Below, piece after piece: positions 1 through 64,000 of a stretch of DNA of 64,000 nt. This stretch comes from Candidatus Bipolaricaulota bacterium. Its GTDB lineage: Bacteria; Bipolaricaulota; Bipolaricaulia; UBA7950; UBA9294. Positions within the stretch are counted from its first letter, which is position 1, and each line of letters begins with the position of its first letter. The notes under the pieces were generated by a model. That model did not search any database. It was not told where the DNA came from and saw only the letters and a list, made by a program, of their open reading frames with translations. The stretch lies in NCBI GenBank assembly GCA_023132915.1, contig JAGLXM010000075.1, positions 1,165 to 65,164 on the forward strand, in the 5' to 3' direction. The translations under genes were made by a program, and so were the position numbers.

Positions 1-1
1 G

Positions 2-187
2 CAAATCAGGGACCGGGGGATAGAGGCGTTGGCTAAAGCCCTGGGACCCGTGGGTATGGTTCGTTTTCTTCAGCAATTCGATACCGGAAGCGGTGACTAC
101 ACACATGATCGAGAGCAATGGCTGAAAGAAATTAGCGTCCGAGACGCAGTGGGAGAAATCAAGAGGCAACGCGGAAAATCGAGTTAG
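2..187 (+). CDS. 3' end of a small TA-associated protein, cut by the window edge; paralog of ORF 41237..41452
   Basis: Frame open from the window edge to TAG 185-187. Translation ..ALGPVGMVRFLQQFDTGSGDYTHDREQW.. aligns with ..HLGPAKATRFWIALGGGAGDYLQIKETL.. of 41237..41452. Confidence 0.45.
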   Translation, partial: QIRDRGIEALAKALGPVGMVRFLQQFDTGSGDYTHDREQWLKEISVRDAVGEIKRQRGKSS

Positions 188-239
188 CTAACCGTCCTAC
201 AAGGTAGCCTAACGTTCATTCCTCAGGTTCTTTACGGAG

Positions 240-660
240 CGTACTCTACCCACTACCGAGGTGTTCCATGACCCATGACCCATCACTCACCGCCCTTGGA
301 CTGTCGACTATTGACTCAAGACTCCCGACTGTCTTGATCACCGGTGACTATCAGGAGTATTATGATAAGGTATATGGCAGGGAGTGAATGAGCTTGATTA
401 GAGCGGTAGGGCAGTTAGGCACTGGCCGCTAGCGGCAAGGTAGCAATCAGTCGTCAACACTTAGCCTATTGCTTAAAGCTGATAGCTAAAAGCTTTAACC
501 CAATGAACCCCTGCCCCGTGCAATGACGGAAAATAGATTATTTCACGGGGCTACGAACTCCATGAACCCAACAAGCCACGAACTACGCACTGCAAACTAC
601 CAACCACAAACTGAGAACCAGGAACTCCGGACCCTGGGCATCGGACTGAATGGGTGCGTG
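240..660. repeat. Composite low-complexity intergenic region made of short 7-9 nt periodic word arrays
   Basis: 267-291 catgacc catgacc catcact cacc. 475-496 aaagctgatagctaaaagcttt. From 551, ctacgaac tccatgaac ccaacaagc cacgaac... These are reverse-complement relatives of the modules at 61378-61550 and 63501-63760. Confidence 0.6.
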
Positions 661-781
661 TAATGAGTGATTTGTGATGGCAACGAGCGAAAAACTGAGG
701 AATCACAAGGATTTGAAGACTGGAGGGGTAATTCTGTTCTCTGGCGTAGATATCGGTATTGCAGAGACCTGAAAAGAAAAC

Positions 782-1636
782 ATGTTGAGAAACATTAAGT
801 TCTTGAATGGATCTAACGCAGTTCCCCCGACTGTTATCCAGCCGTCTCGTGGGCTGCTCTCTCTGAAGCTAGGCGAGCTTTGGCGGTATCGCGAACTACT
901 TTATTTTCTCACCTGGCGGGATGTAAAGATTCGCTATAAGCAAGCCGTCCTTGGGTTTCTGTGGGCGTTCATCCAACCTTTCTTAAAGATGGTTGTCTTC
1001 AGCGTGGTTTTTGGAGGGTTGGCGAAGATGGACTCGGAAGGATTTCCCTATCCCATCTTTCTCTACGCTGGCCTTCTCCCTTGGCAGTTCTTCGCCGACG
1101 CAGTGAATCGGAGCGGACAGAGCATCGTCAGCGAAGCCAATCTGATCACCAAGGTCTATTTCCCCAGGATTATCATGCCGGTAGCCTCGGTGGGGGCGGC
1201 GCTTGTAGACTTCGGGATCTCGTTTGGGATATTGATCGCTATGATGTTTTATTTCCAGCTGAGTCCCAGCCTCTCGATTCTGATGGTGCTACCCCTCGTT
1301 TTGATAACAATTCTTGCCGTCCTTGGTGTGGGAATATTGGTGAGTGCCCTAAACACTGCTTATCGTGATTTCCGGTACGCTCTCCCATTCCTCGTCCAGA
1401 TCTGGATGTTCTTAACCCCGGTTATATACTCAGTTAAAATCATCCCGGAAAACTGGCGGTGGCTAATTTTACTGAACCCTATGGCTGGCATTGTCGACGC
1501 CTACCGGTCGGCAATTTTAGGAAAGCCGTTTGCATGGGGTAATCTTGGGATCTCATTGGGGATAGCCACGATCATGTTCCTGATCGGGCTGGCATATTTT
1601 CGCAAAACAGAGAGGTATTTTGCTGATGTTGTGTAG
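782..1636 (+). CDS. wzm: ABC-2 type polysaccharide/O-antigen export permease (Wzm/TagG/KpsM-like)
   Basis: 284 aa, multi-TM. N-terminal ..ELWRYRELLYFLTWRDVKIRYKQAVLGFLWAFIQP.. is the typical ABC-2 permease signature. Paired with wzt downstream. Confidence 0.9.
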   Translation: MLRNIKFLNGSNAVPPTVIQPSRGLLSLKLGELWRYRELLYFLTWRDVKIRYKQAVLGFLWAFIQPFLKMVVFSVVFGGLAKMDSEGFPYPIFLYAGLLPWQFFADAVNRSGQSIVSEANLITKVYFPRIIMPVASVGAALVDFGISFGILIAMMFYFQLSPSLSILMVLPLVLITILAVLGVGILVSALNTAYRDFRYALPFLVQIWMFLTPVIYSVKIIPENWRWLILLNPMAGIVDAYRSAILGKPFAWGNLGISLGIATIMFLIGLAYFRKTERYFADVV

Positions 1637-1646
1637 CGCAAAGGCG

Positions 1647-1669
1647 GACCGATGACCGAGGACAGGTGA
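1647..1669. repeat. Left arm of the inverted repeat bracketing the four-helix-bundle ORF
   Basis: GACCGATGACCGAGGACAGGTGA (heptamer-periodic GACCGAT/GACCGAG/GACAGGT) pairs at 19 of 23 positions with 2044-2066. Confidence 0.65.
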
Positions 1670-1679
1670 CCGAAAACAG

Positions 1680-2090
1680 ATGTCCACCACATACAAGTTC
1701 CAGGATCTGCGGGTGTACAAGTTAGCATTGGAGTATGTGGATACCGTGTACAAGTTGAGCGGGAGCCTGCCGCAGTCGGAGCACTTTAATCTCCGATCGC
1801 AACTGGAACGAGCAGCAACTTCTGTGGTGCTAAACATCGCAGAAGGGTCAACGGGGCAAAGTAATGCAGAACAGAACCGTTTTCTAGGGCTAGCACTGAG
1901 ATCTTACTTAGAAACGATAGCCTGTCTTGACATTATTGGACAGCGAGGCTACCTAGCGAGTAATGCAACTACAGAAGTAAGGAAACTGGGGCATGAGCTT
2001 TTCGTCAAGCTGCAGTCTTTCCGGCGGGCTTTGAAGGCTCCCCTCTCCGGTCCTCGGTCTTCAGTCTCCCATCAGGAGGTCGAATCATGA
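1680..2090 (+). CDS. Four-helix-bundle protein (23S rRNA intervening-sequence protein family, PF05635-like)
   Basis: 136 aa. FQDLRVYKLALEYV...LRSQLERAATSVVLNIAEGS...RFLGLALRSYLETIACLDI matches the family pattern. Its stop overlaps the ATG of the wzt remnant (ATGA). Confidence 0.85.
   Translation: MSTTYKFQDLRVYKLALEYVDTVYKLSGSLPQSEHFNLRSQLERAATSVVLNIAEGSTGQSNAEQNRFLGLALRSYLETIACLDIIGQRGYLASNATTEVRKLGHELFVKLQSFRRALKAPLSGPRSSVSHQEVES
2044..2066. repeat. Right arm of the inverted repeat bracketing the four-helix-bundle ORF (inside its 3' end)
   Basis: TCTCCGGTCCTCGGTCTTCAGTC is complementary to 1647-1669 (19/23). Confidence 0.65.
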
Positions 2091-2239
2091 CCGACACAGC
2101 TATCAGAGTCGAGAACCTCTCCAAACGCTACCGCATCGGCCAATACGTTGGCAGCGGTGCTTCCAATTGTCTCAGGCCTTGGGGGTTGTCGAGCGAGGAG
2201 CACAAGGTGATTGGTGATATGGTTGGGGAGGAAGAATAG
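2087..2239 (+). pseudogene. 5' remnant of a wzt allele (first ~25 codons), then unrelated sequence to a stop
   Basis: MTDTAIRVENLSKRYRIGQYVGSGA.. versus intact Wzt MSNNIAIRVENLSKRYRIGQYVGSGA.. The nucleotide match gagaacctc..aaacgctaccgcatcggccaatacg..ggcagcggtgc is near-identical to 3207-3256. Confidence 0.75.
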
Positions 2240-2241
2240 GA

Positions 2242-2604
2242 ATGGTTACCCGGATCAAGAAAGTCGATCGCTTAGTGATCCAAGAAATTGTGGATCGCAT
2301 AGTTGCTTCTGTTCACCCGGAGAAGATCATCCTTTTCGGCTCCTACGCCTATGGCCAGCCCCACAATGATAGCGACCTCGACATTCTTGTTATCGTGGAG
2401 TCATGTCTTCCCCGATACAAGCGAGCCGTGCCCATCTACAACTCCTTGGCTGGGTTGCTCATACCCAAGGACGTGGTTGTGTATACGCCGGAGGAGGTCG
2501 AGGCCTGGAGCAATGTCCCGCAAGCGTTCATTACAACCGTGATGAATAAAGGAAGGATTCTTTATGAAAAACAGCAAAGCCGACCTGGTTCGCGGATGGC
2601 TTGA
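2242..2604 (+). CDS. Nucleotidyltransferase-domain protein (MNT-type antitoxin)
   Basis: 120 aa. ..LFGSYAYGQPHNDSDLDILVIV.. is the GS-X-DxD minimal nucleotidyltransferase motif. Overlaps the HEPN partner. Confidence 0.85.
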   Translation: MVTRIKKVDRLVIQEIVDRIVASVHPEKIILFGSYAYGQPHNDSDLDILVIVESCLPRYKRAVPIYNSLAGLLIPKDVVVYTPEEVEAWSNVPQAFITTVMNKGRILYEKQQSRPGSRMA

Positions 2605-2974
2605 GAAAGCAAGAAGAGATCTTCTTACAGCGGAGAGAGGGCTAAACTCTGCGGAGCCGTTTACGGATATAGTATGCTTCCACGCCCAGCAAGCGACAGA
2701 GAAGCACTTAAAGGCCTACTTGCTTTGGCATGGAATCGAATTCCCCAGGACACACGCCCTTGAAGACCTCGTGCTTCTTGCGGCTGAGAAGGATGCTGAC
2801 TTCGCACTGCATAAAGACGAGGTGACAATGCTTACCCCTTACGCGGTGGAGACTCGTTACCCCGAGTTCGAAGAGCCTTTGCTGGAGGATGCAAGAGAGA
2901 TGGTTCGTATTGCAAGAGGAATCCGAGACTTTGTGTTGGTGAAGCTGCCCGAAACGCTTACAGGCACGGAATAA
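2564..2974 (+). CDS. HEPN-domain protein (toxin partner of MNT)
   Basis: 136 aa. ..CFHAQQATEKHLKAYL...PRTHALEDL.. is a HEPN R-x4-6-H-like motif. Overlaps the MNT gene by 41 nt. Confidence 0.85.
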   Translation: MKNSKADLVRGWLEKARRDLLTAERGLNSAEPFTDIVCFHAQQATEKHLKAYLLWHGIEFPRTHALEDLVLLAAEKDADFALHKDEVTMLTPYAVETRYPEFEEPLLEDAREMVRIARGIRDFVLVKLPETLTGTE

Positions 2975-3046
2975 TGACGTATGAGGTAGTATCATGCCAC
3001 CGCTTGTTGCAGCTAGAATTTTGTGGGAGATGGAAGGTGAATTCTG

Positions 3047-3125
3047 ATCCGCAATTCACATTTCGAAACTGCCGTTTTCCTCTTGCGATTCGAAATTCGC
3101 TTTTCGCAATTCGAAATTGGAGCTT
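3047..3125. repeat. Low-complexity repeat upstream of wzt (GCAATTCGAAAT-type words)
   Basis: ccgcaattcacatttcgaaa .. gcgattcgaaattcgc ttttcgcaattcgaaattgg, with repeated TTCGAA cores just 5' of the wzt start. Confidence 0.45.
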
Positions 3126-3179
3126 TTCAATCCTCAATGCATATCTCAACGAATATAACAAACGGAACAAATCAGACTA

Positions 3180-4535
3180 ATGAGTAACAATATTGCCATC
3201 CGTGTTGAGAACCTCAGCAAACGCTACCGCATCGGCCAATACGTCGGCAGCGGTGCGCAATACAAGACCCTGCGCGAGAGCCTGACCAATGCTGTCTCCG
3301 CGCCCCTGCATTGGCTACGCCAGACAGGAGACAGAAGACGGAAGACCGATCTCCCGTCGCCAGCCCCCCGTCTCCGGTCCTCTGTCGCCGGTCAGCCGTC
3401 TACCGACGGCTACATCTGGGCCCTCAAGGACGTTTCTTTCGAGGTGGGACACGGCGAGGTGGTGGGCATCATCGGTAGAAACGGTGCGGGGAAGAGTACG
3501 CTTCTAAAGGTGTTGACCCGTATCACGGAGCCCACCGAAGGGCGGGCGGAGCTAAGCGGCCGTGTGGGGAGTCTGCTGGAAGTAGGGACGGGATTTCACC
3601 CTGAACTCACCGGGCGAGAGAATGTATACTTGAGCGGTGCGATTCTTGGGATGGCACGAAAAGAGATTGATCGGAAGTTTGACGAGATTGTCGACTTCTC
3701 CGGAGTGGAGAAGTTCATTGATACGCCGGTCAAGCGCTATTCCAGCGGTATGCGCGTCAGGCTCGGGTTTGCGGTGGCTGCCCACCTGGAGCCGGAGATT
3801 CTATTGATAGATGAAGTTCTGGCGGTGGGAGACGTAGCGTTCCAGAAAAAATGTCTAGGGAAAATGGAAGATGTGGCCCGGGGTGGCAGAACTGTGCTTT
3901 TTGTGTCACATAATATGGGCATGATAACCATTCTCTGTGAAAAAGCGATATTACTAACGGAAGGGCGTATTGACTTTATGGGGCCAGCTCAACAGACCGT
4001 AAGCACGTATTTGGCTAACTTTAGCGCAGATGCTGGCCTGAAAAGGAGATGGAGTTTTGAAGAAGCCCCTGGCGAAGAGAATGTCAAAATAAGAAGCGTT
4101 GCGATAACTGATCATCTGGGTATTGAGAAACCGTATTTTTCGACCGCTGAACCGATATTCGTTACGATAGAGTATTGGGTTTTAGCTGATGACATTCCAG
4201 TCAACGTAGGATTCAGTTTGCTTGACAAAGAAGATAATTGGGTTTGTGCGGTCGGCAATTATGAGGAGACAAGATCAAAGCCAATTCGAAAGAGTGGATT
4301 ATACAGGTCGAAATGCACAATTCCTGGGAATTTGTTGAATAGTGGCAGGCATTCAATCACAGTGACGGCAGTAAGAAATCTTACAGATCTTCAGGTGAGA
4401 ATATCTCATTGTGTTGCCTTTGAAGCAGTGGACGATCGTCGAGTTCACCCGTACTCTGGTAGATGGGGAGGAATTATAAAACCCGAATTTGAGTGGCATA
4501 GCGAGAAGGTTGGCGATGTTGGAGGAGAGGAATAG
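3180..4535 (+). CDS. wzt: O-antigen/polysaccharide ABC exporter ATP-binding protein Wzt with C-terminal carbohydrate-binding-type extension
   Basis: 451 aa. Walker A GRNGAGKST, signature YSSGM, Walker B LLIDEVLAVGD, then ~180 aa of beta-rich C-terminal domain (..VKIRSVAITD..FVTIEYWV..NVGFSLLDKE..). Confidence 0.9.
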   Translation: MSNNIAIRVENLSKRYRIGQYVGSGAQYKTLRESLTNAVSAPLHWLRQTGDRRRKTDLPSPAPRLRSSVAGQPSTDGYIWALKDVSFEVGHGEVVGIIGRNGAGKSTLLKVLTRITEPTEGRAELSGRVGSLLEVGTGFHPELTGRENVYLSGAILGMARKEIDRKFDEIVDFSGVEKFIDTPVKRYSSGMRVRLGFAVAAHLEPEILLIDEVLAVGDVAFQKKCLGKMEDVARGGRTVLFVSHNMGMITILCEKAILLTEGRIDFMGPAQQTVSTYLANFSADAGLKRRWSFEEAPGEENVKIRSVAITDHLGIEKPYFSTAEPIFVTIEYWVLADDIPVNVGFSLLDKEDNWVCAVGNYEETRSKPIRKSGLYRSKCTIPGNLLNSGRHSITVTAVRNLTDLQVRISHCVAFEAVDDRRVHPYSGRWGGIIKPEFEWHSEKVGDVGGEE

Positions 4536-4566
4536 GTACTTTGAATCTCCATCCGGAAGGCGAGGA

Positions 4567-5781
4567 ATGAATACTAATAAACGTCTTTCTGTGCATCATA
4601 TCGGGGGAAGGTCTGGGAGTAGAGCGTTTCCCGTTTTAAGGAGGTTCGAAGAAGACATTATAAATGTGCTCTACGATGCCGATCCTGACTGTCTTGCGCA
4701 AATCCAGGAGAGAAATCAAAACCTCGGATCAGAACTTCATGTTCTGCCATATTGCTTGGGTGATGCCTGTAAACAAGCTCTGTTCAATATTAACTACGAC
4801 CCATATACCAGTTCACTCTATGACCCAAACCCTGACTACAATTCATTCTATAGCACTCAGAGGGACCATGACTACATTTTTTCAGAAGCCACTAGGGTCA
4901 TGGAGAAACGTCGCGTTGAGACTGTGAGCATAGACTACATTTTCCAATCAAAAAACGTTCCAATGCCGCCACCTGATTTTCTTTCGATCGATACGCAGGG
5001 ATCAGAATACGACATACTACTGGGAGCGAAAGAGACTCTAGAATCAAGTGTCGTAGCATTGGTTATCGAGGTTGAGTTTCATCCAATCTATAGAGGTCAA
5101 AGACTCTTTGGGGACTTGGTAAAACTACTGTCCGAGCAAGGATTTGACTTTGTAAGGTTTCTTCATACGGGCGAGTTGTCCCCATTCAGAGCCCCGATTG
5201 GCCTCCGTGGTGAAGGGTTTCACATATGGGCTGAGGCCCTTTTCTTCAGACGGATAGATAATATGGATAGAATTGGAGACGAACTTAGACGCTACGTCAT
5301 GTTGAGAAAACTAGCCTTCATAGCTATCATATTTAACCAATTTGAATATGGCTTGCAATGTTTGAGCCGATGCAGAGCCCTAGGGATTCAAGATTCAATT
5401 GTGGAGGAATTAGAGGATCTCTCCTATTGCAAGTTCTTGAGGGATCTTGAAACGAAAATGAAAGGGATGCCAGTAGTCTTCCCCGAGACATTTGCTTCAA
5501 AATACACATTTGAGGCAAGTAAAGCACGCTTTGAAAGGTGTTTTGCTCATACTAACACAGGAGTGATACGCAGTATCAAAGCAGTACTGAAGCCGATTCC
5601 CATCCTGTTTCCGTTACTAAAGGGGATTAAACAAGGATTCATCAAGGTAGCTACTGCTGTTAAGTCGATTTCGTTGAAGAGATATTCTGAGGTTGAGGCT
5701 CTTTTGATTAGTTACGGCTTAAAGAGTCAAGCGGAGACACTTCGGGAGAATAGGGTTGTTCAATCGCAATTCTGTGAATAG
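4567..5781 (+). CDS. FkbM-family methyltransferase
   Basis: ..HHIGGRSGS.. and ..PDFLSIDTQGSEYDILLGA..ALVIEVEF.. motifs. Paralog of 14571..15788. The track ORF begins at 4489, but ATG 4567 has an RBS-like ggaaggcgagg and matches the paralog's length. Confidence 0.8.
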   Translation: MNTNKRLSVHHIGGRSGSRAFPVLRRFEEDIINVLYDADPDCLAQIQERNQNLGSELHVLPYCLGDACKQALFNINYDPYTSSLYDPNPDYNSFYSTQRDHDYIFSEATRVMEKRRVETVSIDYIFQSKNVPMPPPDFLSIDTQGSEYDILLGAKETLESSVVALVIEVEFHPIYRGQRLFGDLVKLLSEQGFDFVRFLHTGELSPFRAPIGLRGEGFHIWAEALFFRRIDNMDRIGDELRRYVMLRKLAFIAIIFNQFEYGLQCLSRCRALGIQDSIVEELEDLSYCKFLRDLETKMKGMPVVFPETFASKYTFEASKARFERCFAHTNTGVIRSIKAVLKPIPILFPLLKGIKQGFIKVATAVKSISLKRYSEVEALLISYGLKSQAETLRENRVVQSQFCE

Positions 5782-5918
5782 TTGTCGTTTTTTGGCCCTT
5801 TTGCGCTCAGTCTGGAGCAGAATCGCCGGAAAAGCGTAAAGCGATCTCCAGCCATTTCCAGCCCAGATGAAACGATGCCGATAATGCTAGCTAGCTTCAA
5901 TCTCAAGGAGTTACGATA

Positions 5919-7109
5919 ATGTCCCACTCACAACAGTACCTTAAGCAAGTAGCTCAGATTGCACAAGCTATCGAGCATGAAACCGTGGAAAGAATCGCAG
6001 TAGGTCTGGGTCAGTTGCGCGACAGGGGCGGGCGGTTGTTCCTGTTGGGAGTAGGAGGGGGCGCTGCTAACTGCAGTCACGCCGTCAACGACTTTCGGAA
6101 ACTTACCGGTATTGAGGCCTATAGCCCTTGCGACAACGTCGCAGAGTTGACCGCTCGGACCAACGACGAAGGATGGTCTACGGTGTTCGAGGCCTGGCTG
6201 CGAACTAGTAAAGCGAACGAGAAGGACGCGGTGTTCGTGTTCTCTGTCGGGGGTGGCGACGCCGATCGCGATGTGAGCGTTAATATCGTTCGTGGTCTAG
6301 ACGAAGCAAAGCGTCGCGGCCTAACAATTTACGGAATTGTGGGCCGGGACGGAGGATATACCAAGCAAGTGGGTGACGAGGTGATTGTAGTGCCAATGGT
6401 GGATTCGGGTCACGTCACTCCACACACAGAGTCCTTCCAAGCAGTCATCTGGCACTGTATTGTCTGCCATCCCAGTCTTATGATCCAAGAGGGCAAGTGG
6501 GAGAGCTTGGCTACAACCAAGGTCTCAGCACCTCTGAGCCGGGCGGTGTTTCTGGATCGGGATGGCGTTATCAACCTCGCAGTGCTGCATAATGGCCGTC
6601 CCTACCCCCCATCTTCAGTCGATGAACTGGAGTTCCTGCCAGGAGTTTCTGAAGCGATCAATGCGTTGCATCAAGCTGGTTTTCGCATAATCGTAGCGAC
6701 GAACCAACCGGATGTTGCTACGGGAGTGCAGCGACGTGAAGTAGTGGAGGCTATACACGAACGCATCCGCCGTGCGTTCCCGATTGACGACATCAAAGTC
6801 TGTTATCACGTCGATCAGGACGGCTGCACATGCCGAAAGCCGAAGCCGGGAATGCTCTTGGAAGCGGCGGAAGAGTGGTCACTGAACCTCGAGCAATCAT
6901 TCATGGTAGGCGACCGCTGGCGTGACATAGAGGCCGGCCGAGCTGCGGGGTGTAGAACTATTCTGGTCAAGAGCAACTACGCTGAGCAACAGGCTGGAAA
7001 GCCTGACGCAATTGTTAGTTCATTGCTGGAGGCGAGTGCTTTTATTCTGACAAATAGCGTACAGGATACCCCAGCGGGAGGTAAACTATGCCAGATCTCA
7101 GAGATGTGA
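5919..7109 (+). CDS. Fusion of a SIS-domain phosphoheptose isomerase (GmhA-like) and D,D-heptose 1,7-bisphosphate phosphatase (GmhB-like)
   Basis: N-terminal half LFLLGVGGGAANCSHAVNDFRK (SIS). C-terminal half VFLDRDGVIN..VATNQPDVA..CYH..CTCRKPKPGM..MVGDRWRDIEAG (HAD/GmhB with Zn-site cysteines). Confidence 0.8.
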   Translation: MSHSQQYLKQVAQIAQAIEHETVERIAVGLGQLRDRGGRLFLLGVGGGAANCSHAVNDFRKLTGIEAYSPCDNVAELTARTNDEGWSTVFEAWLRTSKANEKDAVFVFSVGGGDADRDVSVNIVRGLDEAKRRGLTIYGIVGRDGGYTKQVGDEVIVVPMVDSGHVTPHTESFQAVIWHCIVCHPSLMIQEGKWESLATTKVSAPLSRAVFLDRDGVINLAVLHNGRPYPPSSVDELEFLPGVSEAINALHQAGFRIIVATNQPDVATGVQRREVVEAIHERIRRAFPIDDIKVCYHVDQDGCTCRKPKPGMLLEAAEEWSLNLEQSFMVGDRWRDIEAGRAAGCRTILVKSNYAEQQAGKPDAIVSSLLEASAFILTNSVQDTPAGGKLCQISEM

Positions 7110-7813
7110 AAGTAAAAATCTTCGCGGATGGAGCTGACCTGAGTGTTATCACGCGGATGTCTAAAGATCCGCTCATCAAAGGGTTCACCACGAATCCGAC
7201 ACTGATGCGCAAAGCAAATGTGCGCGACTACCGAAGGTTTGCTCTTGAAGTTCTCAACGTTGTTCCCGATCGCCCGGTCTCTTTGGAGGTTTTCTCCGAC
7301 GATTTCTCCGAGATGGAGCAGCAGGCGCTTGCGATCGCGTCGTGGGGCGAAAACGTGTATGTGAAGATTCCGGTTACCAATACTCACGGTGAGTTTTCCG
7401 GTCCGCTGATCAAGCGGCTTTCGGCTGCTGGTGTGCAAGTCAATGTGACTGCACTGTTGACGACCGAGCAGGTTGCGAAGGTAGCAAATTGCTTGTCCGA
7501 CGACACAAAAGCCTTCGTCTCGGTTTTCGCAGGCCGTATTGCCGATACCGGCCGCGATCCGATCCCGATCATGGCGCAGGCTGTTAAGTTGTTGAGTTCG
7601 CATCCAAAGGCCAAGCTGATTTGGGCCAGCCCACGTGAGCTGCTGAACATTTTTCAGGCAGATTCTACTGGCTGCCACATTATCACTGCTACAAGTGATG
7701 TGTTGGCTAAGCTTCACCTGATTGGTAAAGACCTCGATACCTTCTCGCTCGAAACCGTTCAGATGTTTCGGCGGGATGCGCTTGAGGCTGGGTATGCTAT
7801 TGAGATCTCTTAA
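7088..7813 (+). CDS. Transaldolase/fructose-6-phosphate aldolase family protein
   Basis: 241 aa. VKIFADGADL...GFTTNPTLM...VKIPVT.. is a class 3B transaldolase pattern. Confidence 0.8.
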   Translation: MPDLRDVKVKIFADGADLSVITRMSKDPLIKGFTTNPTLMRKANVRDYRRFALEVLNVVPDRPVSLEVFSDDFSEMEQQALAIASWGENVYVKIPVTNTHGEFSGPLIKRLSAAGVQVNVTALLTTEQVAKVANCLSDDTKAFVSVFAGRIADTGRDPIPIMAQAVKLLSSHPKAKLIWASPRELLNIFQADSTGCHIITATSDVLAKLHLIGKDLDTFSLETVQMFRRDALEAGYAIEIS

Positions 7814-7906
7814 CCGAGGATGTTGTCCTGAAAGCATGATTGCCGAGGCCGACTGCGCAAATAGGTTTCGAACATCCCACTCGCGATTAAAGAAAGGGGG
7901 AGAACT

Positions 7907-8905
7907 GTGAGGAAAATCCTAGTTACGGGCGGGGCTGGATACGTAGGCTGCGTTCTTGTGCCTAAACTCTTAGATGCCGGCTATTCCGTCGTGGTCTATG
8001 ATCTCATGCTCTTCGGGTCCGAGGGGCTTCCTTCGCATCCAAATCTCCAGGTTGTCAAGGGAGATGTGAGAGATGCCGCAAGTTTTTCTACAGCGGTGGC
8101 GGGGGTTGACAGCGTGATCCACCTCGCTTCCATCTCCAACGATCCCAGCTTTGAGCTGGATCCCGCTCTCAGCAAGGCTATTAACTACGACTGCTTCGAG
8201 CCCATGATCCTGGCTTGTAAATCTGCTGGCGTAAGGCGGTTTATCTACGCTTCGACCAGCTCGGTGTATGGGGTCAGCAATGCGCCCGAGGTCACCGAAG
8301 AGCACCCGCTGGTTCCGCTTACGGACTACAATAAGTACAAAGGTCTATCTGAGCCGATCTTGCTGCGACACCAGGCGTCCGATTTCACTACAGTGATTAT
8401 CCGGCCAGCTACAATCTGCGGCTATTCTCCGCGGATGCGTTTCGATCTCAGTGTGAACATTTTGACGAACCATGCTGTCAACAAGCGGGGGATAACAGTC
8501 TTTGGAGGAAGTCAGAAGCGCCCCAACATTCACGTTGATGACATCACCGAGCTGTACGTTCAGTTGCTTGATTTCCCAGACGAGATGATTGCAGGTGAGA
8601 TATTCAATGCAGGCTATCAGAACAATACGATAGCCGAACTGGCGGAGATGGTGCGCACTGTTGTGGAGCAGGAAATGCCGGAAAAAGCGCCAATATCGAT
8701 CGAGACCACGCCAAGTAACGACCCTCGCTCATATCATGTGACCTCCAAAAAGATCGCGGAGAAGCTTAGTTATGTGCCCAAGAGAACAGTCGAAGATGCT
8801 GTAAGAGACATATGTAACGCGTTCAAGGCGGGTAAGCTACTGAACAGCCTTGAAGACGATCGGTACGTGAATGTGAAGACGATAAAGAAGATCGGTCTGA
8901 AATGA
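7907..8905 (+). CDS. NAD-dependent epimerase/dehydratase (extended SDR)
   Basis: 332 aa. [11 protein letters not shown] Rossmann motif, YxxxK as YNKYK. GTG start. Confidence 0.8.
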   Translation: MRKILVTGGAGYVGCVLVPKLLDAGYSVVVYDLMLFGSEGLPSHPNLQVVKGDVRDAASFSTAVAGVDSVIHLASISNDPSFELDPALSKAINYDCFEPMILACKSAGVRRFIYASTSSVYGVSNAPEVTEEHPLVPLTDYNKYKGLSEPILLRHQASDFTTVIIRPATICGYSPRMRFDLSVNILTNHAVNKRGITVFGGSQKRPNIHVDDITELYVQLLDFPDEMIAGEIFNAGYQNNTIAELAEMVRTVVEQEMPEKAPISIETTPSNDPRSYHVTSKKIAEKLSYVPKRTVEDAVRDICNAFKAGKLLNSLEDDRYVNVKTIKKIGLK

Positions 8906-9921
8906 GCCAGGACAAGACTGCTGTAGTGACCGGTGCAGCCGGATTCATCGGCAGCCACATGGTGGATTTGCTTCTCGATCATGGTTACAAGGTGCGCGCC
9001 GTTGATAATCTCTCGACTGGGCGTTTGGAGAATCTTGAGCACTGCAAATCTGATCCCAATCTGATCTTCGAAGCCCGAGATCTGAGAGACATGCGTCCCG
9101 ATGCCCCCCTGTTTCGAGGGGCAGATTATGTCTTCCATTTTGCTGGTATCGGAGACATTGTCCCCTCCATCGAGCAACCTACAGATTATCTTTCTGCCAA
9201 CGTCATGGGTACTGTCCATGCTCTTGAAGCCGCACGGCACGCAGGCGTCCGAAAGTTCATTTACGCAGCGTCCTCCTCATGCTATGGATTGGCAATCGAG
9301 CTCCCGACGACCGAACAGGCCGAAATCAGCCCTCAATATCCCTATGCCCTTAGCAAACACCTGGGTGAACAAGCTGTCAGACACTGGGGAAAAGTTTATC
9401 GTCTGCCAGTGATTTCTATTCGTATCTTCAACGCATACGGGCTACGATCCCGTACGACGGGAGCCTATGGCGCAGTATTTGGTGTGTTTTTCGCGCAGAA
9501 GCTAGCCGGGAAACCGTTTACCGTGGTCGGTGATGGTACCCAAAGACGCGACTTCGTTTTTGTAACTGATGTCGCTCGGGCGTTCCTGCTGGCGGCGGAG
9601 TCCGGCCGGACGAATGAAATTTACAACCTCGGCGCCGGCAATCCCCAGCCCGTAAACCGTCTGGTTGAACTGCTGGGCGGAGAGGTGGTGCATATATCGA
9701 AACGTCCAGGTGAGCCTGATTGCACCTGGGCGGATATTTCGAAAATTCGCAGTGAGCTAGGGTGGGAACCATGCGTTTCATTCGAAGAGGGCGTGGCCAT
9801 CATGCTCCGCAACATCGAATACTGGCGTAACGCCCCCGTGTGGGATCCCGTGTCCATCCAGGCTGCCACGGAGAACTGGTTTGCCTTACTCTCGGAGGAG
9901 AGAGATGGCAGTAACGACTGA
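8902..9921 (+). CDS. NAD-dependent epimerase/dehydratase (extended SDR)
   Basis: 339 aa. VVTGAAGFIGSH and YALSK (YxxxK). 4-nt overlap with the upstream gene. Confidence 0.8.
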   Translation: MSQDKTAVVTGAAGFIGSHMVDLLLDHGYKVRAVDNLSTGRLENLEHCKSDPNLIFEARDLRDMRPDAPLFRGADYVFHFAGIGDIVPSIEQPTDYLSANVMGTVHALEAARHAGVRKFIYAASSSCYGLAIELPTTEQAEISPQYPYALSKHLGEQAVRHWGKVYRLPVISIRIFNAYGLRSRTTGAYGAVFGVFFAQKLAGKPFTVVGDGTQRRDFVFVTDVARAFLLAAESGRTNEIYNLGAGNPQPVNRLVELLGGEVVHISKRPGEPDCTWADISKIRSELGWEPCVSFEEGVAIMLRNIEYWRNAPVWDPVSIQAATENWFALLSEERDGSND

Positions 9922-11461
9922 ACAAAACGACTATCGCCGCAAGATAAAGACTCGAGAAGACCTCCTCCAGATCATCGGTCCTCGGCCGCGCAAGCAATCG
10001 GTGATCATGTGTCATGGGACGTTCGATCTCGTCCATCCGGGGCACGTGCGGCACTTGATGTACGCTAAAAGCAAAGCGGGTATTTTGATCGCCAGCCTGA
10101 CCTGCGATGCTTACGTCAGTAAAGCCGATTATCGCCCGTTTGTTCCTCAGCGACTTAGGGCCATGAACCTCGCTGCGCTTGAGGTTGTTGATTACGTCAT
10201 CATTGATGAGAATCCTACTCCGGTCGAGAACATCAAGTTCTTGCAGCCGGACTACTTTGCAAAAGGCTACGAATATTTTGATGGTGGGATTCCCCCCAGA
10301 ACGCGTGAGGAGATAGAAGCCCTGAATAGCTACGGAGGGGAGATAATCTTCACCCCAGGGGATGTTGTTTACTCGTCAGCGGTATTTATCGAGCAAGCGC
10401 CTCCGAATATTTCAATCGAAAAGTTGGTTGCGCTGATGGAATCGGAGGACGTGACCTTCGATGCGTTAAAAGCAACACTGAATTCATTTAACGGCATCCG
10501 CGTGCACGTGCTTGGGGATACCATTGTTGATTCTTATATTTACTGTACCTTGATTAGCAGTGGGACGGCCAAGACGCCCACCTTAAGCGTTAGCCATGAG
10601 AGGCAAGCTGATTTTGCCGGTGGCGCTGCTGTGGTCGCAAAACATCTCCGTCAGGCTGGTGCTATGGTAAAGTTTTCAACCGTGCTTGGCAATGACCCGT
10701 TGAGAGACTTTATTCTGCAGGAGATGGCGGCAGACGGCATTGATTGCGAGCCTTCAATTGACTCTGCCCGTGTTACTACGCAAAAAAACGCATTCATTGC
10801 TAATGGTTATCGCCTACTTCAGATGGATAAGGTAGACAACCGCCCCATATCCGATAAAACGCTGGAGCGGTTCAAGGCGTCTCTATCGTCCAGTCATGTT
10901 GAGGCCTTTGTCTTCAGTGACTTCCGACATGGCATCTTCAGCCGTAGGACAATCCCTCAGCTCACGGCGAGCCTGCCTTCAGGCTCGCTGCGGGTGGCTG
11001 ATAGTCAGGTGGCGAGCCGCTGGGGTAATATCCTGGACTTCCAAGGCTTCGACCTGATTACCCCTAATGAGCGAGAGGCGAGATTTGCCATGGGTGACCA
11101 GGATTCTGTCATAAGGCCCCTGTCGCTGGAGCTTTACAAAAGGGCACAGTGCAAGACGTTGATCTTGAAACATGGGAAGCGAGGTATCATCACCTACCGT
11201 ACGCCTAGTCTCGATGACTTCAGAGCATTTTTTGTCATCGATAGCTTTGCTGAAAACGTTGTTGACCCGGTTGGCGCCGGAGATGCGCTTCTGGCCTACG
11301 CGACGCTGTCTCTGGTTGCGACGAAATCCCCGGTCATTGCCTCAATACTCGGATCTATGGCTGCCGCCGTGGCTTGCGAACACGAGGGCAATAACCCAGT
11401 TACCCCTGATGACGTGCTCAAAAAGCTAAATGCTGTGGAGAAACGAGCACAGTACGTATGA
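9905..11461 (+). CDS. Bifunctional heptose-1-P nucleotidyltransferase / sugar kinase (HldE/RfaE-like with reversed domain order)
   Basis: N-terminal CHGTFDLVHPGHVRHL (cytidylyltransferase HxGH). C-terminal PfkB kinase with DPVGAGDALLA. The track ORF starts at 9881; ATG 9905 is more likely. Confidence 0.75.
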   Translation: MAVTTEQNDYRRKIKTREDLLQIIGPRPRKQSVIMCHGTFDLVHPGHVRHLMYAKSKAGILIASLTCDAYVSKADYRPFVPQRLRAMNLAALEVVDYVIIDENPTPVENIKFLQPDYFAKGYEYFDGGIPPRTREEIEALNSYGGEIIFTPGDVVYSSAVFIEQAPPNISIEKLVALMESEDVTFDALKATLNSFNGIRVHVLGDTIVDSYIYCTLISSGTAKTPTLSVSHERQADFAGGAAVVAKHLRQAGAMVKFSTVLGNDPLRDFILQEMAADGIDCEPSIDSARVTTQKNAFIANGYRLLQMDKVDNRPISDKTLERFKASLSSSHVEAFVFSDFRHGIFSRRTIPQLTASLPSGSLRVADSQVASRWGNILDFQGFDLITPNEREARFAMGDQDSVIRPLSLELYKRAQCKTLILKHGKRGIITYRTPSLDDFRAFFVIDSFAENVVDPVGAGDALLAYATLSLVATKSPVIASILGSMAAAVACEHEGNNPVTPDDVLKKLNAVEKRAQYV

Positions 11462-12378
11462 GAACAGTGATTGTTGGCTTGGGAATCCAAGGCAATAAGC
11501 GGATGGCTATCGCGGGTGAGGATGTTGTCGCGACTGTGGATCCAATCGTATCGAAAGCCCAGTACAGAACCATCGATCAAGTTCCTCTCGAATCTTTTGA
11601 CGCTGCTCTCGTCTGTACGCCGGATCAAGCCAAGCTTGACACTCTAAGGTATCTTCTCTCACATGGTAAGCAGGTTCTCGTCGAAAAGCCGCTGCTGAGC
11701 GCTGACAGAACGCAGCTTTGCCAGCTTGATGAGATTGCTCGATCTGCTGGGGTTGCCTGTTACACTGCTTACAATCACAGATTCGAGCCACATATCATGC
11801 GCCTTAAGGGATTGCTGGATAAACGGAGCCTGGGGAACATCTACCTAGCCAAGTTCTTCTACGGCAATGGGACGGCACTCGACGTCAAGCGCTCTCCCTG
11901 GCGCGATCAAGGGCTTGGTGTGGTGCCCGATTTAGGGTCACACCTGTTGGACATGGCGCTCTTCTTATTTGGACAAACGGGCAAGTTCGAGCCTTGGAAT
12001 TACAATCGCTTCGAGAACAACGCTTTTGACCATTTCCTGTTTGGATCCTCTGGCAGGCCTGTGCTAGAACTTGAAATGACCTTCCTGTCATGGCGGAACA
12101 CCTTCACTGCTGATGTTTTCGGCGAATTGGGCAGTGCACACATCAACTGCCTCTGCAAGTGGGGTCCGAGCACATTCACTGTTCGCAAGAGGGTCTTCCC
12201 AAGTGGAAAGCCTGACAAGGATATGCAAACTATCGAATGTGCTGACCCAACCTGGGCGACAGAATATCAGTACTTCAAGGACTTGTGTCGGACTGGTGGC
12301 ACCAATATCGAAAATGATATCTGGATACAGTCGGTACTAAGTGATATCGCACAAGCTGTCGGAGAGGAATTGATCTGA
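11458..12378 (+). CDS. Gfo/Idh/MocA-family oxidoreductase
   Basis: 306 aa. N-terminal VIVGLGIQG Rossmann motif, EKP motif (VLVEKPL), AYNHRF. Confidence 0.65.
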   Translation: MRTVIVGLGIQGNKRMAIAGEDVVATVDPIVSKAQYRTIDQVPLESFDAALVCTPDQAKLDTLRYLLSHGKQVLVEKPLLSADRTQLCQLDEIARSAGVACYTAYNHRFEPHIMRLKGLLDKRSLGNIYLAKFFYGNGTALDVKRSPWRDQGLGVVPDLGSHLLDMALFLFGQTGKFEPWNYNRFENNAFDHFLFGSSGRPVLELEMTFLSWRNTFTADVFGELGSAHINCLCKWGPSTFTVRKRVFPSGKPDKDMQTIECADPTWATEYQYFKDLCRTGGTNIENDIWIQSVLSDIAQAVGEELI

Positions 12379-13664
12379 TGATTGGCTTTGCTGGGCTTTC
12401 TCACCTGGGTATCGTGTCGAGCATAGCTGCTGCTTCAAAGGGCTGTGAAATAGTCGCCCATGATCCCGATCCAGCGCTTTGCGACAGGCTTAGTAACGGA
12501 CACCTGCCGATCTTGGAGCCAGATCTGCCCGATCTCTTGGCAGCCAACCGTTCGCGCATCCGATTCACCTCCGATGCTACTGCACTGAGCAAATGCGAAC
12601 TGATTGTTTTCTCTGTGGACGTAGCCACTGATAAGGACAACTACAGTGATCTTTCGCCTCTTCAGCAGTTGATCGACAAGGTTGTTGCTCACGTGTCGCC
12701 GGGTACCGTGCTGGTCGTTCTGAGCCAGGTGCCGCCCGGGTTTACCCGTAAGCAGGCCGACAAGCTCAAACGTCTCCACGATGACCATGGTGTTCAATTA
12801 TTTTGCCAGGTGGAAACACTGATCTTTGGCTGTGCCGTTGAACGCGCCTTACATCCCGAACGTTTTATAATCGGATGCTCAAATCCTGAGCTGCCGATAC
12901 CTCCTCCGTTGAATACTTATCTGAAATCATTTGGTTGTCCAATTTTACCCATGCGCTATGAGACTGCGGAACTTGCAAAGATATCGATCAACATGTGTTT
13001 AGTAGCATCAATCAGCGTGGCAAACACTCTGGCTGAAATTTGTGAAAAAATTGGCGCCGACTGGTCCGAGATCGTGCCTGCGCTTCGCCTTGACAAACGC
13101 ATCGGTCAATATGCCTATCTGAATCCCGGTCTTGGGATTTCAGGCGGCAATTTGGAACGTGACCTTGCTACGGTGTTGCGCTACGCGGAGAAATACAAAA
13201 CGGATGGGGGTGTGGTCGCATCATGGATAAAAAATTCCCACCATCGCAAAGAGTGGGCATGGGCTACCTTCAAAAACCTTGGACTTGATAAAAATCCGGC
13301 TGAGAGGATAGCCGTGTTGGGTCTTACTTATAAGGAAAATACACATTCCCTCAAAAACTCTCCCTCACTGGTTTTTTTGTCGCATTTAACTGATCGTGAG
13401 GTAGTGGCCTTCGACCCGGTAGCGGTATCTGATGCCACAGGTCCTAAAGTTCTTCGTACAAGTACTGCACTCGAGGCTATTAAGGGGGTCGATGTTTTGG
13501 CTATCATGACCCCCTGGCCGGAGTTTTGCTTGATTACCCCAGAAATTCTTGTGCAAAACATGATTGGCCGCACGGTGATTGATCCTTATCGGATGCTGGA
13601 TGGCATGGCGCTAAAGGCTCAAGGTTTCATTTACGCGACGCTGGGAGCGCCGGTTAGGGAATAA
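12378..13664 (+). CDS. Nucleotide-sugar dehydrogenase (UDP-glucose/GDP-mannose dehydrogenase family)
   Basis: 428 aa. N-terminal GFAGLSHLG and a C-terminal ..LGLTYKENTHSLKNSP.. UDPG_MGDP_dh_C-like segment. Confidence 0.8.
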   Translation: MIGFAGLSHLGIVSSIAAASKGCEIVAHDPDPALCDRLSNGHLPILEPDLPDLLAANRSRIRFTSDATALSKCELIVFSVDVATDKDNYSDLSPLQQLIDKVVAHVSPGTVLVVLSQVPPGFTRKQADKLKRLHDDHGVQLFCQVETLIFGCAVERALHPERFIIGCSNPELPIPPPLNTYLKSFGCPILPMRYETAELAKISINMCLVASISVANTLAEICEKIGADWSEIVPALRLDKRIGQYAYLNPGLGISGGNLERDLATVLRYAEKYKTDGGVVASWIKNSHHRKEWAWATFKNLGLDKNPAERIAVLGLTYKENTHSLKNSPSLVFLSHLTDREVVAFDPVAVSDATGPKVLRTSTALEAIKGVDVLAIMTPWPEFCLITPEILVQNMIGRTVIDPYRMLDGMALKAQGFIYATLGAPVRE

Positions 13665-13667
13665 TGT

Positions 13668-14567
13668 ATGTTAACACATCTTAACATCGAACCTGTTTTA
13701 CCTACCCGTGTTGTCATTCTGGGTGCAGGCGGTTTTGTCTCTTCTGCCGCACAGCGCAGGCTTGAAGCACAGAATGTACCGGTACTGGCGCTGACGCAGG
13801 CAATGTTAGACTTAACACATAAGGATGCTGGTGCACTATTGGCAAACCTGTTGCGCACGGACGATGCGCTCCTATTCGTAGCCGCTAAAGCCCCGGTCAA
13901 GTCCGAGGCGATGCTAATCGAAAACCTGCGCATGGGTGAGGCAGTGTGTGAGGCGCTGAAGAATGCCCCTGTCAACCATGTGGTGTATATCAGTTCCGAT
14001 GCTGTTTACGCCGACAGTGATACACCGCTTACCGAGCGTTCCTGCGCCCAGCCTGGCTCTCTGCATGGGGTGATGCACCTCGCTCGGGAAGTGATGCTCG
14101 CCAACGCCTGGCAGGGAGCGCTTTGCTTTTTACGGCCAACATTGATCTATGGGGAGGATGATCCACATAATGGCTATGGACCTAATCGTTTCTTAAGGCT
14201 CGCTGCGAAGGGTGAAGAAATTGTACTCTTCGGAGAGGGCGAAGAACGCCGCGATCATTTGTGGGTGGAGGATGTTGCAGAGATTGTGAGCCGGGTGCTG
14301 TTGCACCGAAGTACAGGTATTCTCAATATAGCCACTGGAGAGGTAGTATCGTTCCGCGATATCGCGGAGCAGGTAGCGCGGTTATCAGCCCGTCCGCCGA
14401 AGATCAAAGGCACTCCCCGCGTTGGACCGATGCCTCACAACGGCTATCGAGCATTTAACATTGCTTCCTTATATTCGGCATTTCCAGATTTTCAATGCTT
14501 ACCTCTATCTGAAGGGCTGAAGCTTTGCTATAACGGTTTAAATGCAATGACTAAAAAGGATAATTAA
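13668..14567 (+). CDS. NAD-dependent epimerase/dehydratase-family protein
   Basis: 299 aa. VVILGAGGFVSS and ..YISSDAVYAD.. ; nucleotide-sugar context. Confidence 0.7.
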   Translation: MLTHLNIEPVLPTRVVILGAGGFVSSAAQRRLEAQNVPVLALTQAMLDLTHKDAGALLANLLRTDDALLFVAAKAPVKSEAMLIENLRMGEAVCEALKNAPVNHVVYISSDAVYADSDTPLTERSCAQPGSLHGVMHLAREVMLANAWQGALCFLRPTLIYGEDDPHNGYGPNRFLRLAAKGEEIVLFGEGEERRDHLWVEDVAEIVSRVLLHRSTGILNIATGEVVSFRDIAEQVARLSARPPKIKGTPRVGPMPHNGYRAFNIASLYSAFPDFQCLPLSEGLKLCYNGLNAMTKKDN

Positions 14568-14570
14568 ACC

Positions 14571-15788
14571 ATGACACCCTTTGACAAAAGTGATCCCACA
14601 CAATTCTTTGCTCATCATATCGGAGGACGGGCGGGTAGTGTAGCATTTCCGGACTTGCCAAAATTCAGGGAGGAAATCGTAAACGTAATCTATGATGCCG
14701 ACGATAGTTGTCTTGCTCAAATCGAAGATATATGGTACGCAAAAAACGTATTGGTTTTACCCTATTGCTTATCGAACAAATGCGGGCCGGCAAAATTTAA
14801 CATAAATTATGATCCGTACGGAAGTTCGTTATTTCCGATGAACCCGAGTTTTGGTAACTTTTATATTAAAGGACAGGATGGGTACTCTGATTGTCTTATG
14901 GCAGGTGCGCTAAAAACTGAAAAAATTATCGACGTGGAGACCCATACGCTTGATTCTCTTGTTGAAACGAATGTAATACCTCCGCCTGATTTTTTATCGA
15001 TTGACACACAGGGTGCTGAGCTCCTTATTCTTGAAGGCGCGTTGCATTGTTTAAATCAAAATATTGTTGCCGTTGAAGTTGAGATTAATCTTGCATCGCT
15101 CTATGAAGGGGCCCCGCTATTCGGTCAGTTAGATGAGTTTCTGAGGAAACACAACTTTTTATTAGTTAATATAGAGACTATTGACATCGGGTACAAAAGA
15201 ATTCCAGAGTCATGCCGGGGAGCAGGAATCCCTTTACAAGGAGAAGCACTTTATCTCCTTCGACCGGATTCTGTTAAAGGATCAGATAATATTGAGCTTA
15301 CCAGGAAATTAGAAAAGTTGGCTTTTGCGGCATTAGCTTTCGGGTACACAGAAGTCGCTTTTGATGCCCTTGAAAGATCTGTTAATTTGGCTCCTGATGC
15401 GCCAAAGCCGCAATTGTATCAAAAATTCTTGTACAAATTTTTCGAAGAAGTAAAACAGCGCACTGATATTCCCTTGCTTTGGCATGAAATCTATTCTTTT
15501 GAAGAGAGCAATAATCGATTTGCCGGCGTAGGGGGGGGGGTATCAACAAAACAGAGGTACCTAAAATTGCTCAGGGATCAACCTTTAAAGTATTCCCTGA
15601 TAATAACGGGAAAAATTTTGCGGAAAATATATCATGCGGTGATATCTATGATTCGAAAATCTCTTTCGATATTCAGGATCAAGGTGTCAGTGCTTCCCAA
15701 AAGAACCCGGTTCGACTCCTTTCTGATCAAGAATGGTTTTCACATAGCAGTTCAGCGTATCCATGAAAGAAAACAGAGGGGACTATAA
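14571..15788 (+). CDS. FkbM-family methyltransferase (paralog of 4567..5781), contains a G10 tract
   Basis: ..HHIGGRAGS.., ..PDFLSIDTQGAELLILEGA..VAVEVEI.. . First gene of the visibly AT-richer block. Confidence 0.8.
   Translation: MTPFDKSDPTQFFAHHIGGRAGSVAFPDLPKFREEIVNVIYDADDSCLAQIEDIWYAKNVLVLPYCLSNKCGPAKFNINYDPYGSSLFPMNPSFGNFYIKGQDGYSDCLMAGALKTEKIIDVETHTLDSLVETNVIPPPDFLSIDTQGAELLILEGALHCLNQNIVAVEVEINLASLYEGAPLFGQLDEFLRKHNFLLVNIETIDIGYKRIPESCRGAGIPLQGEALYLLRPDSVKGSDNIELTRKLEKLAFAALAFGYTEVAFDALERSVNLAPDAPKPQLYQKFLYKFFEEVKQRTDIPLLWHEIYSFEESNNRFAGVGGGVSTKQRYLKLLRDQPLKYSLIITGKILRKIYHAVISMIRKSLSIFRIKVSVLPKRTRFDSFLIKNGFHIAVQRIHERKQRGL
15531..15540 (+). repeat. Homopolymeric G10 tract inside the FkbM CDS
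   Basis: gta gggggggggg ta, encoding VGGGV, within otherwise AT-rich sequence. Confidence 0.95.
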
Positions 15789-15800
15789 TTCAGAAATGAA

Positions 15801-16364
15801 TACAGTTATATAAATCCTGGTCTTGGTATATCGGGTGGCAACCTTGAAAGAGATCTTGCTACGGTGTTATGCCTTTCAGAGTCCCATGGGACAGATGCCA
15901 GCCCAGTATCTGTTTGGCTGCGCAACAGTCGCCATCGTAAGAACTGGCCCTTCAAAACCCTGGAGCGGATGGTTTTAAAGGGAAATCCTGAAGCATCAAT
16001 AGCGGTTCTTGGTCTGGCCTATAAGGAAAACACCCATAGTACGAAGAATTCTCCAGCACTCGTATTGATCGAGCAACTGTCTGCTTGCAAAGTAACGGTC
16101 TATGATCCCATTGTTCCTGCAACGGTTGTGGGGGATCATGTGATCGGGGCGGCTTCGGCCCTTGATGCTGTAAATGGTGCAGAAGCCCTGGTGATCATCA
16201 CGCCGTGGCCTGAGTTTAAAAAAATTAGGCCGACAGACATAAAGAGCAGGATGAAAGGGCGCGTTGTTATTGACCCTCACCGGATGCTTGATGCTGGGGA
16301 GGTAGAGGCAGCCGGCCTTGATTATGCTACCCTCGGTATGCCGCCGGTAACTGCCAAACGCTGA
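15801..16364 (+). pseudogene. 3' fragment (about the last 185 codons) of a nucleotide-sugar dehydrogenase, paralog of 12378..13664
   Basis: YSYINPGLGISGGNLERDLATVL..NSRHRKNWPF..AVLGLAYKENTHSTKNSPAL.. parallels YAYLNPGLGISGGNLERDLATVL..NSHHRKEWAW..AVLGLTYKENTHSLKNSPSL.. . Homology starts right after the FkbM stop and the N-terminal ~250 aa are absent. Confidence 0.8.
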
Positions 16365-16484
16365 TTTTAAATGGCTTTTAGCCATCGAAAGTGGTCAAAT
16401 GGTCGTGAAAGGCGGGCCTTCAATGTACTCTCCCCAGGCCACCCCTTTCAGGGAGCAGTTCAGGAAGATCGAAAAACAGTGAAG

Positions 16485-17360
16485 ATGATGTGTGATTCAA
16501 ATTATAAGATTGTAATAACGGGCGGTGGATCAGGGATCGGTGCAGCCTTGGCATTAGACCTGGATTCAGAGGGTCACTCTGTTATTATCTGTGGTCGACG
16601 GGTCGAAAAGCTGAAAGGAATCTCAAATAAGAGTAAAAACATCGCCTTTTTTAAGTGCGATGTGTCAAATGAAAAAAATGTTATTGCCTTCAAACAGTTT
16701 GTGGGTGAAAAACATGACTATATAGATGTATTAATCAATTGTGCGGGACTTTTCGGTGCCATTGGGCGTTTTGATCAACCCGATTCTAAACTTTGGAGGA
16801 AAACAATCGACATTAATCTCTTTGGCACTTATCTGGTCACAAAACATTTCTTGCACCTTCTCTTGAGATCCAACGTTAAAAAGATCATTAATCTTTCGGG
16901 GGGGGGTGCATTTGGCACCTTCCCGAATTTCAGTGCCTATGCCGTTTCCAAGGCAGCCGTTGTCCGCTTCTCAGAGAACATAGCTTGTGAACTTGCAGAC
17001 CTCGGCGTGCAGGTAAATTGTGTAGCACCGGGCTTTGTGGCCACAGAAATTCACGATGCGACCTTGAAGGCGGGTCTGACGAAAGCGGGGGCTGAACATT
17101 TCAAAGAAACCAAGACGAAACTGAAAGCAGGTGCGGTGCCCATGCAGATTCCTGTCAATTGTGTCAAATTTTTAATATCTCCGGAGTCGAATGGACTGAG
17201 TGGAAAGACAATCAGTGCCAGTTTTGATAAGTGGGGAACTAAAGAATTTAAAAAATCCATCAATGAGATGTCAAATTCAGAGCTGTATACATTGAGAAGG
17301 ATAAATCTTTCAAACTTAGACGCAAATGATGATTTGAGAAAAAAATTGATTGATTTATAA
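16485..17360 (+). CDS. Short-chain dehydrogenase/reductase (classical SDR), contains a G9 tract
   Basis: VITGGGSGIGAA, NCAG, YAVSK (YxxxK). The track ORF starts at 16371; ATG 16485 sits just before the Rossmann motif. Confidence 0.8.
   Translation: MMCDSNYKIVITGGGSGIGAALALDLDSEGHSVIICGRRVEKLKGISNKSKNIAFFKCDVSNEKNVIAFKQFVGEKHDYIDVLINCAGLFGAIGRFDQPDSKLWRKTIDINLFGTYLVTKHFLHLLLRSNVKKIINLSGGGAFGTFPNFSAYAVSKAAVVRFSENIACELADLGVQVNCVAPGFVATEIHDATLKAGLTKAGAEHFKETKTKLKAGAVPMQIPVNCVKFLISPESNGLSGKTISASFDKWGTKEFKKSINEMSNSELYTLRRINLSNLDANDDLRKKLIDL
16898..16906 (+). repeat. Homopolymeric G9 tract inside the SDR CDS
   Basis: tcg ggggggggt, encoding SGGG. Confidence 0.95.
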
Positions 17361-17467
17361 AAAGAGTGGAGAGAATAGAGTATGAGTAAGGAAGTCCGAA
17401 AAAAGCAAAAGGAATCATAGGAACAAACCACAAGCTAGAACTCGGTCCTTATTATGCTTATCAGGCA

Positions 17468-17977
17468 TTGTTCACCCCCCGTCATTTGCTGTTTACATTA
17501 TCCCGAAACAAATTTGCCGCTAGAATGTTGCCTCTTAACAAGGCGGTGAAGGTTCTTGAATTGGGATGTGGGGAGGATATTGGGACGGTGATGTTTACGG
17601 AAGGTGGTAACGAGGTAACAGGCGTGGATTTTGATGGAGAAGCAATAGATCATGCCAAGAGAACCTTGGAGAAAACAGGAATTCATTTTGTATGTGCTGA
17701 TTTTCTTGGCAAGACCTACGGTTCATTCGATGCCGTTATAAGTCTTGATGTCATTGAGCATATACCAAAGTCAAGAGAAGATAAATTTCTTCGAACTATC
17801 TCTATGAATCTAAAACCGGATGGCTTCTGCGTTGTTGGTACACCCAATGATACTGCTTCACAATATGCTTCGGAGGCCAAAAAAGCTGCTCACGTAAACT
17901 TATTCACTGCTGAAAAGCTGACAGCACTGATGAATAGATACTTTCGAAACGTTTTTCTGTTTGGCATGAATGATTAG
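17468..17977 (+). CDS. Class I SAM-dependent methyltransferase, probably disrupted (5' frameshift and premature TAG)
   Basis: VLELGCGEDIG motif I and DAVISLDVIEH. No ATG start (TTG in the track). ATG 17382 is in another frame across an A6 tract. The frame stays open past TAG 17975-17977 to TGA 18050-18052. Confidence 0.7.
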   Translation: MFTPRHLLFTLSRNKFAARMLPLNKAVKVLELGCGEDIGTVMFTEGGNEVTGVDFDGEAIDHAKRTLEKTGIHFVCADFLGKTYGSFDAVISLDVIEHIPKSREDKFLRTISMNLKPDGFCVVGTPNDTASQYASEAKKAAHVNLFTAEKLTALMNRYFRNVFLFGMND

Positions 17978-18048
17978 GTGGTGCATACAGGTTTTTATCC
18001 GATGGCTCACTATCTAATAGTACTTGGATGTGGAAAGGACCCTGGGGA

Positions 18049-18762
18049 ATGAGAAAGTATAAGCTGCTTGATTGGGATAGTAATGTATTCAAGTTTTCTG
18101 TAGCTGCAATATTGCCCTTAAGCCTATCTCAGGAATCATTGGGAGGCATATTAACTGATCTAAGAAGCAGTGGTGTATGCTTGGTTTATTGGTCACCTAT
18201 GGCTGAAGACAGAGAATCATGTAAGGCTGCTGAGGCTCTGGGTGGATTCAACACGGGAGTTAAGAGGACATATCTTGCGGAACTGTCTTGTATGGCCCTC
18301 GAGTTCAAGGCACAAAGCGCAAACGTCGTAGTTTGGGATTCGAACGCCAACGGCCATGAATTGATAAAATTGACACAAGCAAGAGCAATCCATTCGCGTT
18401 TTTTCAAAGATCCCAAAATTCGGGAAAAGCATTATGAAGCTGTTCTGAAAAAATGGATCGATGATTCTATTGAAAATCGAACTATCTTCGTAACAAAGGA
18501 TGGAAACACAACAGCAGGATTCATAAGCTTAAATGAAAAGGATGGTATTGGAAATATCGACTTCATTGTTATTGATGAAGCTCACAGCGGAAAGGGCCTG
18601 GGAAGAGAATTATTGTTTCATGCCCACGGTTGGTTTGCATCCAAAGGGTACAAATTTGTTCAGGCTATAACCCAGAAGGAAAATACTATTGCGTGCAAGA
18701 TGTATGAGAAATATGGCTATTACATAAAAGAACAAAGAGCATTTTATCATTTTTGGTTGTAA
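18049..18762 (+). CDS. GNAT N-acetyltransferase (WecD/TDP-fucosamine acetyltransferase-like)
   Basis: N-terminal KLLDWDSNVFKF resembles the WecD start. C-terminal GNAT core ..HSGKGLGRELL.. . ATG 18049 preferred over track start 18028. Confidence 0.7.
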   Translation: MRKYKLLDWDSNVFKFSVAAILPLSLSQESLGGILTDLRSSGVCLVYWSPMAEDRESCKAAEALGGFNTGVKRTYLAELSCMALEFKAQSANVVVWDSNANGHELIKLTQARAIHSRFFKDPKIREKHYEAVLKKWIDDSIENRTIFVTKDGNTTAGFISLNEKDGIGNIDFIVIDEAHSGKGLGRELLFHAHGWFASKGYKFVQAITQKENTIACKMYEKYGYYIKEQRAFYHFWL

Positions 18763-18774
18763 CCGAAATATAGT

Positions 18775-20025
18775 ATGAAGGAGTGTGGAAGTATTAATAG
18801 AAAGCAGTTGATAGAAGAATATCCAGTTGGCACGATCTTTGACAGCGAAGAAGTTGATGCCATAAGGCGCGTTTTAGAGTCAGGAGAGGCCTTGACTAGA
18901 GGGCCGGATGTTGATTTATTTGAGAATGAATTTGCTTCATATTGTGGTGCTAAACATGCGGTGGCGGTTAGTTCCTGCGGGGCCGCTCTTCATATGGCAA
19001 CAAAAATACTCGGGCTTGGACCGGAAGATGAAGTTATTTGTCAGGCTAACGCATTCTGGGCAACATTTGTACACCTCCTGGAACGGGAGGTGCGAATAAA
19101 ATGCGCAGACATAGATCCGTATTCGCTCAATATAGATCCTAGCGGTATTGAACGGCTAATTACAAAAAAAACGAAGGCAATTTACCTTGTTCATCATGGC
19201 GGCAATCCCGCCGATTTAGAGCCTATTTATCGAGTTGCAAGAAATCATGGTTTGAAAGTGGTCGAGGACTGTGCACATGCCGTGGGTGCCGAATATAAAG
19301 GACAGAAGATTGGCTGCGACAGTGACATCGCTTGCTTCTCCTTTTCAACGCATAAAAATATATCAACTCTCGGCGAGGGCGGGATGGTTGTCACTAATAA
19401 TGAATCATACGCTGAAATGGCAAGAGGCCTTAGAACCAATTTCCCCTTTGGTGAAAAAGTGAAACGAAACGTACCAAGTTTGGGTGACTACCACAAACCT
19501 CAGTCACAAGCATTTATGCATGCCGGAGATGCGTGGGATTATGACTGGCTTAAGACTAACGAATTCGGTTCTACTTTTCGGATGTCAACACCACAGGCTG
19601 CCGTCGGTAGGGTTCAGCTAAAAAAGCTGGATAAACATAACAGTTTAAGACAGATAATAGCCAATAAATATAATGAAGTGATAGATGGAATAAGTGGTCT
19701 TAGGAAGGTAGCTATTTTACCCGACTGCAGAAATGCCTGGTATCTCTTTTCATTTTTTATCAGACCCGAAGCGGGAGTTGATCGTGATAATTTTATCAAC
19801 TATTTAGAAGCTGAACATGGCATTAGAACAGTCTTAAGATACTGGCCGATTCATCTTGGCGGAATCATGCGCATGCACGGTCACAATCTTGGTGAATGCC
19901 CTAATTATGAGCGTGTCTGGTTTGAGGAACAGATGAGTTTGCCCATTTCTCCTCAGATGGCTGATGATAAAATCAATACAATTATTGAGGCTCTCCGTTC
20001 AGTGTATCAAAAGCTGGCAAAGTGA
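18775..20025 (+). CDS. DegT/DnrJ/EryC1/StrS-family PLP-dependent sugar aminotransferase
   Basis: 416 aa. ..DIACFSFSTHKNISTLGEGGMVV.. with the PLP lysine context. Confidence 0.85.
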   Translation: MKECGSINRKQLIEEYPVGTIFDSEEVDAIRRVLESGEALTRGPDVDLFENEFASYCGAKHAVAVSSCGAALHMATKILGLGPEDEVICQANAFWATFVHLLEREVRIKCADIDPYSLNIDPSGIERLITKKTKAIYLVHHGGNPADLEPIYRVARNHGLKVVEDCAHAVGAEYKGQKIGCDSDIACFSFSTHKNISTLGEGGMVVTNNESYAEMARGLRTNFPFGEKVKRNVPSLGDYHKPQSQAFMHAGDAWDYDWLKTNEFGSTFRMSTPQAAVGRVQLKKLDKHNSLRQIIANKYNEVIDGISGLRKVAILPDCRNAWYLFSFFIRPEAGVDRDNFINYLEAEHGIRTVLRYWPIHLGGIMRMHGHNLGECPNYERVWFEEQMSLPISPQMADDKINTIIEALRSVYQKLAK

Positions 20026-20274
20026 GGTGGGCCTGAAGTCAATGGCCAAAGCCGCTGTTGCGGATTGATTCAGGTAACACACAGCGGCGCATGCCACAGT
20101 AAGCTTGCGGACGTGCGCGGTAGATAAGGAACGAGCCGCTTTCTCCCTCGCACGCTACAGGCGACCGAGATCAATTGATCTTAACGGCTTGTACGCGCAG
20201 AAGGGAGGAATATCGAATGAACGACATGATACAATCCTTAAGATGGGCCATGGCATGGTGCGGAAGGCTGGATC

Positions 20275-21570
20275 ATGATTGCGAGTGACAACCTTCTACG
20301 CTGGAATCGCTTCCTGTCTCCTCGGTACCTTGCCAGCAAGGTGCAGGAGAAAGGTGCCTCTTGGTGCCTCCGGAGAGTGGTCAGCGGAGTCATTCTAGTC
20401 TTGGTCTCTATTGTGCTAGGTCCGCTTGTTGTCTCTCTGGTCCTTGCGCGGGTCAGGTTTATGCGGAGCGGAACCCTTCTCAAGCGCATTGGCCACCTTG
20501 CTCTCGAGCCTGATTGCTATGTGAAATCAGGTCTCTTGGGATGGCGTCCTCGATATTGCGGTGTTCTGTTAGTGCGTGGACGTGCTGTCAACCCCTGTCT
20601 CCTGCATTACTGGAGCCGCTACATCAAGATCGTTAGTAACCCGTTTCTAGTTATGCTCCTTTGGCCACTGGAGAAGATTCCATTCCTACACTGCCGTACA
20701 GACTGGATGAGTTTGCCTGATAGGGGAAAGATGTTGGTGATTCCTGCTGTATACCCAATTCAGACGAAGTACGAAGCACAACATGGGGGACGACCACTTC
20801 TGACCCTGTCCAGTTCGGATTATGAACGAGGCTGGCGTTGCTTGCAAGAGCTTGGTGTTCCTCAAGACGCTTGGTTCGTTTGCCTTCATGTGCGCGAGGG
20901 AGGCTATCTACCCCGGCTCGCCTATCACTCCTACCGGGACGCCGATATATTTACCTATCTGCTGGCTGTCGAGTCCATCGTAGAGCGCGGGGGGTGGGTG
21001 ATCCGTATGGGCGACCCAACTATGAAGCCACTCCCGCGCATGACTCGGGTAATTGATTATGTGCATAGTGAAGTCCGCTGCGACTGGATGGATGTCTTTT
21101 GCTTTTCTCAGTGCCGGTTTATTCTCGGGACTACTTCTGGTCCTTGTAATGTTTCTCTTGTTTTCGGTGTCCCGTGTGCTCTCACAAACTTTGCTCCGAT
21201 GGGACACGGAGCTTTCTCGGGAAGGGACGTCTGGATTCCAAAGCTCTACCGGTCTGTCAGCGAGCAACGCTATTTGACATTTGCGGAAGTCCTCAAATCC
21301 CCGCTTCGTGGACTGTACAGGACAAAAGACTTCGACGCTGACGGCGTTTCTTTGGTAGACAACAGGCCAGAGGAAATCAGAGACTTGGCTGTGGAAATGA
21401 TGGACCGGCTCGACGGCAATCTCCACTACTCGGCAGAGGATGAGCGTTTTCAACGACGCTTCAAGGCGCTCCTGGAAGCTGAGCCTATGTACGGAACTTG
21501 CGCCCGTGTGGGACGGGACTTTTTACGCAAATATGCCTGGCTCCTTCCCGATGAGGCAGCGCAGGATTGA
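20275..21570 (+). CDS. Hypothetical membrane-anchored protein, possibly a glycosyltransferase
   Basis: 431 aa with clean coding appearance and an N-terminal TM helix (VILVLVSIVLGPLVVSLVLA). Function is guessed only from context and vague resemblance to uncharacterised polysaccharide-cluster transferases. Start uncertain. Confidence 0.35.
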   Translation: MIASDNLLRWNRFLSPRYLASKVQEKGASWCLRRVVSGVILVLVSIVLGPLVVSLVLARVRFMRSGTLLKRIGHLALEPDCYVKSGLLGWRPRYCGVLLVRGRAVNPCLLHYWSRYIKIVSNPFLVMLLWPLEKIPFLHCRTDWMSLPDRGKMLVIPAVYPIQTKYEAQHGGRPLLTLSSSDYERGWRCLQELGVPQDAWFVCLHVREGGYLPRLAYHSYRDADIFTYLLAVESIVERGGWVIRMGDPTMKPLPRMTRVIDYVHSEVRCDWMDVFCFSQCRFILGTTSGPCNVSLVFGVPCALTNFAPMGHGAFSGRDVWIPKLYRSVSEQRYLTFAEVLKSPLRGLYRTKDFDADGVSLVDNRPEEIRDLAVEMMDRLDGNLHYSAEDERFQRRFKALLEAEPMYGTCARVGRDFLRKYAWLLPDEAAQD

Positions 21571-21719
21571 GGTGCTAAACCTTGTGGGCGGTCTTCTTGC
21601 CCGTTGTAGGATAGAGCGGTCAGCCGATGGCAGCAACCAAGCGTGTCGAGGCTACCAGTCCGTTGATGGCGGCTACATAGACAGTGACTCTGGACAAGGT
21701 ATCTGAGGTGAGGTCTAAT

Positions 21720-22697
21720 ATGTTCAACGAAAAAATCATTCTGGTTACTGGTGGCACAGGCTCTTTTGGAAAGAAGTTCACGGAGATAGTCCTGAAAGAA
21801 CATGACCCAAAGGTAATTCGCATATTCTCAAGGGGTGAATTGCTGCAGCTGCAGATGCGCCAGCAGTTCAACGACGACCCGCGGTTGCGGTTTTTTATCG
21901 GCGATGTTCGGGACAGAGACCGCCTATCTCGCGCGATGAACGGTGTTGATATAGTTGTCCATACCGCTGCCTTGAAGCAGGTTCCAGCCTGTGAATATAA
22001 CCCCATTGAAGCTATAAGAACGAATATCGATGGTGCTGCAAACGTGATTGACGCAGCTATTGACAACGGAGTAGGAAAAGTTGTAGCGATAAGCACCGAT
22101 AAAGCTGTCCATCCTGTGAATCTGTATGGTGCTACTAAGCTTGTTGCCGAAAAGTTGTTTGTGCAGGGAAATGCCTATGCTGGTAAGCGCACGACCAAGT
22201 TTAGCGTCGTCCGCTATGGCAATGTTGTCGGCAGCCGTGGCAGTGTAATTCCTCTATTCCTCAAGCAGCGCGAGAACGGTAAGATTACTATCACGGACGA
22301 GAGGATGACCAGGTTTTGGATTACTCTGGAACAGGGCGTACGCTTTGTTATCAACTGTATTGAGCGGATGGAAGGCGGCGAGATTTTTGTGCCTAAGATT
22401 CCTAGCATGAAACTCATGGATCTAGTAGATGCTATCGCTCCAGACGCTCAAAAGGAGATTACTGGAATTCGCTCAGGAGAAAAAATCAACGAAGTTCTAC
22501 TCACGGAAGAGGAAGCCCGTCATGCTAGGGAGTTTGAATATTATTTTGTTATTGAACCTGAACACTCTTTCTGGGACAGTAATTCTCTCAACGGGGGAAA
22601 GGAACTTCCAGAGGGATTCCGATACACAAGCGGCAATAACAAGCATTGGTTAACCAAAGAGGAACTTCAAAAAATGGTAGGCGAAACCAATGGATAG
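21720..22697 (+). CDS. pseB: UDP-N-acetylglucosamine 4,6-dehydratase (inverting), PseB/FlaA1-like
   Basis: MFNEKIILVTGGTGSFGKKF.., ..DVRDRDRL.., ..YGATKLVAEKLF.., ..VRYGNVVGSRGSVIP.. . Track start is 21684; ATG 21720 is likely. Confidence 0.85.
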   Translation: MFNEKIILVTGGTGSFGKKFTEIVLKEHDPKVIRIFSRGELLQLQMRQQFNDDPRLRFFIGDVRDRDRLSRAMNGVDIVVHTAALKQVPACEYNPIEAIRTNIDGAANVIDAAIDNGVGKVVAISTDKAVHPVNLYGATKLVAEKLFVQGNAYAGKRTTKFSVVRYGNVVGSRGSVIPLFLKQRENGKITITDERMTRFWITLEQGVRFVINCIERMEGGEIFVPKIPSMKLMDLVDAIAPDAQKEITGIRSGEKINEVLLTEEEARHAREFEYYFVIEPEHSFWDSNSLNGGKELPEGFRYTSGNNKHWLTKEELQKMVGETNG

Positions 22698-23880
22698 GCT
22701 GGCAATTGACGGTGGTAAGCCTGTCCGCAAGAATCTTTTGCCCTATGGCCATCAGTGGGTTGATGAAGCAGATATTCAAGCGGTTGTCGAGGTATTACGC
22801 TCCGACTGGCTGACTACCGGACCCAAGGTAGAAGAGTTCGAACGGGCTTTTGCCGATTTTGTAGGGACAAAAGAAGCTGTGGCAGTGAGCAACGGTACGG
22901 CCGCCTTACACACAGCGATGCATACTGCTGGTACTGGGCCGGGTGACGAAGTGATCGTGCCGCCTATGACCTTCGCTGCCAGTGCCAATTGCGTCGTTTT
23001 CCAGGGCGGCACGCCGGTCTTTGCCGACGTAGACCCTGAGACGCTGCTACTCGATCCGGGCGCGGTTGAAGCGAAGATCACCCCGCCGCGTACAAAGGCG
23101 ATCATCGCCGTGGACTACGCTGGACAGCCGTGTGATTACGACGCGCTTCGGGCTATAGCAAATCGACATGACCTGATCCTGGTAGCAGATGCCTGCCACG
23201 CGCTTGGTGGCACTTACAAGGGACGGCCGGTTGGCTCTCTAGCCGATCTGAGCACCTTCAGCTTTCACCCAGTGAAACACATCACCACTGGTGAGGGCGG
23301 AATGATCACCACGGATGATCCCAAGCTAGCGCAGCGGATGCGGGTCTTTCGCAACCACGGTATCACCACAGACCACCGCCAGCGCGAACAGCAAGGCTCC
23401 TGGTTCTACGAGATGGTGGATCTGGGTTACAACTACCGCCTGACTGATTTACAGTGTGCGCTAGGGATTAGTCAGTTGCGTAAGTTATCTGTCTGGGTAG
23501 CGCGTCGCCAAAAGATCGCGCGACGTTATGATGAGGTATTTGCCGAGGTCCCTGCTGTAGAGCCACTGGCTGTGCGAGAAGACGTTTCGCACGCGTATCA
23601 CCTTTACATGGTTAAACTCGATCTCACTAAATTGAGGGTGACGAGGGCTGAGGTATTCGCTGCCTTGCGCGCCGAAAATATCGGCGCCAACGTACATTAC
23701 ATTCCTGTGTGCTGGCATCCTTATTATCAGCGATTAGGCTACAAACGAGGATTGTGTCCTGTGGCAGAGACAGCTTATGAGCAACTGCTTACATTGCCTA
23801 TGTTTCCGGCAATGAGTGACCAGGATGTTGACGATGTAATAGAAGCGATGCAGAAGGTGATTGGATGTTATGCGGCCTGA
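22690..23880 (+). CDS. pseC: DegT-family aminotransferase, PseC-like
   Basis: 396 aa. ..LSTFSFHPVKHITTGEGGMI.. . Follows pseB with an 8-nt overlap. Confidence 0.85.
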   Translation: MDRLAIDGGKPVRKNLLPYGHQWVDEADIQAVVEVLRSDWLTTGPKVEEFERAFADFVGTKEAVAVSNGTAALHTAMHTAGTGPGDEVIVPPMTFAASANCVVFQGGTPVFADVDPETLLLDPGAVEAKITPPRTKAIIAVDYAGQPCDYDALRAIANRHDLILVADACHALGGTYKGRPVGSLADLSTFSFHPVKHITTGEGGMITTDDPKLAQRMRVFRNHGITTDHRQREQQGSWFYEMVDLGYNYRLTDLQCALGISQLRKLSVWVARRQKIARRYDEVFAEVPAVEPLAVREDVSHAYHLYMVKLDLTKLRVTRAEVFAALRAENIGANVHYIPVCWHPYYQRLGYKRGLCPVAETAYEQLLTLPMFPAMSDQDVDDVIEAMQKVIGCYAA

Positions 23881-24886
23881 GAGGCTTCGTTTTCTTGTTA
23901 TTGGGTGTGGCTCTATTGGGGAGCGCCATATTAGCAACCTGATTGCGCTGAACATGGAGGATATTCTAGCCTTCGATGTCCGAAGCGACCGCCGAGGTGA
24001 GGTGGAATCTCGGCTTGGTATCACAACGTTGGATAACCTGGAGGATGCGTGGGGGCGCCGCCCTGATGTTGCCTTGATCACAGTGCCCACCAGCTTGCAT
24101 GTTCCATTGGCGCTGCAAGCCGCCGAGCACGGGTGTCATTTGTTTATCGAGAAGCCCTTATCAGACCGGCTGGAAGGTGTGGATGTGCTGTTGGAGGCTG
24201 TGAGAGAGCGTAACCTTGTAACGCTGGTGGGGTGTAACATGCGTTTCCACCCAGGGTTGATGCAGGTTAAAGCATTAATTGAGGGAGGGGCGGTTGGGCA
24301 TGTGATTGCTGCGCGGGTGGAAGTAGGGCAGTATTTGCCTGATTGGCATCCGTTGGAGGACTACCGGCATGCCTACAGCGCTCAGCAAGATCTGGGGGGT
24401 GGGGTGATCCTCGACGCCATCCATGAGATTGACTACGTCCGGTGGATGCTCGGCGAGGTGGAAACCGTTGCTTGTTTCGCTGGCAAGCTCAGCCACCTGG
24501 AAATCGAGACTGAAGATACAGCAGCCATCTTGCTTCGTTTTGTCAGCGGCGCGATCGGTGAAGTCCATATGGACTATGTACAGCGCGCGTATAGCCGGAC
24601 ATGTCAAATCATCGGGGACGAAGGAACAATCCGTTGGAATTATACGATCGATGAGGTGCAATGGTACTCTGCAGCAACGCGGGAATGGCAGGTATTTAAA
24701 AATCCATCTGGTTGGGAGCCCAATCAGATGTACCTGGACGAGATGCAGCATTTTCTAAGATGCTTAGCCAGGGAAGAGAAACCGACTTTGGATGTTTCTG
24801 AGGGTGCACGAGTGTTAGAAGTAGCAGTAGCAGCCAAGGCCTCGGCCAAAACTGGGCAGCTTATGGCACTGCGAGGTTATCGATGA
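23861..24886 (+). CDS. Gfo/Idh/MocA-family oxidoreductase
   Basis: 341 aa. FLVIGCGSIGERH and LFIEKPL. Confidence 0.75.
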   Translation: MDVMRPERLRFLVIGCGSIGERHISNLIALNMEDILAFDVRSDRRGEVESRLGITTLDNLEDAWGRRPDVALITVPTSLHVPLALQAAEHGCHLFIEKPLSDRLEGVDVLLEAVRERNLVTLVGCNMRFHPGLMQVKALIEGGAVGHVIAARVEVGQYLPDWHPLEDYRHAYSAQQDLGGGVILDAIHEIDYVRWMLGEVETVACFAGKLSHLEIETEDTAAILLRFVSGAIGEVHMDYVQRAYSRTCQIIGDEGTIRWNYTIDEVQWYSAATREWQVFKNPSGWEPNQMYLDEMQHFLRCLAREEKPTLDVSEGARVLEVAVAAKASAKTGQLMALRGYR

Positions 24887-25656
24887 CCCAGAAACCAAAG
24901 GTTGTAGCCATCATTCAAGCCCGTATGGGCTCCGCACGACTGACGGGCAAGGTATTGATGGATATCGCCGGAAAGCCGATGTTGTGGCACGTGGTACATC
25001 GAGCTAGCCAATCCAAGTTGGTCGATAAAGTCGTCATCGTCACAAGCACCAACAAGTCCGATAATCTTATCGTTACCTTTGCCCGGACAAACGATATTCC
25101 CTGCTTTCGAGGGAGCGAAGACGATGTGCTGGACCGCTACTATCAGGCAGCTAAATGGATGAGCGCAGATGTAATCGTCCGCATTACAGCGGATTGTCCA
25201 CTTATTGATCCGGATATAGTGGATAAGGTCGTTCGTAGCTACATGAATGGCGATTACGACTACGTGTCCAACACCAATCCGCCGATGTATCCTGATGGGT
25301 TGGATACAGAGGTGTTCTCATTGGAAGCGCTAAAGCGTACATGGTATGAGGCAGGACTCCAATCGGAACGCGAGCATGTGACGCCATATATACGGAAGCA
25401 TCCAGAGTTATTTCGCATCGGGAATGTCAGATATGGGAGAGACTTATCGAGTATGCGATGGACGGTTGATGATTCGCGGGATCTGGAGTTCGTGCGGGCA
25501 GTGCATGGGTATTTGGGGAGTAATTCGTTCACTGTGGCCAATGTGCTGAGTCTCTTGAAGAAACACCCAGAGCTGATGGAGATCAATGCCGGTATTGGAC
25601 GTAACGAAGGGTATCAGAAGTCCCTGCGCGAGGATGGTTTGATTGCCCCCGAGTAG
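24883..25656 (+). CDS. Cytidylyltransferase (CTP_transf_3; SpsF/PseF-like)
   Basis: 257 aa. VVAIIQARMGSARLTGKVL..., ITADCPLIDP. Confidence 0.75.
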   Translation: MTQKPKVVAIIQARMGSARLTGKVLMDIAGKPMLWHVVHRASQSKLVDKVVIVTSTNKSDNLIVTFARTNDIPCFRGSEDDVLDRYYQAAKWMSADVIVRITADCPLIDPDIVDKVVRSYMNGDYDYVSNTNPPMYPDGLDTEVFSLEALKRTWYEAGLQSEREHVTPYIRKHPELFRIGNVRYGRDLSSMRWTVDDSRDLEFVRAVHGYLGSNSFTVANVLSLLKKHPELMEINAGIGRNEGYQKSLREDGLIAPE

Positions 25657-25697
25657 TAAAGCGATCGTTCTTTTGATGTGATTCTGGAGGAAAAGCT

Positions 25698-27011
25698 ATG
25701 GAGTTCACAGGCCAAGAACTTTATGAGAAGGCTCGAAGAAGAATCCCGGGAGGCACGCAACTGCTTTCAAAGCGTCCGGAGATGTTCCTCCCCGAGCAGT
25801 GGCCCAGCTACTATTCCAGAGCTAAGGGCGTTGAAACCTGGGGATTGGATGGCAAGAAGTACATCGATATGAGCTACTGTGGGATTGGCGCGTGTGTGTT
25901 GGGATTTGCTGATCCTGATGTAGACAAGGCTGTGCATACTGCTATTGATTCCGGCTCTATGACTACCTTGAATTGCCCTGAGGAGGTAGAACTGGCTGAC
26001 TTGCTCTGCGAACTCCATCCCTGGGCTGATATGGTTCGTTACGCCCGCACTGGGGGAGAAGCGATGGCAATCGCCGTTCGCATAGCACGTGCCAGAACAA
26101 AGCGGGATAAGGTGGCTTTTTGTGGATATCATGGTTGGCACGATTGGTATCTGGCTGCTAACCTTGGAGAGGATGACGTTCTTGATGGTCATTTGCTGCC
26201 AGGACTAGAGCCAGCCGGTGTGCCACGTGGCCTTGTCGGAACAGCCCTTCCTTTCCACTACAACAGGATTGATGAACTGGAAGCTATAGTCTCAGCTCAT
26301 AGGGAAGAGTTGGCGGCGATTGTGATGGAGCCGGTGAGAAATCACGACCCTGAGCCGGGTTTCTTAGAGCGAATCAGAGAGATCGCAACAGGGATTGGGG
26401 CCGTCTTGATCTTTGATGAGGTGTCATCGGGCTGGCGATTGAACACAGGTGGAGCACATCTCGTATACGGGGTGATACCCGACATCGCCGTTTTTGCGAA
26501 AGGTATTAGCAATGGCTATCCTATGGCCGCGATCATCGGAATTGAGGACGTCATGCAGGCAGCACAGAGCAGCTTTGTTAGTAGTACATATTGGACGGAG
26601 AGGATTGGCCCAACTGCAGCACTAGCAACGATTCGAAAACACCAACGTGATGATGTCTCGAAGCATTTGATAGCGGTTGGTAAGCGTATTCAATCGGGTT
26701 GGAAAGCGGCTGCGGATCGTGCTGGACTAGCTATTACTGTCACCGGCATTCCCCCTTTGGGCCATTTCTCGTTCAGTTACAACAATGGACTAGCGATCCG
26801 TACCCTGTTTACTCAGATGATGCTTGGGAAAGGGTTCCTGGCAACCAATGCATTCTACGCTACCTACGCGCACCAGAACACCCATATAGAGAGTTACCTA
26901 GCGGTGGTTGAACGGTCATTTGAGTTCTTGGCCGAGGCCATTGAAAAAGGTGAGGTGGAAAGACTTTTGAAAGGGCCTATCGCCCATTCGGGATTCCAGC
27001 GGTTGACTTGA
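25698..27011 (+). CDS. Class-III aminotransferase (glutamate-1-semialdehyde aminomutase-like)
   Basis: 437 aa. ..ARTGGEAMAIAVRIAR.., ..LIFDEVSSGWR.., ..DIAVFAKGISNGYP.. with the PLP lysine. Confidence 0.8.
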   Translation: MEFTGQELYEKARRRIPGGTQLLSKRPEMFLPEQWPSYYSRAKGVETWGLDGKKYIDMSYCGIGACVLGFADPDVDKAVHTAIDSGSMTTLNCPEEVELADLLCELHPWADMVRYARTGGEAMAIAVRIARARTKRDKVAFCGYHGWHDWYLAANLGEDDVLDGHLLPGLEPAGVPRGLVGTALPFHYNRIDELEAIVSAHREELAAIVMEPVRNHDPEPGFLERIREIATGIGAVLIFDEVSSGWRLNTGGAHLVYGVIPDIAVFAKGISNGYPMAAIIGIEDVMQAAQSSFVSSTYWTERIGPTAALATIRKHQRDDVSKHLIAVGKRIQSGWKAAADRAGLAITVTGIPPLGHFSFSYNNGLAIRTLFTQMMLGKGFLATNAFYATYAHQNTHIESYLAVVERSFEFLAEAIEKGEVERLLKGPIAHSGFQRLT

Positions 27012-28069
27012 TTTCATTGGCAAAGGGATTCCCAGTGAACAAACCTCTTATCATTCGCGCCGACGCAAATACTCATATAGGCACCGGCCACTTAATGCGC
27101 TGTCTGGCTCTGGCTCAGGCTTGGAAAGATTCTGGTGGAGAAGTTGCCTTCATCACCGCTTGTGAAAGCGACGGTTTGCTGCAGCGCCTTTTAGACGAAG
27201 GGTTTCAAATCGTTACTGTGGAGCGATCTTATCCCGATCCTGCTGATTTGGAAGCCACCTCTCAGGTTCTAGCGGCACATCCAAACGCATGGGTGGTGTT
27301 GGATGGGTATCACCTTGACGAAGTCTACCAGAAACAGGTAAAAGAGGCTGGCCATCCGCTGCTCGTGATAGACGATATGGCTCACTTAGAGCACTACTAC
27401 GCGGATATTGTGCTGAACCAGAATCTGCATGCAGCGCAGTTGCACTACTCCTGTGAGCCCTATACCCAGCTTCTGCTTGGTACCCAATACGTGCTTCTTC
27501 GACGTGAGTTCCTGGAGTGGCAGGACTGGAAGCGGGAGATTCCAGAGGTGGCGCGGAAAGTGCTGGTTACACTGGGCGGTGGCGACCCTGACAACGTAAC
27601 TCTTAAGGTAGTCCGAGCACTGCAACAAGTAAACGTGGACGATCTTGAGACGGTAGTCGTCGTTGGTGCCAGCAATCCGCATTTTCGAGAACTTCAATCC
27701 GCAATCCGCAATCCGCAATCCGCAATCCGTCTTGTCCAAAACGTTACTAACATGGCGGAATTGATGGCCTGGGCCGATGTGGCGATTTCTGCGGGGGGGA
27801 GTACCTGCTGGGAGTTGGCGTTTATGAGATTACCCAGTGCGATTTTGGTTTTGGCAGAGAATCAAGAAGAAACAGTACGAATGTTGACGGAGCGAGCGGT
27901 TTTTCTCAGCCTTAGAGATGGACACAACACCCAGTTACAAGATATTGCACAAGCACTTACACATTTACTGCTGAACCATGAGATTCGAAGAAAACTAAGT
28001 CAAAAGGCCTCTCTTTTGCTAGATGGCTTAGGGGCCCTTAGGGTTATAGAAGCTTTATCTGGAATTTAA
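27008..28069 (+). CDS. pseG: UDP-2,4-diacetamido-2,4,6-trideoxy-beta-L-altropyranose hydrolase, PseG-like
   Basis: 353 aa. LIIRADANTHIGTGHLMRCLALAQ.. and ..ISAGGSTCWELAFMRLPS.. (GT28-C-like). Start codon uncertain (TTG in the track). Confidence 0.75.
   Translation: MISLAKGFPVNKPLIIRADANTHIGTGHLMRCLALAQAWKDSGGEVAFITACESDGLLQRLLDEGFQIVTVERSYPDPADLEATSQVLAAHPNAWVVLDGYHLDEVYQKQVKEAGHPLLVIDDMAHLEHYYADIVLNQNLHAAQLHYSCEPYTQLLLGTQYVLLRREFLEWQDWKREIPEVARKVLVTLGGGDPDNVTLKVVRALQQVNVDDLETVVVVGASNPHFRELQSAIRNPQSAIRLVQNVTNMAELMAWADVAISAGGSTCWELAFMRLPSAILVLAENQEETVRMLTERAVFLSLRDGHNTQLQDIAQALTHLLLNHEIRRKLSQKASLLLDGLGALRVIEALSGI
27695..27729 (+). repeat. Perfect tandem heptanucleotide CAATCCG x5 inside the pseG-like CDS
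   Basis: caatccg caatccg caatccg caatccg caatccg, encoding ..QSAIRNPQSAIR.. . An extra copy lies at 27673-27679. Confidence 0.95.
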
Positions 28070-28086
28070 ACGGGAGGAGGGGTGTC

Positions 28087-28662
28087 ATGACTACATTGCG
28101 CGACATCCAGCCGGATGATAAAGATATGATCCGTAATTGGCATAACTTGCCTGAGGTTGCCAAGTGGATGTATGCGGATCATTATATTTGTGCTGAAGAA
28201 CATGAGCAATGGTTTCAGGATATATTTAGTGATCCTTCACGGCAGTATTGGATCATCATGTATGGTCAGGAAGATGTTGGCCTTGTCAATTTGTATGACA
28301 TAGACTACAGGAATAAACGATGCTATTGGGCCTTTTACGTGGCAAATCCAAATGTGCGAGGAAAAGGAGTTGGGAGCTTTGTAGAATATTCAATCTTGTC
28401 GCACGTGTTCGACGAGCTTGAGTTCAATAGATTATGTTGCGAAGTTCTGGCTTCCAACCAGCTAGTTGTAGAGATGCATAAGAGTTTTGGATTTGTTCAA
28501 GAAGGTCACTTTCGTCAGCACGTCATCAAAGGGGGGCAACCTATAGATGTCGTGTTCTTGGCGATTTTGAAAGAAGAATGGGAATCCAAGAGAATCAAAA
28601 TCAAACAGAGATTGAACAAGAAAAGAGTTGCTTTACCTGTAGAAGAAGGACACAAGATGTGA
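28087..28662 (+). CDS. pseH: GNAT acetyltransferase, PseH-like
   Basis: 191 aa. LRDIQPDDKDMIRNWHNLPEVAKWMY.. and ..VRGKGVGSF.. . Position after pseG. Confidence 0.75.
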   Translation: MTTLRDIQPDDKDMIRNWHNLPEVAKWMYADHYICAEEHEQWFQDIFSDPSRQYWIIMYGQEDVGLVNLYDIDYRNKRCYWAFYVANPNVRGKGVGSFVEYSILSHVFDELEFNRLCCEVLASNQLVVEMHKSFGFVQEGHFRQHVIKGGQPIDVVFLAILKEEWESKRIKIKQRLNKKRVALPVEEGHKM

Positions 28663-28925
28663 TTATCTAACGAATTTTATGCACAGCCTTATGGAAGGAA
28701 CGTTACAGCTTAGAAGCTGCTTATAGAAGGGGGTAGAGAATTGGCTCAATTTTTGCAATGCTGAGCAGCCTCACAAGGCGTGTGGCAATATAGGGAAGCG
28801 CCTGATCGATACTATTGACTAGAACCCATGGAAAATTCCTCCCAATAAACCAAGAGGGACTCTGGAGTCCAGCATGTAGGCAGTTAAGATATTCCTGAAG
28901 TAATAACTGTAAGAGGAGGCAACAG

Positions 28926-29684
28926 ATGGGTATACAGGATCTTAGAAATCATCGACCCACGGCAATAGTAACAGGAAGTTCACGTGGAATTGGGCGGGTT
29001 ATTGCCCTGAAACTGGCTAACGCTGGTTACAATCCTGTTGTAAACTACAAGGAATCCCAAACTGCTGCTGAATCGTTGGGCTTGGAATTGGAGCAGATGG
29101 GGACCGAGTATCTCCTTTGCCGGGCCAATGTGAGCGCTTGGGATGACGTAGTACAAATGCGCGACCAAGTTTTGGAAAGATGGGGTCACATTGACCTTTT
29201 AGTCAATAATGCGGGCATCATCTTGGATGCGTTGTTTCATAAGATGGCGAAAGAAGACTGGCAACAAGTGATTGATACTAATTTGACGGGCGTGTTCAAT
29301 TGTGCTCGTGTGTGCGTGTCACAGATGATGGAGCAAGGGTATGGCAAGATAATCAATATCTCGTCTTTTGTGGCGCTTAAAGGGAATATCGGTCAAGCGA
29401 ATTATGCTGCCGCAAAAGCTGGCATCATAGGTTTCTCTAAGACCTTAGCCCTTGAGTTAGCGAAATACGAGATCACCGTCAATGTTATTGCGCCTGGGTT
29501 CATCGAGACCGATATGTTGAGTGAATTGCCGGAACGTATACGGGAAAAACTCATAGCACAAATCCCGCAGCGCCGATTTGGCACACCGGAGGATATAGCA
29601 CAAGCTGTTCTCTATCTGGCAGGTAAATCGGGAGATTACATCACTGGCCAAGTACTGAACATCAATGGCGGAATCTATATGTAA
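28926..29684 (+). CDS. 3-oxoacyl reductase (FabG/PhaB-like classical SDR)
   Basis: 252 aa. IVTGSSRGIGR, NNAG, YAAAKAG, PGFIETDM. Confidence 0.85.
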   Translation: MGIQDLRNHRPTAIVTGSSRGIGRVIALKLANAGYNPVVNYKESQTAAESLGLELEQMGTEYLLCRANVSAWDDVVQMRDQVLERWGHIDLLVNNAGIILDALFHKMAKEDWQQVIDTNLTGVFNCARVCVSQMMEQGYGKIINISSFVALKGNIGQANYAAAKAGIIGFSKTLALELAKYEITVNVIAPGFIETDMLSELPERIREKLIAQIPQRRFGTPEDIAQAVLYLAGKSGDYITGQVLNINGGIYM

Positions 29685-29697
29685 AGGAGATATCCGG

Positions 29698-30861
29698 ATG
29701 AAAGATTGTTACATTATCGGTGGTTTACGGACGCCGATCGGCAATTTTGGCAAAGGTTTAGCGAGTGTGCCTGCACCGGAACTGGGAGGGATCCTTGTGA
29801 AGGAGTTCATCACTCGTGAGGTCTGTGATCCAGATCAAGTGGATCAAGCCGTGTTCGGCAATGTACTTCAGGCAGGAGCAGGAATGAACCCTGCACGTCA
29901 GGCAGCTATCAAGGGCGGACTCCCTTACAGTGTACCAGCATACACGGTAAATATGGTTTGTGCCTCGGGTCTTTACTCAGTTGTTCTGGGTGATCAAGCG
30001 ATAAGCCGTGGACAAGCTCACTCGGTAATCGCTGGCGGGTTTGAGAACATGAGCCGTGCTCCACGTGCGTTGCTCAAGTCACGTTGGGGAAATCCTCTTG
30101 GTCATGACCGTGCAGTGGATTTAATGCTTACAGATGGATTGTGGGATGTGTTCTACGATGTTCACATGGCCGTTACGGTGGAAGCTCTTGTGAAACGATA
30201 TGAGATTTCTAGGCAAGCCCAGGACGAGTTTGCACTGGAAAGTCACAAAAGGGCCATTACTGCGATACGTACAGGTAAGTTTGGCGATGAAATTGTGCCG
30301 GTACAGGTAAAAGGGGTACAAGTAAAGCAAGATGAACGGCCCCGCGCTGACACAACGCTGGAAAAACTTACTAGTTTGAAGCCGGCCTTCAACCCCAATG
30401 GAACTATCACAGCTGGCAATGCTTCTGGATTGAACGATGGAGCAGCGGCTGTAGTTCTCTCCTCTGAGAAACCCTCGTTGAATGGCGCAATTCACGCCGA
30501 GATCGTTGATAGTGCCCTAATCGCTGTTGATCCTATGGACATGGGCATTGCACCGGTTCTTGCCATACGAAAACTACTGGCAAACACAAAACTTGAGCTT
30601 GAAGATGTGGGGCTGTGGGAGATTAACGAAGCCTTTGCAGGGCAAATGCTTGCAGTGTTAAAGGAGATTCCGGTGCCGTTGGACAAGCTCAACGTAAACG
30701 GAGGCGCCATCGCTTTGGGGCATCCAATTGGCTGTTCGGGAGCCAAGATCTTGGTTACCCTGCTTCATGAGATGCGGCGCCGAGAGGTGGAGCATGGAGT
30801 GGTAGCTCTATGTGTGGGTGGGGGTTTGAGTGTAGCTGTATTGGTACGCTATCTTGGATAA
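29698..30861 (+). CDS. Acetyl-CoA C-acetyltransferase (thiolase II)
   Basis: GGLRTPIG, ..VNMVCASGL.. (active-site Cys), ..NVNGGAIALGHPIGCSGA.. . RBS aaaggaga lies before ATG 29698. Confidence 0.85.
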   Translation: MKDCYIIGGLRTPIGNFGKGLASVPAPELGGILVKEFITREVCDPDQVDQAVFGNVLQAGAGMNPARQAAIKGGLPYSVPAYTVNMVCASGLYSVVLGDQAISRGQAHSVIAGGFENMSRAPRALLKSRWGNPLGHDRAVDLMLTDGLWDVFYDVHMAVTVEALVKRYEISRQAQDEFALESHKRAITAIRTGKFGDEIVPVQVKGVQVKQDERPRADTTLEKLTSLKPAFNPNGTITAGNASGLNDGAAAVVLSSEKPSLNGAIHAEIVDSALIAVDPMDMGIAPVLAIRKLLANTKLELEDVGLWEINEAFAGQMLAVLKEIPVPLDKLNVNGGAIALGHPIGCSGAKILVTLLHEMRRREVEHGVVALCVGGGLSVAVLVRYLG

Positions 30862-30983
30862 GGTGGTGGAAGTGGATAGAAGTGCCTTTGCATAGGTCTT
30901 TTTTTGAAATACTAAGCACTCCAAATACAATGGTCTGCTCAAGATGCATAACTTGATTTTGGCAACGTTGAGAAGGAGGAGTA

Positions 30984-32036
30984 ATGGCTTCATCTATCGA
31001 GATTAGCAGACGACGTATTGGACCTGCATATCCTGTGTACATCGTCGCTGAGATGTCGGCCAATCATAATCAGAACTTTGACAGAGCCGTTAAGATCCTC
31101 GAAGCTGCCAAAGAAGCTGGCGCGGATGCTGTAAAGCTGCAGACCTACACGCCAGACACCATGACCATTGACATTGATTCGGAGTTATTCCGTCATGGCA
31201 AAGGATCGCTCTGGGCTGGCCGGACTCTCTATGACCTTTACAGCGAGGCCTACATGCCCTGGGATTGGCAACCGAAACTGAAAAAGATTGCAAATGATTT
31301 GGGATTGGACTTGTTCTCTACAGCTTTTGATCCCTCAGCCGTGGACTTCTTAGAAGAGATAGACGTGCCCGTTCACAAGATAGCATCATTCGAGATTGTG
31401 GATATCGCCTTGGTCGAACACATGGCCCGTACCGGCAAGCCGATTATCATCTCTACTGGCATGGCAACGCTGGCAGAGATTGAAGAAGCCGTACGAACGG
31501 CACAGGAGGCTGGCGCGAACCAGATTGCGCTCTTGAAGTGTACGAGCGCGTATCCGGCCCCACCCGAGGAGATGAACCTGCACACCATTCCCCATCTTGC
31601 CCAAGCATTCAACGTGCCCGTAGGACTTTCCGACCATACCCTTGGCATAGCCGTTCCGGTGGCGGCGGTGGCTCTCGGTGCATGCATTGTCGAGAAGCAC
31701 TTCACCCTTTCACGGGCTGCGCCTGGACCCGATTCTGCCTTTTCTTTGGAGCCACACGAGTTCAAGGCGATGGTAGAAGCCATCAGGGTCGCGGAGAAGG
31801 CATTGGGAGAAGTACGGTACGAGCTGGGCGAACGCGAAGCAGCCAGCCGGGCCTTCCGCCGGTCGCTCTTCGTGGTAAAGGACATGAAAGCCGGCGAAGT
31901 GTTTACCGAGGAGAACGTCCGCTCCATCCGGCCGGGATATGGGTTGCCTCCGAAGCTCCTGAAAGAAGTGCTTGGCCGCCGAGTAGCACAGGAGATTGGA
32001 CGGGGAACGCCATTGGATTGGTGTCTTGTTGCATAA
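30984..32036 (+). CDS. pseI: Pseudaminic acid synthase (NeuB family), PseI-like
   Basis: 350 aa. ..YIVAEMSANHNQNFDRAVKILEAAKEAGADAVKLQTY.., ..LLKCTSAYPAP.., C-terminal SAF domain. Confidence 0.9.
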   Translation: MASSIEISRRRIGPAYPVYIVAEMSANHNQNFDRAVKILEAAKEAGADAVKLQTYTPDTMTIDIDSELFRHGKGSLWAGRTLYDLYSEAYMPWDWQPKLKKIANDLGLDLFSTAFDPSAVDFLEEIDVPVHKIASFEIVDIALVEHMARTGKPIIISTGMATLAEIEEAVRTAQEAGANQIALLKCTSAYPAPPEEMNLHTIPHLAQAFNVPVGLSDHTLGIAVPVAAVALGACIVEKHFTLSRAAPGPDSAFSLEPHEFKAMVEAIRVAEKALGEVRYELGEREAASRAFRRSLFVVKDMKAGEVFTEENVRSIRPGYGLPPKLLKEVLGRRVAQEIGRGTPLDWCLVA

Positions 32037-32090
32037 TCTCAATACAAAGGAGGCCAGATCGCATGTCAGGGAATAGCGACGGGGGTCACT

Positions 32091-32592
<502 letters not shown>

Positions 32593-34424
32593 CTGGCCCG
32601 ACTTTGACAACGCCAAACGAGAAGTGCTGTTCCGAAGGGCAATACAGGGATCGTCAAGGTCGCGTGGCACTACGCTTTGGGTCAGCGAGCGTCTCAGTCG
32701 AGTCGTTCGATCCGTCGAGGAGGGACGATCTTCAGCGCCTGGAACGCTGCCATGCTGACAGCGGGGATCTCGTCGCGCATTCGGTAGCGGCTTCCGTTGC
32801 CGTCATCTAGCACCACCGCCCGCACCCGCGACAGTCCCTCCATTAGCTCGACGAACGACCCGTCGAACGATCGCTCCGCCAACCGCTTCTTGAGGATCTG
32901 CCGTAGGATGAACGCGAGGAAGCAAACGGTGATGTGCCCACGGACCCGTTGCGCGGTCCAGTGGTAGATCGGACGAAGCTCCAGCGGTGTCTTCAGCATC
33001 CGGGACGCTTCCTCCACCTGCCACAGCCTCTTGTACGCCACCGCCGCCTCGGCAGCCGTCAGTCGGGCGTCGTTGGTCCGTAGCACCCACTTCCCGTCGT
33101 AGCGAGCATCCGCTTCGATCTTCCGTCGATCGAGTGATGCTCCACCGGCCTGGGTCCGTACGTACCGCCGTGCCGCTCCTCGCAGCAACCCCTTCACCGA
33201 TCCCGTCTCCAGGCGCTTGCTGAGCATCTCAACGATCGCTTCCCGTTCCCGTCGGTCCGCCTCCACCGCCTCGGGGTTGCGACAGACGATGTAGCGGTCC
33301 TCGACATCGGGAAGGTCGACCTCTTTCACCTCGAGGTTGTCGGCGACGGTGTGGTAGCGTCCCGAGTGGGACAGGACCTCCTGGGCGACCTTGTCTCGTC
33401 GCAGCTTCGTCGCCACCAGGTACGGCATCCCAACTTCACGCAACGCTTGCAGGTTCGCCTCGGTCACCATCCCACGATCACAGCAGAGCATCACTCGTTT
33501 CACTCCGAGCGTCTCTCGTACCGCCTCAACCGCCAGACGAAACGCTGAGGGGTCGGCGGTGTTCCCCGGGAAGATCACGTGGGCCACCGGAAGTCCTTTC
33601 CTCGTCATTACCACCCCCAGGCCGACTTGCCGTCGATCCCCGCGGTGATCTCGCGAGTAGCCAAACGCTGCCAACTCCTCGGGGTGGGTCCCTTCCACGT
33701 ACGTCGAAGTGGTGTCGAAGTACAACAGATCGGTGTCGGTGAACAGATCCCGATGACGGGCGAACCATCCCGCCTCGACGTCATTCTTCACCTCGGCGAG
33801 GCGATCGAGTGAGCGGTACAGATCGTGCAGTTCGAGATCGTCAAACGGCGCACCGTAGACGTCGTCGCGGAAGCGCAGCGCAGCGCACTTCGATCCCGGA
33901 TCGACCAGTCGATGCAGCACCATCAAGTAGACAGCATCCGCCTGTCGTTGCGTAAGTCCGGCGTCCTTGATGATCGGAGCGAACGTCTCCATCCACAAGC
34001 GCCCCCACACCAGCGAAGCTCCCCAGATCCGTGTCTCCACTCTGGATCGATCGCTGAGGAGGATCGATTCGAGCTCGGCGTAGCGGTTCGCAGTCTCTAC
34101 CAGCGAACCGAGACCCTTGCGCAGCCGTGGATCGTCAGTCCGTCCCAGTGTGGCCAGCACCCGTTGGCGGGTCTTTCCATCGACGCGGCGGTTCTCGACG
34201 AGTTGGAGGTAGGTGGTAACGGTGCCATCCTGGTTGCGTCGCTTCTTCTCGCGGATGAACATGACACCTCATGATACCACACATTCATCAGGCAGAGAAG
34301 GGGACATCCATCACTAACGTGGCACCACAAAGCACCTCTCAAACGACCCTCGACACTACCGAAACCCAGTTCCCTTGGCATCGAGGTATCCAGAAAGCGC
34401 CGATTCTTGTCAAAGTCGGGCCAG
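32593..34424 (-). mobile_element. IS1634-family insertion sequence with perfect 18-bp terminal inverted repeats
   Basis: CTGGCCCGACTTTGACAA at 32593-32610 and its exact reverse complement TTGTCAAAGTCGGGCCAG at 34407-34424. Single 522-aa transposase inside. Visibly GC-richer than its surroundings. No matching flanking direct repeat seen. Confidence 0.85.
32694..34262 (-). CDS. IS1634-family (IS4-like DDE) transposase
   Basis: 522 aa. N-terminus MFIREKKRRNQDGTVTTYLQLVENRRVDGKTRQRVLATLGR is typical of IS1634 transposases. Confidence 0.9.
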   Translation of the reverse strand: MFIREKKRRNQDGTVTTYLQLVENRRVDGKTRQRVLATLGRTDDPRLRKGLGSLVETANRYAELESILLSDRSRVETRIWGASLVWGRLWMETFAPIIKDAGLTQRQADAVYLMVLHRLVDPGSKCAALRFRDDVYGAPFDDLELHDLYRSLDRLAEVKNDVEAGWFARHRDLFTDTDLLYFDTTSTYVEGTHPEELAAFGYSRDHRGDRRQVGLGVVMTRKGLPVAHVIFPGNTADPSAFRLAVEAVRETLGVKRVMLCCDRGMVTEANLQALREVGMPYLVATKLRRDKVAQEVLSHSGRYHTVADNLEVKEVDLPDVEDRYIVCRNPEAVEADRREREAIVEMLSKRLETGSVKGLLRGAARRYVRTQAGGASLDRRKIEADARYDGKWVLRTNDARLTAAEAAVAYKRLWQVEEASRMLKTPLELRPIYHWTAQRVRGHITVCFLAFILRQILKKRLAERSFDGSFVELMEGLSRVRAVVLDDGNGSRYRMRDEIPAVSMAAFQALKIVPPRRIERLD

Positions 34425-34440
34425 ATGCTGTTTTTCGGCA

Positions 34441-35826
34441 ATGCAGGTTCTTGACACCGTTTTCTTGGCTCATATACTAAGGCTGGCGATGAATTCTACA
34501 CTGTGGCAGCTTCTCGCAAGTGCCTTAAGGCTAGACCTTTTCAGTCTCGTTCATGAATACAGCTCTGAGGACCTTGGTGTGCTATCCAGGCATGTGCCGC
34601 GCCTAGAGAGAAGAAAAGGCATCCCTCTTCGGATTGTCGTTTTCCTCTGGCATTTGCTGAGAAGTGGTACCTGGCTATGCAGGAATGGGAGGGGATTCGT
34701 TGCTGCTAGTTCAATCATCTTCTTCGCGGTATCCAAGAACGAAACAGATAGTTTGCAGCCTGTATGCTCGAATATACCAGATGCAGTGCTTGTGCAGAAT
34801 AATTTTCCCTGGTTCTGGGCACACATACTTTCTCTATTGTATTTTCCATGGGTTATAGTTCAGTTCTGGAAAGCACGGGGATATAGGAGGCGGTCATTCT
34901 CTTACGTCTTTGATCATTATTGGCTTGTCTACGGTCTTTACGTCGTGAGCCGAATCTGGCTTCGACGATTAGGGCCCAGAGCTGTAGTGTTGTGCAACAA
35001 TGTGAACGCACCCAGTCGGGTATTGTTAGAGGCTTCGCGAGACGAAAGCATCCCTGCGTTTTTTATGCAGCACGCGTCTATCCCCGACAGAGACGGGCTA
35101 TTCGATTTTGACTATATGCTTCTGGATGGCTATGATGCATTAGAAAAAGCGCAACGTATGGGAACAACCGCCAAACAGATCTTTTTGGTCGGTACGCCAA
35201 AATATGATAGATACATCCACGATATTAACAAGAGTACAGAAGTGCACTCAATAGCAATTTGCACCAACGACCTTGATTCTGTAGAGCGCGCCGCGCAGCT
35301 TTGCGCGGAGCTTCAGGAGCAGTTTCCCGAATGTCTCTTGGCGCTGCGACCGCATAACGCGGATACTCGTCTGAGAGAGTGGAGAAGCTTGAGCAAGCAC
35401 TATGGTATGAACTTCTCGGACTCCAGAGACGAGCTTTCCTTCGAGTTTCTAAAGGGAGTAGACGTTCTTATCGCCGGCGATTCAAATATCCTGTTGGAAG
35501 CAGCGTTAATGAATGTCTATCCTTTGTATTATGGTTTTGCGGGGGAATGCTTGGATTGGTATGGGTTTCACCGAAATGGCTTAGTGGGATACTTCGCATG
35601 CCCTGCAGAGCTGTGCCGCACTCTTCAAGAGATCAAGAAGGACAGACCGTCCGTTCGAATGAACGCCAAGCGTTATTCTGCTGCAATTGGGACGTACTAT
35701 GACGGCCGCTCTGCCGAACTGGCAAGTCGCGTAGTACGGGGACTTGTTTCAGGTGATGAGTCGTTCTTGATCCATTGGCGGAGGGTTCCGGATGTGGATG
35801 TGGAAGCCTACGAGGCTATCGAATGA
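34441..35826 (+). CDS. Hypothetical polysaccharide-cluster protein, possibly a (nonulosonic-acid or glycerophosphate-type) transferase
   Basis: About 461 aa from ATG 34441; the track ORF start 34375 lies inside the IS right end. ..FFMQHASIPDRDG..LLDGYDALEKA..FLVGTPKYDRY.. loosely resembles capsule-synthesis (KpsS/TagF-like) proteins. Function is an inference. Confidence 0.35.
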   Translation: MQVLDTVFLAHILRLAMNSTLWQLLASALRLDLFSLVHEYSSEDLGVLSRHVPRLERRKGIPLRIVVFLWHLLRSGTWLCRNGRGFVAASSIIFFAVSKNETDSLQPVCSNIPDAVLVQNNFPWFWAHILSLLYFPWVIVQFWKARGYRRRSFSYVFDHYWLVYGLYVVSRIWLRRLGPRAVVLCNNVNAPSRVLLEASRDESIPAFFMQHASIPDRDGLFDFDYMLLDGYDALEKAQRMGTTAKQIFLVGTPKYDRYIHDINKSTEVHSIAICTNDLDSVERAAQLCAELQEQFPECLLALRPHNADTRLREWRSLSKHYGMNFSDSRDELSFEFLKGVDVLIAGDSNILLEAALMNVYPLYYGFAGECLDWYGFHRNGLVGYFACPAELCRTLQEIKKDRPSVRMNAKRYSAAIGTYYDGRSAELASRVVRGLVSGDESFLIHWRRVPDVDVEAYEAIE

Positions 35827-37298
35827 TGACTGCATTTGGGGTACGGGGGGAAGATGCGCAACATCGGAACCAGCGACGGATATCTTGGATAGTGGTGTTG
35901 GGGTTGGCGGTATTCGTTTTCCTGCTGGGGTTGATGGGCTTGGGGATTATCTCACCCTTCTTTCAACTCATTTCGCTGGCCGCAGCGATACTTGTCATCC
36001 TTTCTATTCCGATTCTGGTACGCAGGCATACTGATTGGTTTTCAATATGGAATTTTGTGTTCTATGGTGCGATCCTAGGTGTATTCATGCGTTCGATCTA
36101 TATCACATTGGATTATCCTAGCCCTGCAGCCATCCAGCGTGCGTTTCTACTAGGTGAACCTAAAGAGTTCTTGCTACAGCCTGCCATCGTTGTGATGAGC
36201 GGTGTGCTTGCCCTAACCCTGGGGTATCTAGCCGGTCCACGCAGATCACGTAAGATCCCGCTAAGAATCTTCCAAGCGTTTGCCTGGAACAACCGGAGGC
36301 TTGTGGGCACAGCGTCTCTTATGTTGATCATCTCATGGATAGGACTATTCCTGCTTGTTACCAAGACGGTGGGGCACTTGACGATGGAGAATTTCTCGGT
36401 AATACGTGGTGTTTCCACAGAGTTGAGCGAGGCCAGGGGATATGGCTATTTGCGCTGGATGTGTGACCTTGCGAGGCTAGGGAGCCTTCTTGTTTTTGCT
36501 GGAATAGTCTCAAGCAAGAGGCGACGTGGGAGGTATCTAATCCTTCTGTTCCTTTCTGTTTCGACGTTTGCATTCTTCGGCATGTTCGTGAGCTCACGCG
36601 GAGCAATCGTTGGTCTATTGGTGGAACTATTGGCTATAGCCTATTACCTGAGTAGTCGCAAGCTCAACCCAGTCAAATTGATGTCAACTGGCGTAATAGC
36701 CATACTGTTTGTACGATTATTGACAAAACTAAGAGAGGGCTACAGCCTGCTTGAGAGTCTGCCTTTTGAGTTTAACATAGTACAATATATCCAGCCGGCC
36801 ATATTGACTACGAACTCCATAGATATCAGTAAGACGGCGCATATCATGCGTGCCATCCCAGGTCTGCTTGAGTACCAATGGGGACGAACGCTGCTCACCG
36901 TGTTCTTTGCCTGGATACCGCGAAGTCTGTGGCCAGATAAACCGGTAGTCAACGTAGATAATGTAATCGGAATGGTTGTCTACGGATCAAAGACTTACGG
37001 AAGCGGTGGCGTGCCGGTAGGATTTATTGCGGAGATGTACTGGAATTTTTCCTATCCCGGCATAGTATTAGGGTGTTTCATCGCTGGATATGTTCTCAAA
37101 GTGTTGTATACGACTTTTAGAGGCTATGCCCACAATCGGAACGTCGTTCTTCTGTACGTTGTGAGTTGCATGCAGTTGGGAGCGAGTCTTCTCGGGAGCA
37201 GCTTCACAGCAGTAGTCGTGGGTGCCTTGACAAGCTTCCTGCCTCTGTACATGGTTCTTTCCATTGTTACGGAAAATCGTGCGACAGGCGAGGAGTGA
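35823..37298 (+). CDS. Polytopic membrane protein, O-antigen/oligosaccharide repeat-unit polymerase (Wzy-like)
   Basis: About 490 aa with more than 10 predicted TM segments. ..FFAWIPRSLWPDKP.. loop motif typical of Wzy-type polymerases. ATGA overlap with the upstream gene. Confidence 0.6.
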   Translation: MMTAFGVRGEDAQHRNQRRISWIVVLGLAVFVFLLGLMGLGIISPFFQLISLAAAILVILSIPILVRRHTDWFSIWNFVFYGAILGVFMRSIYITLDYPSPAAIQRAFLLGEPKEFLLQPAIVVMSGVLALTLGYLAGPRRSRKIPLRIFQAFAWNNRRLVGTASLMLIISWIGLFLLVTKTVGHLTMENFSVIRGVSTELSEARGYGYLRWMCDLARLGSLLVFAGIVSSKRRRGRYLILLFLSVSTFAFFGMFVSSRGAIVGLLVELLAIAYYLSSRKLNPVKLMSTGVIAILFVRLLTKLREGYSLLESLPFEFNIVQYIQPAILTTNSIDISKTAHIMRAIPGLLEYQWGRTLLTVFFAWIPRSLWPDKPVVNVDNVIGMVVYGSKTYGSGGVPVGFIAEMYWNFSYPGIVLGCFIAGYVLKVLYTTFRGYAHNRNVVLLYVVSCMQLGASLLGSSFTAVVVGALTSFLPLYMVLSIVTENRATGEE

Positions 37299-37361
37299 AA
37301 GATGCGCATTGGGCTTAAAATCTCATTCATCTGTGGGCTTGTCAAATAGGAGGATGTATCT

Positions 37362-38492
37362 ATGAAGATAGGCATCAACCTGTTGTTCTTGTTGCCAGGA
37401 ATCGTTGGTGGTACGGAAACTTACGCGCTTTCGCTCTTGCGAGCCCTCGGGCAGATAGATCGGCAAAACGAGTATATGGTCTTCCTTAACAGAGAATCCG
37501 CTGAGTTGCAACTGCCTCCACAGTCCAATTTTGAAGCGGTTATTTGCCCTGTTTCTGCAAAAATTCGTGCTGTGCGGTACCTGTGGGAACAGTTTGTGCT
37601 GCCCTTCCAGGCTAGAACGTACCGTTTGGACCTCTTGCATTCACTTGGCTATGTACAGCCATTGCGTTTGCCGTGCAAGTCCGTTGTGACTGTCCCCGAT
37701 CTCAATTTTCACAACCTATGTGACTTTCTTCCTCTGGTGCGACGGACTGTATTGCGTTTCTTTGTGAGTCAGAGCGCAAGAAGGGCGGACCATGTCCTCA
37801 CCATTTCACAAGCCAGCAGGAATCAGATCATCAGCATACTCGGTGTACCTGCCCAGAAAGTAACTGTGGCACACCTGGCAGCCAAAGAGACTAGGGCCCG
37901 TCCCGTGAGCTTCGACGTGCTTCGCCAGAAGCTCCATGTCCAGAAGCCCTACATCCTTGCCCTCAGCAGTCTGAGTCCCCACAAGAACATGCGACGGCTC
38001 ATTGAAGCGTTTGCGATCATCCGGGAGAGAGGCTTTGTGGAGGAACGCTTGATCCTAGCAGGGCACCCCCCGAGGGGTAAGAGCTCCCTCGATGAGCTCG
38101 TCAGTCGGAAGAGTCTTGGGAATTGCGTTAGGTTCACTGGCTATGTGTCGGACGAGGCCCTTGCGAGTCTCTACACCCATGCTGAGCTGTTCGTGTTCCC
38201 ATCACTATATGAAGGCTTCGGCATCCCTGTCTTAGAAGCCTTCACCTATGGAACTCCCGTGGCTTTGTCGAATGCGACATCACTGCCCGAAGTTGCTGGC
38301 GATGCCGCAAGCTATTTTGACCCGCGGAATACAGAGGAAATAGCGGGAACAATCATTCACATGCTTCAAGACAAGGCATTGCAGGCGAGGTTGGTGTTAA
38401 AGGGCAAGGAAAGGGCAAGACTTTTTACTTGGGAGAGAAGCGCGCGGAGGACTTTGGAGACGTATGAGCGGGTTATAAGGAATTGTGGATGA
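37362..38492 (+). CDS. Glycosyltransferase family 4 (GT-B, group 1)
   Basis: 376 aa. ..FPSLYEGFGIPVLEAFTYGTPV.. EX7E-type motif. Confidence 0.85.
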   Translation: MKIGINLLFLLPGIVGGTETYALSLLRALGQIDRQNEYMVFLNRESAELQLPPQSNFEAVICPVSAKIRAVRYLWEQFVLPFQARTYRLDLLHSLGYVQPLRLPCKSVVTVPDLNFHNLCDFLPLVRRTVLRFFVSQSARRADHVLTISQASRNQIISILGVPAQKVTVAHLAAKETRARPVSFDVLRQKLHVQKPYILALSSLSPHKNMRRLIEAFAIIRERGFVEERLILAGHPPRGKSSLDELVSRKSLGNCVRFTGYVSDEALASLYTHAELFVFPSLYEGFGIPVLEAFTYGTPVALSNATSLPEVAGDAASYFDPRNTEEIAGTIIHMLQDKALQARLVLKGKERARLFTWERSARRTLETYERVIRNCG

Positions 38493-38637
38493 ATACTAAA
38501 GACACGATCCGGCGGTCGATGGTGTTATCAATGAGAGCTATGTCAATGAGGTTTGTTGAAAAGCAATGATTGCCAGTAAAGCTGTTTAGTTGGGAGGCTA
38601 TGGCTGATGCAGTCTATGAAGGATATTCGAGGTTAAT

Positions 38638-39609
38638 ATGAAAGTTCTTGTCGTGGGTGATACGGGATTTGTGGCGAGTTATTTGCTTCCGGCTCTTAAG
38701 GATGCACTCCCTGAGGCTGTACTCTATGGAATGTCGAGACAGGCTGGAGGGAATCCTAATGTGAAAGTTCAGCACTTCGCAGGGGACGTTACTGATGAAG
38801 CCAGAACAGCGGAGGTGGTAGAAGAAGTAGTGCCGGATGTGATTATTAATTTGTCATCGTTTAGTTCTGTGTTCGAAAGCTGGTCTGACCCGGTGACATG
38901 CCATCAGGTCAATTACAATGGCACACTCAATCTTTGTCTTGCCATGGTGAAACATGCACCCACTGCCAGATTCCTTCATATTAGCTCATTGGAGGTATAT
39001 GGAGGTAGTGATGATCCCTCTGTATCGGTTAGTGAATCATCACCTGTTAATCCTCAAAATCCTTACGCTGTTTCAAAAGCAGCCTCTGAGCTTCTGTTAC
39101 GACAGTACAGAATCTCACACGGACTACACTATACTATACTAAGGCCCTCCAATCATACCGGGCCAGGACGGAAACCGAGCTACGTTTTGAGTGGTTTCGC
39201 AAAGCAGCTTGTTGAAATTAAGCATGGACGCAGAGAGCCAATCTTGTATGTCGGAAACCTAAAAGCGCACAGAGATTTTCTGGACGTCCGGGACGTTGTT
39301 CAAGCTTACAGTTCCGTGGTAAAGTCGGATCAAGCGAAGCAGCAAATCTTCAATGTGTGCTCTGGAAACAGCTATTCGCTTTCAAGCCTGCTTGATTGTA
39401 TGATTGATACTGCTGGAGTTAGTGTAGAAATTAAGGTTGATCCAAAGCGCTATCGCCCGGTTGATATTCCTTATATTAGGGGGAGTAACTCGAAGATTGA
39501 GGAGGGTATTGGTTGGATACCTCAGATACCGATAGAGACTACCCTTCGAGATCTCTTGGCGTTTTGGGAAAAGCAGATTTGCCAAACTCAAGGTATACAG
39601 GAGGTGTAG
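38638..39609 (+). CDS. NAD-dependent SDR, GDP-4-keto-6-deoxy-D-mannose reductase (Rmd)-like
   Basis: 323 aa. [12 protein letters not shown] and YAVSKAA. Immediately upstream of gmd with a 1-nt gap. The Rmd assignment is contextual. Confidence 0.6.
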
Positions 39610-39610
39610 A

Positions 39611-40696
39611 ATGAGCAAAGTACTAATTACTGGCATAACAGGGCAGGATGGTTCCTACCTAGCTGAGCTATTGCTCCATAAAGGATATGAGGTTCATGGC
39701 CTTATCCGTCGCGCCAGCACCTTCAACACAGACAGGATCGATCATATCTATCGAGATCCCCATGATCCTAATGCACGGCTCTTTCTTCACTACGGGGACC
39801 TCGCGAACGGCGAGCAGCTCTCAAACCTGATCTACAATGTGAAGCCGGACGAGATTTATCACTTGGGAGCCCAAAGCCATGTGCGGGTGAGCTTTGACAC
39901 TCCGGAGTACACTGGTGATGTAACTGGTTTAGGCACCACGCGCATTCTGGAAGCCATCCGCCGAAGCGGTATCAAGACTCGGTATTACCAGGCCTCTAGT
40001 TCGGAGATGTTCGGCGCTGCTGCCCCACCACAGAGTGAGAACACGCCCTTCCGGCCGCAGAGCCCTTACGCTTGCGCGAAAGTGTACGCTTATTGGATGG
40101 CAGGTAACTATCGGGATGGGTACAATCTTTTTGCCTGCAACGGCATTCTCTTCAACCATGAGTCACCAAGGCGAGGTGAGACCTTCGTTACCCGTAAGAT
40201 TACACGCGCTATTGCCCACATCCTTGAGGGGAGGCAGAAGAAGCTCTACCTGGGGAATCTCAAGGCCAAGCGCGACTGGGGCTATGCTCCAGAGTATGTC
40301 GAGGCGATGTGGCTGATGCTCCAACAGGATCGCCCTGACGATTTCGTGATCGGAACCGGAGAGACGCACTCGGTGCAGGAGTTCCTGGAGGAGGCGTTCG
40401 CCTACGTGAATCTGGATTGGCAGGAGTACGTGGAGATTGACCAACGCTACTTCCGACCGACCGAGGTTGAGTTCCTGCTGGCCGATCCTTCGAAGGCTAA
40501 GGAAAAACTGGGATGGGTGCCGAAGATCACGTTCAAGGAACTTGTAAGGATCATGGTCGATGCTGACATGGAGGCGATTGGTCTAGAGCCTATTGGCGAG
40601 GGCAAGAGGATCATGGAAGAGAAGTTTACCGGTTGGCATCGCTGGGACACGGGCGTGAAGGCGGTGTATGAGAATACGAGGAGAGCAGTTGAGTAG
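39611..40696 (+). CDS. gmd: GDP-mannose 4,6-dehydratase
   Basis: 361 aa. [34 protein letters not shown], ..SSEMFG.., ..[12 protein letters not shown].., ..[19 protein letters not shown].. . Confidence 0.95.
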
Positions 40697-40797
40697 GGAA
40701 ATTGTTGAGTAGTTGAGTGGGAAAAGCGAAGGAACGGAGGGCCAGGTGAAGAGGGAAATGGTTAAGTGGAGGAGTGGTTGAGTGGGAGGAATGGATG
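40687..40797. repeat. GTTGAGTRG-word low-complexity repeat; left terminal inverted repeat of the gmd|fcl insertion
   Basis: agttgagtagggaaattgttgagtagttgagtgggaaaagc .. ggttaagtggaggagtggttgagtggg. Its outer part is the reverse complement of 42006-42039. It supplies the gmd stop codon. Confidence 0.65.
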
Positions 40798-41262
40798 AGT
40801 CCACGTCGTCTATATCTAGACACCAGTGTCTATAACCGACCCTTCGATGGCCTCTCACAAGCACGAGTCTGGCTCGAAGCGTTAGCCTTCGCTACTATAC
40901 TGCAGATGATTGAATTGGGCGGTGTAGAATTAGTAAGCTCTGAGGTATTAGAGTTTGAGAACAGCAGGAATCCCTTTTCCCATAGAAGGGCGTGGGTAAG
41001 CTTTTATCTGAGTTTGGCCAAAGATTACCAGGAATTGGATGAGTCGATCCGTAAGCGAGCGCAAGGTTTGGAAAGCAAGAGATTGGAACCACTCGATGCT
41101 TTACATCTGGCCTGTGCAGAGGGAGCTGAGGCTGAATATTTCATAACCTGCGATGATCGGATCATAAAGAGATACCAAGGGGAAGCACTGAAAGTGATGA
41201 ACCCCGTGAATTTTGTGATCAGTGAGGTGATAGGAGATGGCGGAGATCAAGGTGAACAGTGA
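40795..41262 (+). CDS. PIN-like domain protein (putative toxin)
   Basis: About 155 aa. LYLDTSVYNRPFD.. N-terminal acidic motif, ..DALHLACAEGAEAEYFITCDDRIIKR.. C-terminal PIN-like motif. Confidence 0.6.
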   Translation: MSPRRLYLDTSVYNRPFDGLSQARVWLEALAFATILQMIELGGVELVSSEVLEFENSRNPFSHRRAWVSFYLSLAKDYQELDESIRKRAQGLESKRLEPLDALHLACAEGAEAEYFITCDDRIIKRYQGEALKVMNPVNFVISEVIGDGGDQGEQ

Positions 41263-41452
41263 TCAGGAGATCCTTCGAGAGGCCGAAGAGGTGCTGCGGG
41301 TACATCTGGGTCCGGCCAAAGCGACTCGCTTTTGGATCGCTCTAGGCGGTGGGGCTGGAGACTACCTGCAAATTAAAGAAACGCTCTTCAAAGGCGAGAC
41401 TGTCGATACCCTGTACGAGAAAATAGCAGAGCAGAAGGGGGAGGAGAGATAG
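41237..41452 (+). CDS. Small partner protein of the PIN gene (putative antitoxin, uncharacterised family)
   Basis: 71 aa. Overlaps the PIN gene by 26 nt. A paralogous 3' end occurs at 2..187. Confidence 0.45.
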   Translation: MAEIKVNSDQEILREAEEVLRVHLGPAKATRFWIALGGGAGDYLQIKETLFKGETVDTLYEKIAEQKGEER

Positions 41453-41535
41453 TTAAGTAGGAAAATAGTTGAGTGGTTATGTGGGGCAGTGGAACTATTC
41501 AACGATTTAACTAATCAACCACTTAACTAATCCCA
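41451..41535. repeat. Imperfect palindrome of GTTRAGTRG words immediately 5' of the four-helix-bundle pseudogene
   Basis: agttaagtaggaaaatagttgagtggttatgtgggg ... ttaactaatcaaccacttaactaatccc. The two arms are reverse complements (tagttgagtggtt versus aaccacttaacta). Confidence 0.65.
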
Positions 41536-41536
41536 G

Positions 41537-41911
41537 ATGAAATCGACGTCGACCTTTGAAGATCTCGAAGTCTGGTAAAAGGGAAGAGAGTTAAGGAAAG
41601 ACTTTTCGCAATTAGTCAGGCGACTTCCCCCTGATGAGAAGTTTCGACTAGCCGACCAGATTCTCCGTGTCTCGCGATCGGTTACGGCCAACATAGCCGA
41701 AGGATACGGCAGGTTTTACTATCAAGAGAACATCCAGTTCTGCCGTCAGGCCAGAGGCTCATTGTTTGAGTTGGTGGATCACCTTACTGTAGCCTTTGAC
41801 GAGGGTTACGTCGATGAGGAGAAGTTTGGAGGGTTTAGAGAGCGAGTCTTCGAGATTATTCGTATACTAAATGGCTATATCAAGTATCTGAAAGGAAGGA
41901 AGAACAGTTGA
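41537..41911 (+). pseudogene. Four-helix-bundle protein gene (23S rRNA IVS protein family) with an in-frame TAA at codon 14
   Basis: MKSTSTFEDLEVW*KGRELRKDFSQLVRRLPPDEKFRLADQILRVSRSVTANIAEGYGRFYYQENIQFCRQARGSLFELVDHL.. . Absent from the ORF track because there is no Met after the stop. Confidence 0.8.
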
Positions 41912-41920
41912 GGACAACAC

Positions 41921-42040
41921 AGTCGAGTGGGAAAATGGTTAAGTGGTTATGTGGGGGAACGGTCTTACTTGACTACTCAACTACTCGACAATTTTACCTT
42001 GCACTGCTTTTCCCTACTCGACTACTTAACTACTCAACTC
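41921..42040. repeat. Imperfect palindromes of GTTRAGTRG words 3' of the four-helix-bundle pseudogene; right terminal inverted repeat of the insertion
   Basis: gtcgagtgggaaaatggttaagtggttatgtggggg .. cttacttgactactcaactactcgac .. gcttttccctactcgactacttaactactcaact. 41927-41961 is a direct repeat of 41457-41491. Confidence 0.65.
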
Positions 42041-42051
42041 TGTGCTCATAG

Positions 42052-43056
<1,005 letters not shown>

Positions 43057-43065
43057 GGAAGAATA

Positions 43066-44373
43066 GTGGCTTTCGAAAAGGTAATCCGCGTTTTACACTT
43101 GGTTTTGCGAACAACATATGGTTCAATTATAGATTCCTTACTTTCTATAATGAGATTTCAGGTGCATGGGAATGGAGGTAAGAGGACGAAAACGGATAAT
43201 CAAGTACCGCGTGTGATCTTCCTAAACCAGGTGGCTGGACTTCTGTTTTGGGAGCTAGCGGAAGACTTAGCTGAAGCTATTGGTCCCTGCTTTCTCTACA
43301 CTGGGCAGAATTGCATCAGGAGAAGGACTGTGCCCAATCTGCAGGTAGTAGGAGCGCCTTCCTATGAGCGCGATGGGTATCGTCACCGCGTGTTATGCTG
43401 GATGCGATACTTTTTCTTTGTCCTCTACCGTGTCTGGCGGCAGCCACGCATTGCTCTACTTTTTGTCGTCTCTAACCCACCGTTTCTGCCATTAGTGGGT
43501 TACCTGATGCATCGATTGCGAGGGCAATCCTATGTGATGCTGGTCTATGATATTTATCCTGAGCTAGCTGTTTGTCTCGGAAAGTTATCTGAACATGGGA
43601 TCCTTACCCGCTTGTGGCGATGGATCAATAAAGTGGTGTGGGAAAACGCCGAAGTGGTTTTCACCATCGGTGAACATATGGCCATTCAGTTAAAAAGCAT
43701 AGTCGACTCCCGCCAAACTCGTTTGGGACACGTAGCTGTTATTTCTAACTGGGCTGATCAAGATTTCATCAAGCCTTTGCCGAAATCAGAGAACTGGTTT
43801 GCACAGAAATATGGGCAAGTGGATAAGCTGACCGTTCTTTACTCCGGCAACTTAGGTGCTACCCATGATTTGGGGACAATGTTGGCTGCAGCAAGTCGCT
43901 TAAGGTATTTAAGTGACATCCATTTTCTTATCATCGGCGAAGGATATAAGCAGGCTTTTTTGGAGGAATCCATTCAGCGGAAGAATCTCGTGAATGTTAC
44001 ACTGTTGCCGTTTCAGCCAGAAGAAGTTTTGCCTTATTCCCTTACAGCTGGAGACGTGGCGGTGATAACATTAGCGGAAGGGGCCGAAAAACTATCTTTC
44101 CCAAGTAAAACTTTCTATGCAATGGCCAGCGGGGCCGCCTTGTTGTGCGTGTGCGCTGGCGACAACGACTTAAGAGATCTGGTAGTTCGGCACGAATGCG
44201 GTATTTGTGTTGAACCAAGTGATGTGGATGGCTTTATTCACGCTGTCGAGAAATTTCACTACGATAGAGAATTCCTGGCATACTCTCGAAGGAACGCACG
44301 GAAGGCAATGGAAACTTATTACACTCGGCGCAATACAAAGAGGTACCTAGACGTTCTTGGTAAACTGAGATAA
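43066..44373 (+). CDS. Glycosyltransferase family 4 (WcaI/WbuB-like)
   Basis: 435 aa, GTG start in the track, GT-B C-terminal half ..VLYSGNLGATHDL..FLIIGEG.. . Start uncertain. Confidence 0.7.
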   Translation: MAFEKVIRVLHLVLRTTYGSIIDSLLSIMRFQVHGNGGKRTKTDNQVPRVIFLNQVAGLLFWELAEDLAEAIGPCFLYTGQNCIRRRTVPNLQVVGAPSYERDGYRHRVLCWMRYFFFVLYRVWRQPRIALLFVVSNPPFLPLVGYLMHRLRGQSYVMLVYDIYPELAVCLGKLSEHGILTRLWRWINKVVWENAEVVFTIGEHMAIQLKSIVDSRQTRLGHVAVISNWADQDFIKPLPKSENWFAQKYGQVDKLTVLYSGNLGATHDLGTMLAAASRLRYLSDIHFLIIGEGYKQAFLEESIQRKNLVNVTLLPFQPEEVLPYSLTAGDVAVITLAEGAEKLSFPSKTFYAMASGAALLCVCAGDNDLRDLVVRHECGICVEPSDVDGFIHAVEKFHYDREFLAYSRRNARKAMETYYTRRNTKRYLDVLGKLR

Positions 44374-44433
44374 AGCTTATGAGGACGCTGCCTTTGTCCT
44401 GGAGACGATATAAGGGATTATGATGATCGGCAG

Positions 44434-45109
44434 ATGAAGAGCAGAGCATTTCAGCAGGTAATCAAGCGGACTTTCGACCTCATAGCAAGTCTTGTCGGCC
44501 TCATCCTCTTGGCCATTCCCTTCGCTCTCATCGCCCTGGCGATCAAGCTTGATTCTAAGGGGCCCGTATTTTTCAGGCAGGAGCGGGTGGGGAAAGATGG
44601 CCGAATTTTTAAGCCCTGGAAGTTCCGAACGATGGTCGTGGGGGCGGTGGAGCAGGGGCTAGGTTATAACGTTGCCAAGGACGACCTGCGGATCACCGGG
44701 GTTGGACGATTCCTACGCGAGTGGGGTCTGGACGAGCTGCCCCAGCTTATTAACGTTCTGAGGGGGGAGATGAGCCCTGTAAGCCTTCGCCCAACTTTGA
44801 AATATCAGGTTGACCATTACGATGACTCCCAGCGCAGGCGGCTTCTGGTCAAACCAGGAATTGCCGGTTGGGCCCTTATCCACGGACGAAATCTTCCCTC
44901 TTGGAAAGAGCGCATCAAGTACGGCGTTCTGGTATGTAGAGCATCGGACAATTTGGCTTGATTTTTGGATTATGCTCAAGACGCTCTGGGTTGTGTTGAT
45001 CAAACGAGAAGGTATTTACGGAGAGACTGGAATGAACGACCCCTTTGTTGAACCATTGTCTCCTAAACGCAGAAATGGGGTGTGTGGAGAACAAACTCAT
45101 GAACACTGA
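44434..45109 (+). pseudogene. PglC/WbaP-type phosphoglycosyltransferase (bacterial sugar transferase) inactivated by a +1 frameshift and motif loss
   Basis: Collinear with the intact copy 52117..52776. VGPRP is changed to VSLRP. An extra nucleotide near 44927 (tacggcgttctgg versus tacgacgtctgg) shifts the frame, and the rest of the protein is read in ORF 44810..45109. Confidence 0.85.
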
Positions 45110-45551
45110 GATCAACGTGCTCTTCATCAGTTCCGGGCGGCGGGTAGAGCTACTTCGTGCTTTCATGCAGGCCTACCATGACCTCAACTCTTGTTAGAGG
45201 ATAGTTGCAGTCGACATCGATCCACTTGCGCCAACATTGCAGGTCGTAGATCGTTTCTATGCCGTTCCGTGTACTTTTGACCCCGAGTACATTTCAACCC
45301 TTGTGGAAATCTATCAACGCGAGCACGTAAACTTGGTTTTCCCGTTGACGGATATTGATATACCCCTGCTGGCAAAACGGTGAGCTGAGCTCGAGGCAAC
45401 TGGGGCATTGGTGGTGGTTGTATCATAAGAGGCTACTGATGTAGTGGCTGATAAGTGGAAAACTGACCAGTTGTTTCGCAAGCTTGAGGTACCCACCCCG
45501 TCACTATACTCTCGGCTGAAGTCCTGCATGACCTTGAAGCGGACGGCGTAA
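45099..45551 (+). pseudogene. N-terminal remnant of an ATP-grasp enzyme (paralog of 53902..54885) with three in-frame stops
   Basis: MNTEINVLFISSGRRVELLRAF..SC*RIVAVDIDPLAPTLQVVDRFYAVP..NLVFPLTDIDIPLLAKR*AELEATGALVVVVS*EATDVVADKWKTDQLF.. parallels MRVLVTGAGALLGQGII..EIVAVDPDPRAVGLYWADKACLVP..IADDKWLTYEFL. Confidence 0.6.
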
Positions 45552-45986
45552 TCTGAGCTGGAGTAGGCTCCCAACCCCAGGCGATCGGGCAGCCATGCAG
45601 GGCGCGGTCAATTGGAAGCGCATCGCATTCGACCTTCTCATTTTCGCATGGGGACTGCTTGTCTTCCCGTTCGCCTTGGGATTCCGGCCTTGGTTTGGCA
45701 TCTCACACATCCTGGATCAGGTGTATGCTGGGTGGTATAGGCGACCTTCTACTCTCCTTAACCCAGGGGATACGTGGGATGATCCTTCTCACATGGACCC
45801 GGCGAAATTACCCATCCGAGACGATCCTCGCGTCATGGCCGCAGGCGTTCGGGGCGTCTCTCGCTCCTCGTAGTGTCAGGCTCCCTCATCGCCATCTTGG
45901 CCCACTCCGATTGACGATCTGACTGGTTTGCATCAGTATGAGATAAACGATGCACTCATCGAGCTGAGCGAGCAGAAGGAGCTGAC

Positions 45987-47294
45987 ATGGCGGTGTCCCG
46001 TTTCTTGAGATTCAAACCGAGCAAGTCACCAGCGGAGATTGACCGCGTGCTGCGATACCTGATCCGCCACGCGCGCAGGAACGTCGAGGGCTATCGTTGC
46101 GTCCTGGACGAAGCGGGTGCCTCCCCTGCAAACATCCACGGAGTTGACGACCTCTCCCGACTTCCCATTGTCAGCAAGGAAACGCTGTTTCGGCGGGTGC
46201 CGCTGCGTCACACGCTCCATCGCCTCGCGAATCCCTCCCGATGCGTTCGCGTCGGGACGAGCGGTTCGACGGGACTGCCCCTGAACGTTTTCATGAGTCG
46301 AGGGGAGGCTTTGTATCGGCGGTTGTTGGTGTTCCGTTCTTGGCAGCGTTTGAGCAGCTTCCGGTTCCCGCTCAGCGTGGCGGATGTTGGCTCTTGGGTT
46401 GAGGATGAGGCACCGATGAGCATTCAACACAGGGGCATTGTTACCGTTGTGAGAATATCGATCGCGCTTCCGGTGGAGCGTCAGATCGAGCTGCTGAGGC
46501 GCCATCGACCTCAGATCATCTCCGGGTACCCTACAGCATTGAGCATCCTTGCCGAAGCCCCGCAAGGGGGCTCCGATCTTTCTTCACTGCGGCTTGTAGC
46601 GACGCGTGGAGAGGTCCTGTCCGAGGAGACGAGGAAGACCCTTGAAGCGTCGTTTGGCTGTCGTGTGGCCGACTACTACAACTGTGAAGAGATCGGCAAC
46701 ATTGCGTGGGAGTGCCCGAAGGACTCGGAGGTTCTTCACATTAACACCGACGGATGTGTGGTGGAGATTGTTGATTCGCGTGGCCATCCGGTTCGCGATG
46801 GAGAGGAGGGGCGCGTGATCGTGACCAATCTCTATAACTGCACCATGCCATTCATCCGATATGATCTCGGCGACCAAGGCGTAATGATCAGCTCCAGACG
46901 GGATCGTTGCGCTTGCGGCAGTCAACACCCACGGATGGCTGTTCTGAGTGGACGGGATGACGACTACGTACACCTGCCCGATCAGCGAAAAGTGTCCCCG
47001 CGTTTGGTCGCTACGGCTGTCAATCGTGCCTTCTCAGGGGAGTCTCCCCTTGGGGGATTCGACCGTCACTTTAGAAGATTTCAAGTCGTTCAAGACGCTC
47101 TGGATCACCTAACCATTCGCATCGTTCCCGAGGCGGAACGTCTCAGCGACTTCCACGAGGTTATTGCTCCCGCGTTGAGGAGACTGCACCCGGGACTGCA
47201 CTGCTCGATCGAGGTGGTGGATGATCTCCCGCTTGAGCCGTCGGGCAAATTCAAGAAAGTGATCTCCAGCATTAGACGACCGGACACATCCTAG
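45987..47294 (+). CDS. Adenylate-forming enzyme of the phenylacetate-CoA ligase / CapK / F390-synthetase family (copy 1)
   Basis: 435 aa. ..RVGTSGSTGLPLNVFMS.. (P-loop-like), ..YYNCEEIGNIAWEC.., ..PSGKFKKVIS (C-terminal Lys). Confidence 0.8.
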   Translation: MAVSRFLRFKPSKSPAEIDRVLRYLIRHARRNVEGYRCVLDEAGASPANIHGVDDLSRLPIVSKETLFRRVPLRHTLHRLANPSRCVRVGTSGSTGLPLNVFMSRGEALYRRLLVFRSWQRLSSFRFPLSVADVGSWVEDEAPMSIQHRGIVTVVRISIALPVERQIELLRRHRPQIISGYPTALSILAEAPQGGSDLSSLRLVATRGEVLSEETRKTLEASFGCRVADYYNCEEIGNIAWECPKDSEVLHINTDGCVVEIVDSRGHPVRDGEEGRVIVTNLYNCTMPFIRYDLGDQGVMISSRRDRCACGSQHPRMAVLSGRDDDYVHLPDQRKVSPRLVATAVNRAFSGESPLGGFDRHFRRFQVVQDALDHLTIRIVPEAERLSDFHEVIAPALRRLHPGLHCSIEVVDDLPLEPSGKFKKVISSIRRPDTS

Positions 47295-47561
47295 GTGTCT
47301 TCCCGATGAACGTAAGTCCCGCGGGGATCTCCGACCTTCTTGATCCGTTCGTAATGTGAGCAACGCTGAACGGTTGAAGCTCTCTCTTTTCGGAACGATC
47401 AGCGAAGGGCCGTGGTGACCCAGATCGGTCGGCAACTTGTCTTGTCACCTTCCGTCGTATAGGCTTGAGCGGGTGTAAACGATACCGTCATCCAATCGGG
47501 GAGCGATACAGGAACTCGGCAAAGCAAACTTGGCTTCAGAAGGAGCGGTAAGGGGAGCGGA

Positions 47562-48227
47562 ATGGGAATCGCCATTGTGGGTGCCGGTGGACACGGTCGA
47601 GTCGCGTTTGAATGTCTTCGTCTTTCGCGTTCAGATAATCCCGATGTTGTCTTCTACGATGATCGATACGAGCAGATTGGTGAGATCGAAGGGATTCCCG
47701 TGCGCGGTCCGATCTCTGCGTTGTTCGACGCCGATAAATTCGAGCTAGTCTTCGTCGCAATCGGGGACAACGTGCTGCGGTACGAGATCACGCAACGGCT
47801 CCAGCGAGCCGGGAGAACCTTGATCTCGATCATCCATCCGCACACAGCCATCTCTCCGCGATCACGGATCGCCGTGGGGACAATCGCCGTTGCGGGAACC
47901 GTGGTCAACTTCGGTGCTCAAGTTGGCCGAGGGGTGATCTTGAACACGCTCAGCTCGGTGGGACACGACTGCATCGTTCAGGATTTCGCTCAATTGGCCT
48001 CCGGAGTCAACCTGGGCGGAGCCGCTGTTATCGAGGAGGGCGTGTTCGTTGGGATCGGTGCGAAGGTTGCCCCGGAGACCACTATTGGGGCCTGGTCTGT
48101 AGTTGGGGCAGGTTCGATCGTGCTCGAGGATCAACCTCCTCGTTCATTCTGTTGCGGTGCGCCAGCGCGTGTGATTCGGCCGCTCGGAGATGATGAGCTC
48201 CCACACCCGAAAGGATCATCCACCTAG
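47562..48227 (+). CDS. NeuD/PglD-family sugar N/O-acyltransferase (left-handed beta-helix)
   Basis: 221 aa. N-terminal IAIVGAGGHGRV Rossmann-like, C-terminal hexapeptide repeats ..VGHDCIVQDFAQLASGVNLGGAAVIEEGVFVGIGAKV.. . Confidence 0.8.
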   Translation: MGIAIVGAGGHGRVAFECLRLSRSDNPDVVFYDDRYEQIGEIEGIPVRGPISALFDADKFELVFVAIGDNVLRYEITQRLQRAGRTLISIIHPHTAISPRSRIAVGTIAVAGTVVNFGAQVGRGVILNTLSSVGHDCIVQDFAQLASGVNLGGAAVIEEGVFVGIGAKVAPETTIGAWSVVGAGSIVLEDQPPRSFCCGAPARVIRPLGDDELPHPKGSST

Positions 48228-48267
48228 TTTGGTCATATCGAGGCTCACGAACTGGTGAGGTTCTGAA

Positions 48268-49575
48268 ATGGGAATGGTTGGCCGGCTGACTCGCTTCAAA
48301 CTGCGAAAGACTCCCGCAGATATCGGGCGAGCATTACGCTTTGTCATCTCCGATGCGGGTGCGAACGTTCCCTACTACCGTACCGCGTTCGAGGGAGCGG
48401 GGGTCGTACCGGCGCAGGTCAAATGCGTCGAGGATCTTCCCAGGTTCCCAATGACGGACCGGGACAGGCTCCTCGCGAGCGGACATGAAGGGCACCTTAG
48501 GCGCGGTGTCGATCGGCAATCCCTGTTCAAGAGACACACATCTGGAACGTCAGGGACGCCGATCACAGTGTATATGAATCGTGCAGAATCTCTGTTCCGA
48601 AAAGCGTCTTTGATCGACTCGTTCCGCCGCAACGCCAGGCTCGGATTCCCGATGGCGTTGGTCGATGTCGGGGGGGATCGCGAGTCAGACTCAAAGGACA
48701 TTGTGCAGCGACTCGGGCTCGTCAACGTTGTTCGAATTGTACGATCTCTCCCGATGGGAGAGCAGGCCGAGCGCCTTCGCCAAGTGAATCCGACCGTAAT
48801 CGAGGGAAGACCGAGCATGCTGTGCGTACTGGCGCAGGAGCTTTCGAGGCAGGGCATCGATTCAGTGCGCCCCAAGCTGGTGGTTTCCTTCGCTGAGGTG
48901 TTGTATCCACACGTGAGGAAGTTGCTCCAAGACACGTTCTCCTGCCGTGTGGCCGACTACTACAACTGCCAAGAAGTTGGGAACATCGCCTGGCAGTGCC
49001 CCGAAATCCCCGACCGAATGCATGTGAACCCGGCTACGGTCGTACTGGAGGTGGTCGACGAACAGGGTGAGCCCGCCCCCTGCGGGAAGGAGGGCCGCGT
49101 CCTTGTCACGAACCTCTACAACACCACCATGCCGTTCATCCGCTATGAGATTGGAGATCGGGGGGCGCTCTTAGAATCGACGAGGTGTTCTTGCGGCTTC
49201 GTTGGCCAGACGATGCATCTCATCGGGGGTCGGGACGAGGATTTCTTCGTGTTGCCAGACGATCGAGAGATCTCCCCGAGGGTCATCTATGCGATTGTGG
49301 TACATGGTTCGCCCCTACACGGCTTGGGCAATGAGTTTTACCGTGCCGTACGGGCGTTCCAGATCGTACAACAGGAGCGCGATCTGATTGTCGTCAGGGT
49401 GGTTCCCGGACCGGCCTACTCCCGAGGCCTTTGGAAGAATTTGGATTCAAACTTCAAGGCGCTTCACCCTTCCATGCGCGTGCAGGTCGTGGAGGTGGAG
49501 GATCTACATCCGGGGCCCGGAGGCAAATTCAAACAGGTTTTGAGTCGGGTAGCGCGCGCTAGAGGCACATCGTGA
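48268..49575 (+). CDS. CapK/phenylacetate-CoA ligase-family adenylate-forming enzyme (copy 2)
   Basis: 435 aa, collinear with copy 1. ..HTSGTSGTPITVYMN.., ..YYNCQEVGNIAWQC.., ..PGGKFKQVLS. Confidence 0.8.
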   Translation: MGMVGRLTRFKLRKTPADIGRALRFVISDAGANVPYYRTAFEGAGVVPAQVKCVEDLPRFPMTDRDRLLASGHEGHLRRGVDRQSLFKRHTSGTSGTPITVYMNRAESLFRKASLIDSFRRNARLGFPMALVDVGGDRESDSKDIVQRLGLVNVVRIVRSLPMGEQAERLRQVNPTVIEGRPSMLCVLAQELSRQGIDSVRPKLVVSFAEVLYPHVRKLLQDTFSCRVADYYNCQEVGNIAWQCPEIPDRMHVNPATVVLEVVDEQGEPAPCGKEGRVLVTNLYNTTMPFIRYEIGDRGALLESTRCSCGFVGQTMHLIGGRDEDFFVLPDDREISPRVIYAIVVHGSPLHGLGNEFYRAVRAFQIVQQERDLIVVRVVPGPAYSRGLWKNLDSNFKALHPSMRVQVVEVEDLHPGPGGKFKQVLSRVARARGTS

Positions 49576-49599
49576 AGCGGACGTCGTGGTTGTCCTGCT

Positions 49600-49969
49600 C
49601 TAAGATACATCGCTGTACAAGTACGGGGTCTCTCTCAACAAGCTGTTCGATTACATGGCGGGCGGGGGAGCCCGCCGCGCTGGGTGGGCAGATCGCATAC
49701 AAGTACGTCGAATGTGCAGGTTGCGAAATACGGTCCTGCCGTGATCGCCGAGGCGCTCGCCGATGGAGCGTCACGAGATGGGCTTGCGCAGTCGGGAGTA
49801 CGTACTTGCCACAGCTGGAGTCTGTTGGCCGAGCAGCTCGCTCCGGGGTGAGTCTCGGGGGTGGAGCGATCGTGGAGGAGGCCGGATCGGTAGTACTAGA
49901 GGGTGTTCCGCCTTGGGTCTTCTGCTATGGAACGCCCGCTCGTTCGGTGGGACAGTTGGAAGAACCACA
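49600..49969 (+). pseudogene. Degenerate remnant of a second NeuD/PglD-like acyltransferase
   Basis: The tail ..SGVSLGGGAIVEEAGSVVLEGVPPWVFCYGTPARSVGQL resembles ..SGVNLGGAAVIEEG[..]GAGSIVLEDQPPRSFCCGAPARVIRPL of 47562..48227, with an internal deletion. Upstream parts are recognisable only in other frames. Confidence 0.5.
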
Positions 49970-51320
49970 ATGAAACTAGGTGCATGCGTAAGAAGGTTAG
50001 GGTTTTCCGTCTGGGATCGGCTGCATGGAGCTCCGGTCCACCACCACCTGGAAGAGTTAGAGCAAGCTCAGACCGTGAGTCCTGAGGAGCTTGAGCTCTG
50101 GCAGAGAGAGCGACTGTACGCTCTGCTATGTCACGCGCGGGACACGACTGACTTTTACCGCCAGCTCATCCCCCAGGACTTGTCGCCAGAAGAGAGCTTT
50201 AACGTCGTGCATGCCCTACCTCTCATGACCAAGGCTCAGATCAAAGCTGATCCTGAAGCCTTTATGGCAGGTGCCTTTCCCCCGCACGAGGCTCCATCGG
50301 GGCACCACCAGCGGGTTCACTGGGACGCCATTCGTGTTTTGGATGGACCGCAACCGGAGAGCTCGCGTGCGCGCGGAGATCTTGTACTTTGGACGCTGGG
50401 CGGGATATGAGATCGGAATGCGTCACTGCTACCTGCGCTACCTGTTTGGTCGGCCCAAGGGGTTCCTGCAACGCTGGCTAGAGAACCAACTCATCATTGA
50501 CACTACCTCCGTGGACGAGGCCAAGCTGGAGAAGATCCGGACCCTGCTCACTCGCTCAAGGACGCAAGTGCTTATCAGTCATCCCTCGGTGTTGAGCCTC
50601 CTAGCTCAGCACTGCCTCCGCCGGGGGATTCCTTTTCGGGATTTCTCTATGAGGGCGGTCATCTCCGTGGGGGAGCCCCTGCTGCCCGAAACTCGGGCCT
50701 CTATCGAGGACGCCTTCGGATGCCCGGTCTTCGATCGCTACAGCGCATGGGAGTTTGGGGTGATCGCGAGCGAGTGCGAGAGGCAACAATTGCATCTCAA
50801 CGCAGGAAGTCTGTACATCGAATTCCTCCCTCATGAGGGTCACCGCCCCACTGCGGCTGGAGAGCCTACTCGGTTCGTTGTGACCGACTTGTTCAACTAT
50901 GAAATGCCGTTCATCCGCTATGAGATTGAGGACGTAGTGGTGCTGGATAGAAAGCCTTGTCCCTGCGGTCGTAAGTCTCCCCTCCTCAAAGGCGGTCTAC
51001 GGCCGTGGGTCGATCAGATCACGTCCCCAAACGGCGCATGGCTGGACCCGCTGGGCATCGAAGCCATGTTGTGAGATCTCCATGAGATCCGACAGTTTCA
51101 GTTCGTCCAACAGTCTCAGAGTAGCTATATGATCAAGGTGGTCCCGGACGAAGGGTTTGACGAAGCGGACGTTCAGAAGATTGTGCGCCGTTATCAAGAG
51201 GTGTTGGGTCCGGAGGCGATGATTAAGGTCGAGGAGGTGAATGAGATTCTGCCGTTACCCTCGGGCAAGTGGTCCTATATCCGCTCTGAGGTCCGAGAGG
51301 CACAGATCGATGAGACTTAG
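49970..51320 (+). pseudogene. CapK/phenylacetate-CoA ligase-family gene (copy 3, different subtype) broken by at least two frameshifts
   Basis: Three successive frames carry the N-terminus (MKLGACVRRLGF..TDFYRQLI..), the core (..TTSGFTGTPFVFWMD..FDRYSAWEFGVIASEC..PCPCGRKSPLLK..) and the C-terminus (..FQFVQ..IKVEEVNEILPLPSGKWSYIRSE). Confidence 0.7.
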
Positions 51321-51525
51321 ATGCGTGGAAGTTCTCAAGATGGAACCATTGAGGGGACGTATGGGATATACTCTGACCGGATTTCGTCCGCTTCTCTCGT
51401 GGAGCTTATCACGTCATGTATGAGATCTTGAGGGCTAAGAACCGTGAAGATCTGAAGGTTGGAAAGTGTGAATGGGGGAAGGCTTGTCGAGTGGTTCCTA
51501 GAGGAAAAAGCGGAGGTTCCTCCGA

Positions 51526-51708
51526 ATGAGCTCTCAGCTATTCCTTAAGCGAGGGTTAGACTTTACTATAAGTTTTGTCGGGCTCATCCTCCTTGCTATG
51601 CCCTTTGCCATCATCGCTCTAGCGATCAAGCTCGACTCCAAGGGCCCAGTTTTCTTCAGGCAGGAGGGGACCAGAGGTTGTCTTGAGCATGGTGACTTGC
51701 TATCTTAG
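51526..51708 (+). pseudogene. 5' stub (about 46 codons) of a third PglC-type phosphoglycosyltransferase copy
   Basis: MSSQLFLKRGLDFTISFVGLILLAMPFAIIALAIKLDSKGPVFFRQE matches the N-termini of 44434.. and 52117.., then diverges to a stop. Confidence 0.8.
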
Positions 51709-51746
51709 AGGTGCCGTTAAATCATCGGCCTAAAGGAGGGAGCAAT

Positions 51747-52013
51747 ATGCCCTTGAAATTGATTAGAACCGAGAGAACAAGCGAGGAAGATCTGCAGAGG
51801 TTCAAGGCGGATCAGGAGGACTTTGAGTGGCTTGTCAGGCATTCGCGAGAGATTGAAGAGCAGTCTAAGGGGAAATATATCGCTGTCGTGAATAAAGAGG
51901 TCTTTGTGGGAGATAGCTTTGAGGAAGCGGAGCAGAAGGCTAAGGCAAAATATCCGGAGCGCGATTCCTATGTGGAATTCATCCCGCTGAAGCCGCGGGT
52001 GATGGTTCTATGA
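51747..52013 (+). CDS. Small hypothetical protein (DUF5678-like pattern)
   Basis: 88 aa from ATG 51747 (RBS aaaggaggg). ..WLVRHSREIEEQSKGKYIAVVNKEVFVGDSFEEAEQKAKAKYPERDSYVEFIP.. . Family assignment is from memory of the pattern only. Confidence 0.45.
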   Translation: MPLKLIRTERTSEEDLQRFKADQEDFEWLVRHSREIEEQSKGKYIAVVNKEVFVGDSFEEAEQKAKAKYPERDSYVEFIPLKPRVMVL

Positions 52014-52120
52014 TCTTCCACGGCCGATACCGTGTCGCCATCTTCGACAGGGGCAAAGATGATGTGATCCTGCTCGACCATCCGGATAGCTACCGAATCG
52101 AACGCTCTCTTGAAAGATGA
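52010..52120 (+). CDS. 36-codon ORF coupled by ATGA overlaps to both neighbours
   Basis: MIFHGRYRVAIFDRGKDDVILLDHPDSYRIERSLER. ATG 52010 overlaps the upstream stop, and its TGA 52118-52120 overlaps ATG 52117 of the sugar transferase. Confidence 0.3.
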   Translation: MIFHGRYRVAIFDRGKDDVILLDHPDSYRIERSLER

Positions 52121-52776
52121 AGGGTTCCATCGGTTTGCCTGTTCAGCTAATTCTAAAACGGCTTGTCGATATCCTGCTAAGCCTCATTGGGCTTATCCTC
52201 TTGATTGTTCCCTTCGCTGTGATCGCCCTGGCGATGAAGCTTGACTCCAGGGGCCCAGTGTTCTTCCGGCAAGAGCGTGTGGGAAAAGATGGCAGGGTAT
52301 TTAAGCCTTGGAAGTTCCGCACGATGGTTGTTGGGGCGGTGAAGCAAGGGCTGGGTTACAACATCGCTCAGGGTGATCCGCGGATTACTAAGGTTGGGCG
52401 GTTCTTGAGAAGCTGGGGGGTAGATGAACTTCCCCAGCTCATCAATGTGTTGAAGGGCGAGATGAGCATCGTCGGCCCGCGGCCGACCTTAAAATACCAG
52501 GTCGAGAGGTACAACGACTTCCAACGCAAACGTCTTCTGGTCAAGCCTGGGATCACCGGCTGGGCCCTGATCCATGGGCGAAATCTTTTGACCTGGGAGG
52601 AGCGAATCAAATACGACGTCTGGTATGTAGATCATCGGACAATCTGGCTTGATCTTTGGGTCATGCTCAAGACGTTATGGGTGGTGCTGATCAAGCGGGA
52701 AGGGGTCTACAGCTCAGAAGGGATCAATGACCCATTTGTGACACCGCCTCAGGAAGGGCCACCCCATGATGTGTAA
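52117..52776 (+). CDS. Undecaprenyl-phosphate sugar phosphotransferase, small monotopic PglC/WbaP-C type (intact copy)
   Basis: 219 aa. ..GPVFFRQERVGKDGRVFKPWKFRTM.., ..DELPQLINVLKGEMSIVGPRP.., ..KPGITGWA.. . Confidence 0.9.
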   Translation: MKGSIGLPVQLILKRLVDILLSLIGLILLIVPFAVIALAMKLDSRGPVFFRQERVGKDGRVFKPWKFRTMVVGAVKQGLGYNIAQGDPRITKVGRFLRSWGVDELPQLINVLKGEMSIVGPRPTLKYQVERYNDFQRKRLLVKPGITGWALIHGRNLLTWEERIKYDVWYVDHRTIWLDLWVMLKTLWVVLIKREGVYSSEGINDPFVTPPQEGPPHDV

Positions 52777-53179
52777 CTCAAAGGGTTTCCATTCCTGGTC
52801 CAATGTAAAATTGCTGAAGAGGCTAGGGGAAAAGGAGATTTCGGCTCTTTATGGTGCCTGGTCTATATAGTTTGTATAATAGATTCGGTAGTTTGCGACA
52901 GAGGCGGTGTGCGATGGGTAAATGTAAGGTTCATAAGTTAGGTTTAGATTCATGAAGGTTAATAGAGGAGTACGTCGCGTGGGGCGTAGAAGAGAAGACT
53001 AAAGCACAAGTGGCAAAGGACTTTGAGTTTGTCCTGGATGTGTGATATGTGGAGCATCTACCATTGCGAGGGGAGCCGCAGATGATCGCTCCGGCGGCCT
53101 GGAAAATCTGCAAGCGGGAAGGCATCGGTCAGCCGGAACACGCCACAATGTCAGAATTAAAGCAAACCCAATATTCATC

Positions 53180-53905
53180 ATGAGTACGCACAAAAAGCAA
53201 ATGTTCGCCCGGTTTCTTGATTTGAAATGGCCTGATATCAACTGTGATATGCATTTGCATACGACCAGAACTGATGGCAAAGCTGACATTAAGGACGTAA
53301 TGCATTACGCGGTGGAGCGGGGTCTGAGCCGAATTGCATTCACTGAACATGTGCGGAGAGATACTCAGTGGTTTCAGGAATTTACCCGCCAAGTTCGGGC
53401 TGAGCAAAAGGCGTATCCGCAGTTAGAGGTTCTGGTTGGTTGTGAAGCCAAAGCTCTCGATACGGAGGGCTTGTTGGATGCGACAGATAAGATACTCGCT
53501 GAGTGTGACATCGTGCTGGGTAGCGTACATCGCTTTCCGGATGGTCGGGGTGGATATATTGGTTTTTCCTCTCTGTCTCAGGAACACTTTGCGCAGATCG
53601 AGTTTGAGTTGGCAGTTGGATTGTTGGGTGCTGCTCCTATTGATGTATTGGCTCATCCTGGAGGTATGTACTTCAGGCGATACACTGATTTCCCCTCTGC
53701 TATGATGCGAGAGATTCTTAAACAAAGCCTAGAACGAGGAATTGCGGTAGAGATCAATACTTCCTACATCCAGAATCTACCTGGTTTTCTAAGGCTTTGT
53801 GTTGAAATTAATCCTTATGTATCGATTGGATCCGATATGCATCGTCTAGAACAACTTGGCGAGTGCCGAGATCGGTTGCATGCACACGGGGTCGGTTTCT
53901 CATGA
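53180..53905 (+). CDS. PHP-domain metal-dependent phosphoesterase (HisJ/histidinol-phosphatase-like)
   Basis: About 241 aa. ..CDMHLHTTRTDGK..IAFTEHV..GSVH..LAHPG.. PHP motifs. The track ORF starts at 53042; ATG 53180 is likely. Confidence 0.75.
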   Translation: MSTHKKQMFARFLDLKWPDINCDMHLHTTRTDGKADIKDVMHYAVERGLSRIAFTEHVRRDTQWFQEFTRQVRAEQKAYPQLEVLVGCEAKALDTEGLLDATDKILAECDIVLGSVHRFPDGRGGYIGFSSLSQEHFAQIEFELAVGLLGAAPIDVLAHPGGMYFRRYTDFPSAMMREILKQSLERGIAVEINTSYIQNLPGFLRLCVEINPYVSIGSDMHRLEQLGECRDRLHAHGVGFS

Positions 53906-54885
53906 GAGTGCTAGTTACTGGAGCTGGTGCGTTGTTGGGACAAGGGATTATCAAGAGCCTGCGTATGGCCCCTACCCAGTATGAAATTGTAGCTGTGGAC
54001 CCGGATCCACGCGCCGTAGGGTTATATTGGGCGGATAAAGCATGCCTGGTACCACTTGCTGCCAATCCGGGCTATTTTGACGGAATCTGCCAAGTTATTG
54101 ATCGCGAGCGGCCTGAGGCAGTACTAGTGGGAACAGATGTTGAGTTGATGGTGTTGGCGATTCACAAGTCACAGATTGAATCGGCCTACAATACGCGGGT
54201 AATCGTGAGTCCTCCAGATGTAATCCGAATCGCCGATGATAAATGGTTGACTTATGAGTTTCTGGCATCCAACGGATTTCCATATCCGCAATCGTCATTG
54301 TCTGATAGCATTTCCGGCCTATTGCGGCGGTGTGATTTCCCGTTGGTCGTGAAACCACGAGTGAGCGCTCGTTCTGTCGGAGTATACAAGGTAAGGAATG
54401 AGCAGGAGTTGAATCGGGCATTGAGCCAGGCTCAAAACCCCATTATCCAGGAGTGTGTTGCGACACCGGAAGAGGAGTACACTAGCGGAATTGTTGTCAC
54501 CGATGGGATCGTCAGGGCTATTGTAACAATGCGCCGTGACTTGCGGGATGGCAACACATATCGTGCCTATGTTGAACCCAACGCTCCTTTCAATGGTCTA
54601 TTAGCGAAGATTGCTGAGAAATTGGGTGGACTCGGCCCTCTTAACTTTCAATTTAGGCTTGATCGGGGTGTTCCGAAGATTTTCGAGATTAACGCTCGAT
54701 TCTCTGGAACTACCCCACTGCGTGCCTGTGCGGGTTTCAATGAGGTGGATAGTGTAGTTCGTCATTATGTATTGGGTGATCCGATTCCCGATCCTGCTTT
54801 ACGCCCTGTGGTAATATTCAGGTATTGGGATGAAATTGTCATCGAGCGAACTCAGTTGGCCGCTTTTTCTGATGAGCAGAGATAA
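53902..54885 (+). CDS. ATP-grasp domain protein (carbamoyl-phosphate-synthase L-chain-like ligase)
   Basis: About 327 aa. MRVLVTGAGALLGQG.., ..PLVVKPRVSARSVGVY.., ..IFEINARFSGTT.. . ATGA overlap with the PHP gene. Confidence 0.8.
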   Translation: MRVLVTGAGALLGQGIIKSLRMAPTQYEIVAVDPDPRAVGLYWADKACLVPLAANPGYFDGICQVIDRERPEAVLVGTDVELMVLAIHKSQIESAYNTRVIVSPPDVIRIADDKWLTYEFLASNGFPYPQSSLSDSISGLLRRCDFPLVVKPRVSARSVGVYKVRNEQELNRALSQAQNPIIQECVATPEEEYTSGIVVTDGIVRAIVTMRRDLRDGNTYRAYVEPNAPFNGLLAKIAEKLGGLGPLNFQFRLDRGVPKIFEINARFSGTTPLRACAGFNEVDSVVRHYVLGDPIPDPALRPVVIFRYWDEIVIERTQLAAFSDEQR

Positions 54886-54918
54886 GAGAAAGCCGAAGTT
54901 CGAGCGCATAACCCGTAT

Positions 54919-55836
54919 ATGAAGCGTATATTAGTCACGGGGGCTTCGGGTCTTCTTGGAGCCACAGTTGTCAAGACCTTGATAAATTCAGATTACTCTG
55001 TAGTGGCAGCGTGTCGTACGCTTGACTCAGCTCCTTTGGTTGGCGACATTCAGGTCATAACACTGGACCTGTTAAACGAAAAAGATTGGGCTAGTCTTCC
55101 TAAAAACATTGACGCAGTTGCACATTGTGCTGCATATGTCCCTACACGTTTCAACGACGCGGCAATGTCCGATACTCTGTGGAGAGTAAATGGTCTAGGA
55201 ACTCTTAAGCTCTTGAAATGGGCAAAAGAGAATGGCGTTGCTCAGTTCATCTACTGCTCATCCCACTCAATCTATCGGCGTCCAGCTCCCTATCCAATTA
55301 CTGAAGAACATTCTGTGTATCCATCCGGGGGGACAGCGTACTATGCTATAAGCAAACTTGCTGGTGAAGTCTTTGCAAGCTGTATGCGCAGTGATAGCTT
55401 TAATGTCTGTAGCCTGCGCATGCCCTCTTTGTATGGTGCGCGGATGAAAAAGTCCGGGGTGCTATATCACTTTGTGACTCAGGCACGTGCGGGTAAGACT
55501 ATCAAGATCATGTCGTCCCTCGATAGCCTATTCGATTTTCTCTATGTGCAAGACGCTGCCTATGCTATTCAGTTATGTCTTGCAAAATCTCCAAAGCAAG
55601 CTTATTACAATATCGGTTCTGGTAAAGCCATAACCCTCAAAGAATTGGCTGAAGCGTGTTGGGCAATCTTTGCACCGCACTCCCCCGTCAGTATATTTAT
55701 TGAAGCGGACGAGACCGCTCCGATATATAATGTCCTCGACATCTCTCGGGCACAGCGAGAGTTGGATTATCAGCCTGCTTTTGACATTTGGACTGGGTTG
55801 CGGGATATGAAGGCGCATCAAGAGGAGAAGCTTTGA
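54919..55836 (+). CDS. NAD-dependent epimerase/dehydratase (SDR)
   Basis: 305 aa. ILVTGASGLLG and YAISKLA (YxxxK). Confidence 0.8.
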   Translation: MKRILVTGASGLLGATVVKTLINSDYSVVAACRTLDSAPLVGDIQVITLDLLNEKDWASLPKNIDAVAHCAAYVPTRFNDAAMSDTLWRVNGLGTLKLLKWAKENGVAQFIYCSSHSIYRRPAPYPITEEHSVYPSGGTAYYAISKLAGEVFASCMRSDSFNVCSLRMPSLYGARMKKSGVLYHFVTQARAGKTIKIMSSLDSLFDFLYVQDAAYAIQLCLAKSPKQAYYNIGSGKAITLKELAEACWAIFAPHSPVSIFIEADETAPIYNVLDISRAQRELDYQPAFDIWTGLRDMKAHQEEKL

Positions 55837-55976
55837 TGTCAGTTATCCCTATGTTTTCCCCTGCTCTAATCGACGTCGAGATCACAGCAGCTATCAGCTC
55901 GCTAAGGGAAAGATTTGCCCAAACGGTTAAGTTCATCGGCGCCGGGGCAGCTGTTAGCGATGGATATTCCCAATAA
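55836..55976 (+). pseudogene. 5' remnant (about 30 codons) of an ancestral DegT-type aminotransferase
   Basis: MSVIPMFSPALIDVEITAAISSLRE.. parallels VNIPLARPDIAKEEIEAVVAVLRT.. of 56827... Its ATG overlaps the SDR stop (TGATG). Confidence 0.55.
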
Positions 55977-56018
55977 TGTCATGAGAATTGCGAAGGATGC
56001 CCTGCCTTGTAGGCGGGG

Positions 56019-56291
56019 ATGGATTCGCCAGTCCTGGCTGAACTCTCAATGTCCAGCCAGGACTGTAAGCTTCTTAGGGAGGTGTTCAACAGCATATCAG
56101 CGGGTGTGCTGTTTCGGGAGTTCCCTGAGCTTCAGGATCAGCTTTGGAGGGATTGGTACTTTGTTCGCACGGTGGGAGATGACGCTACCGCGGAGATTAT
56201 CCGCAACTGCACTCAGTATCATCAAGAGCGAGTAAGAGATTCCCGCGCAATTGGAATTCTTCTGGTCTTAGGTCATGGTTTTGCCTTTTGA
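56019..56291 (+). CDS. Hypothetical ORF, no recognisable family
   Basis: 90-aa ORF in junction DNA between DegT remnants. It may be non-coding. Confidence 0.2.
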   Translation: MDSPVLAELSMSSQDCKLLREVFNSISAGVLFREFPELQDQLWRDWYFVRTVGDDATAEIIRNCTQYHQERVRDSRAIGILLVLGHGFAF

Positions 56292-56376
56292 AGCCCCGCC
56301 CTGTGGGCGGAGAGCTTCACTTGTGCTTGCTAATACTACTTCTTCGATGCTAAAATAGCTTTGAGGATGGTGATCA

Positions 56377-56703
56377 ATGATGCTCAAGACCTATGCGGCT
56401 GAGCTAGAAGAGCGGTAGATCGAGGCGCTAAAGCCTCTCTCCCAGGAGACGAAGATTCCCCAGGCGGAGCTTTTGCGCCAGGCGGTCGGATTTCTTGTTG
56501 GAGCGATAGCAGAGCAATTAGGAGCGTTTGGAATTTATCAAACGACTCGATACGAGTTTAATCCGTTGCGGCTAAAGATGCGAATTGTGTTCGTTCCAGA
56601 ATTATTCATAGATGTCTTCTATAGCGCAAGGACGCAGAGGATCGATTTTGCACTTATCGAGGAGACAGAGAGGATTTTCGGCGTTGATAACCTCAATGGG
56701 TAG
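56377..56703 (+). pseudogene. Degenerate small TA-like gene(s): RHH/CopG-like N-terminus plus beta-rich part, with in-frame TAG codons
   Basis: MMLKTYAAELEER*IEALKPLSQETKIPQAELLRQAVGFL.. (RHH-like), then ..RLKMRIVFVPELFIDVFYSARTQRIDFALIEETERIFGVDNLNG*YRYPFGG. The family of the second part is uncertain. Confidence 0.4.
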
Positions 56704-56826
56704 TATCGTTATCCATTTGGAGGAGTTCTAGCGGCATCAGGCTATACAGGAGTCAGCCTCGGAAGAGATTTTCTCAGAAATCAAGAAGGTTGCTGTGGAG
56801 CAGGGTCTTTTGAGAGAGGGGTCGAG

Positions 56827-58041
56827 GTGAATATTCCACTAGCTAGACCGGATATCGCCAAGGAGGAGATCGAGGCGGTCGTTGCTGTCCTCAGAACGCC
56901 CCACCTTGCTCTCGGGCCTAAGCTAAAGGAGTTCGAGGATGCGATCGCTGAATATTCTGGCGTTCGTTATGTCGTGGCCGTGAACAGTGGCACGAGTGCC
57001 CTGCACCTTATCATTCGCGCACTGGGGATCGGTGCCGGTGATGAGGTGATCACTACCCCGTTCAGCTTTATCTCCTCGTCCAATTGCATCCTTTTTGAAA
57101 GGGCAAAGCCGGTCTTTGTCGATATCGAGCCGAAGACTCTCAACATCGATCCCGAACGGATCGAGGAGGCGATCACACCAAAGACCAAGGCGATCCTGGC
57201 CGTTGATGTGTTTGGCCATCCGGCCGACTGGCCGGCGCTGGAGCAACTGGCAGAGAGACACAACGTGTTGTTGGTCGAGGATTCCGCGGAAGCGCTTGGG
57301 TCTAAGTTGGACGGGAAGCGTTGTGGCTCGTTCGGTCGGGCCGGAATCTTCGGCTTTTACCCCAATAAGCAGATCACGACCGGCGAAGGCGGTATCATTG
57401 TTACCGACGATGCGGAGCTCGCGGCTCTGTGTCGATCCATGGCCAACCAGGGCCGCGGAGATGGAGACGCCTGGCTAAGCCACGTTCGTTTGGGCTACAA
57501 CTACCGCATGGACGAGATGTCGGCCGCATTGGGACTGGCGCAGCTTTCCCGGATTGAGGAGATCGTTGCCGCCCGCGCCCAGGTGGCTGTGTGGTACGCG
57601 GAGGCGTTGGAGCGGGTTGACGGAGTTAAGGCGCCCTTTGTGGCGCCGGACGTAACGATGAGTTGGTTTGTGTACGTAGTTCGGCTCGATGAGGGATTCA
57701 CTCGCGAGGATCGAGATCGGATCTTAAAAGGCCTCCGCGATGCGGGCATCGAGTGTCGCAATTACTTCCCCCCAATTCATTTGCAGCCGTTCTATCGAGA
57801 AGCCTTGGGGACTAAGGAAGGGGACTTTCCGATCACCGAATCCGTAGCCGCACGGACGATCGCTTTGCCATTCTACAATAAACTCACTAAGGATGAAGTA
57901 AGCTACGTCGTGGACAATCTAGCCGATATACTGAAATGTTACCACTTGGGGGATGTAGCAAATCTCAAATCGCTACTACACCCCCCGAGGGCGCAGAGAT
58001 CGCAGAGAACGCGGAATCCGCAAAGAAGTCGTCAAATCTAG
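56827..58041 (+). CDS. DegT/DnrJ/EryC1/StrS-family sugar aminotransferase (PglE-like) with a repeat-derived C-terminal tail
   Basis: 404 aa, GTG start. ..NSGTSALHL.., ..FGFYPNKQITTGEGGIIV.. . The last ~30 aa (..GDVANLKSLLHPPRAQRSQRTRNPQRSRQI) are encoded by palindromic/low-complexity DNA. Confidence 0.85.
   Translation: MNIPLARPDIAKEEIEAVVAVLRTPHLALGPKLKEFEDAIAEYSGVRYVVAVNSGTSALHLIIRALGIGAGDEVITTPFSFISSSNCILFERAKPVFVDIEPKTLNIDPERIEEAITPKTKAILAVDVFGHPADWPALEQLAERHNVLLVEDSAEALGSKLDGKRCGSFGRAGIFGFYPNKQITTGEGGIIVTDDAELAALCRSMANQGRGDGDAWLSHVRLGYNYRMDEMSAALGLAQLSRIEEIVAARAQVAVWYAEALERVDGVKAPFVAPDVTMSWFVYVVRLDEGFTREDRDRILKGLRDAGIECRNYFPPIHLQPFYREALGTKEGDFPITESVAARTIALPFYNKLTKDEVSYVVDNLADILKCYHLGDVANLKSLLHPPRAQRSQRTRNPQRSRQI
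57945..57992. repeat. 48-nt palindromic element (single unit) in the DegT 3' end
   Basis: cttgggggatgtagcaaatctcaaatcgctactacaccccccgagggc. It shares both ends (CTTGGGGG.TGTAG.AA and ACTACACCCCCCGAGGGC) with the 90-nt element at 62746-62835. Confidence 0.75.
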
Positions 58042-58057
58042 GTTTGAGAGACCGTGA

Positions 58058-58282
58058 TTGAGTAGGCTGGAGAACAAGGTGGTGGTCATTGTGCCTAAGG
58101 TTGAAGTCAATCTGGACCAATTAGCAAAGGCTTTGGAGGAGTTGTCCCCCGGTGAGCTTGAAACTCCGGAGATTCGGTTCAACCCCGAATTGGGAGAGAA
58201 ACTGAAGGACCGGTGGGCCAAGGCCAAGGAGGAACTTGCGAAGGGGAGAACCCTATCGAAGAGGGACTTGCTTGCGCAGTGA
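58058..58282 (+). CDS. Small hypothetical protein upstream of the DUF4258/DUF2283 pair
   Basis: 74-aa ORF with a non-ATG start, charged helical C-terminus (..KLKDRWAKAKEELAKGRTLSKRDLL). No family recognised. Confidence 0.3.
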   Translation: MSRLENKVVVIVPKVEVNLDQLAKALEELSPGELETPEIRFNPELGEKLKDRWAKAKEELAKGRTLSKRDLLAQ

Positions 58283-58377
58283 TAGTTCATACAAGACACA
58301 AAAATGGTGAAAATGCAAAGCTTACCCGGGAGGACGACAGAGATCACGGAGATAATGCTGAGGAGGCAACGCAACGC

Positions 58378-58653
58378 ATGAAGCCGGGGCCGCTTCGGAA
58401 ATTTTGCATCAAGGATCACGCTCGTTTTCAGATGAAACGGCGCCAGATTTCCGAAGAGCAGGTGCGTCAGGTACTGACAGCTCCCCAGCAGATTATTGAG
58501 AAGGAAGGCAGCCGTTATATCTATCAATCTAAGCTCTTCTTGCCAAACTCAGGTAAAGAGCGCCTCTTTCGTGTTGTGGTAGACACTAGGCACGAGCCGG
58601 TTGAAGTTGTTACCGTGTATCGCACGAGTAAAATAGCCAAGTATTGGAGGTAA
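58378..58653 (+). CDS. DUF4258-like toxin-type small protein
   Basis: 91 aa from ATG 58378 (RBS gaggagg). ..IKDHARFQMKRRQISEEQVRQVL..RLFRVVVDTRHEPVEVVTVYRTSK.. . Confidence 0.65.
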   Translation: MKPGPLRKFCIKDHARFQMKRRQISEEQVRQVLTAPQQIIEKEGSRYIYQSKLFLPNSGKERLFRVVVDTRHEPVEVVTVYRTSKIAKYWR

Positions 58654-58655
58654 AT

Positions 58656-58853
58656 ATGAAGCTTGTCTACGATCGGGATTTAGACATTCTGACGGTAATT
58701 CTCAAGGAGATGTCCGTGGAGGAGAGCGACGAGGTAAAAGAAGGCATCATTCTGGATTATGATGCCCACGGTAACCTTGTCGCGATGGAGATCCTAGACG
58801 CATCCCGACTCATTGCTCAGCCCGCGGGCGTTGAGTTTCAGTTGGCTAAATAG
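58656..58853 (+). CDS. DUF2283-like small protein (partner of DUF4258)
   Basis: 65 aa. MKLVYDRDLDILTVILKE..EGIILDYDAHGNLVAMEILDAS.. . Confidence 0.7.
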   Translation: MKLVYDRDLDILTVILKEMSVEESDEVKEGIILDYDAHGNLVAMEILDASRLIAQPAGVEFQLAK

Positions 58854-58920
58854 CCTTCAGCTAGCTTAGAGCAGTTCTACCGCTTTTCGGAGGTTGGAGA
58901 ACAGAAGAGGAACCCAACCT

Positions 58921-59037
58921 TGTGTCGGCACAATCGTCTTACCCTTCTACAACAGTCTGATCAAGAAGGAGAGCGAATATGTTGTGGAGAGTCTGGCCGG
59001 CATAGTAAAATCAATCGGCCAAAGGAGGTGGAGATGA
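58921..59037 (+). pseudogene. 3' remnant (about 35 codons) of an ancestral DegT-type aminotransferase
   Basis: ..TIVLPFYNSLIKKESEYVVESLAGIVKSIG.. parallels ..TIALPFYNKLTKDEVSYVVDNLADILK of 56827..58041. Its TGA (59035-59037) overlaps the hicB ATG 59034 (ATGA). Confidence 0.6.
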
Positions 59038-59267
59038 CAAGAAGGTTCAAGATCATTGTCCAAAGGAGCGAGGAGGGCTACGTAGCTTATCCTCTGGGGT
59101 TAAAGGGCGTTGTGGTGGGCGATGGAGATACATTCGAAGAAGCCCTGGAAAACGTCAAGTCGGCAATTAGCTTTCATATTGCGACGTTCAGAGACGAAGT
59201 GTTAGAAGAACTCGCCGAGCCTGAGAACATCTACGTTACGGAGACAGAAGTCGTTTTAGATGTCTAA
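59034..59267 (+). CDS. hicB: HicB-family antitoxin (UPF0150-like)
   Basis: 77 aa. ..FKIIVQRSEEGYVAYPLGLKGVVVGDGDTFEEALENVKSAISFHI.. . RBS aaaggaggtg. Confidence 0.7.
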   Translation: MTRRFKIIVQRSEEGYVAYPLGLKGVVVGDGDTFEEALENVKSAISFHIATFRDEVLEELAEPENIYVTETEVVLDV

Positions 59268-59499
59268 GTTTTCCCGAGATGCGCCTAAGAGGAAGGTCCT
59301 TAAAGCTTTCAAGGAGCTGAGGTTTGAGATCGTTAGAGAGGCTGACCACATTGCCCTCAGGCGACATAACCCTGATGGGTCCACGACGCCGATGACCATC
59401 CCCAACCATCGAACCTATAAAAGCAGCACCCTGCGGGAGATCTTGACTCAAGGCAGAATTCCCAGGGATGACTTTCTAACGGCTTACTACAAATCATGA
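59260..59499 (+). CDS. hicA: HicA-family toxin (YcfA-like)
   Basis: 79 aa. ..KRKVLKAFKELRFEIVREADHIALRRHN..MTIPNHRTYKSSTLREILTQGRIPRDDF. Overlaps hicB by 8 nt and the capD-like start by ATGA. Confidence 0.7.
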   Translation: MSKFSRDAPKRKVLKAFKELRFEIVREADHIALRRHNPDGSTTPMTIPNHRTYKSSTLREILTQGRIPRDDFLTAYYKS

Positions 59500-61352
59500 A
59501 TATCGCAAAACGATTGTTCCAAGAGACGCGCCGAACGCGGGCTATGTTTTTCCTGCTTGCGGATATTGCTCTCGTTGCTCTCTCCATGACGGTGGCCTTC
59601 CTCTTAAGGTTTGAGGGACGAATCCCTTCACAATACATGGAGGACCTTTGGATTCTAATCTTGATCGCCATGGCAGTGAAGATCCCCGTCTTTTACCTCC
59701 AGAGGCTCTATCATATCAGTTGGTCTTACGTAAGTGTTCGGGAACTAATGTCGGTCTTTAAGGGGGGCTTCTACAGCTCCCTTCTTCTGGGGACGGCCCT
59801 CTTCATCCTGAAGGCCACCCCTAAGTTTATCGGCTTTCCTAGATCTATCCTGTTCATCGATTTCTTTCTGACGGTTACCTTAATTGGGGGCTTCCGCGCG
59901 GCCAAGCGGGTCTATCTGCAGTTTGTCAAAAGGTTCCCCATGGAGGGGCGAAGGACCCTGATCGTCGGTGCCGGGGATGCGGGGGAGCAGCTCCTGCGGA
60001 GTATGCTCAAGTCCGGCCATAGCGATTACCTTCCCGTGGGATTCGTCGATGACGATCCGGCCAAGCTTTCGACCTCAATCCAAGGGATCAAGGTATTGGG
60101 TACAAGAAAGCAGATTCCCCAACTTGTAGAAGCTTATGACATTGAAGAGCTGTTGATTGCTATACCGTCTGCCTCCTCCAAGGTCATCAAGGAGACGGTT
60201 GAGATAGGCAGGAAGGCCAAGGTAAAGTCGATGAAGATCCTCCCTGATATAAGCAAGATCCTTTCTGGTAGCGTGGGCTTAGCCAATGTGCGAGAGGTTA
60301 GGTTAGAGGATCTTTTGGGGAGGGAGCCGGTCAAGATCGATACCCAGGAGATCAAGAGCTATTTGAAAGATAAAACCGTTCTGGTCACCGGAGCGGCCGG
60401 TTCCATCGGCTCGGAGCTCTGCCGTCAGATCGCCAAGTTCCAGCCTCGAAAGCTCCTTATGTTGGATCATGAGGAGACGGGGCTCTTTAAGATCGAGCGG
60501 GAGCTTAAAGAAAAATTTCCCGGGATGGAGCGTATTGCGATATTAGGGGATATAAGGGATGAGGGGAAGATGGAGAGAGTCTTCACCCAATACAAGCCAG
60601 AAGTGGTCTTTCATGCTGCTGCTTACAAGCATGTGCGGATGATGAAGGAGCACCCCGATGAGGCGGTGAAGAATAACATCTTTGGCACAAAAGTCCTGGG
60701 GGAGACCGCGATCACGGCCGGGGCAGAGAAGTTCATCTTGATCTCCACGGATAAGGCGGTCAACCCGGTTGGAGTGATGGGGATGTCCAAGCGGGCCGCG
60801 GAGATGGTCATCCAAGACCTCAACCAGAGAGGGGTGACCAGGTTCTCGGCGGTGAGATTCGGGAACGTCCTGGGCAGCCGCGGGAGCGTGATCCCGATCT
60901 TTAGGGAGCAGATCAAGAAACGTGGTCCGGTGACGGTGACCGATTCCCGGATGCGCCGTTACTTCATGATGACCTCTGAGGCTGTCCTTCTGGTCTTACA
61001 GGCGGGAGCCATAAGCGAAGGGGGGGAGATCTTCGTTTTGGATATGGGGGAGCCGGTGAACATCCTGGACCTCGCCCGGGAGATGATCAGGTTGTCAGGA
61101 TATGAGCCGGATACGGATATCCCCATCACCATTACCGGCCCCGGTGAGGACGAGAAGCTCTTTGAGGATATCCTGACGGCGGAGGAGGGTACCGAGGCCA
61201 CTAAGTATGAGCAGATCTTCATTGCCAGGATGAACGCTGGGCTCTCTTCAGCGGAACTGTCGAGGCACTTAGAAACCCTTGAGAAGCTGGTCGAACAAGA
61301 GAAAGACGCGGGTGAGATCAAAGAGGCGCTTAGGGGGATAGTGGGGGGCTAG
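59496..61352 (+). CDS. Membrane-anchored polysaccharide biosynthesis protein CapD/WbpM/PglF-like (UDP-HexNAc 4,6-dehydratase)
   Basis: 618 aa. Four N-terminal TM helices, then ..VLVTGAAGSIGSEL.., ..AAAYKHV.., ..STDKAVNP.., ..VRFGNVLGSRGSVIP.. . Confidence 0.9.
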   Translation: MNIAKRLFQETRRTRAMFFLLADIALVALSMTVAFLLRFEGRIPSQYMEDLWILILIAMAVKIPVFYLQRLYHISWSYVSVRELMSVFKGGFYSSLLLGTALFILKATPKFIGFPRSILFIDFFLTVTLIGGFRAAKRVYLQFVKRFPMEGRRTLIVGAGDAGEQLLRSMLKSGHSDYLPVGFVDDDPAKLSTSIQGIKVLGTRKQIPQLVEAYDIEELLIAIPSASSKVIKETVEIGRKAKVKSMKILPDISKILSGSVGLANVREVRLEDLLGREPVKIDTQEIKSYLKDKTVLVTGAAGSIGSELCRQIAKFQPRKLLMLDHEETGLFKIERELKEKFPGMERIAILGDIRDEGKMERVFTQYKPEVVFHAAAYKHVRMMKEHPDEAVKNNIFGTKVLGETAITAGAEKFILISTDKAVNPVGVMGMSKRAAEMVIQDLNQRGVTRFSAVRFGNVLGSRGSVIPIFREQIKKRGPVTVTDSRMRRYFMMTSEAVLLVLQAGAISEGGEIFVLDMGEPVNILDLAREMIRLSGYEPDTDIPITITGPGEDEKLFEDILTAEEGTEATKYEQIFIARMNAGLSSAELSRHLETLEKLVEQEKDAGEIKEALRGIVGG

Positions 61353-61377
61353 CAATTGCGGTTTACTTGATGTAGGG

Positions 61378-61497
61378 GTTCATTGAGTTCGTAGGGTTCA
61401 TTGGGTTCGTTGAGTTCATTGAGTTCGTAGGGTTTATGGGGTTCGTTGAGTTCATTGAGTTCGTAGAGTTGGTGGAGTTCATTGGGTTCGTAGGGTT
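61378..61497. repeat. Tandem array of about 13 degenerate 9-mers (GTTCRTWGR)
   Basis: GTTCATTGA GTTCGTAGG GTTCATTGG GTTCGTTGA GTTCATTGA GTTCGTAGG GTTTATGGG GTTCGTTGA GTTCATTGA GTTCGTAGA GTTGGTGGA GTTCATTGG GTTCGTAGG. Followed by a GAGTCGG-type heptamer module at 61507-61545. Confidence 0.9.
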
Positions 61498-61670
61498 AAA
61501 AACACTGTCAGGAGTCGGGAGTCCAGAGTCGAGTGCCGAGATTCAATGTTCACTAGATTTTCAAGCTAGATAGAAGGATTTGAACTAGGGAAACTGGACG
61601 TGGTAAGATAAGTTTCCAGGGATGGTAGAGATTAGGATAGAATATCGTGAATCGGCGGAGGTGGGAAAGT

Positions 61671-61889
61671 ATGTCTGATCAGGTAGATCTTGGAACACTC
61701 CTTAAGCGGGTTGATTCCTTGGAAGGGGAGATAGGGCGGCTTAAGCGCGACTTGCTCCGCAGTTTAGTAGTCCAGCCACGGGGAAAGAAGGTGAAATCCT
61801 TGTTTGGTAGTGTACAGGGCGGTGATGTGACTGAAGAGATGATTGAGGAAGCGAAGCGGACCCTGTTTCGGCCCCTGGAAGACTTGTAG
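61671..61889 (+). CDS. Small coiled-coil protein, putative VapB-type antitoxin
   Basis: 72 aa from ATG 61671 (RBS ggaggtggg). Ends 5 nt before the PIN gene. Confidence 0.5.
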   Translation: MSDQVDLGTLLKRVDSLEGEIGRLKRDLLRSLVVQPRGKKVKSLFGSVQGGDVTEEMIEEAKRTLFRPLEDL

Positions 61890-61894
61890 ATCGT

Positions 61895-62293
61895 ATGGAA
61901 GAGCCGACGCTTTATGTTCTCGATACCCATGTGCTCATCTGGTACTTCATCGGGAGTAACCGTCTGCGGCAGAAGCTCAAAGAACGCATCGATAAAGCTC
62001 GCCGACGAGGCGGTCGCCTGTTGGTTCCGACCATCGTGTTATCCGAAGCGCTGGATGTCGCTGAAAAGGGTCGAGTAGAACTGGATTTTGCTGGGATGTA
62101 TAGGTTGATTCGGGAGGAACCGGAGTTTGAGATTGTCGGCTTTGGGCCTGACGTTTTTGAGGAAACGATGCGAATCAGGGAGATTCAAGAGATTCACGAG
62201 CGGATCATCGTGGCTACAGCCAGGTTTTATGAAGCAGGGATGCTAACAAAAGATCGAATCATCCGTGACTCAGGAGAGGTTGAAACTCTATGA
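61895..62293 (+). CDS. vapC: PIN-domain ribonuclease toxin (VapC-like)
   Basis: 132 aa. ..LYVLDTHVLIWYF.., ..PTIVLSEAL.., ..IHERIIVATA.. acidic PIN residues. Confidence 0.8.
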   Translation: MEEPTLYVLDTHVLIWYFIGSNRLRQKLKERIDKARRRGGRLLVPTIVLSEALDVAEKGRVELDFAGMYRLIREEPEFEIVGFGPDVFEETMRIREIQEIHERIIVATARFYEAGMLTKDRIIRDSGEVETL

Positions 62294-62583
62294 TCATGTA
62301 CTGTTTTAACTCTATAAGCTCTGCATAGCAGCGCTGAATCGGCGGGCTCTTGAGTCTTCCCATGTCTGTGGGGTCATGCCTTGGCACTGACCGTTGATCG
62401 CTGAATGCTGATGGCGAAAGCCAAAAGCTTATTGCTTGAAAAGGAAAGGCCATGATCGTTGCCCCGTTTTTTGTGTCCTTGCTTGTGAGCTTCTTTTGCG
62501 TTCCGATTCTGATCACCCGGTTAAAACGAGCGGGGATCTCCGGAAGCGACATCCATAAGTCTAGCTAGCCGCGTGTCTCCGAG

Positions 62584-63501
62584 ATGGGCGGGCTGGCGAT
62601 CGTAGTGGGGTTCGGTTCCGGGATTTTGCTTGCGGTCGCGTTGGTAAGCTTCTTTCATGTTTTCCCTTCGGTAAACCTAGTCGTCTTGCTGGCGGTGCTC
62701 TCTACCGTCCTGTTGGCTGGGCTGATCGGGATAGTGGATGACTTGCTTGGGGGGTGTAGTAAGTCGAATCCAGTTACTACACCCGCCTCGGAGAGTGTAG
62801 TAAGTTCCAAACCGACTACTACACCCCCCGAGGGCATGCGGCAGTGGATGAAGGCACTGTTGCCGGTGTTCGCGGCGTTACCGTTGATGGCGGTGCGGGC
62901 GGGGCATACGTTCATGAAGATTCCGTTTGTAGGGACGCTCAACTTCTGGATCTTTTACCCCTTGGTGTTGGTTCCCGTGGGGGTGACTGTCGTAGTAAAC
63001 GCGGTGAACATGCTCGCTGGGTTCAACGGCGTGGAGGTGGGACTGGGAATCGTCGCAATAGGAAGCCTATCGATCATCGCCGCCATCCTGCATGAGACCA
63101 CCGCGCTGATCCTTCTTCTCTCCGGCCTGGGCGCGCTTCTTGGCATTATCTACTTCAATTGGTATCCGGCGAGGATCCTGGTGGGAGACGTGGGAACGCT
63201 TTCGATTGGGGCCATCATCGCCACCGCGGTGATCGTGGGTAACTTCGAGACAGCGGGTGTGATCGTGATCATCCCATATGCGATCGATTTTCTGTTCAAA
63301 GCAGTGCACCGCTTCCCTACGAGTTTCGGCGAGCTCCGTGAGGATGGGAAACTGCATTGTCCTGCGGAAGGGCCTGTGGGGTTGGGGCAGTTCATCATGA
63401 AGGTAACGCGTGGAATTCACGAGCGGACGCTAGTCGTTACGTTGATGGGGATTGAGGCGATTTTCGGGCTAGTAGCTATTGCGTTGTATGTGTGGAGGTG
63501 A
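62584..63501 (+). CDS. Glycosyltransferase family 4 polyprenyl-phosphate HexNAc-1-P transferase (MraY/WecA/WbpL family). The first TM segment is separated by an in-frame TAG, and it carries a 90-nt in-frame palindromic insert.
   Basis: ..GIVDDLLG.., ..NAVNMLAGFNGVE.., ..LVGDVGTLSIGA.. . The in-frame upstream segment 62452-62565 (MIVAPFFVSLLVSFFCVPILITRLKRAGISGSDIHKSS) ends at TAG 62566-62568. Confidence 0.8.
   Translation: MGGLAIVVGFGSGILLAVALVSFFHVFPSVNLVVLLAVLSTVLLAGLIGIVDDLLGGCSKSNPVTTPASESVVSSKPTTTPPEGMRQWMKALLPVFAALPLMAVRAGHTFMKIPFVGTLNFWIFYPLVLVPVGVTVVVNAVNMLAGFNGVEVGLGIVAIGSLSIIAAILHETTALILLLSGLGALLGIIYFNWYPARILVGDVGTLSIGAIIATAVIVGNFETAGVIVIIPYAIDFLFKAVHRFPTSFGELREDGKLHCPAEGPVGLGQFIMKVTRGIHERTLVVTLMGIEAIFGLVAIALYVWR
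62746..62835. repeat. 90-nt double palindromic element inserted in frame in the GT4 transferase CDS
   Basis: Hairpin 1: gggtgtagtaa (62752-62762) with ttactacaccc (62774-62784), a perfect 11-bp stem. Hairpin 2: gtgtagtaagt (62795-62805) with actactacac (62815-62824). Encodes GGCSKSNPVTTPASESVVSSKPTTTPPEG. Confidence 0.85.
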
Positions 63502-63760
63502 GGAATAGCTGTCAGCAGTCAGCGATCAGCAGTCAGCATCTAGCTAAAGGCTGATGGCTGAAAGCTGGTACACGGTGATGAGTGAGGAGGGGCTGGGTTC
63601 ATAGGGTTGATAGAGCCCATTGTGTTCGTTGAGTTAGAAAATAGTCAATCCTGTGGGGAATGGCCTGGAAGCAGTGATGGGTAATGGGTGATGAGGCTCA
63701 GGGGAGGGATTGAAGGATTACGGATCAAGGTCAGTCTCTAGCCTGTAGATTCTGGACTGA
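63501..63760. repeat. Composite low-complexity region (heptamer-periodic modules) downstream of the locus
   Basis: gtcagca gtcagcga tcagca gtcagca; aaaggctgatggctgaaagctgg; gggttcatagggttgatagagcccattgtgttcgttgagtt; gtgatgggtaatgggtgatgagg. Same word families as 240-660, in the opposite orientation. Confidence 0.65.
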
Positions 63761-63955
63761 GGACTCCTTAGCAATCTTGGCGGCTTGAGTCAGTACTAAC
63801 GAGCGGGCGGGAGAACAGTATTCTATCATTTCCGGTAAGGGGTTCGCTACTGATACTAAACACCAAAAGAGCGCAGATCTTCACGCCACAGGTGGCCACT
63901 GAGTTTTGACATGAACTACGCATTCTGCTAATGTGAGTAGATTCTTAGGAGGAAG

Positions 63956-64000
63956 ATGCCTATGAAGTCTGGAGTGATCGAAGAAATCGAGCGTTACGTG
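63956..64000 (+). CDS. Start of an unidentified CDS running off the window
   Basis: ATG 63956 preceded by aggagg. MPMKSGVIEEIERYV.. . Too short to classify. Confidence 0.3.
   Translation, partial: MPMKSGVIEEIERYV

Follow-up and report, generated by a model that had tools for sequence, protein, structure and literature searches.

Short-period repeat patches at the two ends of a Bipolaricaulota glycan locus are copies of a dispersed intergenic repeat class and not a matched inverted pair

In a Bipolaricaulota genome a block of about 61 kb of glycan genes carries short tandem repeats at both of its ends, which raises the question of whether the two ends form a pair of boundaries for the locus as a whole. 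A first-pass annotation of the window (the whole stretch of 64,000 nt analysed here, located on contig C328) had described repeat modules of 7-9 nt at both ends and had concluded that the glycan genes were bracketed by inverted copies of one composite repeat family. The modules are indeed present, at the CCATGAC, GACTNNN, GCTNNNN, nonamer, GAGTCNN and other sites (Table 1), but the bracket does not hold up, since no collinear inverted repeat connects the ends. We concluded that the ends are not a matched pair but belong, as ordinary copies, to an intergenic repeat class that is found throughout the genome and in several phyla, beside small gene cassettes of the toxin-antitoxin type.

Table 1. 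Repeat arrays, conserved modules and PF05635 matches in the window (window coordinates; P and H, see text).
Feature	Position	Strand	Detail
CCATGAC/CCATCAC heptad array (module D)	266-292	+	TRF 266-283, 2.6 copies, 100%; period-7 segment 261-296
GACTNNN x5 heptad array	299-333	+	exact 4-mer chain, 5 copies at period 7 (C328 1463-1494)
Dispersed block, about 260 nt (P, GCT heptads, hairpin H)	300-558	+	
Promoter-like site TTGATC-N18-TATTAT (module P)	334-363	+	consensus scan
GCTNNNN (AGCTGAT/AGCTAAA) heptad array, x4	470-497	+	census segment 477-494; palindrome 473-498 overlaps
NNNNNGAAC / NNNGAAC repeats on both sides of H	497-630	+	
Hairpin H: GCCCCGTG, 23-nt loop, CACGGGGC, nested in GAAC repeats	513-551	+	inverted repeat
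GTGTAAT-GAGTGATT-TGTGATGG array, complementary to 266-292	655-680	+	
GACCGAT-type heptads between wzm and PF05635 gene	1647-1679	+	TRF
PF05635 gene	1680-2090		
Internal array	3088-3118		
Internal arrays around PF05635 cassette	41473-42107	+	same repeat classes as at the ends
Octamers around PF05635 cassette	41473-41492, 41966-41985, 42014-42034		
PF05635 match	41558-41875		C328:42722-43039
GAAC nonamers, oriented as at 5' end	42062-42107		
GTTCRTWGR nonamer array (GTTCNNNNN x12.7 at 61376-61491)	about 61375-61497	+	TRF periods 9, 18, 36
GAGTCNN heptad array (B)	61510-61541	+	
GCTGANN heptads, upstream of GT4 gene	62387-62415	+	
TCAGCNN x4.6 (63507-63538) then NNGCTGA x3 (63540-63567), interrupted hairpin	63507-63567	+	TRF
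GGCTGATGGCTGAA module	63548-63561		
GGTGATGAG, GGGTTCNNN (63595-63640) and GTGATGGGTAATGGGTGATGAGG (63676-63698) arrays	63567-63698	+	
GGGTTCATAGGGTT module	from 63595 onward		
GGACTNN-type array (B')	63737-63768	+	

The best inverted matches between positions 240-700 and the 3' regions comprised only 11-22 nt, which is below the usual need of homologous recombination, and the ends lacked the collinear inverted identity that would be expected if they were the terminal repeats of a single mobile or exchangeable element. At E ≤ 1e-3 each end matched other contigs of the genome and not the opposite end. The order of the modules was not mirrored either (5' D-B'-C-A'-D' versus 3' A-B-[TA]-C-[GT4]-C'-C-D'-A-D'-B'). 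The 3' modules had been read as reverse complements of the 5' ones; the word families are common to both ends, but the GCTGA array at 63540-63567 has the same orientation as the array at 470-497, and the inverted TCAGCNN copy directly adjoins this direct copy, so that the two make a local hairpin. Boundaries for exchange or inversion of the whole glycan locus would agree with the common word families, with synteny to the closest orthologue ending at 61,330-61,352, immediately before the nonamer array, and with arrays that are mostly C-rich on the left (5:1) and G-rich on the right (1:7; Fisher p=0.026, where arrays that share a spacer are not independent). Given the short matches, the unmirrored order and the closer relatives on other contigs, this explanation is already largely refuted, and we regard it as highly improbable.

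The families are also not confined to two boundaries. They recur at 1.6, 3.1 and 41-42 kb (Table 1) and beyond both supposed ends, at window position -557 and at 64620-64677. Three cassette zones with arrays were seen on this contig, namely the left end, 41-42 kb and the right end; the spacers between glycan genes were nearly array-free, and all but two weak array spacers lay in these zones. The glycan block looks bracketed because cassettes have piled up at the three places. An assembly artefact caused by contigs breaking at repeats was rejected, since 15% of the arrays lie within 300 nt of contig ends as compared to 16.8% of the intergenic bases.

The comparison of strains cut both ways for the proposal that the repeats mark recombination boundaries. 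The arrangement at the wzm junction differs from strain to strain, and junctions of this kind are hot spots, since strains with about 90% identical wzm, from the source-sediment samples of the Ga03074xx and Ga03155xx series, had six or more upstream contexts that are unrelated to one another. Arrays, however, are absent from about half of the alternative junctions: about 8 of the 14 strain loci compared (three of the six contexts) carried no such arrays upstream of wzm, which also speaks against boundaries of the whole locus. The arrays are not required for exchange. What stands of the proposal is the clustering at cassette-rich junctions and the rearranged wzm junction; the unit marked is a single small cassette and not the glycan locus. 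Uniform spread through all intergenic DNA, named by the first-pass annotation as the pattern that would contradict a boundary role, was not seen, as 10 of 35 spacers here but only 89 of 1343 elsewhere carried arrays (p=9e-5).

The 5' patch is a mosaic of a 260-nt dispersed block, GACT heptads with a promoter-like site, and hairpin H in GAAC nonamers. The dispersed block was 84% identical over 259 nt to C189:1951-2178 (minus strand), and parts of it had 86-94% identity to three sites on C181, a neighbour contig of C189, and 75% identity to a site in G152:C68. Module D was identical in the strain loci L172 and L173. The NNNNNGAAC repeats at 551-630, annotated as 9-mers, are present, but their spacings are 9, 16, 14, 14, 7 and 7 nt; the units are thus mostly heptamer-phased. 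Positions 273-289 and 664-680 form an inverted repeat of 17 nt with 82% identity. The fold of 205-715 had no significant stability (z=-1.7), and stable long-range or local folds were rejected for the 5' and 3' patches, as local folding gave z values of -1.7, -1.7 and +1.1. When three PF05635 proteins were compared by tblastn with 150-800 and with the 3' spacers, only chance-level matches were returned (E ≥ 0.06), and a decayed PF05635 gene in the 5' spacer was rejected for want of a credible match. An Rfam search of 1-900 and 61300-64000 returned nothing at E ≤ 1, by which known RNA families were rejected as the identity of the patches.

The consensus scan found two promoter-like sites, while 0.5 were expected. 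The genome has five conserved copies of module P, three of which have a cassette gene downstream (DUF433 twice, and once a pair of RelB-like antitoxin and ParE-family toxin). From its sequence, P is a putative promoter. The five GACTNNN heptads directly abut its -35 hexamer, and the unit of GACT array and promoter recurs, with two copies in C189 and two in C181. Operators of the omega/ParB type have at least four contiguous heptads adjoining a promoter, and the GACT heptads next to the predicted P show this arrangement. Between strains the GACT cores had changed at roughly the rate of the background, and this speaks against a strong constraint on the array. Copy number of the CCATGAC and GACT arrays was the same in the window, L172 and L173, which differed by base substitutions, and these two arrays therefore lack the copy-number differences between close strains that mark phase-variable SSRs.

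A covariance model of hairpin H (R1) gave seven matches at six sites in this genome and found copies in 16 of 184 related genomes, covering 10 genera. The stems were paired in 97.7% of stem cells, with 27 G.U cells as compared to 7 unpaired ones, and this wobble pattern suggests an element that acts at the RNA level. CNAYGAAC units around H were present in 16 aligned copies from 8 genomes. L172 lacks the part that corresponds to window positions 437-614 with the H block. H had no match in Rfam and represents a new small structured element.

We also analysed the distribution of the arrays over the whole genome, with the longest ORFs as gene calls. Chains of at least four exact 4-mers at period 7 numbered 41 in intergenic and 10 in coding DNA, while periods 5, 6, 10 and 11 gave 0-1 such chains; period-7 arrays were about 22-fold denser in intergenic than in coding DNA. 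TRF listed 72 intergenic arrays of period 7 and 50 of period 8. Arrays of at least three copies (110 in total) were confined to 34 of 354 contigs. The adjoining genes were short (median 174 aa versus 259 aa, p=1e-4) and belonged to the DUF433, PIN, RHH, MNT, ParE, TumE and Uma2 families, among them parts of toxin-antitoxin systems. Of 11 matches to the PF05635 "IVS protein" family, seven had an array no more than 150 nt away (p=9e-7). Within the phylum PF05635 was present in 19 of 24 genomes with four TCAGCNN units and in 68 of 160 genomes without them (odds ratio 5.1, p=9e-4, from counts that ignore phylogeny). Relative to co-directional genes 31 arrays were G-rich and 23 C-rich, and TCAGC arrays were split 12 to 12; without a sense-strand bias, a transcript-sense function was rejected.

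The TCAGCNN and GCTGANN arrays have a fixed polarity. All 10 pairs of this genome and 12 of 13 pairs from other phyla have TCAGC before GCTGA (22:1 overall), and variation within TCAGC arrays was limited to two adjacent positions (combined p=4e-4). Palindromic duplication as origin of the hairpins was rejected because the free NN bases of cognate arms were not complementary (0.32 versus 0.42 for non-cognate arms). PF05635 was also rejected as a constant neighbour in other phyla, where only 3 of 120 TCAGC loci had such a gene within 1.5 kb. No other recurring protein family was found beside these loci except array-derived ORFs. Of 128 arrays from other phyla, 58 were perfect repeats.

At the 3' end the nonamer array begins 23 nt past the stop codon of the Polysacc_synt_2 gene. 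It contains higher-order units of 18 and 36 nt (89% matches for the 36-nt unit by TRF), its variation is limited to three columns (p=0.001), and alone it showed no fold (z=+1.1). The interrupted TCAGCNN/NNGCTGA hairpin directly follows the stop codon of the GT4 gene and folded with -31.9 kcal/mol (z=-3.8 versus mononucleotide shuffles).

The resemblance to the STRR repeats, also pointed out in the first-pass annotation, was borne out: period 7 predominates, the arrays are intergenic with many dispersed copies, and some form hairpins. In the account of the hupS-hupL hairpin of filamentous cyanobacteria (PMC2670836), STRR share with the arrays described here the 7-nt period, intergenic dispersal, several unit families and hairpins from opposed arrays; the same account gives their function as unknown and suggests a role in transcript stability. 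The arrays in this genome differ in being degenerate, with a core and free bases, and in being tied to toxin-antitoxin and PF05635 cassettes. The canonical STRR units presumably also differ from TCAGCNN, GACTNNN and CCATGAC. The host is not a cyanobacterium, as far as the lack of a PF00124 reaction-centre gene in the 91%-complete genome indicates. The arrays are a new member of the STRR-like heptanucleotide-repeat class, which is itself known but unexplained.

Two other repeat families with heptamer cores containing CTGA are similar. The "global regulator binding sites" of Geobacter metallireducens consist of five tandem MTYCTGA repeats and are multicopy and mostly paired (PMC2700814), and TAACTGA repeats occur in Beggiatoaceae, Cyanobacteria and Bacteroidetes (PMC4679880). 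Like these, our arrays have 4-6 tandem copies, are intergenic and paired on both strands, and have a patchy phyletic distribution that suggests horizontal spread. Unlike these, the core is GCTGA and is accompanied by the unrelated GACT, CCATGAC and GAAC, and while TAACTGA repeats keep a single orientation directly before start codons (PMC4679880), our arrays have no strand bias. The REP/BIME elements (REPINs) of enterobacteria and pseudomonads are also short intergenic hairpins at gene ends with a mosaic structure and inverted pairs of fixed polarity, and pairs of this kind were found here with the 22:1 polarity given above; the periodic heptads, however, differ from a single palindrome of 20-40 nt. 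We found seven Y1_Tnp matches. Around the one RAYT-like Y1 gene that was checked, which lies on C218, the flanking repeat does not consist of heptads but is an inverted repeat of 43 nt, GGGGTCAGACCTTCATTC, and REP/RAYT membership was rejected.

PF05635 genes adjoin arrays on this contig, as in the ORF-bearing 23S rRNA intervening sequence of Coxiella (S23p), where GACAGAT heptamers lie at the RNase III site (PMC4990558). Near-identical AGACAGA units are present at 3322-3346. In contrast to the Coxiella element, the end regions lie outside rRNA and no PF05635 ORF or remnant was found between inverted arms in 150-800 or the 3' spacers. In pSM19035 the omega (ParB) heptads are 7-bp units that follow one another without gaps beside promoters, some direct and some inverted, and at least four units are needed (PMC9499535); our arrays resemble them but have many cores and are also found at the 3' ends of genes and between the genes of an operon. 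No constant protein family that could be the cognate binder was found among the neighbours of the heptads.

The repeat class in this genome has three components: heptad arrays with a core of 4-5 nt and 2-3 free bases, one nonamer family, and the two travelling modules P and H. It flanks toxin-antitoxin pairs, genes for the PF05635 four-helix-bundle "IVS protein" and Uma2, and it is also found in gene-less relics of such cassettes. We favour the explanation that the modules at both ends are patches of such lineage-wide repeats flanking small accessory cassettes and relics, and consider it, mechanism included, moderately probable. P with its heptads would be a cassette promoter or operator, and H may act in the transcript of the GAAC strand. 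The opposed TCAGCNN/NNGCTGA arrays could form interrupted hairpins at gene ends and serve as 3'-end, stability or insulation signals in the manner of the cyanobacterial STRR hairpins. Arrays would grow by slippage and block duplication, and array-bearing junctions would be sites of gain and loss of cassettes and gene blocks. An interaction between the two ends of the locus would not be involved.

Three further explanations were weighed against this one. Complementary arrays flanking a cassette might pair in the operon RNA like the stems of an intervening sequence and allow excision or insulation of the RNase III type. Nested local inverted pairs exist, such as 62387-62415 with 63507-63538 around GT4 (88% complementary to 63512-63536 over 25 nt) and 61510-61541 with 63737-63768 around the toxin-antitoxin genes and GT4 (72% over 32 nt); one PF05635 gene of C181 (3883-4263) is preceded by GGTAGTN arrays and followed by ACTACNN arrays, arrays and PF05635 genes co-occur, and the heptamers at the Coxiella RNase III site (PMC4990558) point in the same direction. 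The values of 72-88% are not special, however, because any two in-register arrays of the same family already reach about 79% complementarity by the way they are built. Across the genome, adjacent spacers that matched at 20 or more of 24 positions did so 38 times directly and 14 times inversely, and the TCAGC pairs enclosing genes were inverted in 8 cases and direct in 5, by which a general rule of cassettes enclosed by complementary arrays was rejected. With the non-complementary free bases of cognate arms and the missing PF05635 remnant in the 5' spacer added, we judge this pairing to be unlikely, both in general and for the two pairs around GT4.

If the heptads were repeated DNA or RNA sites bound by a small oligomerising protein, such as PF05635 itself or an antitoxin or regulator of the RHH type, this would account for the contiguous GACT heptads at the -35 hexamer of the conserved predicted promoter, for variation limited to two positions in TCAGC arrays and for the 22:1 polarity toward the centre, which is expected of oriented half-sites; the parS functional unit of pSM19035 has at least four contiguous heptads of mixed orientation (PMC9499535), and RHH and other DNA-binding antitoxins adjoin arrays. 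Many cores exist per genome, on the other hand, with no one-to-one link of core and neighbour family: downstream of P lies either DUF433 or a pair of RelB-like antitoxin and ParE-family toxin, and beside TCAGC arrays no neighbour is constant. The cores also drift between strains. Such a binder is doubtful to about the same degree as RNA pairing. Neutral SSRs made by slippage and decaying in dispensable spacers, with no function or real tie to cassettes, appear even less probable. Among the long SSRs of prokaryotes heptanucleotides are the most frequent class. The general excess of heptanucleotide SSRs (Mrazek 2007, as summarised in PMC4679880), the many perfect arrays in other phyla, the block duplication in the nonamer array, the lack of strand bias and the mutation of cores between strains agree with neutrality, but it leaves the polarity across phyla, the concentration of variation in two columns, the strong clustering on few contigs beside cassette genes and the conserved non-repeat modules P and H embedded in arrays without explanation.

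A bolder reading, to which we give little credence, takes the heptads and H as RNA delimiting or processing signals of selfish in-operon cassettes (PF05635, toxin-antitoxin or relics) that cross phyla, with one heptad read per subunit of a PF05635 oligomer or another small binder; the gene-less relics would then far outnumber the cassettes with genes, which is likewise speculative. If true, it would provide one common explanation for STRR, the TAACTGA repeats, the Geobacter sites and the orphan PF05635 family.

The analysis removes a tempting but wrong reading, that of a 61-kb surface-sugar island framed by terminal inverted repeats. It adds three objects to the heptanucleotide-repeat problem, the fixed TCAGCNN/GCTGANN polarity, the unit of promoter and heptads, and H, none of which is surprising enough alone to change a field. 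The picture that replaces the framed island can be tested: small cassettes with repeat-rich flanks of their own gather along the margins of a variable glycan locus and at a single place in its interior.

The repeat modules that the first-pass annotation had described at both ends of the glycan locus were present in the window sequence (see table). The 5' spacer spans 37-781, upstream of the ABC-2 gene wzm. Four details departed from the annotation. The "9-mers" of this spacer had spacings of 9, 16, 14, 14, 7 and 7 nt, and the 3' GCTGA module occurred in direct as well as in inverted orientation. The order of the modules at the two ends was not mirror-image, and the longest inverted end-to-end matches were 11-22 nt. 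Moreover, blastn (E≤1e-3) found no match between the ends; both matched other contigs instead. The proposal that inverted copies of one composite repeat bracket the locus was not supported.

Repeat modules at the locus ends and array zones of contig C328, of which the window covers 1165-65164 (window positions)
Feature	Position	Remark
CCATGAC-type heptads	266-292	5' spacer, module 1
GACTNNN x5	299-333	5' spacer, module 2
GCTNNNN x4	470-497	5' spacer, module 3
Units ending in GAAC	497-630	5' spacer, module 4
G-rich array	655-680	5' spacer, module 5; complementary to CCATGAC-type heptads 266-292
GTTCNNNNN x12.7	61376-61491	3' end, TRF; higher-order periods 18 and 36 nt
GAGTCNN	61510-61541	3' end
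GCTGANN	62387-62415	3' end
TCAGCNN x4.6	63507-63538	3' end; GCTGANN directly after
GGGTTCNNN, GTGATGG-type and GGACTNN arrays	up to 63768	3' end; after TCAGCNN/GCTGANN
C328 array zone, left end	-557; 266-494; 3089-3113; 1647-1679	1647-1679 by TRF
C328 array zone, middle	41473-42107	
C328 array zone, right end	61378-61530; 63512-63567; 64620-64677	

The source assembly (2.49 Mb, 354 contigs, GC 54.5%) is fragmented and 91% complete, with an estimated contamination of 7%; no photosystem reaction-centre gene was found in it. Period-7 chains of at least four exact 4-mers numbered 41 in intergenic and 10 in coding DNA, a 22-fold excess in intergenic density, with genes called crudely as the longest non-overlapping ORFs. 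Equivalent chains with periods 5, 6, 10 and 11 were essentially zero. At a threshold of at least three copies, 110 period-7 intergenic arrays were confined to 34 contigs, among them C17 (29), C58 (20) and C328 (11). TCAGCNN/GCTGANN was the commonest family in the genome; GACT/AGTC, ACCAT, GAGTGATT-type octamers and GAAC nonamers were rarer. Strict arrays occupied 10 of 35 spacers on C328 versus 89 of 1343 in the remaining genome (p=9e-5), and the glycan-gene spacers of C328 were nearly free of them. We concluded that the arrays are periodic, biased to intergenic DNA and clustered. Since they lie in the left, middle and right zones of C328, they are present inside and outside the supposed bracket. 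AGACAGR heptads (3.6 copies, 3315-3358) were also seen in the 5' part of wzt, with AGACAGA heptads at 3322-3346 by TRF.

Beyond tandem repeats, the 5' patch combines dispersed modules into a mosaic. Window 300-558 was 84% identical to C189:1951-2178, and parts of this block had three further occurrences on C181 and were also found in another genus. The GACT heptads stop exactly at the start of a promoter-like site, TTGATC-N18-TATTAT (P, 334-363). Five copies of the unit of GACT array and P were detected, three of them followed by a small accessory ("cassette") gene: DUF433 in two copies and a RelB-like antitoxin/ParE-family toxin pair in one. No coding sequence follows the window copy for the next 400 nt. 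A segment of about 37 nt at 399-436 (AGAGCGGTAGGGCAGTTAGGCACTGGCCGCTAGCGGC, including the GCCGCTAGCGGC palindrome) was shared with metagenome locus L172 and missing in the otherwise collinear C189 and L173; it is a small indel module inside the block. A hairpin (H) at 513-551 (GCCCCGTG, loop, CACGGGGC) is surrounded by CNAYGAAC units, the 9-mers of the first-pass annotation. Its covariance model matched six sites (seven matches) in the source genome; copies occurred in 16 genomes out of 184 from the phylum and in none of three same-genus genomes, and a search of Rfam gave no match. In the 38 distinct copies, pairing was kept in 97.7% of stem cells; G.U cells numbered 27, double changes 4 and unpaired cells 7, in an alignment fitted to the model and among copies related to each other. 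G.U exceeded A.C (p=8e-4), which suggests selection on RNA of the GAAC strand. The block is dispersed, and P and H are conserved.

Adjacent opposed arrays of the commonest family had a fixed polarity, 5'-(TCAGCNN)n ... (NNGCTGA)n-3', in 10 of 10 pairs of the source genome and in 12 of 13 pairs on contigs from other phyla (pooled p=6e-6). One of the ten, at 63507-63567, lies directly 3' of the GT4 stop codon. The predicted fold consists of 5-bp helices with small internal loops between them. Complementarity of the free NN bases was 0.32 for cognate and 0.42 for unrelated arms, hence no higher in the former, and simple palindromic duplication was therefore rejected as the origin of the hairpins. 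Within TRF-defined TCAGCNN/GCTGANN arrays, the variable bases fell in two neighbouring columns (combined p=4e-4). Where a gene separates two TCAGC/GCTGA arrays, inverted pairs were not favoured over direct ones (8 versus 5), and genome-wide direct matches were the more frequent (38 versus 14 inverted). Thus, the nested inverted pairs around GT4 and around the toxin-antitoxin pair plus GT4 are not clearly above the family baseline, and a general enclosure of cassettes by stems was not confirmed. Within the GT4 (Glycos_transf_4) gene, a hairpin repeat of about 42 nt (GGGGGGTGTAGTAAGT...ACTACACCC) was present in two copies at 62746-62835.

Genes at most 300 nt from an array had a median length of 174 aa versus 259 aa for others (p=1e-4). 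The neighbours checked were DUF433, PIN (three), RHH, MNT-type nucleotidyltransferase, ParE, TumE and Uma2; a PIN protein gene adjoins the 5' patch on the left, and a TumE toxin gene is among those immediately right of the 3' patch. PF05635 ("23S rRNA intervening-sequence protein") had 11 matches in the genome, located on array-rich contigs, and 7 of them were within 150 nt of an array (p=9e-7). Small cassette genes are associated with the arrays. Across the phylum, TCAGCNN x4 was found in 24 of 184 genomes and 10 of 54 genera, with a reversed-pattern control nearly zero. PF05635 was present in 19 of these 24 genomes versus 68 of the 160 others (odds ratio 5.1; p=9e-4, uncorrected for phylogeny, the genome counts not being phylogenetically independent). 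The link is not exclusive, because among 120 TCAGCNN x5 contigs from other phyla (including Acidobacteriota, Verrucomicrobiota, Chloroflexota, Planctomycetota, Bacteroidota and Cyanobacteria) only 3 had a PF05635 gene within 1.5 kb; no other protein family recurred near these arrays. On three Acidobacteriota contigs (L075, L060, L090) the arrays lay within ribosomal-protein operons (L22, L4, L2 and S19 neighbours), as likewise reported for the TAACTGA repeats of Beggiatoaceae. At G000:C17:2816-3949 in the source genome, TCAGC arrays of about 15 units lie together with two fragments of PF05635 genes and an H copy (3043-3106), with GCTGA arrays after them, an arrangement resembling the decayed remains of a PF05635 cassette whose heptad arms oppose each other.

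Upstream of wzm genes whose products were 88-92% identical to Wzm of the window, 14 metagenome contigs fell into at least six unrelated contexts, with the difference extending to within a few tens of bases of the start codon. L172 and L173 had the CCATGAC array, the GACT array and P in common with the window, with equal array copy numbers and with base substitutions, cores included; L172 lacked window 437-614 (the H block). In L179, seven GAAC nonamers immediately follow an fcl-like gene. A transposase was upstream of wzm in two contigs, and the remaining approximately 8 of the 14 had no arrays of these kinds there. For the Polysacc_synt_2 gene (59496-61352), the best orthologue (77%) comes from outside its family-level group, and genomes of the same genus offer no more than 51%, a pattern that suggests lateral exchange of glycan genes. 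Synteny with this orthologue breaks off directly at its stop codon; in the window, this is the place where the nonamer array starts. Rearrangement hot spots do exist at these junctions, with strain-level indels. The idea that the repeats mark exchange boundaries was thereby partly supported, but arrays were unnecessary for exchange and not specific to the 61-kb ends.

Other elements were also seen. In L168, L169 and L174 (Wzm 89-92% identical), GTAGCGTCGGGGC...GCCCCGACG hairpins (GTAG-headed, REP-like) replace the heptad arrays upstream of wzm. A separate REP-like family of the genome contains GGGGTCAGACCTTCATTC: 43-nt inverted repeats with this motif flank a RAYT-like Y1_Tnp gene (290-aa frame) at G000:C218:3150-4450 (L277), and on C165 it forms a 31-nt tandem. 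An ALIL pseudoknot (RF01497, 75.9 bits) was found at 32492-32608 (-) between ORFs 32165-32566 (-) and 32694-34262 (-), all on the minus strand in an otherwise plus-strand locus. ALIL is the frameshift signal of IS3-type elements, so an insertion sequence probably lies inside the glycan cluster here.

The best-supported explanation is that the modules are dispersed repeats associated with cassettes. P with its heptads would be a cassette promoter or operator, H may act in RNA, and the opposed arrays may be 3'-end, stability or insulation hairpins, as suggested for hairpins of the cyanobacterial heptanucleotide repeats STRR (PMC2670836). Slippage and block duplication would account for the growth of arrays, and for block duplication the 13-copy array, with its 18- and 36-nt higher-order units, provides direct evidence. 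Less weight was given to neutral slippage and to the original bracket reading. The same applies to IVS-like processed stems, for which the Coxiella intervening sequence offers a parallel: its GACAGAT heptamers at the RNase III site (PMC4990558) are nearly identical in unit to the AGACAGR heptads of wzt. Heptads acting as operators for a bound protein, as in the omega/ParB systems (PMC9499535), likewise ranked below cassette-associated dispersed repeats.

Heptanucleotide tandem repeats are a recognised yet unexplained class. Besides STRR, it includes TAACTGA repeats in Beggiatoaceae, Cyanobacteria and Bacteroidetes (PMC4679880) and the paired MTYCTGA and GGACCGG repeats of Geobacter (PMC2700814); in Nostoc, heptamer repeats affect recF and recO expression (bioRxiv 10.1101/2022.06.06.494920). 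The present repeats are no new kind of system; they are a new member of this class and add another phylum to it, with some sharper descriptive facts.

Follow-up and report, generated by a model that had tools for sequence, protein, structure and literature searches.

A PF05635 gene between inverted degenerate-heptamer arrays at a wzm–wzt junction: a probable mobile cassette of the rRNA intervening-sequence type in an mRNA operon

Introduction

Intervening sequences (IVSs) of 23S rRNA and the small ORF that some of them carry have been known since about 1990, with their origin, mobility and protein function left unexplained; sporadic distribution and horizontal transfer were proposed earlier in this literature (PMC4990558). 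In the Coxiella 23S rRNA IVS, three GACAGAT heptamers and one GACAGAA stand just before the ATG of S23p, the terminal stem has 28 bp, RNase III makes its 5' cut at the first heptamer repeat, and the number of heptamer copies differs between strains (PMC4990558).

Another body of work concerns heptamer repeats: arrays of three to five or more degenerate heptamers, often in convergent pairs, which lie between co-directional operon genes and are sometimes intragenic. Cyanobacterial STRR heptamers were reportedly described by Mazel et al. in 1990. Geobacter metallireducens has paired heptanucleotide-repeat sites about 100 nt apart between operon genes, which were read as sites for IHF/HU or a "global regulator" (PMC2700814), and inverted GGGAATC arrays in Xanthomonas were read as G-quadruplex-forming sequences in a study that found heptamer simple sequence repeats over-represented in many bacterial genomes (PMC4692102). 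Both papers cover the repeats alone and draw no tie to PF05635 genes, rRNA IVSs or mobility.

Here we describe a locus from a Candidatus Bipolaricaulota bacterium, located in a stretch of 64,000 nucleotides that was analysed as a whole (the window), where a PF05635 gene, whose product we refer to as IVP, is bounded by complementary heptamer arrays. With the rRNA IVSs of Coxiella (helix 45) and Leptospira it shares the PF05635 ORF and complementary termini that close the ORF in a stem-loop. With the Coxiella IVS it also shares tandem GACAGAT-type heptamers directly before the ATG (here at 1647–1674). Unlike in the rRNA IVSs, the host RNA is an mRNA, and the site is the intercistronic wzm–wzt spacer; and the ORF is intact and strongly conserved at this locus, with predicted translational coupling to the next gene, but decaying and apparently not translated in Coxiella. 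The array layout outlined above for Geobacter, Xanthomonas and STRR repeats is also that of the arms at this locus, and class 2 of Geobacter (TCTCCGTS) and the GGACCGG elements share their sequence type with these arms, but the Geobacter pairs enclose no ORF. The topology of an IVS had been suggested by a first-pass annotation of this DNA; the suggestion is upheld and strengthened by the same heptamer type before the S23p start in Coxiella (PMC4990558). Our literature search found no paper tying non-rRNA IVP genes to inverted heptamer arrays.

Results

The element has an ABC-2 permease gene on one side and an ABC ATPase gene on the other and is not in helix 25 or 45 of 23S rRNA, and a permissive Rfam scan of window positions 1–5000 gave no match, rRNA included. 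All features listed here are on the plus strand. The upstream host gene, wzm (782..1636), matches PF01061 with an E-value of 6e-21; the NCBI label of the identical protein is ABC transporter permease, Candidatus Bipolaricaulota bacterium. It is followed by the 5' arm (1647..1679), four and a half degenerate heptamers (GACCGAT, GACCGAG, GACAGGT, GACCGAA and the partial AACAG) that run up to the start codon of the IVP ORF (1680..2090, 136 amino acids). The 3' arm (~2039..2073, with matches to the minus-strand pattern at 2041–2073) comprises five heptamers complementary to the 5' arm, among them TCTCCGG, TCCTCGG, TCTTCAG and TCTCCCA, and ends in TC. Next comes a 5' remnant of wzt (2087..2239), whose homology to wzt covers 27 codons from the start and then gives way to unrelated sequence. 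Further downstream are a toxin-antitoxin-type pair (2242..2974) of an MNT nucleotidyltransferase (2242–2604, PF18765/PF01909) and a HEPN protein (2564–2974, PF05168), and then debris of older elements recognised by alignment to loci L096 and L108, namely AATTCGN-type heptamer arrays (3040–3136) and the final ~45 nt of a B-type IVP gene (3137–3179). The latter abuts the start of the intact downstream host gene, wzt (3180..4535), an ABC ATPase (PF00005, E-value 2e-23) with a Wzt_C-like domain (weak match to PF14524). An ORF-less hairpin of the same heptamer type as the arms lies within this gene (3318..3407) and encodes the variable linker ..GDRRRKTDLPSPAPRLRSSVAGQPS.. of the protein. No plus-strand promoter-like or terminator-like sites were found between wzm and wzt.

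The 136-residue four-helix bundle is the sole ORF between the arms. Its assignment to the 23S-rRNA-IVS protein family in the first-pass annotation is borne out by matches to PF05635 (92.2 bits against a cutoff of 33.8, E-value 2.9e-26) and TIGR02436 (85.4 bits against a cutoff of 24). The AF2 model (pLDDT 85.8) has four helices, the domain extending over residues ~8–118, plus a disordered tail (residues 119–136), which is encoded by the 3' arm. Foldseek searches initiated with this model returned 2GSC (TM 0.90) and 2RLD (TM ~0.9), the PF05635 structures of XCC0516 and BT_0352, respectively, followed by Avd of diversity-generating retroelements (DGR), with a probability of 1.0 and TM ~0.84 to 4DWL and 8UB7. 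Each of the entries 2GSC and 2RLD holds five chains. At the sequence level IVP matches 2GSC with an E-value of 2e-13 in phmmer; the conserved motif of PF05635 is NIAEG.

The stop codon of the ORF had been described as coupled through ATGA to a 5' remnant of wzt, and the alignment agrees: positions 2087–2167 are 89% identical to 3195–3256, and the ATG of the remnant overlaps the IVP stop. The same ATGA junction runs into full-length wzt in eight related loci (L003, L008, L016, L027, L031, L039, L091 and L100).

A repeat search reproduced the reported pairing of 1647–1669 with 2044–2066 at 19 of 23 positions, returning 23 nt that are 83% complementary and 374 nt apart. Overlooked at first was that the arms are degenerate heptamer arrays, GACNGRN four times upstream and the complement five times downstream, and that they are longer than was stated, reaching 1679 on the 5' side and spanning ~2039–2073 on the 3' side. 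Their local inverted-alignment score is 26, compared to a mean of 13.9 and a maximum of 21 in shuffled sequences (0 of 300 shuffles reached 26), and the arm–arm duplex has a predicted energy of -36 kcal/mol (z -3.2; 1 of 500 shuffles was equally good). The minimum free energy (MFE) structure of RNA 1637–2100 includes the stem that closes the ORF, as had been anticipated, and the partition function gives this stem a pair probability of ~0.94, while the folding energy of the whole region is unexceptional (z -1.68). The earlier claim that the entire ORF lies in the loop stands for the start codon and the domain; the last codons and the stop codon are outside the stem. The 3' arm itself occupies codons ~121–132, beyond the end of the four-helix domain near residue 118. 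Homology to Bipolaricaulota relatives L004–L007 starts precisely at 1646.

The periodic pattern GACNGNNGACNGNNGACNG has 16 matches in the 64-kb window, where 0.22 are expected. All of them are at this locus except for two overlapping matches that form a single site (63509–63534). Heptamer arrays of other types are present elsewhere in the window.

For comparison we collected about 170 related loci, 82 of which contain an IVP of the same PF05635 subfamily (subfamily A) and come from Chloroflexota, Acidobacteriota, Thermodesulfobacteriota, Methylomirabilota and other phyla. Autocorrelation at period 7 rises to 0.41–0.47 within ~120 nt of the gene borders over a background of 0.25 in 81 of these loci, and periods 6 and 8 stay flat across the same borders. 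A GACNG array upstream together with a CNGTC array downstream was found in 40 of the 82 loci and in partial form in 29 more, compared to about 0.5% expected by chance; the reversed polarity did not occur in any of the 82. We considered heptamer arrays as a generic intergenic feature; for subfamily A, the positional profile rules this out, as does the restriction of this heptamer type to the present locus.

RNAduplex energies computed on flanks of 100–130 nt were dropped, since shuffled sequences give -30 to -60 kcal/mol through long loose duplexes, and the local inverted-alignment score was used in their place. On this scale the two arms of one locus score 26.2 and cross pairs 18.5 (79 loci; permutation p < 1e-4), and the own-arm score is above all 100 shuffles in 43 of the 79. 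The MFE structures contain a median of 32 pairs between the flanks, versus 11 with shuffled flanks. A few subfamily-A loci have no inverted arms, or have direct ones.

In 51 loci the 3' array follows the stop codon; in 15 it lies within the ORF tail, where all three frames are represented. It is therefore a nucleic-acid feature rather than a coding one. Protein-coding constraint on the 3' arm was rejected on the same counts, the tail being also disordered in the model. Mismatches between arms comprise 65 G·U and 70 A·C (54 loci). An excess of G·U would mark selection on the sense-strand RNA; there is no such bias, hence no support for RNA-only selection. The complementarity is thus strand-symmetric, as for DNA-level inverted repeats or copy-homogenised arms, and judging by these counts it is not specifically the outcome of sense-RNA selection.

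Neighbouring genes are mostly co-directional with the subfamily-A gene (68 of 74 upstream, 62 of 76 downstream). The order wzm–IVP–wzt recurs across phyla in about 24 of 80 loci, and among 27 loci with IVP-A at this junction ATGA overlaps are seen in nine, with IVP reading into wzt in another five. Had related genomes shown the gene as an ordinary operon member lacking the repeats, the first-pass view would have failed; the recurrent wzm–IVP–wzt loci do carry repeats.

The statement that wzm and wzt are normally adjacent is confirmed by relatives with empty junctions and a 9-nt spacer; nine loci without an insert were retrieved (L101–L107, L109 and L110). Occupied wzm|wzt junctions hold IVPs of types A, B, C, F or K, an ORF-less version or a GxxExxY gene. 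For example, L096, whose Wzm is 90% identical to that of the window, holds IVP-B; L131 holds IVP-C; L122 contains an ORF-less derivative with A-type arms; and in L163 the junction is taken by a GxxExxY gene that has arms of its own. In L088 a truncated IVP-B gene is interrupted by another, nested PF05635 gene, and the same debris sequence as at window positions 3040–3179 lies downstream. Conversely, IVP genes of subfamily A are also located at ABC permease/ATPase, wza/wzc, nitroreductase gene/cofD and glyS/dnaG junctions, a variety that rules out a function specific to wzm and wzt. Pairwise identities of IVP and Wzm are poorly correlated (Spearman 0.18, 325 pairs), and in 86% of pairs IVP is the better conserved of the two. 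Presence and absence, subfamily swaps at one junction, nested insertions and an IVP phylogeny decoupled from that of Wzm bear out the earlier proposal of a mobile cassette. Neither the element nor the Pfam matches in the 12 kb of L001 include a transposase or recombinase. No target-site duplication could be recognised between filled and empty sites, which are diverged (Wzm at most 76% identical).

Ten or more further PF05635 subfamilies have arms with different heptamers that are complementary within each element. In a complementarity matrix of 11 elements from nine subfamilies, diagonal scores range from 18 to 58 and off-diagonal scores from 10 to 22, so that the covariation of arms for which the first-pass annotation had suggested looking is found; elements of one subfamily cross-match at 19–35. 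Different heptamers that stay complementary within an element amount, at the level of these alignments, to covariation of whole arms, and the arm architecture is conserved family-wide, with the heptamer varying by IVP subfamily. Three PF05635 copies were seen in the source genome, two in the window and one in L001, and the two other copies (L001 478–858 and window 41537–41912) likewise bear their own complementary arms of different sequence. The second element of the window (41443..42045, plus strand), with GTTAAGT/ACTTAAC-type arrays flanking its IVP-E ORF (41537–41912), lies between gmd and fcl, the genes for GDP-mannose dehydratase and epimerase. Its ORF has an in-frame TAA at 41576, and the element has an inverted score of 22 (z 3.6) and also a direct repeat of 47 points. 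On cyanobacterial plasmids, IVP genes are flanked by perfect heptamer arrays of further types, e.g. eight TAGGGAG paired with five TCCCTAC. Two of four such copies (Calothrix and Nostoc) are antisense to the flanking operon, and in the Pseudanabaena copy the arrays are direct, not inverted.

Arrays of heptamers are not always accompanied by IVP. They are present around toxin-antitoxin cassettes and, even where the genome has an empty junction, in the Wzt linker. A Wzt alignment shows a hypervariable linker at the site of the hairpin 3318–3407. Elements are nested in each other's arms or ORFs in L088, L003/L004 and the window (40697–42045). Heptamer arrays may therefore be the primary entity, with IVP merely the commonest cargo. 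L003 and most wzm|IVP|wzt loci have no MNT/HEPN pair; the pair is a later insertion outside the IVP element, and it was this insertion, with recombination, rather than the IVP element that gave rise to the wzt 5' remnant. The present locus is composite: MNT/HEPN and the debris of two older IVP elements part the cassette and its 27-codon stub from the functional wzt.

Discussion

We propose, with a probability of about 0.6, that the element is an IVS-type mobile cassette in an mRNA operon, i.e. a promoterless PF05635 gene between inverted degenerate-heptamer arrays. Presence and absence, replacement, ORF-less forms, nesting and decoupled phylogeny together suggest that it behaves, or has behaved, as a mobile element carrying its own arms. 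The cassette would have entered the 9-nt wzm–wzt spacer seen in relatives without the insert, oriented with transcription, and would be transcribed within the wzm–wzt mRNA. Its arms would pair into a stem of ~23–30 bp, looping out the IVP coding region and placing the end of wzm beside the start of wzt. By analogy with the homologous 23S rRNA IVSs of Coxiella and Leptospira, this stem may be an RNase III substrate, which would make the insert an RNA domain that is self-contained, can be excised and is tolerated by the host operon. Ribosomes translating IVP would pass through the 3' arm and stop at the wzt start codon (ATGA); in subfamily A their passage could melt the stem and couple wzt translation to that of IVP. 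Most likely, because the heptamer type tracks the protein subfamily, IVP recognises its own heptamer arrays, as RNA or DNA, in the service of maintenance or spread of the element.

A serious, though less probable, alternative is that the arms act at the DNA level, as terminal inverted repeats (TIRs) or as hairpin or cruciform sites for a recombinase or transposase supplied in trans, with IVP perhaps as a specificity factor and RNA folding as a by-product. On this view, what really moves or serves as a landing pad is the heptamer hairpin, whose cargos include IVP, the GxxExxY nuclease and toxin-antitoxin pairs. The strand-symmetric complementarity of the arms (65 G·U against 70 A·C) fits such a role, as do the antisense insertions in Calothrix and Nostoc, the ORF-less hairpins of the same type in L122 and at 3318–3407, the nesting in arms or ORFs (L088, L003/L004, window 40697–42045) and the presence of another cargo gene with its own arms in L163. 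Pairing of heptamer type with protein subfamily resembles that of transposases with their TIRs, and the Geobacter sites are likewise paired ~100 nt apart between operon genes (PMC2700814). However, within the 12 kb of L001 no recombinase was seen in or beside the element, the diverged filled and empty sites reveal no recognisable target-site duplication, and known TIRs do not resemble degenerate heptamers in tandem. Moreover, subfamily A shows a strong bias towards the orientation of host transcription, and the sole experimentally characterised relatives undergo RNA processing (PMC4990558).

Recruitment by the host is improbable. In such a scenario the stem and the ORF would form a regulatory module that sets the wzm:wzt ratio through mRNA processing or translational coupling, and IVP would be export-related. 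The recurrence of wzm–IVP–wzt in many phyla (~24 of 80 loci), the frequent ATGA coupling to wzt and the conservation of IVP above that of Wzm in 86% of pairs could be so explained; the same subfamily is, however, located at five or more unrelated operon junctions and absent from many close relatives, the wzm|wzt junction is also occupied by unrelated subfamilies, an ORF-less version and a nuclease gene, and the cassette in the window no longer adjoins a functional wzt. Chance pairing of two independent, functionless simple-sequence repeats born by slippage, for which one could invoke the over-representation of heptamer repeats in many bacterial genomes (PMC4692102) and the several unrelated heptamer stretches in the window, is highly improbable and already contradicted by a polarity fixed over 82 loci with none reversed, by a periodicity peak exactly at the gene borders, by own arms that beat cross pairs, by a diagonal-dominant matrix across subfamilies and by a heptamer type restricted to this locus within 64 kb.

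The mobile-cassette reading can also be set against other compact elements. With integron cassettes the element shares small promoterless cargo (including toxin-antitoxin pairs), imperfect palindromic bounds and accumulation at one locus. Some arms match GTTRRRY, but on by-eye inspection the complementary halves flank the ORF, unlike the single 3' hairpin of attC, and most of the many heptamer types do not fit. By-eye inspection also showed no attI and, in the 12 kb of L001, no integron integrase. MITEs, REP elements and Rickettsia palindromic elements (RPEs) are short palindromes scattered in intergenic regions, and RPEs are also inserted in frame within genes. Like them, the element has ORF-less forms beside ORF-bearing ones and shows presence/absence polymorphism, and the hairpin in the Wzt linker is comparable to RPEs. 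Unlike them, it has tandem heptamer arms instead of unique TIRs and no near-identical copies within 64 kb; no transposase or RAYT was identified, and no target-site duplication was seen between the diverged filled and empty sites. The four-helix-bundle fold is shared with Avd of DGRs, a basic pentamer that serves as a scaffold and binds both the reverse transcriptase and the RNA of the DGR; unlike for Avd, however, the NIAEG motif and heptamer arms are not features of DGRs, sequence identity is only 11–15%, and no reverse transcriptase domain was found among gene calls within 6 kb on either side of the element.

Together with the roughly 170 comparison loci, this locus shows rRNA IVSs to be the visible tip of a much larger population in which the same gene and the same kind of heptamer arms occur in mRNA operons of many phyla, where the copies display insertion polymorphism and arm-level covariation. 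The IVS question can be moved to an operon junction, which is more tractable than an essential rRNA. In addition, the element's own heptamer array becomes a candidate ligand for a family of proteins of which two structures have been solved but no function is known. There are practical consequences for annotation as well. Gene callers routinely stretch IVP and neighbouring ORFs into the arms, which produces spurious low-complexity N- and C-terminal tails, and operon predictions blind to such cassettes will misjudge intercistronic processing.

Three separate oddities are linked here: the excess of heptamer repeats, the paired "regulator sites" and the IVP paralogues. A bolder generalisation, which we regard as doubtful at present, is that PF05635 proteins are sequence-specific binders of tandem heptamers and, together with their inverted arms, constitute a very large unrecognised class of mobile cassettes in rRNA helices and intercistronic junctions. 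If true, it would explain the origin of ORF-bearing 23S rRNA IVSs, the tens of thousands of intra-operon IVP paralogues, the bacterial heptamer excess (STRRs, Xanthomonas GGGAATC pairs and Geobacter "global regulator sites") and the in-frame ORF-less heptamer hairpins such as the one in wzt.

Complementary heptamer arrays enclose the IVP gene

The wzm gene (782-1636, plus strand; PF01061) is followed, after a 43-nt spacer, by an ORF at 1680-2090 (plus strand) that matches PF05635 (E 2.9e-26), the four-helix-bundle "23S rRNA IVS protein" family (IVP; IVS, intervening sequence). A repeat search recovered unchanged the inverted repeat of the first-pass annotation (1647-1669 and 2044-2066; 23 nt, 19/23 complementary, 374 nt apart). 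Both arms are heptamer arrays: degenerate units GACCGAT GACCGAG GACAGGT GACCGAA on the 5' side (1647-1679) and five degenerate units complementary to them on the 3' side (approximately 2039-2073). This periodic pattern matches 16 times in the 64-kb window, where 0.22 matches are expected, nearly always at the wzm/IVP locus. None of 300 shuffles attained the local inverted-alignment score of the arms (26), and one of 500 equalled their duplex energy (-36 kcal/mol); over the full 464 nt, the folding energy does not stand out (z -1.68). The ORF had been placed entirely within a loop closed by this stem. The minimum free energy (MFE) structure of RNA 1637-2100 does close the ORF with the stem (pair probability about 0.94 in the partition function), but the ORF runs on through the 3' arm, which encodes tail residues 119-136; these are disordered after four confident helices in the structure model. 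The IVP stop shares bases (ATGA) with the start of a 50-codon ORF, which opens with the wzt 5' stub of the first-pass annotation; this stub (2087-2167) is 89% identical to 3195-3256.

A profile search in which each species was represented by a single genome gave 427 relatives, and the best 80 (49-72% identity), mostly from Chloroflexota with others from at least eight further phyla, were analysed as subfamily A. Across 2 kb on each side, period-7 autocorrelation leaves its background level (0.25) only close to the gene, reaching 0.41-0.47 in the nearest 120 nt or so; periods 6 and 8 are flat in the same profile. An upstream GACNG array with a downstream CNGTC array occurs in 40 of 82 loci (about 0.5% expected by chance), and in 29 more a single side is clear or a hairpin is present; none of the 82 shows the opposite polarity. 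Arms pair better with their own partners than with arms of different loci (26.2 vs 18.5; permutation p < 1e-4), the inverted score exceeds all shuffles in 43 of 79 loci, and MFE structures contain a median of 32 inter-flank pairs vs 11 with shuffled flanks. The 3' array is mostly non-coding (51 loci) and is found in all frames; in many database IVP gene calls, translated arms form spurious tails (TEDGRQK or SPVSGPRSSV, for example).

Arms covary with protein subfamily

In other PF05635 subfamilies (29-43% identity to subfamily A) the heptamers differ in sequence, yet remain complementary within each element. Upstream and downstream units are TTGGTTN/NAACCAA in type B (comparison loci L096, L108), GGTTTTA/TAAAACC in type C (L131), TAGTGGG/CCCACTA in type D (L001 478-858, same genome as the window), GTTAAGT/ACTTAAC in type E (window 41537-41912), GTGAAAA/TTTCAC in type F (L142), GTAATGAG/CTCATTAC in type G (L099), AGTCATGAGTCT/AGACTCATGACT in type H (L094 601-930) and AAGGTTAAGG/CCTTAACCTT in type I (L105, L107). 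When inverted scores were compared all against all (11 x 11), the diagonal dominated (18-58 vs 10-22 off the diagonal), with cross-matches (19-35) only between members of the same subfamily. The proposed check, whether PF05635 copies each carry their own covarying complementary arms, thus gave a positive answer.

Cyanobacterial plasmids carry TAGGGAG x8 with TCCCTAC x5 between nrdB and nrdA (Nostoc), CAGGTGA with CTGTCAC between cas6 and cas4 (Anabaena) and TTAGCTG with AGCTAAA (Calothrix); Pseudanabaena, with arrays in direct orientation, is the sole exception among these copies. Both cas6-cas4 insertions, in Anabaena sp. 90 pANA02 (L170) and Pseudanabaena galeata pPg_01 (L171), lie in CRISPR-Cas loci. 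In the former, cas1d is annotated downstream and the 3' array is contained in the 5' end of cas4 as annotated; in the latter, the flanking arrays are AAAAGCT x15 and AAAAGCC x10.

Heptamer arrays also occur elsewhere in the window. The gmd-fcl junction (40697-42072) contains a PIN toxin gene with a small partner ORF (40774-41452), then a second IVP gene (41537-41912; in-frame TAA at 41576), parted by GTTGAGT/GTTAAGT-type arrays, and three direct copies of an approximately 35-nt unit (GGGAAAATGGTTAAGTGGTTATGTGGGG) near 40753, 41461 and 41931. Long arrays at 61353-62583 and 63498-63700 (the GTTCATT/GAGTTCG type occupies 61366-61500, with further arrays at 61503-61551, 62385-62433 and 63498-63588) lie on either side of two neighbouring ORFs, a small one (61647-61889) and one of 132 aa (61895-62293). 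The two sit between an ORF of 618 aa (59496-61352) and one for a predicted membrane protein of 305 aa (62584-63501). Upstream of wzm (window 246-700; L001 1-126 and 2100-2440) are CCATGAC, CGAACTA and TGACT arrays, a hairpin CCCCGTG..CACGGGG (about 511-556) and an approximately 55-nt segment (320-376), present three times at 82-84% identity, that reads as a C-terminal peptide (..ITGDYQEYYDKVYG..*). A perfect (AATCCGC)x5 array occupies 27679-27741. Within wzt, a GACNG/CNGTC-type hairpin (3318-3407) encodes the hypervariable Wzt linker, which homologues encode by other heptamers: AACCAAT (L108), CTTAAAACC-like (L131) and CCATCAG (L008, L101).

Evidence for a mobile cassette

A metagenome scan with Wzm as query yielded 80 further loci. 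In relatives with Wzm 71-76% identical, wzt begins 9 nt past the wzm stop (TAG GAGTAAAAT ATG), and these empty sites bear out the claim that the two genes are normally adjacent. At 78-92% Wzm identity the same junction holds IVP-A, IVP-B, IVP-B broken by another IVP or, in L122, A-type arms around a core of about 200 nt lacking an IVP gene; more distant relatives have IVP-C, IVP-F, decayed IVP or a GxxExxY/PDDEXK_3 gene. This nuclease-superfamily gene (L163 939-1373; TIGR04256, E 7e-46) has complementary CGCAGAG/CTCTGCG arms of its own, so the arms can carry cargo other than IVP. Subfamily A also occupies ABC permease-ATPase (7 loci), wza-wzc (5-6), nitroreductase-cofD (4-5) and glyS-dnaG (3) junctions. 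Among 26 wzm/IVP-A loci, IVP and Wzm pairwise identities barely correlate (Spearman 0.18), IVP being more conserved in 86% of pairs; the window and L091 share 92% (Wzm) and 77% (IVP), L012 and L014 35% and 74%. Empty or variably filled sites, varied host junctions and this decoupling together show a cassette that, arms included, is or has been mobile apart from its hosts; the first-pass annotation had raised mobility as one possibility. Neighbours are co-directional with IVP (upstream 68/74, downstream 62/76); the cassette prefers spacers between co-directional genes and is still under purifying selection.

Positions 1-8090 of the window coincide base for base with a stretch of an ENA metagenome scaffold (L001), and the same proteins occur in NCBI from a Candidatus Bipolaricaulota MAG. 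In an 85%-identical homologue (L003), the wzm stop, arm and IVP are followed by an ATGA running straight into full-length wzt, with nothing more; by this comparison the 27-codon stub (2087-2167) marks the original junction. Functional wzt is now parted from it by three later additions: an MNT/HEPN pair (2242-2974), AATTCGN-type arrays (3040-3136) and the last 45 nt or so of a B-type IVP gene (3137-3179). In L088 (Wzm 92% identical), a B-type 5' arm and 26 codons of IVP-B are broken by a further PF05635 gene (E 2.7e-17), whose arms are of AATTCGN type, after which comes the same sequence as window 3040-3179. This arrangement accounts for the window debris, and the locus is therefore a stack of nested insertions with at least one recombination between alleles. 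A short B-type stretch (..GTTGAATTGGTTG..) is kept upstream of the A-type 5' arm in L003 (1-90) and L004 (5925-5990), suggesting that an older B element at this junction was invaded or replaced by the A element.

In Bipolaricaulota contigs (window 2242-2974; L004-L007; L001 1-4300), toxin-antitoxin-type pairs (MNT/HEPN, MNT/HepT, PIN, ParE, PemK, DUF433) accumulate around IVP elements. L004 has about 3.8 kb of such genes between the wzm 3' end and the IVP 5' arm, and L005 two separate wzt 5' stubs. The 261-aa call in L005 (1183-1968), joining PF05635 to a nucleotidyltransferase domain, is probably read-through from IVP into the adjacent MNT gene, not a real fusion.

Relation to rRNA intervening sequences and proposed function

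In Coxiella, the 23S IVS combines a 28-bp terminal stem with an S23p (PF05635) ORF and, directly before the ATG, three GACAGAT plus GACAGAA in strain-variable copy number; recombinant RNase III cuts it at the first heptamer repeat (PMC4990558). Heptamer type and position are the same as at window 1647-1679. In fold comparison the window IVP is nearest to XCC0516 (2GSC) and BT_0352 (2RLD) and matches more distantly Avd, the accessory protein of diversity-generating retroelements (DGRs), a pentameric scaffold that binds RNA. We put at roughly 85% the probability that the window element belongs to a family-wide class of mobile, IVS-homologous cassettes.

No plus-strand promoter-like or terminator-like sites were found between wzm and wzt. 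The cassette would be transcribed as part of the operon mRNA, pairing of its arms would place the IVP cistron in a loop, and RNase III could cut the stem as in rRNA, making the insert a tolerated, separable RNA domain. We rate as slightly less than even the odds that the stem works by having the mRNA processed by RNase III. In subfamily A, ribosomes on IVP would run through the 3' arm and terminate at the wzt start; of 27 wzm/IVP-A/wzt loci, 9 have the ATGA overlap and five more read into wzt. B- and C-type elements end 8-24 nt ahead of the wzt start codon, without a Shine-Dalgarno sequence by eye. Because heptamer type goes with protein subfamily in different phyla and at different host junctions, IVP may recognise its own array, although specific binding to its heptamers is a more tentative proposal.

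A serious rival to this RNA reading is that the arms act at the DNA level, as recombination or landing-pad sites of which IVP is merely the commonest cargo. Among arm mismatches G·U is no commoner than A·C (65 vs 70), two cyanobacterial copies are antisense to the host operon, and ORF-less hairpins of the same heptamer type lie in frame within wzt (3318-3407). Heptamers encode the Wzt linker also in genomes whose wzm-wzt junction is empty. Toxin-antitoxin cassettes of the source genome are likewise embedded in heptamer arrays.

Paired heptamer arrays between operon genes have been taken as putative IHF/HU sites in Geobacter (PMC2700814) and as G-quadruplex candidates in Xanthomonas (PMC4692102), in neither case with a link to PF05635. 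In a literature search that covered subscription journals thinly, we found no publication tying non-rRNA IVP genes to inverted covarying heptamer arms or insertion polymorphism. Intervening sequences of rRNA with an ORF and terminal repeats are already known; what appears to be new here is an IVS-type element that lives in mRNA operons.

Follow-up and report, generated by a model that had tools for sequence, protein, structure and literature searches.

How does a predicted toxin–antitoxin pair come to lie between two copies of the start of an exporter gene, one truncated and one intact? The question is raised by a 64-kb stretch of DNA (hereafter the window), in which the gene order is wzm, a four-helix-bundle (4HB) gene, a 50-codon wzt stump, an MNT/HEPN pair, a spacer and an intact wzt (Table 1). 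A Wzm/Wzt exporter is indicated by a permease gene and an ABC ATPase gene with significant matches to PF01061 and PF00005, set within a glycan-synthesis cluster; the Wzt_C match is just below its cut-off. FkbM, epimerase and glycosyltransferase genes follow downstream of wzt.

Table 1. Features of the wzt and sugar-transferase regions, in window coordinates.
Feature	Position	Strand	Support or remark
wzm, ABC-2 permease of O-antigen/polysaccharide exporter, conserved left flank	782–1636	+	PF01061 ABC2_membrane, E=6e-21
4HB gene (23S rRNA intervening-sequence protein family)	1680–2090	+	PF05635, E=3e-26; TIGR02436
wzt 5' stump, putative codons 1–25 of the resident 4HB-coupled wzt allele	2087–2160	+	repeat, tblastn; conserved block 2099–2160
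Non-wzt tail of the stump ORF (stop 2237–2239), putative left end of the insert, region upstream of MNT	2161–2241	+	
MNT, minimal nucleotidyltransferase, predicted antitoxin	2242–2604	+	PF18765, PF01909
HEPN-domain gene, predicted toxin	2564–2974	+	PF05168, E=1e-25
3' untranslated part of the cassette, cgaaattcg-type simple repeats	2975–3100	+	travels with the cassette
Leader A, 5' untranslated leader native to the second class of wzt alleles	3101–3179	+	last 18 aligned nt before the ATG identical to L116/L117
wzt, intact; ABC ATPase and Wzt C-terminal domain	3180–4535	+	PF00005, E=2e-23; Wzt_C 27.8 bits, below the cut-off of 30.4
Sugar-transferase layout overall	51526–52776	+	second instance: stump, cargo, intact gene
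Sugar-transferase 5' stump, 60 codons	51526–51709	+	Bac_transf residues 1–40; breaks after GPVFFRQE
DUF5678 gene, followed by a 36-codon ORF	51747–52013 (DUF5678)	+	
Sugar transferase, intact	52117–52776	+	

Two copies of the wzt start flank an MNT/HEPN pair

The initial annotation had taken the ORF at 2087 for a 5' remnant of wzt, and this is borne out by the related loci L118, L095 and L100, in which the same start runs into an intact wzt. In a tblastn search with Wzt, residues 6–26 are matched in the stump and the match then ends. The ORF comprises 50 codons (2087–2239), its ATG overlaps the 4HB stop codon (ATGA), and 2 nt separate its own stop from the start codon of MNT. The possibility that 2161–2241 is degenerate wzt, which would shift the breakpoint, was rejected, as its local alignment is at chance level (230 of 2000 shuffles score as well). 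Judged by its sequence, the ORF appears to be a non-functional stump left from the resident wzt, the allele with a start fused to the 4HB gene, and the 50-codon "hypothetical protein" called in all these loci is a wzt pseudogene fragment.

The repeat spans 62 nt, with 55 identical positions (89%) between 2099–2160 and 3195–3256. Within it, the 50-nt block at 2111–2160 and 3207–3256 differs at three positions (tcc/agc, two; gtt/gtc, one), so that the near-identity described initially stands, but the count of four differences does not. With up to three mismatches allowed, the block occurs exactly twice in the 64 kb, and 100 dinucleotide-preserving shuffles yielded 0.00 matches. The first codons are strongly divergent, as had been remarked for the first seven: the stump begins MTDTAIRV and the intact copy MSNNIAIRV, with a one-codon indel.

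Between the copies lie, in agreement with the initial annotation, a complete MNT/HEPN pair and a low-complexity spacer, the latter 205 nt long from HEPN to the intact wzt and rich in simple repeats. The two genes are adjacent and co-oriented, with an overlap of 41 nt, and PF18765, PF01909 and PF05168 all score above their cut-offs. MNT has the catalytic motif GSx10DxD at residue 33 (GSYAYGQPHNDSDLD), in keeping with the pattern GSx(9–13)DxD, and scores 39 bits against the NCBIfam MntA equivalog, for which the cut-off is 60. A regular-expression search of the HEPN protein for the RNase motif Rx4-6H found none, only R-T-H at residues 62–64; the nearest solved structure is that of the HEPN protein TT1696 (1UFB). 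We predict from these features a toxin–antitoxin pair with HEPN as toxin and MNT as antitoxin.

The 4HB gene is bracketed by a 23-nt inverted repeat (1647–1669 and 2044–2066, 83% complementary), whose long-range stem is predicted in the MFE RNA fold and in the centroid fold alike. The intact wzt contains an in-frame low-complexity linker insert at about 3311–3400, giving the window Wzt a linker of 68 residues as against 33–60 in 63 of 64 other Wzt proteins; its RNA fold is somewhat better than that of shuffles (z=−2.56). An Rfam search of positions 1–6000 gave no match at E≤0.1. A promoter or terminator was rejected as an explanation of the spacer, simple scans giving no excess over shuffles. 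Folding gave no sign of hairpins as attC-like sites: the spacer folds no better than shuffles (z=−0.77), and no terminal inverted repeats were found at the cassette ends.

The empty site and the origin of the second start

Orthologous loci with an uninterrupted 4HB–wzt junction, which the initial annotation had proposed to look for, are found in L118, L095, L100 and L013, where the same ccatcaggaggtcgaatcATGaccgac start leads straight into an intact wzt. The second start has its counterpart in L116 and L117, in which wzm is followed by another 4HB type, simple repeats, leader A and an uninterrupted wzt starting ATGagtaacaatattgccatc, with no stump. Their leader and ATGagtaacaatattgccatc start are identical to window positions 3162–3200. 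Over the whole of leader A, L117 is 83% identical to the window and the cassette-bearing loci are 93–97% identical.

In a three-way alignment, the right-hand copy resembles L117 as far as TACGTC, and from GGCAGCGGTGCG through the linker it resembles L118, which places the switch at 3246–3252, inside the conserved block. Given the empty-site allele and a second start native to L116/L117, the window can be read as an L118-like allele into which DNA was inserted between 2161 and about 3246. The initial annotation had offered two alternatives, namely that the cassette brought its own wzt start or that two locus alleles were spliced. Both are supported by the L118-type junction and the L116/L117-type start; they are one event described twice.

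A conserved cassette in diverged flanks

The comparison set comprised about 50 related environmental contigs. In NCBI, an identical HEPN protein is attributed to a Candidatus Bipolaricaulota bacterium; the one GTDB representative contig that shares the wzt start is labelled uncultured Ignavibacteria, which makes any taxonomic assignment tentative. Among the cassette loci, identities are 78–88% for wzm (the same range as between the window wzm and those of related loci), 77–84% for the 4HB gene and 75–82% for the body of wzt, against about 99–100% for the MNT/HEPN pair and the beginning of the spacer. At the nucleotide level, MNT is 99–100% and HEPN 98.5–100% identical across loci, and region 2975–3100 is 99–100% identical in every locus that has it and is also present in a relative in L131 (HEPN protein 90% identical). 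An identical MNT gene occurs in at least 22 contigs (22 read; 33 index blocks contain the identical protein), and the stump lies directly upstream of it in every locus shown. HEPN is truncated in four loci (L097, L125, L126, L128) and lost in two (L109, L130). In L125 and L126, the sequence is identical to the window from the 4HB gene rightwards, and the wzm alleles and upstream genes differ. Relatives of the cassette with HEPN proteins 78–90% identical are located elsewhere, and no wzt stump accompanies them. Mobility genes were seen in two places only: an IS110 transposase in a locus with a 79%-identical relative, and, in the window itself, a DDE transposase at a distance of 29 kb. Hypervariable O-antigen alleles within one species could account for part of the contrast between cassette and flanks, but would still need recombination in the same blocks.

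The left joint is uniform in position. All nine distinct MNT-junction copies break directly after GGCAGCGGKGC, and eight then read TTCCAATTG; in L103/L129, a diverged 16-nt patch stands in its place. Within the left block, the final 13 nt or so show linkage to the cassette, and the preceding 42 nt occur in nine versions. Just before the joint, AGC is found in 9/9 left copies and GTT in 8/9, compared with AGC:AGT of 10:17 (Fisher p=0.0012) and GTT:GTC of 8:19 (p=0.0046) in 27 other distinct copies, related copies being treated as independent. On the right, the replacement wzt start is often less than 70% identical across cassette loci and the leader 93–97%; both are less conserved than the cassette, so that additional recombination between the cassette and the right-hand copy must be assumed. 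Since the metagenome search demanded the block itself, ascertainment accounts in part for how conserved the block is and for how closely the breakpoints cluster downstream.

Other cargo at other breakpoints

Five further breakpoints with other cargo all fall in wzt codons 22–79, within the same 240 nt of the gene. They lie after TLRE (DUF2281/PemK and PIN, 95–99% identical across six contigs, among which there are three left contexts), after ESLT (L098), in the wzt linker (UPF0175/DUF3368), after STDRFI (fused to the 3' end of DegT, then MNT/HepT) and after GQYVG (L121). Stumps end at Wzt residues 26, 47, 54–59 or 79, each with different cargo, and a single contig holds at most two (L008, L093, L094, L096, L105). 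The layout is population-wide and reproducible, and the hotspot lies where the conserved part of an O-antigen-type cluster gives way to the serotype-variable part. One might speculate that the palindromic linker induces breaks and so clusters the breakpoints, the clustering being partly due to ascertainment. As a general property of wzt, displacement was rejected: 80 Wzt loci of GTDB representatives contained no second upstream Wzt-like N-terminus (three double motif hits were spurious), and the stump phenomenon is lineage-specific. Beyond what was initially annotated, we observe a population-wide layout, a cassette far more conserved than its flanks, other cargo and breakpoints, and no nearby recombinase.

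How the cassette may have been inserted and spread

We consider it rather probable that the resident wzt start was displaced by foreign DNA with the cassette, which then spread and was reassorted by homologous recombination via the duplicated wzt start. About 1.09 kb of foreign DNA would have been joined after nucleotide 74 of wzt, consisting of an 81-nt upstream piece, MNT/HEPN, the 3' simple-repeat region, the leader and the first ~67 nt of the other wzt class. The exporter gene would have stayed intact because the insert carried a replacement leader and start. The left joint, GGTGC/TTCC, probably arose once, by a route that was likely illegitimate and based on one-sided homology, either homology-facilitated illegitimate recombination or the use of a foreign template to repair a break in the wzt 5' region. 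That this first joint was illegitimate rather than site-specific we only infer, since the parental donor molecule and the original sequence left of TTCCAATTG were not found among the compared sequences.

With a direct copy of the conserved wzt start on either side, the cassette would from then on possess portable homology arms, through which host homologous recombination could bring the unit into any genome whose wzt start is compatible, whether by "ends-in" (Campbell-type) integration of a circle or by double crossover of linear DNA. The same recombination could swap flanks around the cassette or delete it precisely, and repeated events in wzt codons 22–79 would give rise to stacked arrays of stumps and cargo. 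The empty site, the other-class start, the right-hand switch at 3246–3252, the identity contrast and the 13-nt linkage are read from the sequence, from which we infer the remaining steps; the mosaic pattern is what suggests possible transfer by DNA uptake and RecA-dependent recombination in the manner of minimal mobile elements.

Site-specific integration of a circular MNT/HEPN cassette, with the wzt start as an attP-like site, a recombinase encoded elsewhere and a core such as GGCAGCGGTGC (integron- or tyrosine-recombinase-like), would agree with the break of 9/9 distinct MNT-junction copies at the identical nucleotide, and with a right-hand switch in the window within about 6 nt of the same 11-nt sequence, as a core crossover would give. 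We nevertheless hold it to be quite unlikely, as no integrase, recombinase or transposase was called within 10 kb of the window cassette or in the fetched flanks of near-identical copies and related loci, and other cargo sits at five other breakpoints. Moreover, the leader and replacement start, which would be expected to travel with the circle, are much less conserved than the cassette, and the 13 nt immediately to the left of the joint go with the cassette and not with the resident allele. It is also conceivable, if unlikely, that the joint is old and vertically inherited, and that hypervariable O-antigen flanks were swapped around a fixed, immobile cassette within one species. Downstream polysaccharide genes differ wholly between cassette loci (FkbM/HAD, NeuB/PAPS reductase or GT1), as do the Wzt C-terminal domains, both being typical of serotype variation, and the window locus holds other gene fragments. 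Against this, the cassette is absent from close relatives with the same flanks (L118, L095, L100) and present behind at least six unrelated upstream contexts, including L011, which has no visible upstream wzm/4HB; wzm and the 4HB gene, which are not serotype genes, are also just 77–88% identical. Mechanistically, such swapping would be the same recombination seen from the other side.

The direct repeats flanking the inserted segment could also recall transposition with target-site duplication, or a chimeric assembly or collapsed duplication, readings to which we give hardly any credence. The repeat is 62–77 nt long, differs by 11% within the locus and joins copies with unrelated start regions, and the cassette has no transposase, terminal inverted repeats or short identical duplication; an assembly from a second sample (L124) is 100% identical over 9,000 nt, and the same layout appears in ENA, JGI, NCBI and Logan records. 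The layout is no assembly artefact. Retention of the stump ORF for its usefulness, as a translational-coupling bridge from the 4HB gene to MNT or as a small protein of the toxin–antitoxin module, seems decidedly improbable. The frame is open in all variants (50–51 codons) and called as a gene in every locus, and the ATGA overlap and 2-nt gap are seen in the sequence; yet its tail protein varies freely (SNCLRP versus FGRPKP in L103), domain and family searches with the ORF gave no family match, and the wzt-derived part merely mirrors local functional alleles. By our own arithmetic, 27 codons would remain open by chance with a probability of about 0.27.

Displacement followed by homologous recombination might even amount to a strategy and not a one-off scar, that of a recombinase-free mobile toxin–antitoxin cassette that brings its own chromosomal target (leader and first ~70 nt of a conserved exporter gene), which we regard as doubtful. 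If true, the cassette would insert inside wzt of related genomes without inactivating it, each insertion would renew both homology arms, and the same logic may account for the spread of toxin–antitoxin and 4HB genes through clusters in this lineage. In a bolder, speculative version, hairpin-forming simple repeats and/or Avd-like 4HB proteins would actively promote breaks or joints.

Relation to known systems

C-terminal displacement arrays of rhs and cdi loci were reportedly described by Jackson in 2009 and by Poole in 2011. For such arrays, homology-facilitated illegitimate recombination and later homologous exchange, with no integrase, have been proposed (Kirchberger 2017, PMC5361080). As in rhs/cdi/T6SS arrays, in which incoming DNA is anchored on the conserved part of a gene, the resident is displaced and partial "orphan" copies are stacked by the functional gene (PMC5361080), partial copies of the conserved wzt part are stacked here beside a full copy, with differing cargo. 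There, however, the copies are 3' ends with immunity genes downstream, and here they are 5' ends that precede the intact gene; the displaced gene encodes an exporter ATPase and not a polymorphic toxin, and the cargo consists of toxin–antitoxin pairs or 4HB genes and not of effector tips with immunity genes. Unlike rhs/cdi/T6SS orphans, the wzt stumps have no obvious route to reactivation. The wzt layout is a 5' mirror image of the Rhs/CDI/T6SS displacement arrays and bears a resemblance to the minimal mobile elements of Neisseria. Displacement with retention of a stump, previously known for the 3' ends of polymorphic toxins, can thus strike the 5' end of an ordinary exporter gene.

Campbell-type or "ends-in" integration, known mostly from engineered plasmids, is a reversible single crossover between a circle and the chromosome that duplicates the homology segment on both sides of the insert. 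Its outcome is block–cassette–block, exactly the arrangement in the window. We know of no natural toxin–antitoxin cassette described as relying in this manner on 60–80 nt from the start of a gene.

Minimal mobile elements of Neisseria are variable cassettes without mobility genes that lie between conserved genes and are exchanged via flank homology (Saunders and Snyder 2002, described in PMC3787668). Here too, relatives have alternative contents at the same site: it is empty in L118, L095, L100, L013 and L117 and has other cargo in L096, L105 and L008, with no integrase or transposase called. The wzt cassette differs in that both arms are copies of one short target, namely the wzt start, and one arm is a dead stump, so that the cassette carries a duplicated target; its host is an uncultured sediment bacterium. 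Toxin–antitoxin islets become integrated through homologous recombination at the core genes on either side (Belot et al. 2026, PMC13617665), and share with the cassette their small size, toxin–antitoxin-only content, lack of mobile-element genes, few permissive spots and erosion (here, truncation or loss of HEPN). That work contains no description of insertion inside a coding sequence with a replacement start, or of stacked stumps of a target gene. The movement of chromosomal toxin–antitoxin cassettes without mobile-element genes is described as unclear (PMC13617665); at the wzt locus, the empty site, the donor-type allele, the mapped crossover and the identity contrast allow such a route to be read from the sequence. 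Integron arrays and CALINs also have small, often toxin–antitoxin, cassettes in one orientation at one insertion point, but here there is no IntI or Phage_integrase-family gene (10 kb, fetched flanks), the breakpoint differs from one cargo to the next, and attC-like repeats were not recognised.

A second case in the window

The initial annotation also held that the layout recurs at a sugar transferase, and this proved correct: a 5' stump is followed by a DUF5678 gene and then by the intact gene (Table 1). An exact-protein look-up for the DUF5678 cassette elsewhere matched the source contig only. The stump is 71–74% identical to the other two copies.

Organization of the cassette locus

The wzt fragment in the window is best explained as the scar of a displaced 5' end, which would now offer a homology arm to a toxin-antitoxin cassette shared by many loci. 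The cassette consists of an MNT/HEPN pair, recognized by its domains and gene arrangement, and the first part of a spacer. As the initial annotation had described, pair and spacer lie between two copies of the start of wzt. The left copy, the stump, makes up the first 74 nt of a 50-codon ORF whose ATG overlaps the stop codon of the preceding four-helix-bundle (4HB) gene and whose own stop lies 2 nt from the ATG of MNT. The repeat is real: 55 of 62 nt are identical between 2099–2160 and 3195–3256, and the 50-nt block, with up to three mismatches allowed, has two matches in the window, where chance predicts 0.00. Within this block we count three differences rather than the four first reported. 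Sequence 5' of the block is unrelated between the copies, in line with the earlier remark that their starts differ, and homology stops sharply at 2160/3256. Local alignment of the 81-nt tail of the stump to wzt was not significant, and the tail is not wzt-derived.

Features of the cassette locus, with segment identities to the window computed over at least 12 distinct contigs
Feature	Window position	Placement	Identity to window
wzm	782–1636	at window opening	78–88%
4HB gene, 23S-rRNA-intervening-sequence family	1680–2090	after wzm	77–84%
50-codon stump ORF	2087–2239	after 4HB gene	
MNT	2242–2604	after stump ORF	99–100%
HEPN	2564–2974	after MNT	98.5–100%
Spacer, 205 nt		between HEPN and intact wzt	99–100% (first 126 nt)
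Leader	3101–3179		93–97%
Intact wzt	3180–4535	after spacer	75–82% (body)

The window sequence belongs to a 72-kb MAG contig (GCA_030630755.1). The structure is not an assembly artefact, as L124, a contig assembled from a sister sample, shows 100% identity to the window across 9,000 nt. In the index of the collection, 33 blocks list a protein identical to MNT; 22 contigs were read (ENA, JGI and Logan records), and in every locus shown a stump ORF of 50–51 codons lies directly upstream of the identical MNT. The identical HEPN protein is present on 13 contigs. From their names, the related JGI contigs presumably derive from salt-marsh and sediment samples. Taxonomic assignment is uncertain: the NCBI source name for the identical HEPN protein is Candidatus Bipolaricaulota bacterium, and among GTDB representative contigs the only one sharing the wzt start carries the label Ignavibacteria.

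MNT carries the GSx10DxD motif, its score with the NCBIfam MntA model is below the cut-off, and the Rx4-6H motif was not found in HEPN, so the toxin-antitoxin activity of the pair is only presumed. The HEPN gene is truncated in four related contigs (L097, L125, L126, L128) and absent from two (L109, L130), a pattern consistent with the gene erosion reported in toxin-antitoxin islets (PMC13617665).

Empty sites and the origin of the replacement start

Searching metagenomes for the block pattern gave 30 contigs. The uninterrupted 4HB–wzt junction is present in L118, L095 and L100 and in the GTDB representative contig L013, where the ccatcaggaggtcgaatcATGaccgac context of the window stump continues straight into an intact wzt. 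Two other contigs, L116 and L117, have the order wzm, a different 4HB gene with cgaaattcg-type flanking repeats, the leader, and a wzt starting ATGagtaacaatattgccatc; their leader/wzt start is identical to window 3162–3200 and the stump is absent. The replacement start of the window is native to this other locus type. The right wzt copy is L117-like through TACGTC (3246) and L118-like, linker included, from GGCAGCGGTGCG on; judged by sequence, it is a mosaic. Together, the empty site, the L117-type start and the mosaic copy define the insert, relative to an L118-like allele, as 2161 to ~3246, with the switch back to resident sequence inside the conserved block. These observations support the initial interpretation, in which either the cassette entered by recombination within the wzt 5' block and brought its own wzt start, or two different alleles of the locus were spliced.

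The cassette appears to be much younger than its surroundings, as suggested by the segment identities (see table); the replacement wzt start is often below 70% identical to the window. In all nine distinct left copies the joint falls at the same nucleotide, immediately after GGCAGCGGKGC, and upstream of these copies lie at least six contexts unrelated to one another, with nine versions of the 42 nt preceding the joint segment. The final 13 nt before the joint are linked to the cassette: AGC is found in 9/9 and GTT in 8/9 cassette copies, whereas 27 further distinct copies give AGC:AGT of 10:17 (Fisher p=0.0012) and GTT:GTC of 8:19 (p=0.0046), with related copies treated as independent in both tests. 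Such linkage, preceded by variable sequence, places exchange points inside the block. L125 and L126 are identical to the window from the 4HB gene rightwards and differ from it in their wzm alleles and upstream genes, and the downstream glycan genes are wholly different between cassette-bearing loci.

Other cargo at wzt

Elsewhere in wzt, breakpoints lead into cargo of other kinds. DUF2281/PemK plus an antitoxin/PIN pair follow TLRE and are 95–99% identical across six contigs with three left contexts; UPF0175/DUF3368 cargo is joined within the low-complexity wzt linker; the breakpoint after STDRFI fuses wzt to a DegT 3' end, with MNT/HepT next; and further breakpoints follow ESLT (L098) and GQYVG (L121). 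All true stumps end at Wzt residue 79 or earlier. Five contigs (L008, L093, L094, L096, L105) carry two stumps each. On L105 (contig Ga0307434_1000015, 2357–13314) these lie in a 13-kb island with at least 10 toxin-antitoxin-like pairs, several 4HB genes, a wecB 5' stump (9288–9476) and DegT 3' fragments; the stretch fetched contained no intact wzt. The hotspot around the cassette is lineage-specific, and the 80 Wzt loci examined in other phyla all lacked a second wzt start.

Relatives of the cassette (HEPN protein 78–90% identical) are located elsewhere, without a stump; one of them, on L131, occupies the simple repeats downstream of a 4HB gene of the L117 type. On L010 (JABUBO010016622.1, 1–93), a reverse-complemented 4HB 3' end runs directly into the final ~25 nt of MNT, through either inversion/deletion or local misassembly of that record.

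The parallel drawn earlier with the sugar transferase also holds, since a stump (51526–51709) broken after GPVFFRQE precedes a DUF5678 gene, beyond which the intact gene starts at 52117. A frameshifted third copy lies at 44434–45100.

Possible route of cassette movement

The most economical history has two steps. A single illegitimate joint would have connected nt 74 of a resident wzt to foreign DNA carrying the cassette, the leader and a wzt start, with the foreign DNA anchored on its right side by homology, either through homology-facilitated illegitimate recombination or through break repair from a foreign template. This step matches the origin suggested for arrays of the T6SS, Rhs and CDI types (PMC5361080). 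The cassette would then have a copy of the conserved wzt start on either side, in direct orientation, and ordinary homologous recombination could thus act on it, inserting it into new alleles, swapping its flanks or deleting it. This second step corresponds to minimal mobile elements (PMC3787668), to toxin-antitoxin islets (PMC13617665) and to Campbell or "ends-in" integration. Mosaic, empty site and linkage pattern are visible in the sequences themselves; from these we infer the initial joint, the direction in which DNA moved and RecA dependence.

A site-specific recombinase acting in trans could also account for a left joint that is identical everywhere and a right-hand switch that falls within ~6 nt of the same 11-mer. 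We regard this as improbable, however, as breakpoints vary with other cargo, the part that a circle would carry is poorly conserved, and the gene calls near the cassette contain no candidate enzyme. Neither an integrase nor a transposase was seen near the cassette in the gene calls of these loci, terminal inverted repeats of the cassette were not found, and window 1–6000 gave no Rfam match at E≤0.1. The feature is a form of known recombination-driven cassette exchange rather than a new kind of system; it makes the route of a toxin-antitoxin cassette without mobility genes readable from sequence, and testable.

Repeats and gene fragments in the window

The mobility genes seen in the window are confined to the middle of the polysaccharide cluster, 29 kb from the cassette locus, where a DDE transposase (522 aa) lies with an HTH_21 fragment (32165–34262, minus strand). 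The cluster is itself a mosaic with several pseudogenes. Of a UDP-glucose/GDP-mannose dehydrogenase, a 166-codon ORF (15807–16364) retains just the C-terminal domain; over 62 nt this ORF shares 79% identity with the full-length ugd-like gene (12378–13664). A third CapK-like AMP-binding paralogue lies in pieces at 49763–51320, including a 63-codon CapK_C fragment (~51129–51320).

Every 4HB gene in the window is flanked by its own simple-sequence repeats, and other 4HB types with cgaaattcg-type flanks occur in related loci. The first has a 23-nt inverted repeat (1647–1669/2044–2066) whose arms pair as a long-range stem in the RNA fold, resembling an rRNA intervening sequence. The second (41538–41911), a pseudogene with an in-frame stop, lies between 77-nt direct repeats (41451–41527/41921–41997).

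An in-frame low-complexity insert in the Wzt N-terminal linker (3311–3400) is similar to the 4HB 3' flank (repeat D8), with 93% complementarity over 14 nt between 2054–2067 and 3336–3349. The window linker has 68 residues, against 33–60 in 63 of 64 other Wzt proteins. Linker versions in the population, chiefly RQTGD..PGQPST or GDRR..PGQPST versus KSISKFEIRNSKSD, echo the two repeat flavours around 4HB genes, and the insert could be an "empty" hairpin element tolerated in coding sequence.

Further PIN-domain toxin cassettes lie among the glycan genes at 40774–41452, followed by a small overlapping ORF and the 4HB pseudogene, and at 61895–62293. Tracts with a 9-nt period (GGGTTCATT/GAGTTCGTA type or complement) adjoin toxin-antitoxin cassettes in the window (61357–61515, 63585–63653, 541–640) and in related loci (L008, 2395–2480), and a short ORF ending in ITGDYQEYYDKVYG recurs beside cassettes in several loci. 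Recurring elements are located at window 268–387 and 497–586, L011 3–197, L105 10835–11035, and L124 1425–1495 and 3631–3720; the ~90-nt intergenic segment at 497–586 has two further copies, 93–94% identical, upstream on the same contig.
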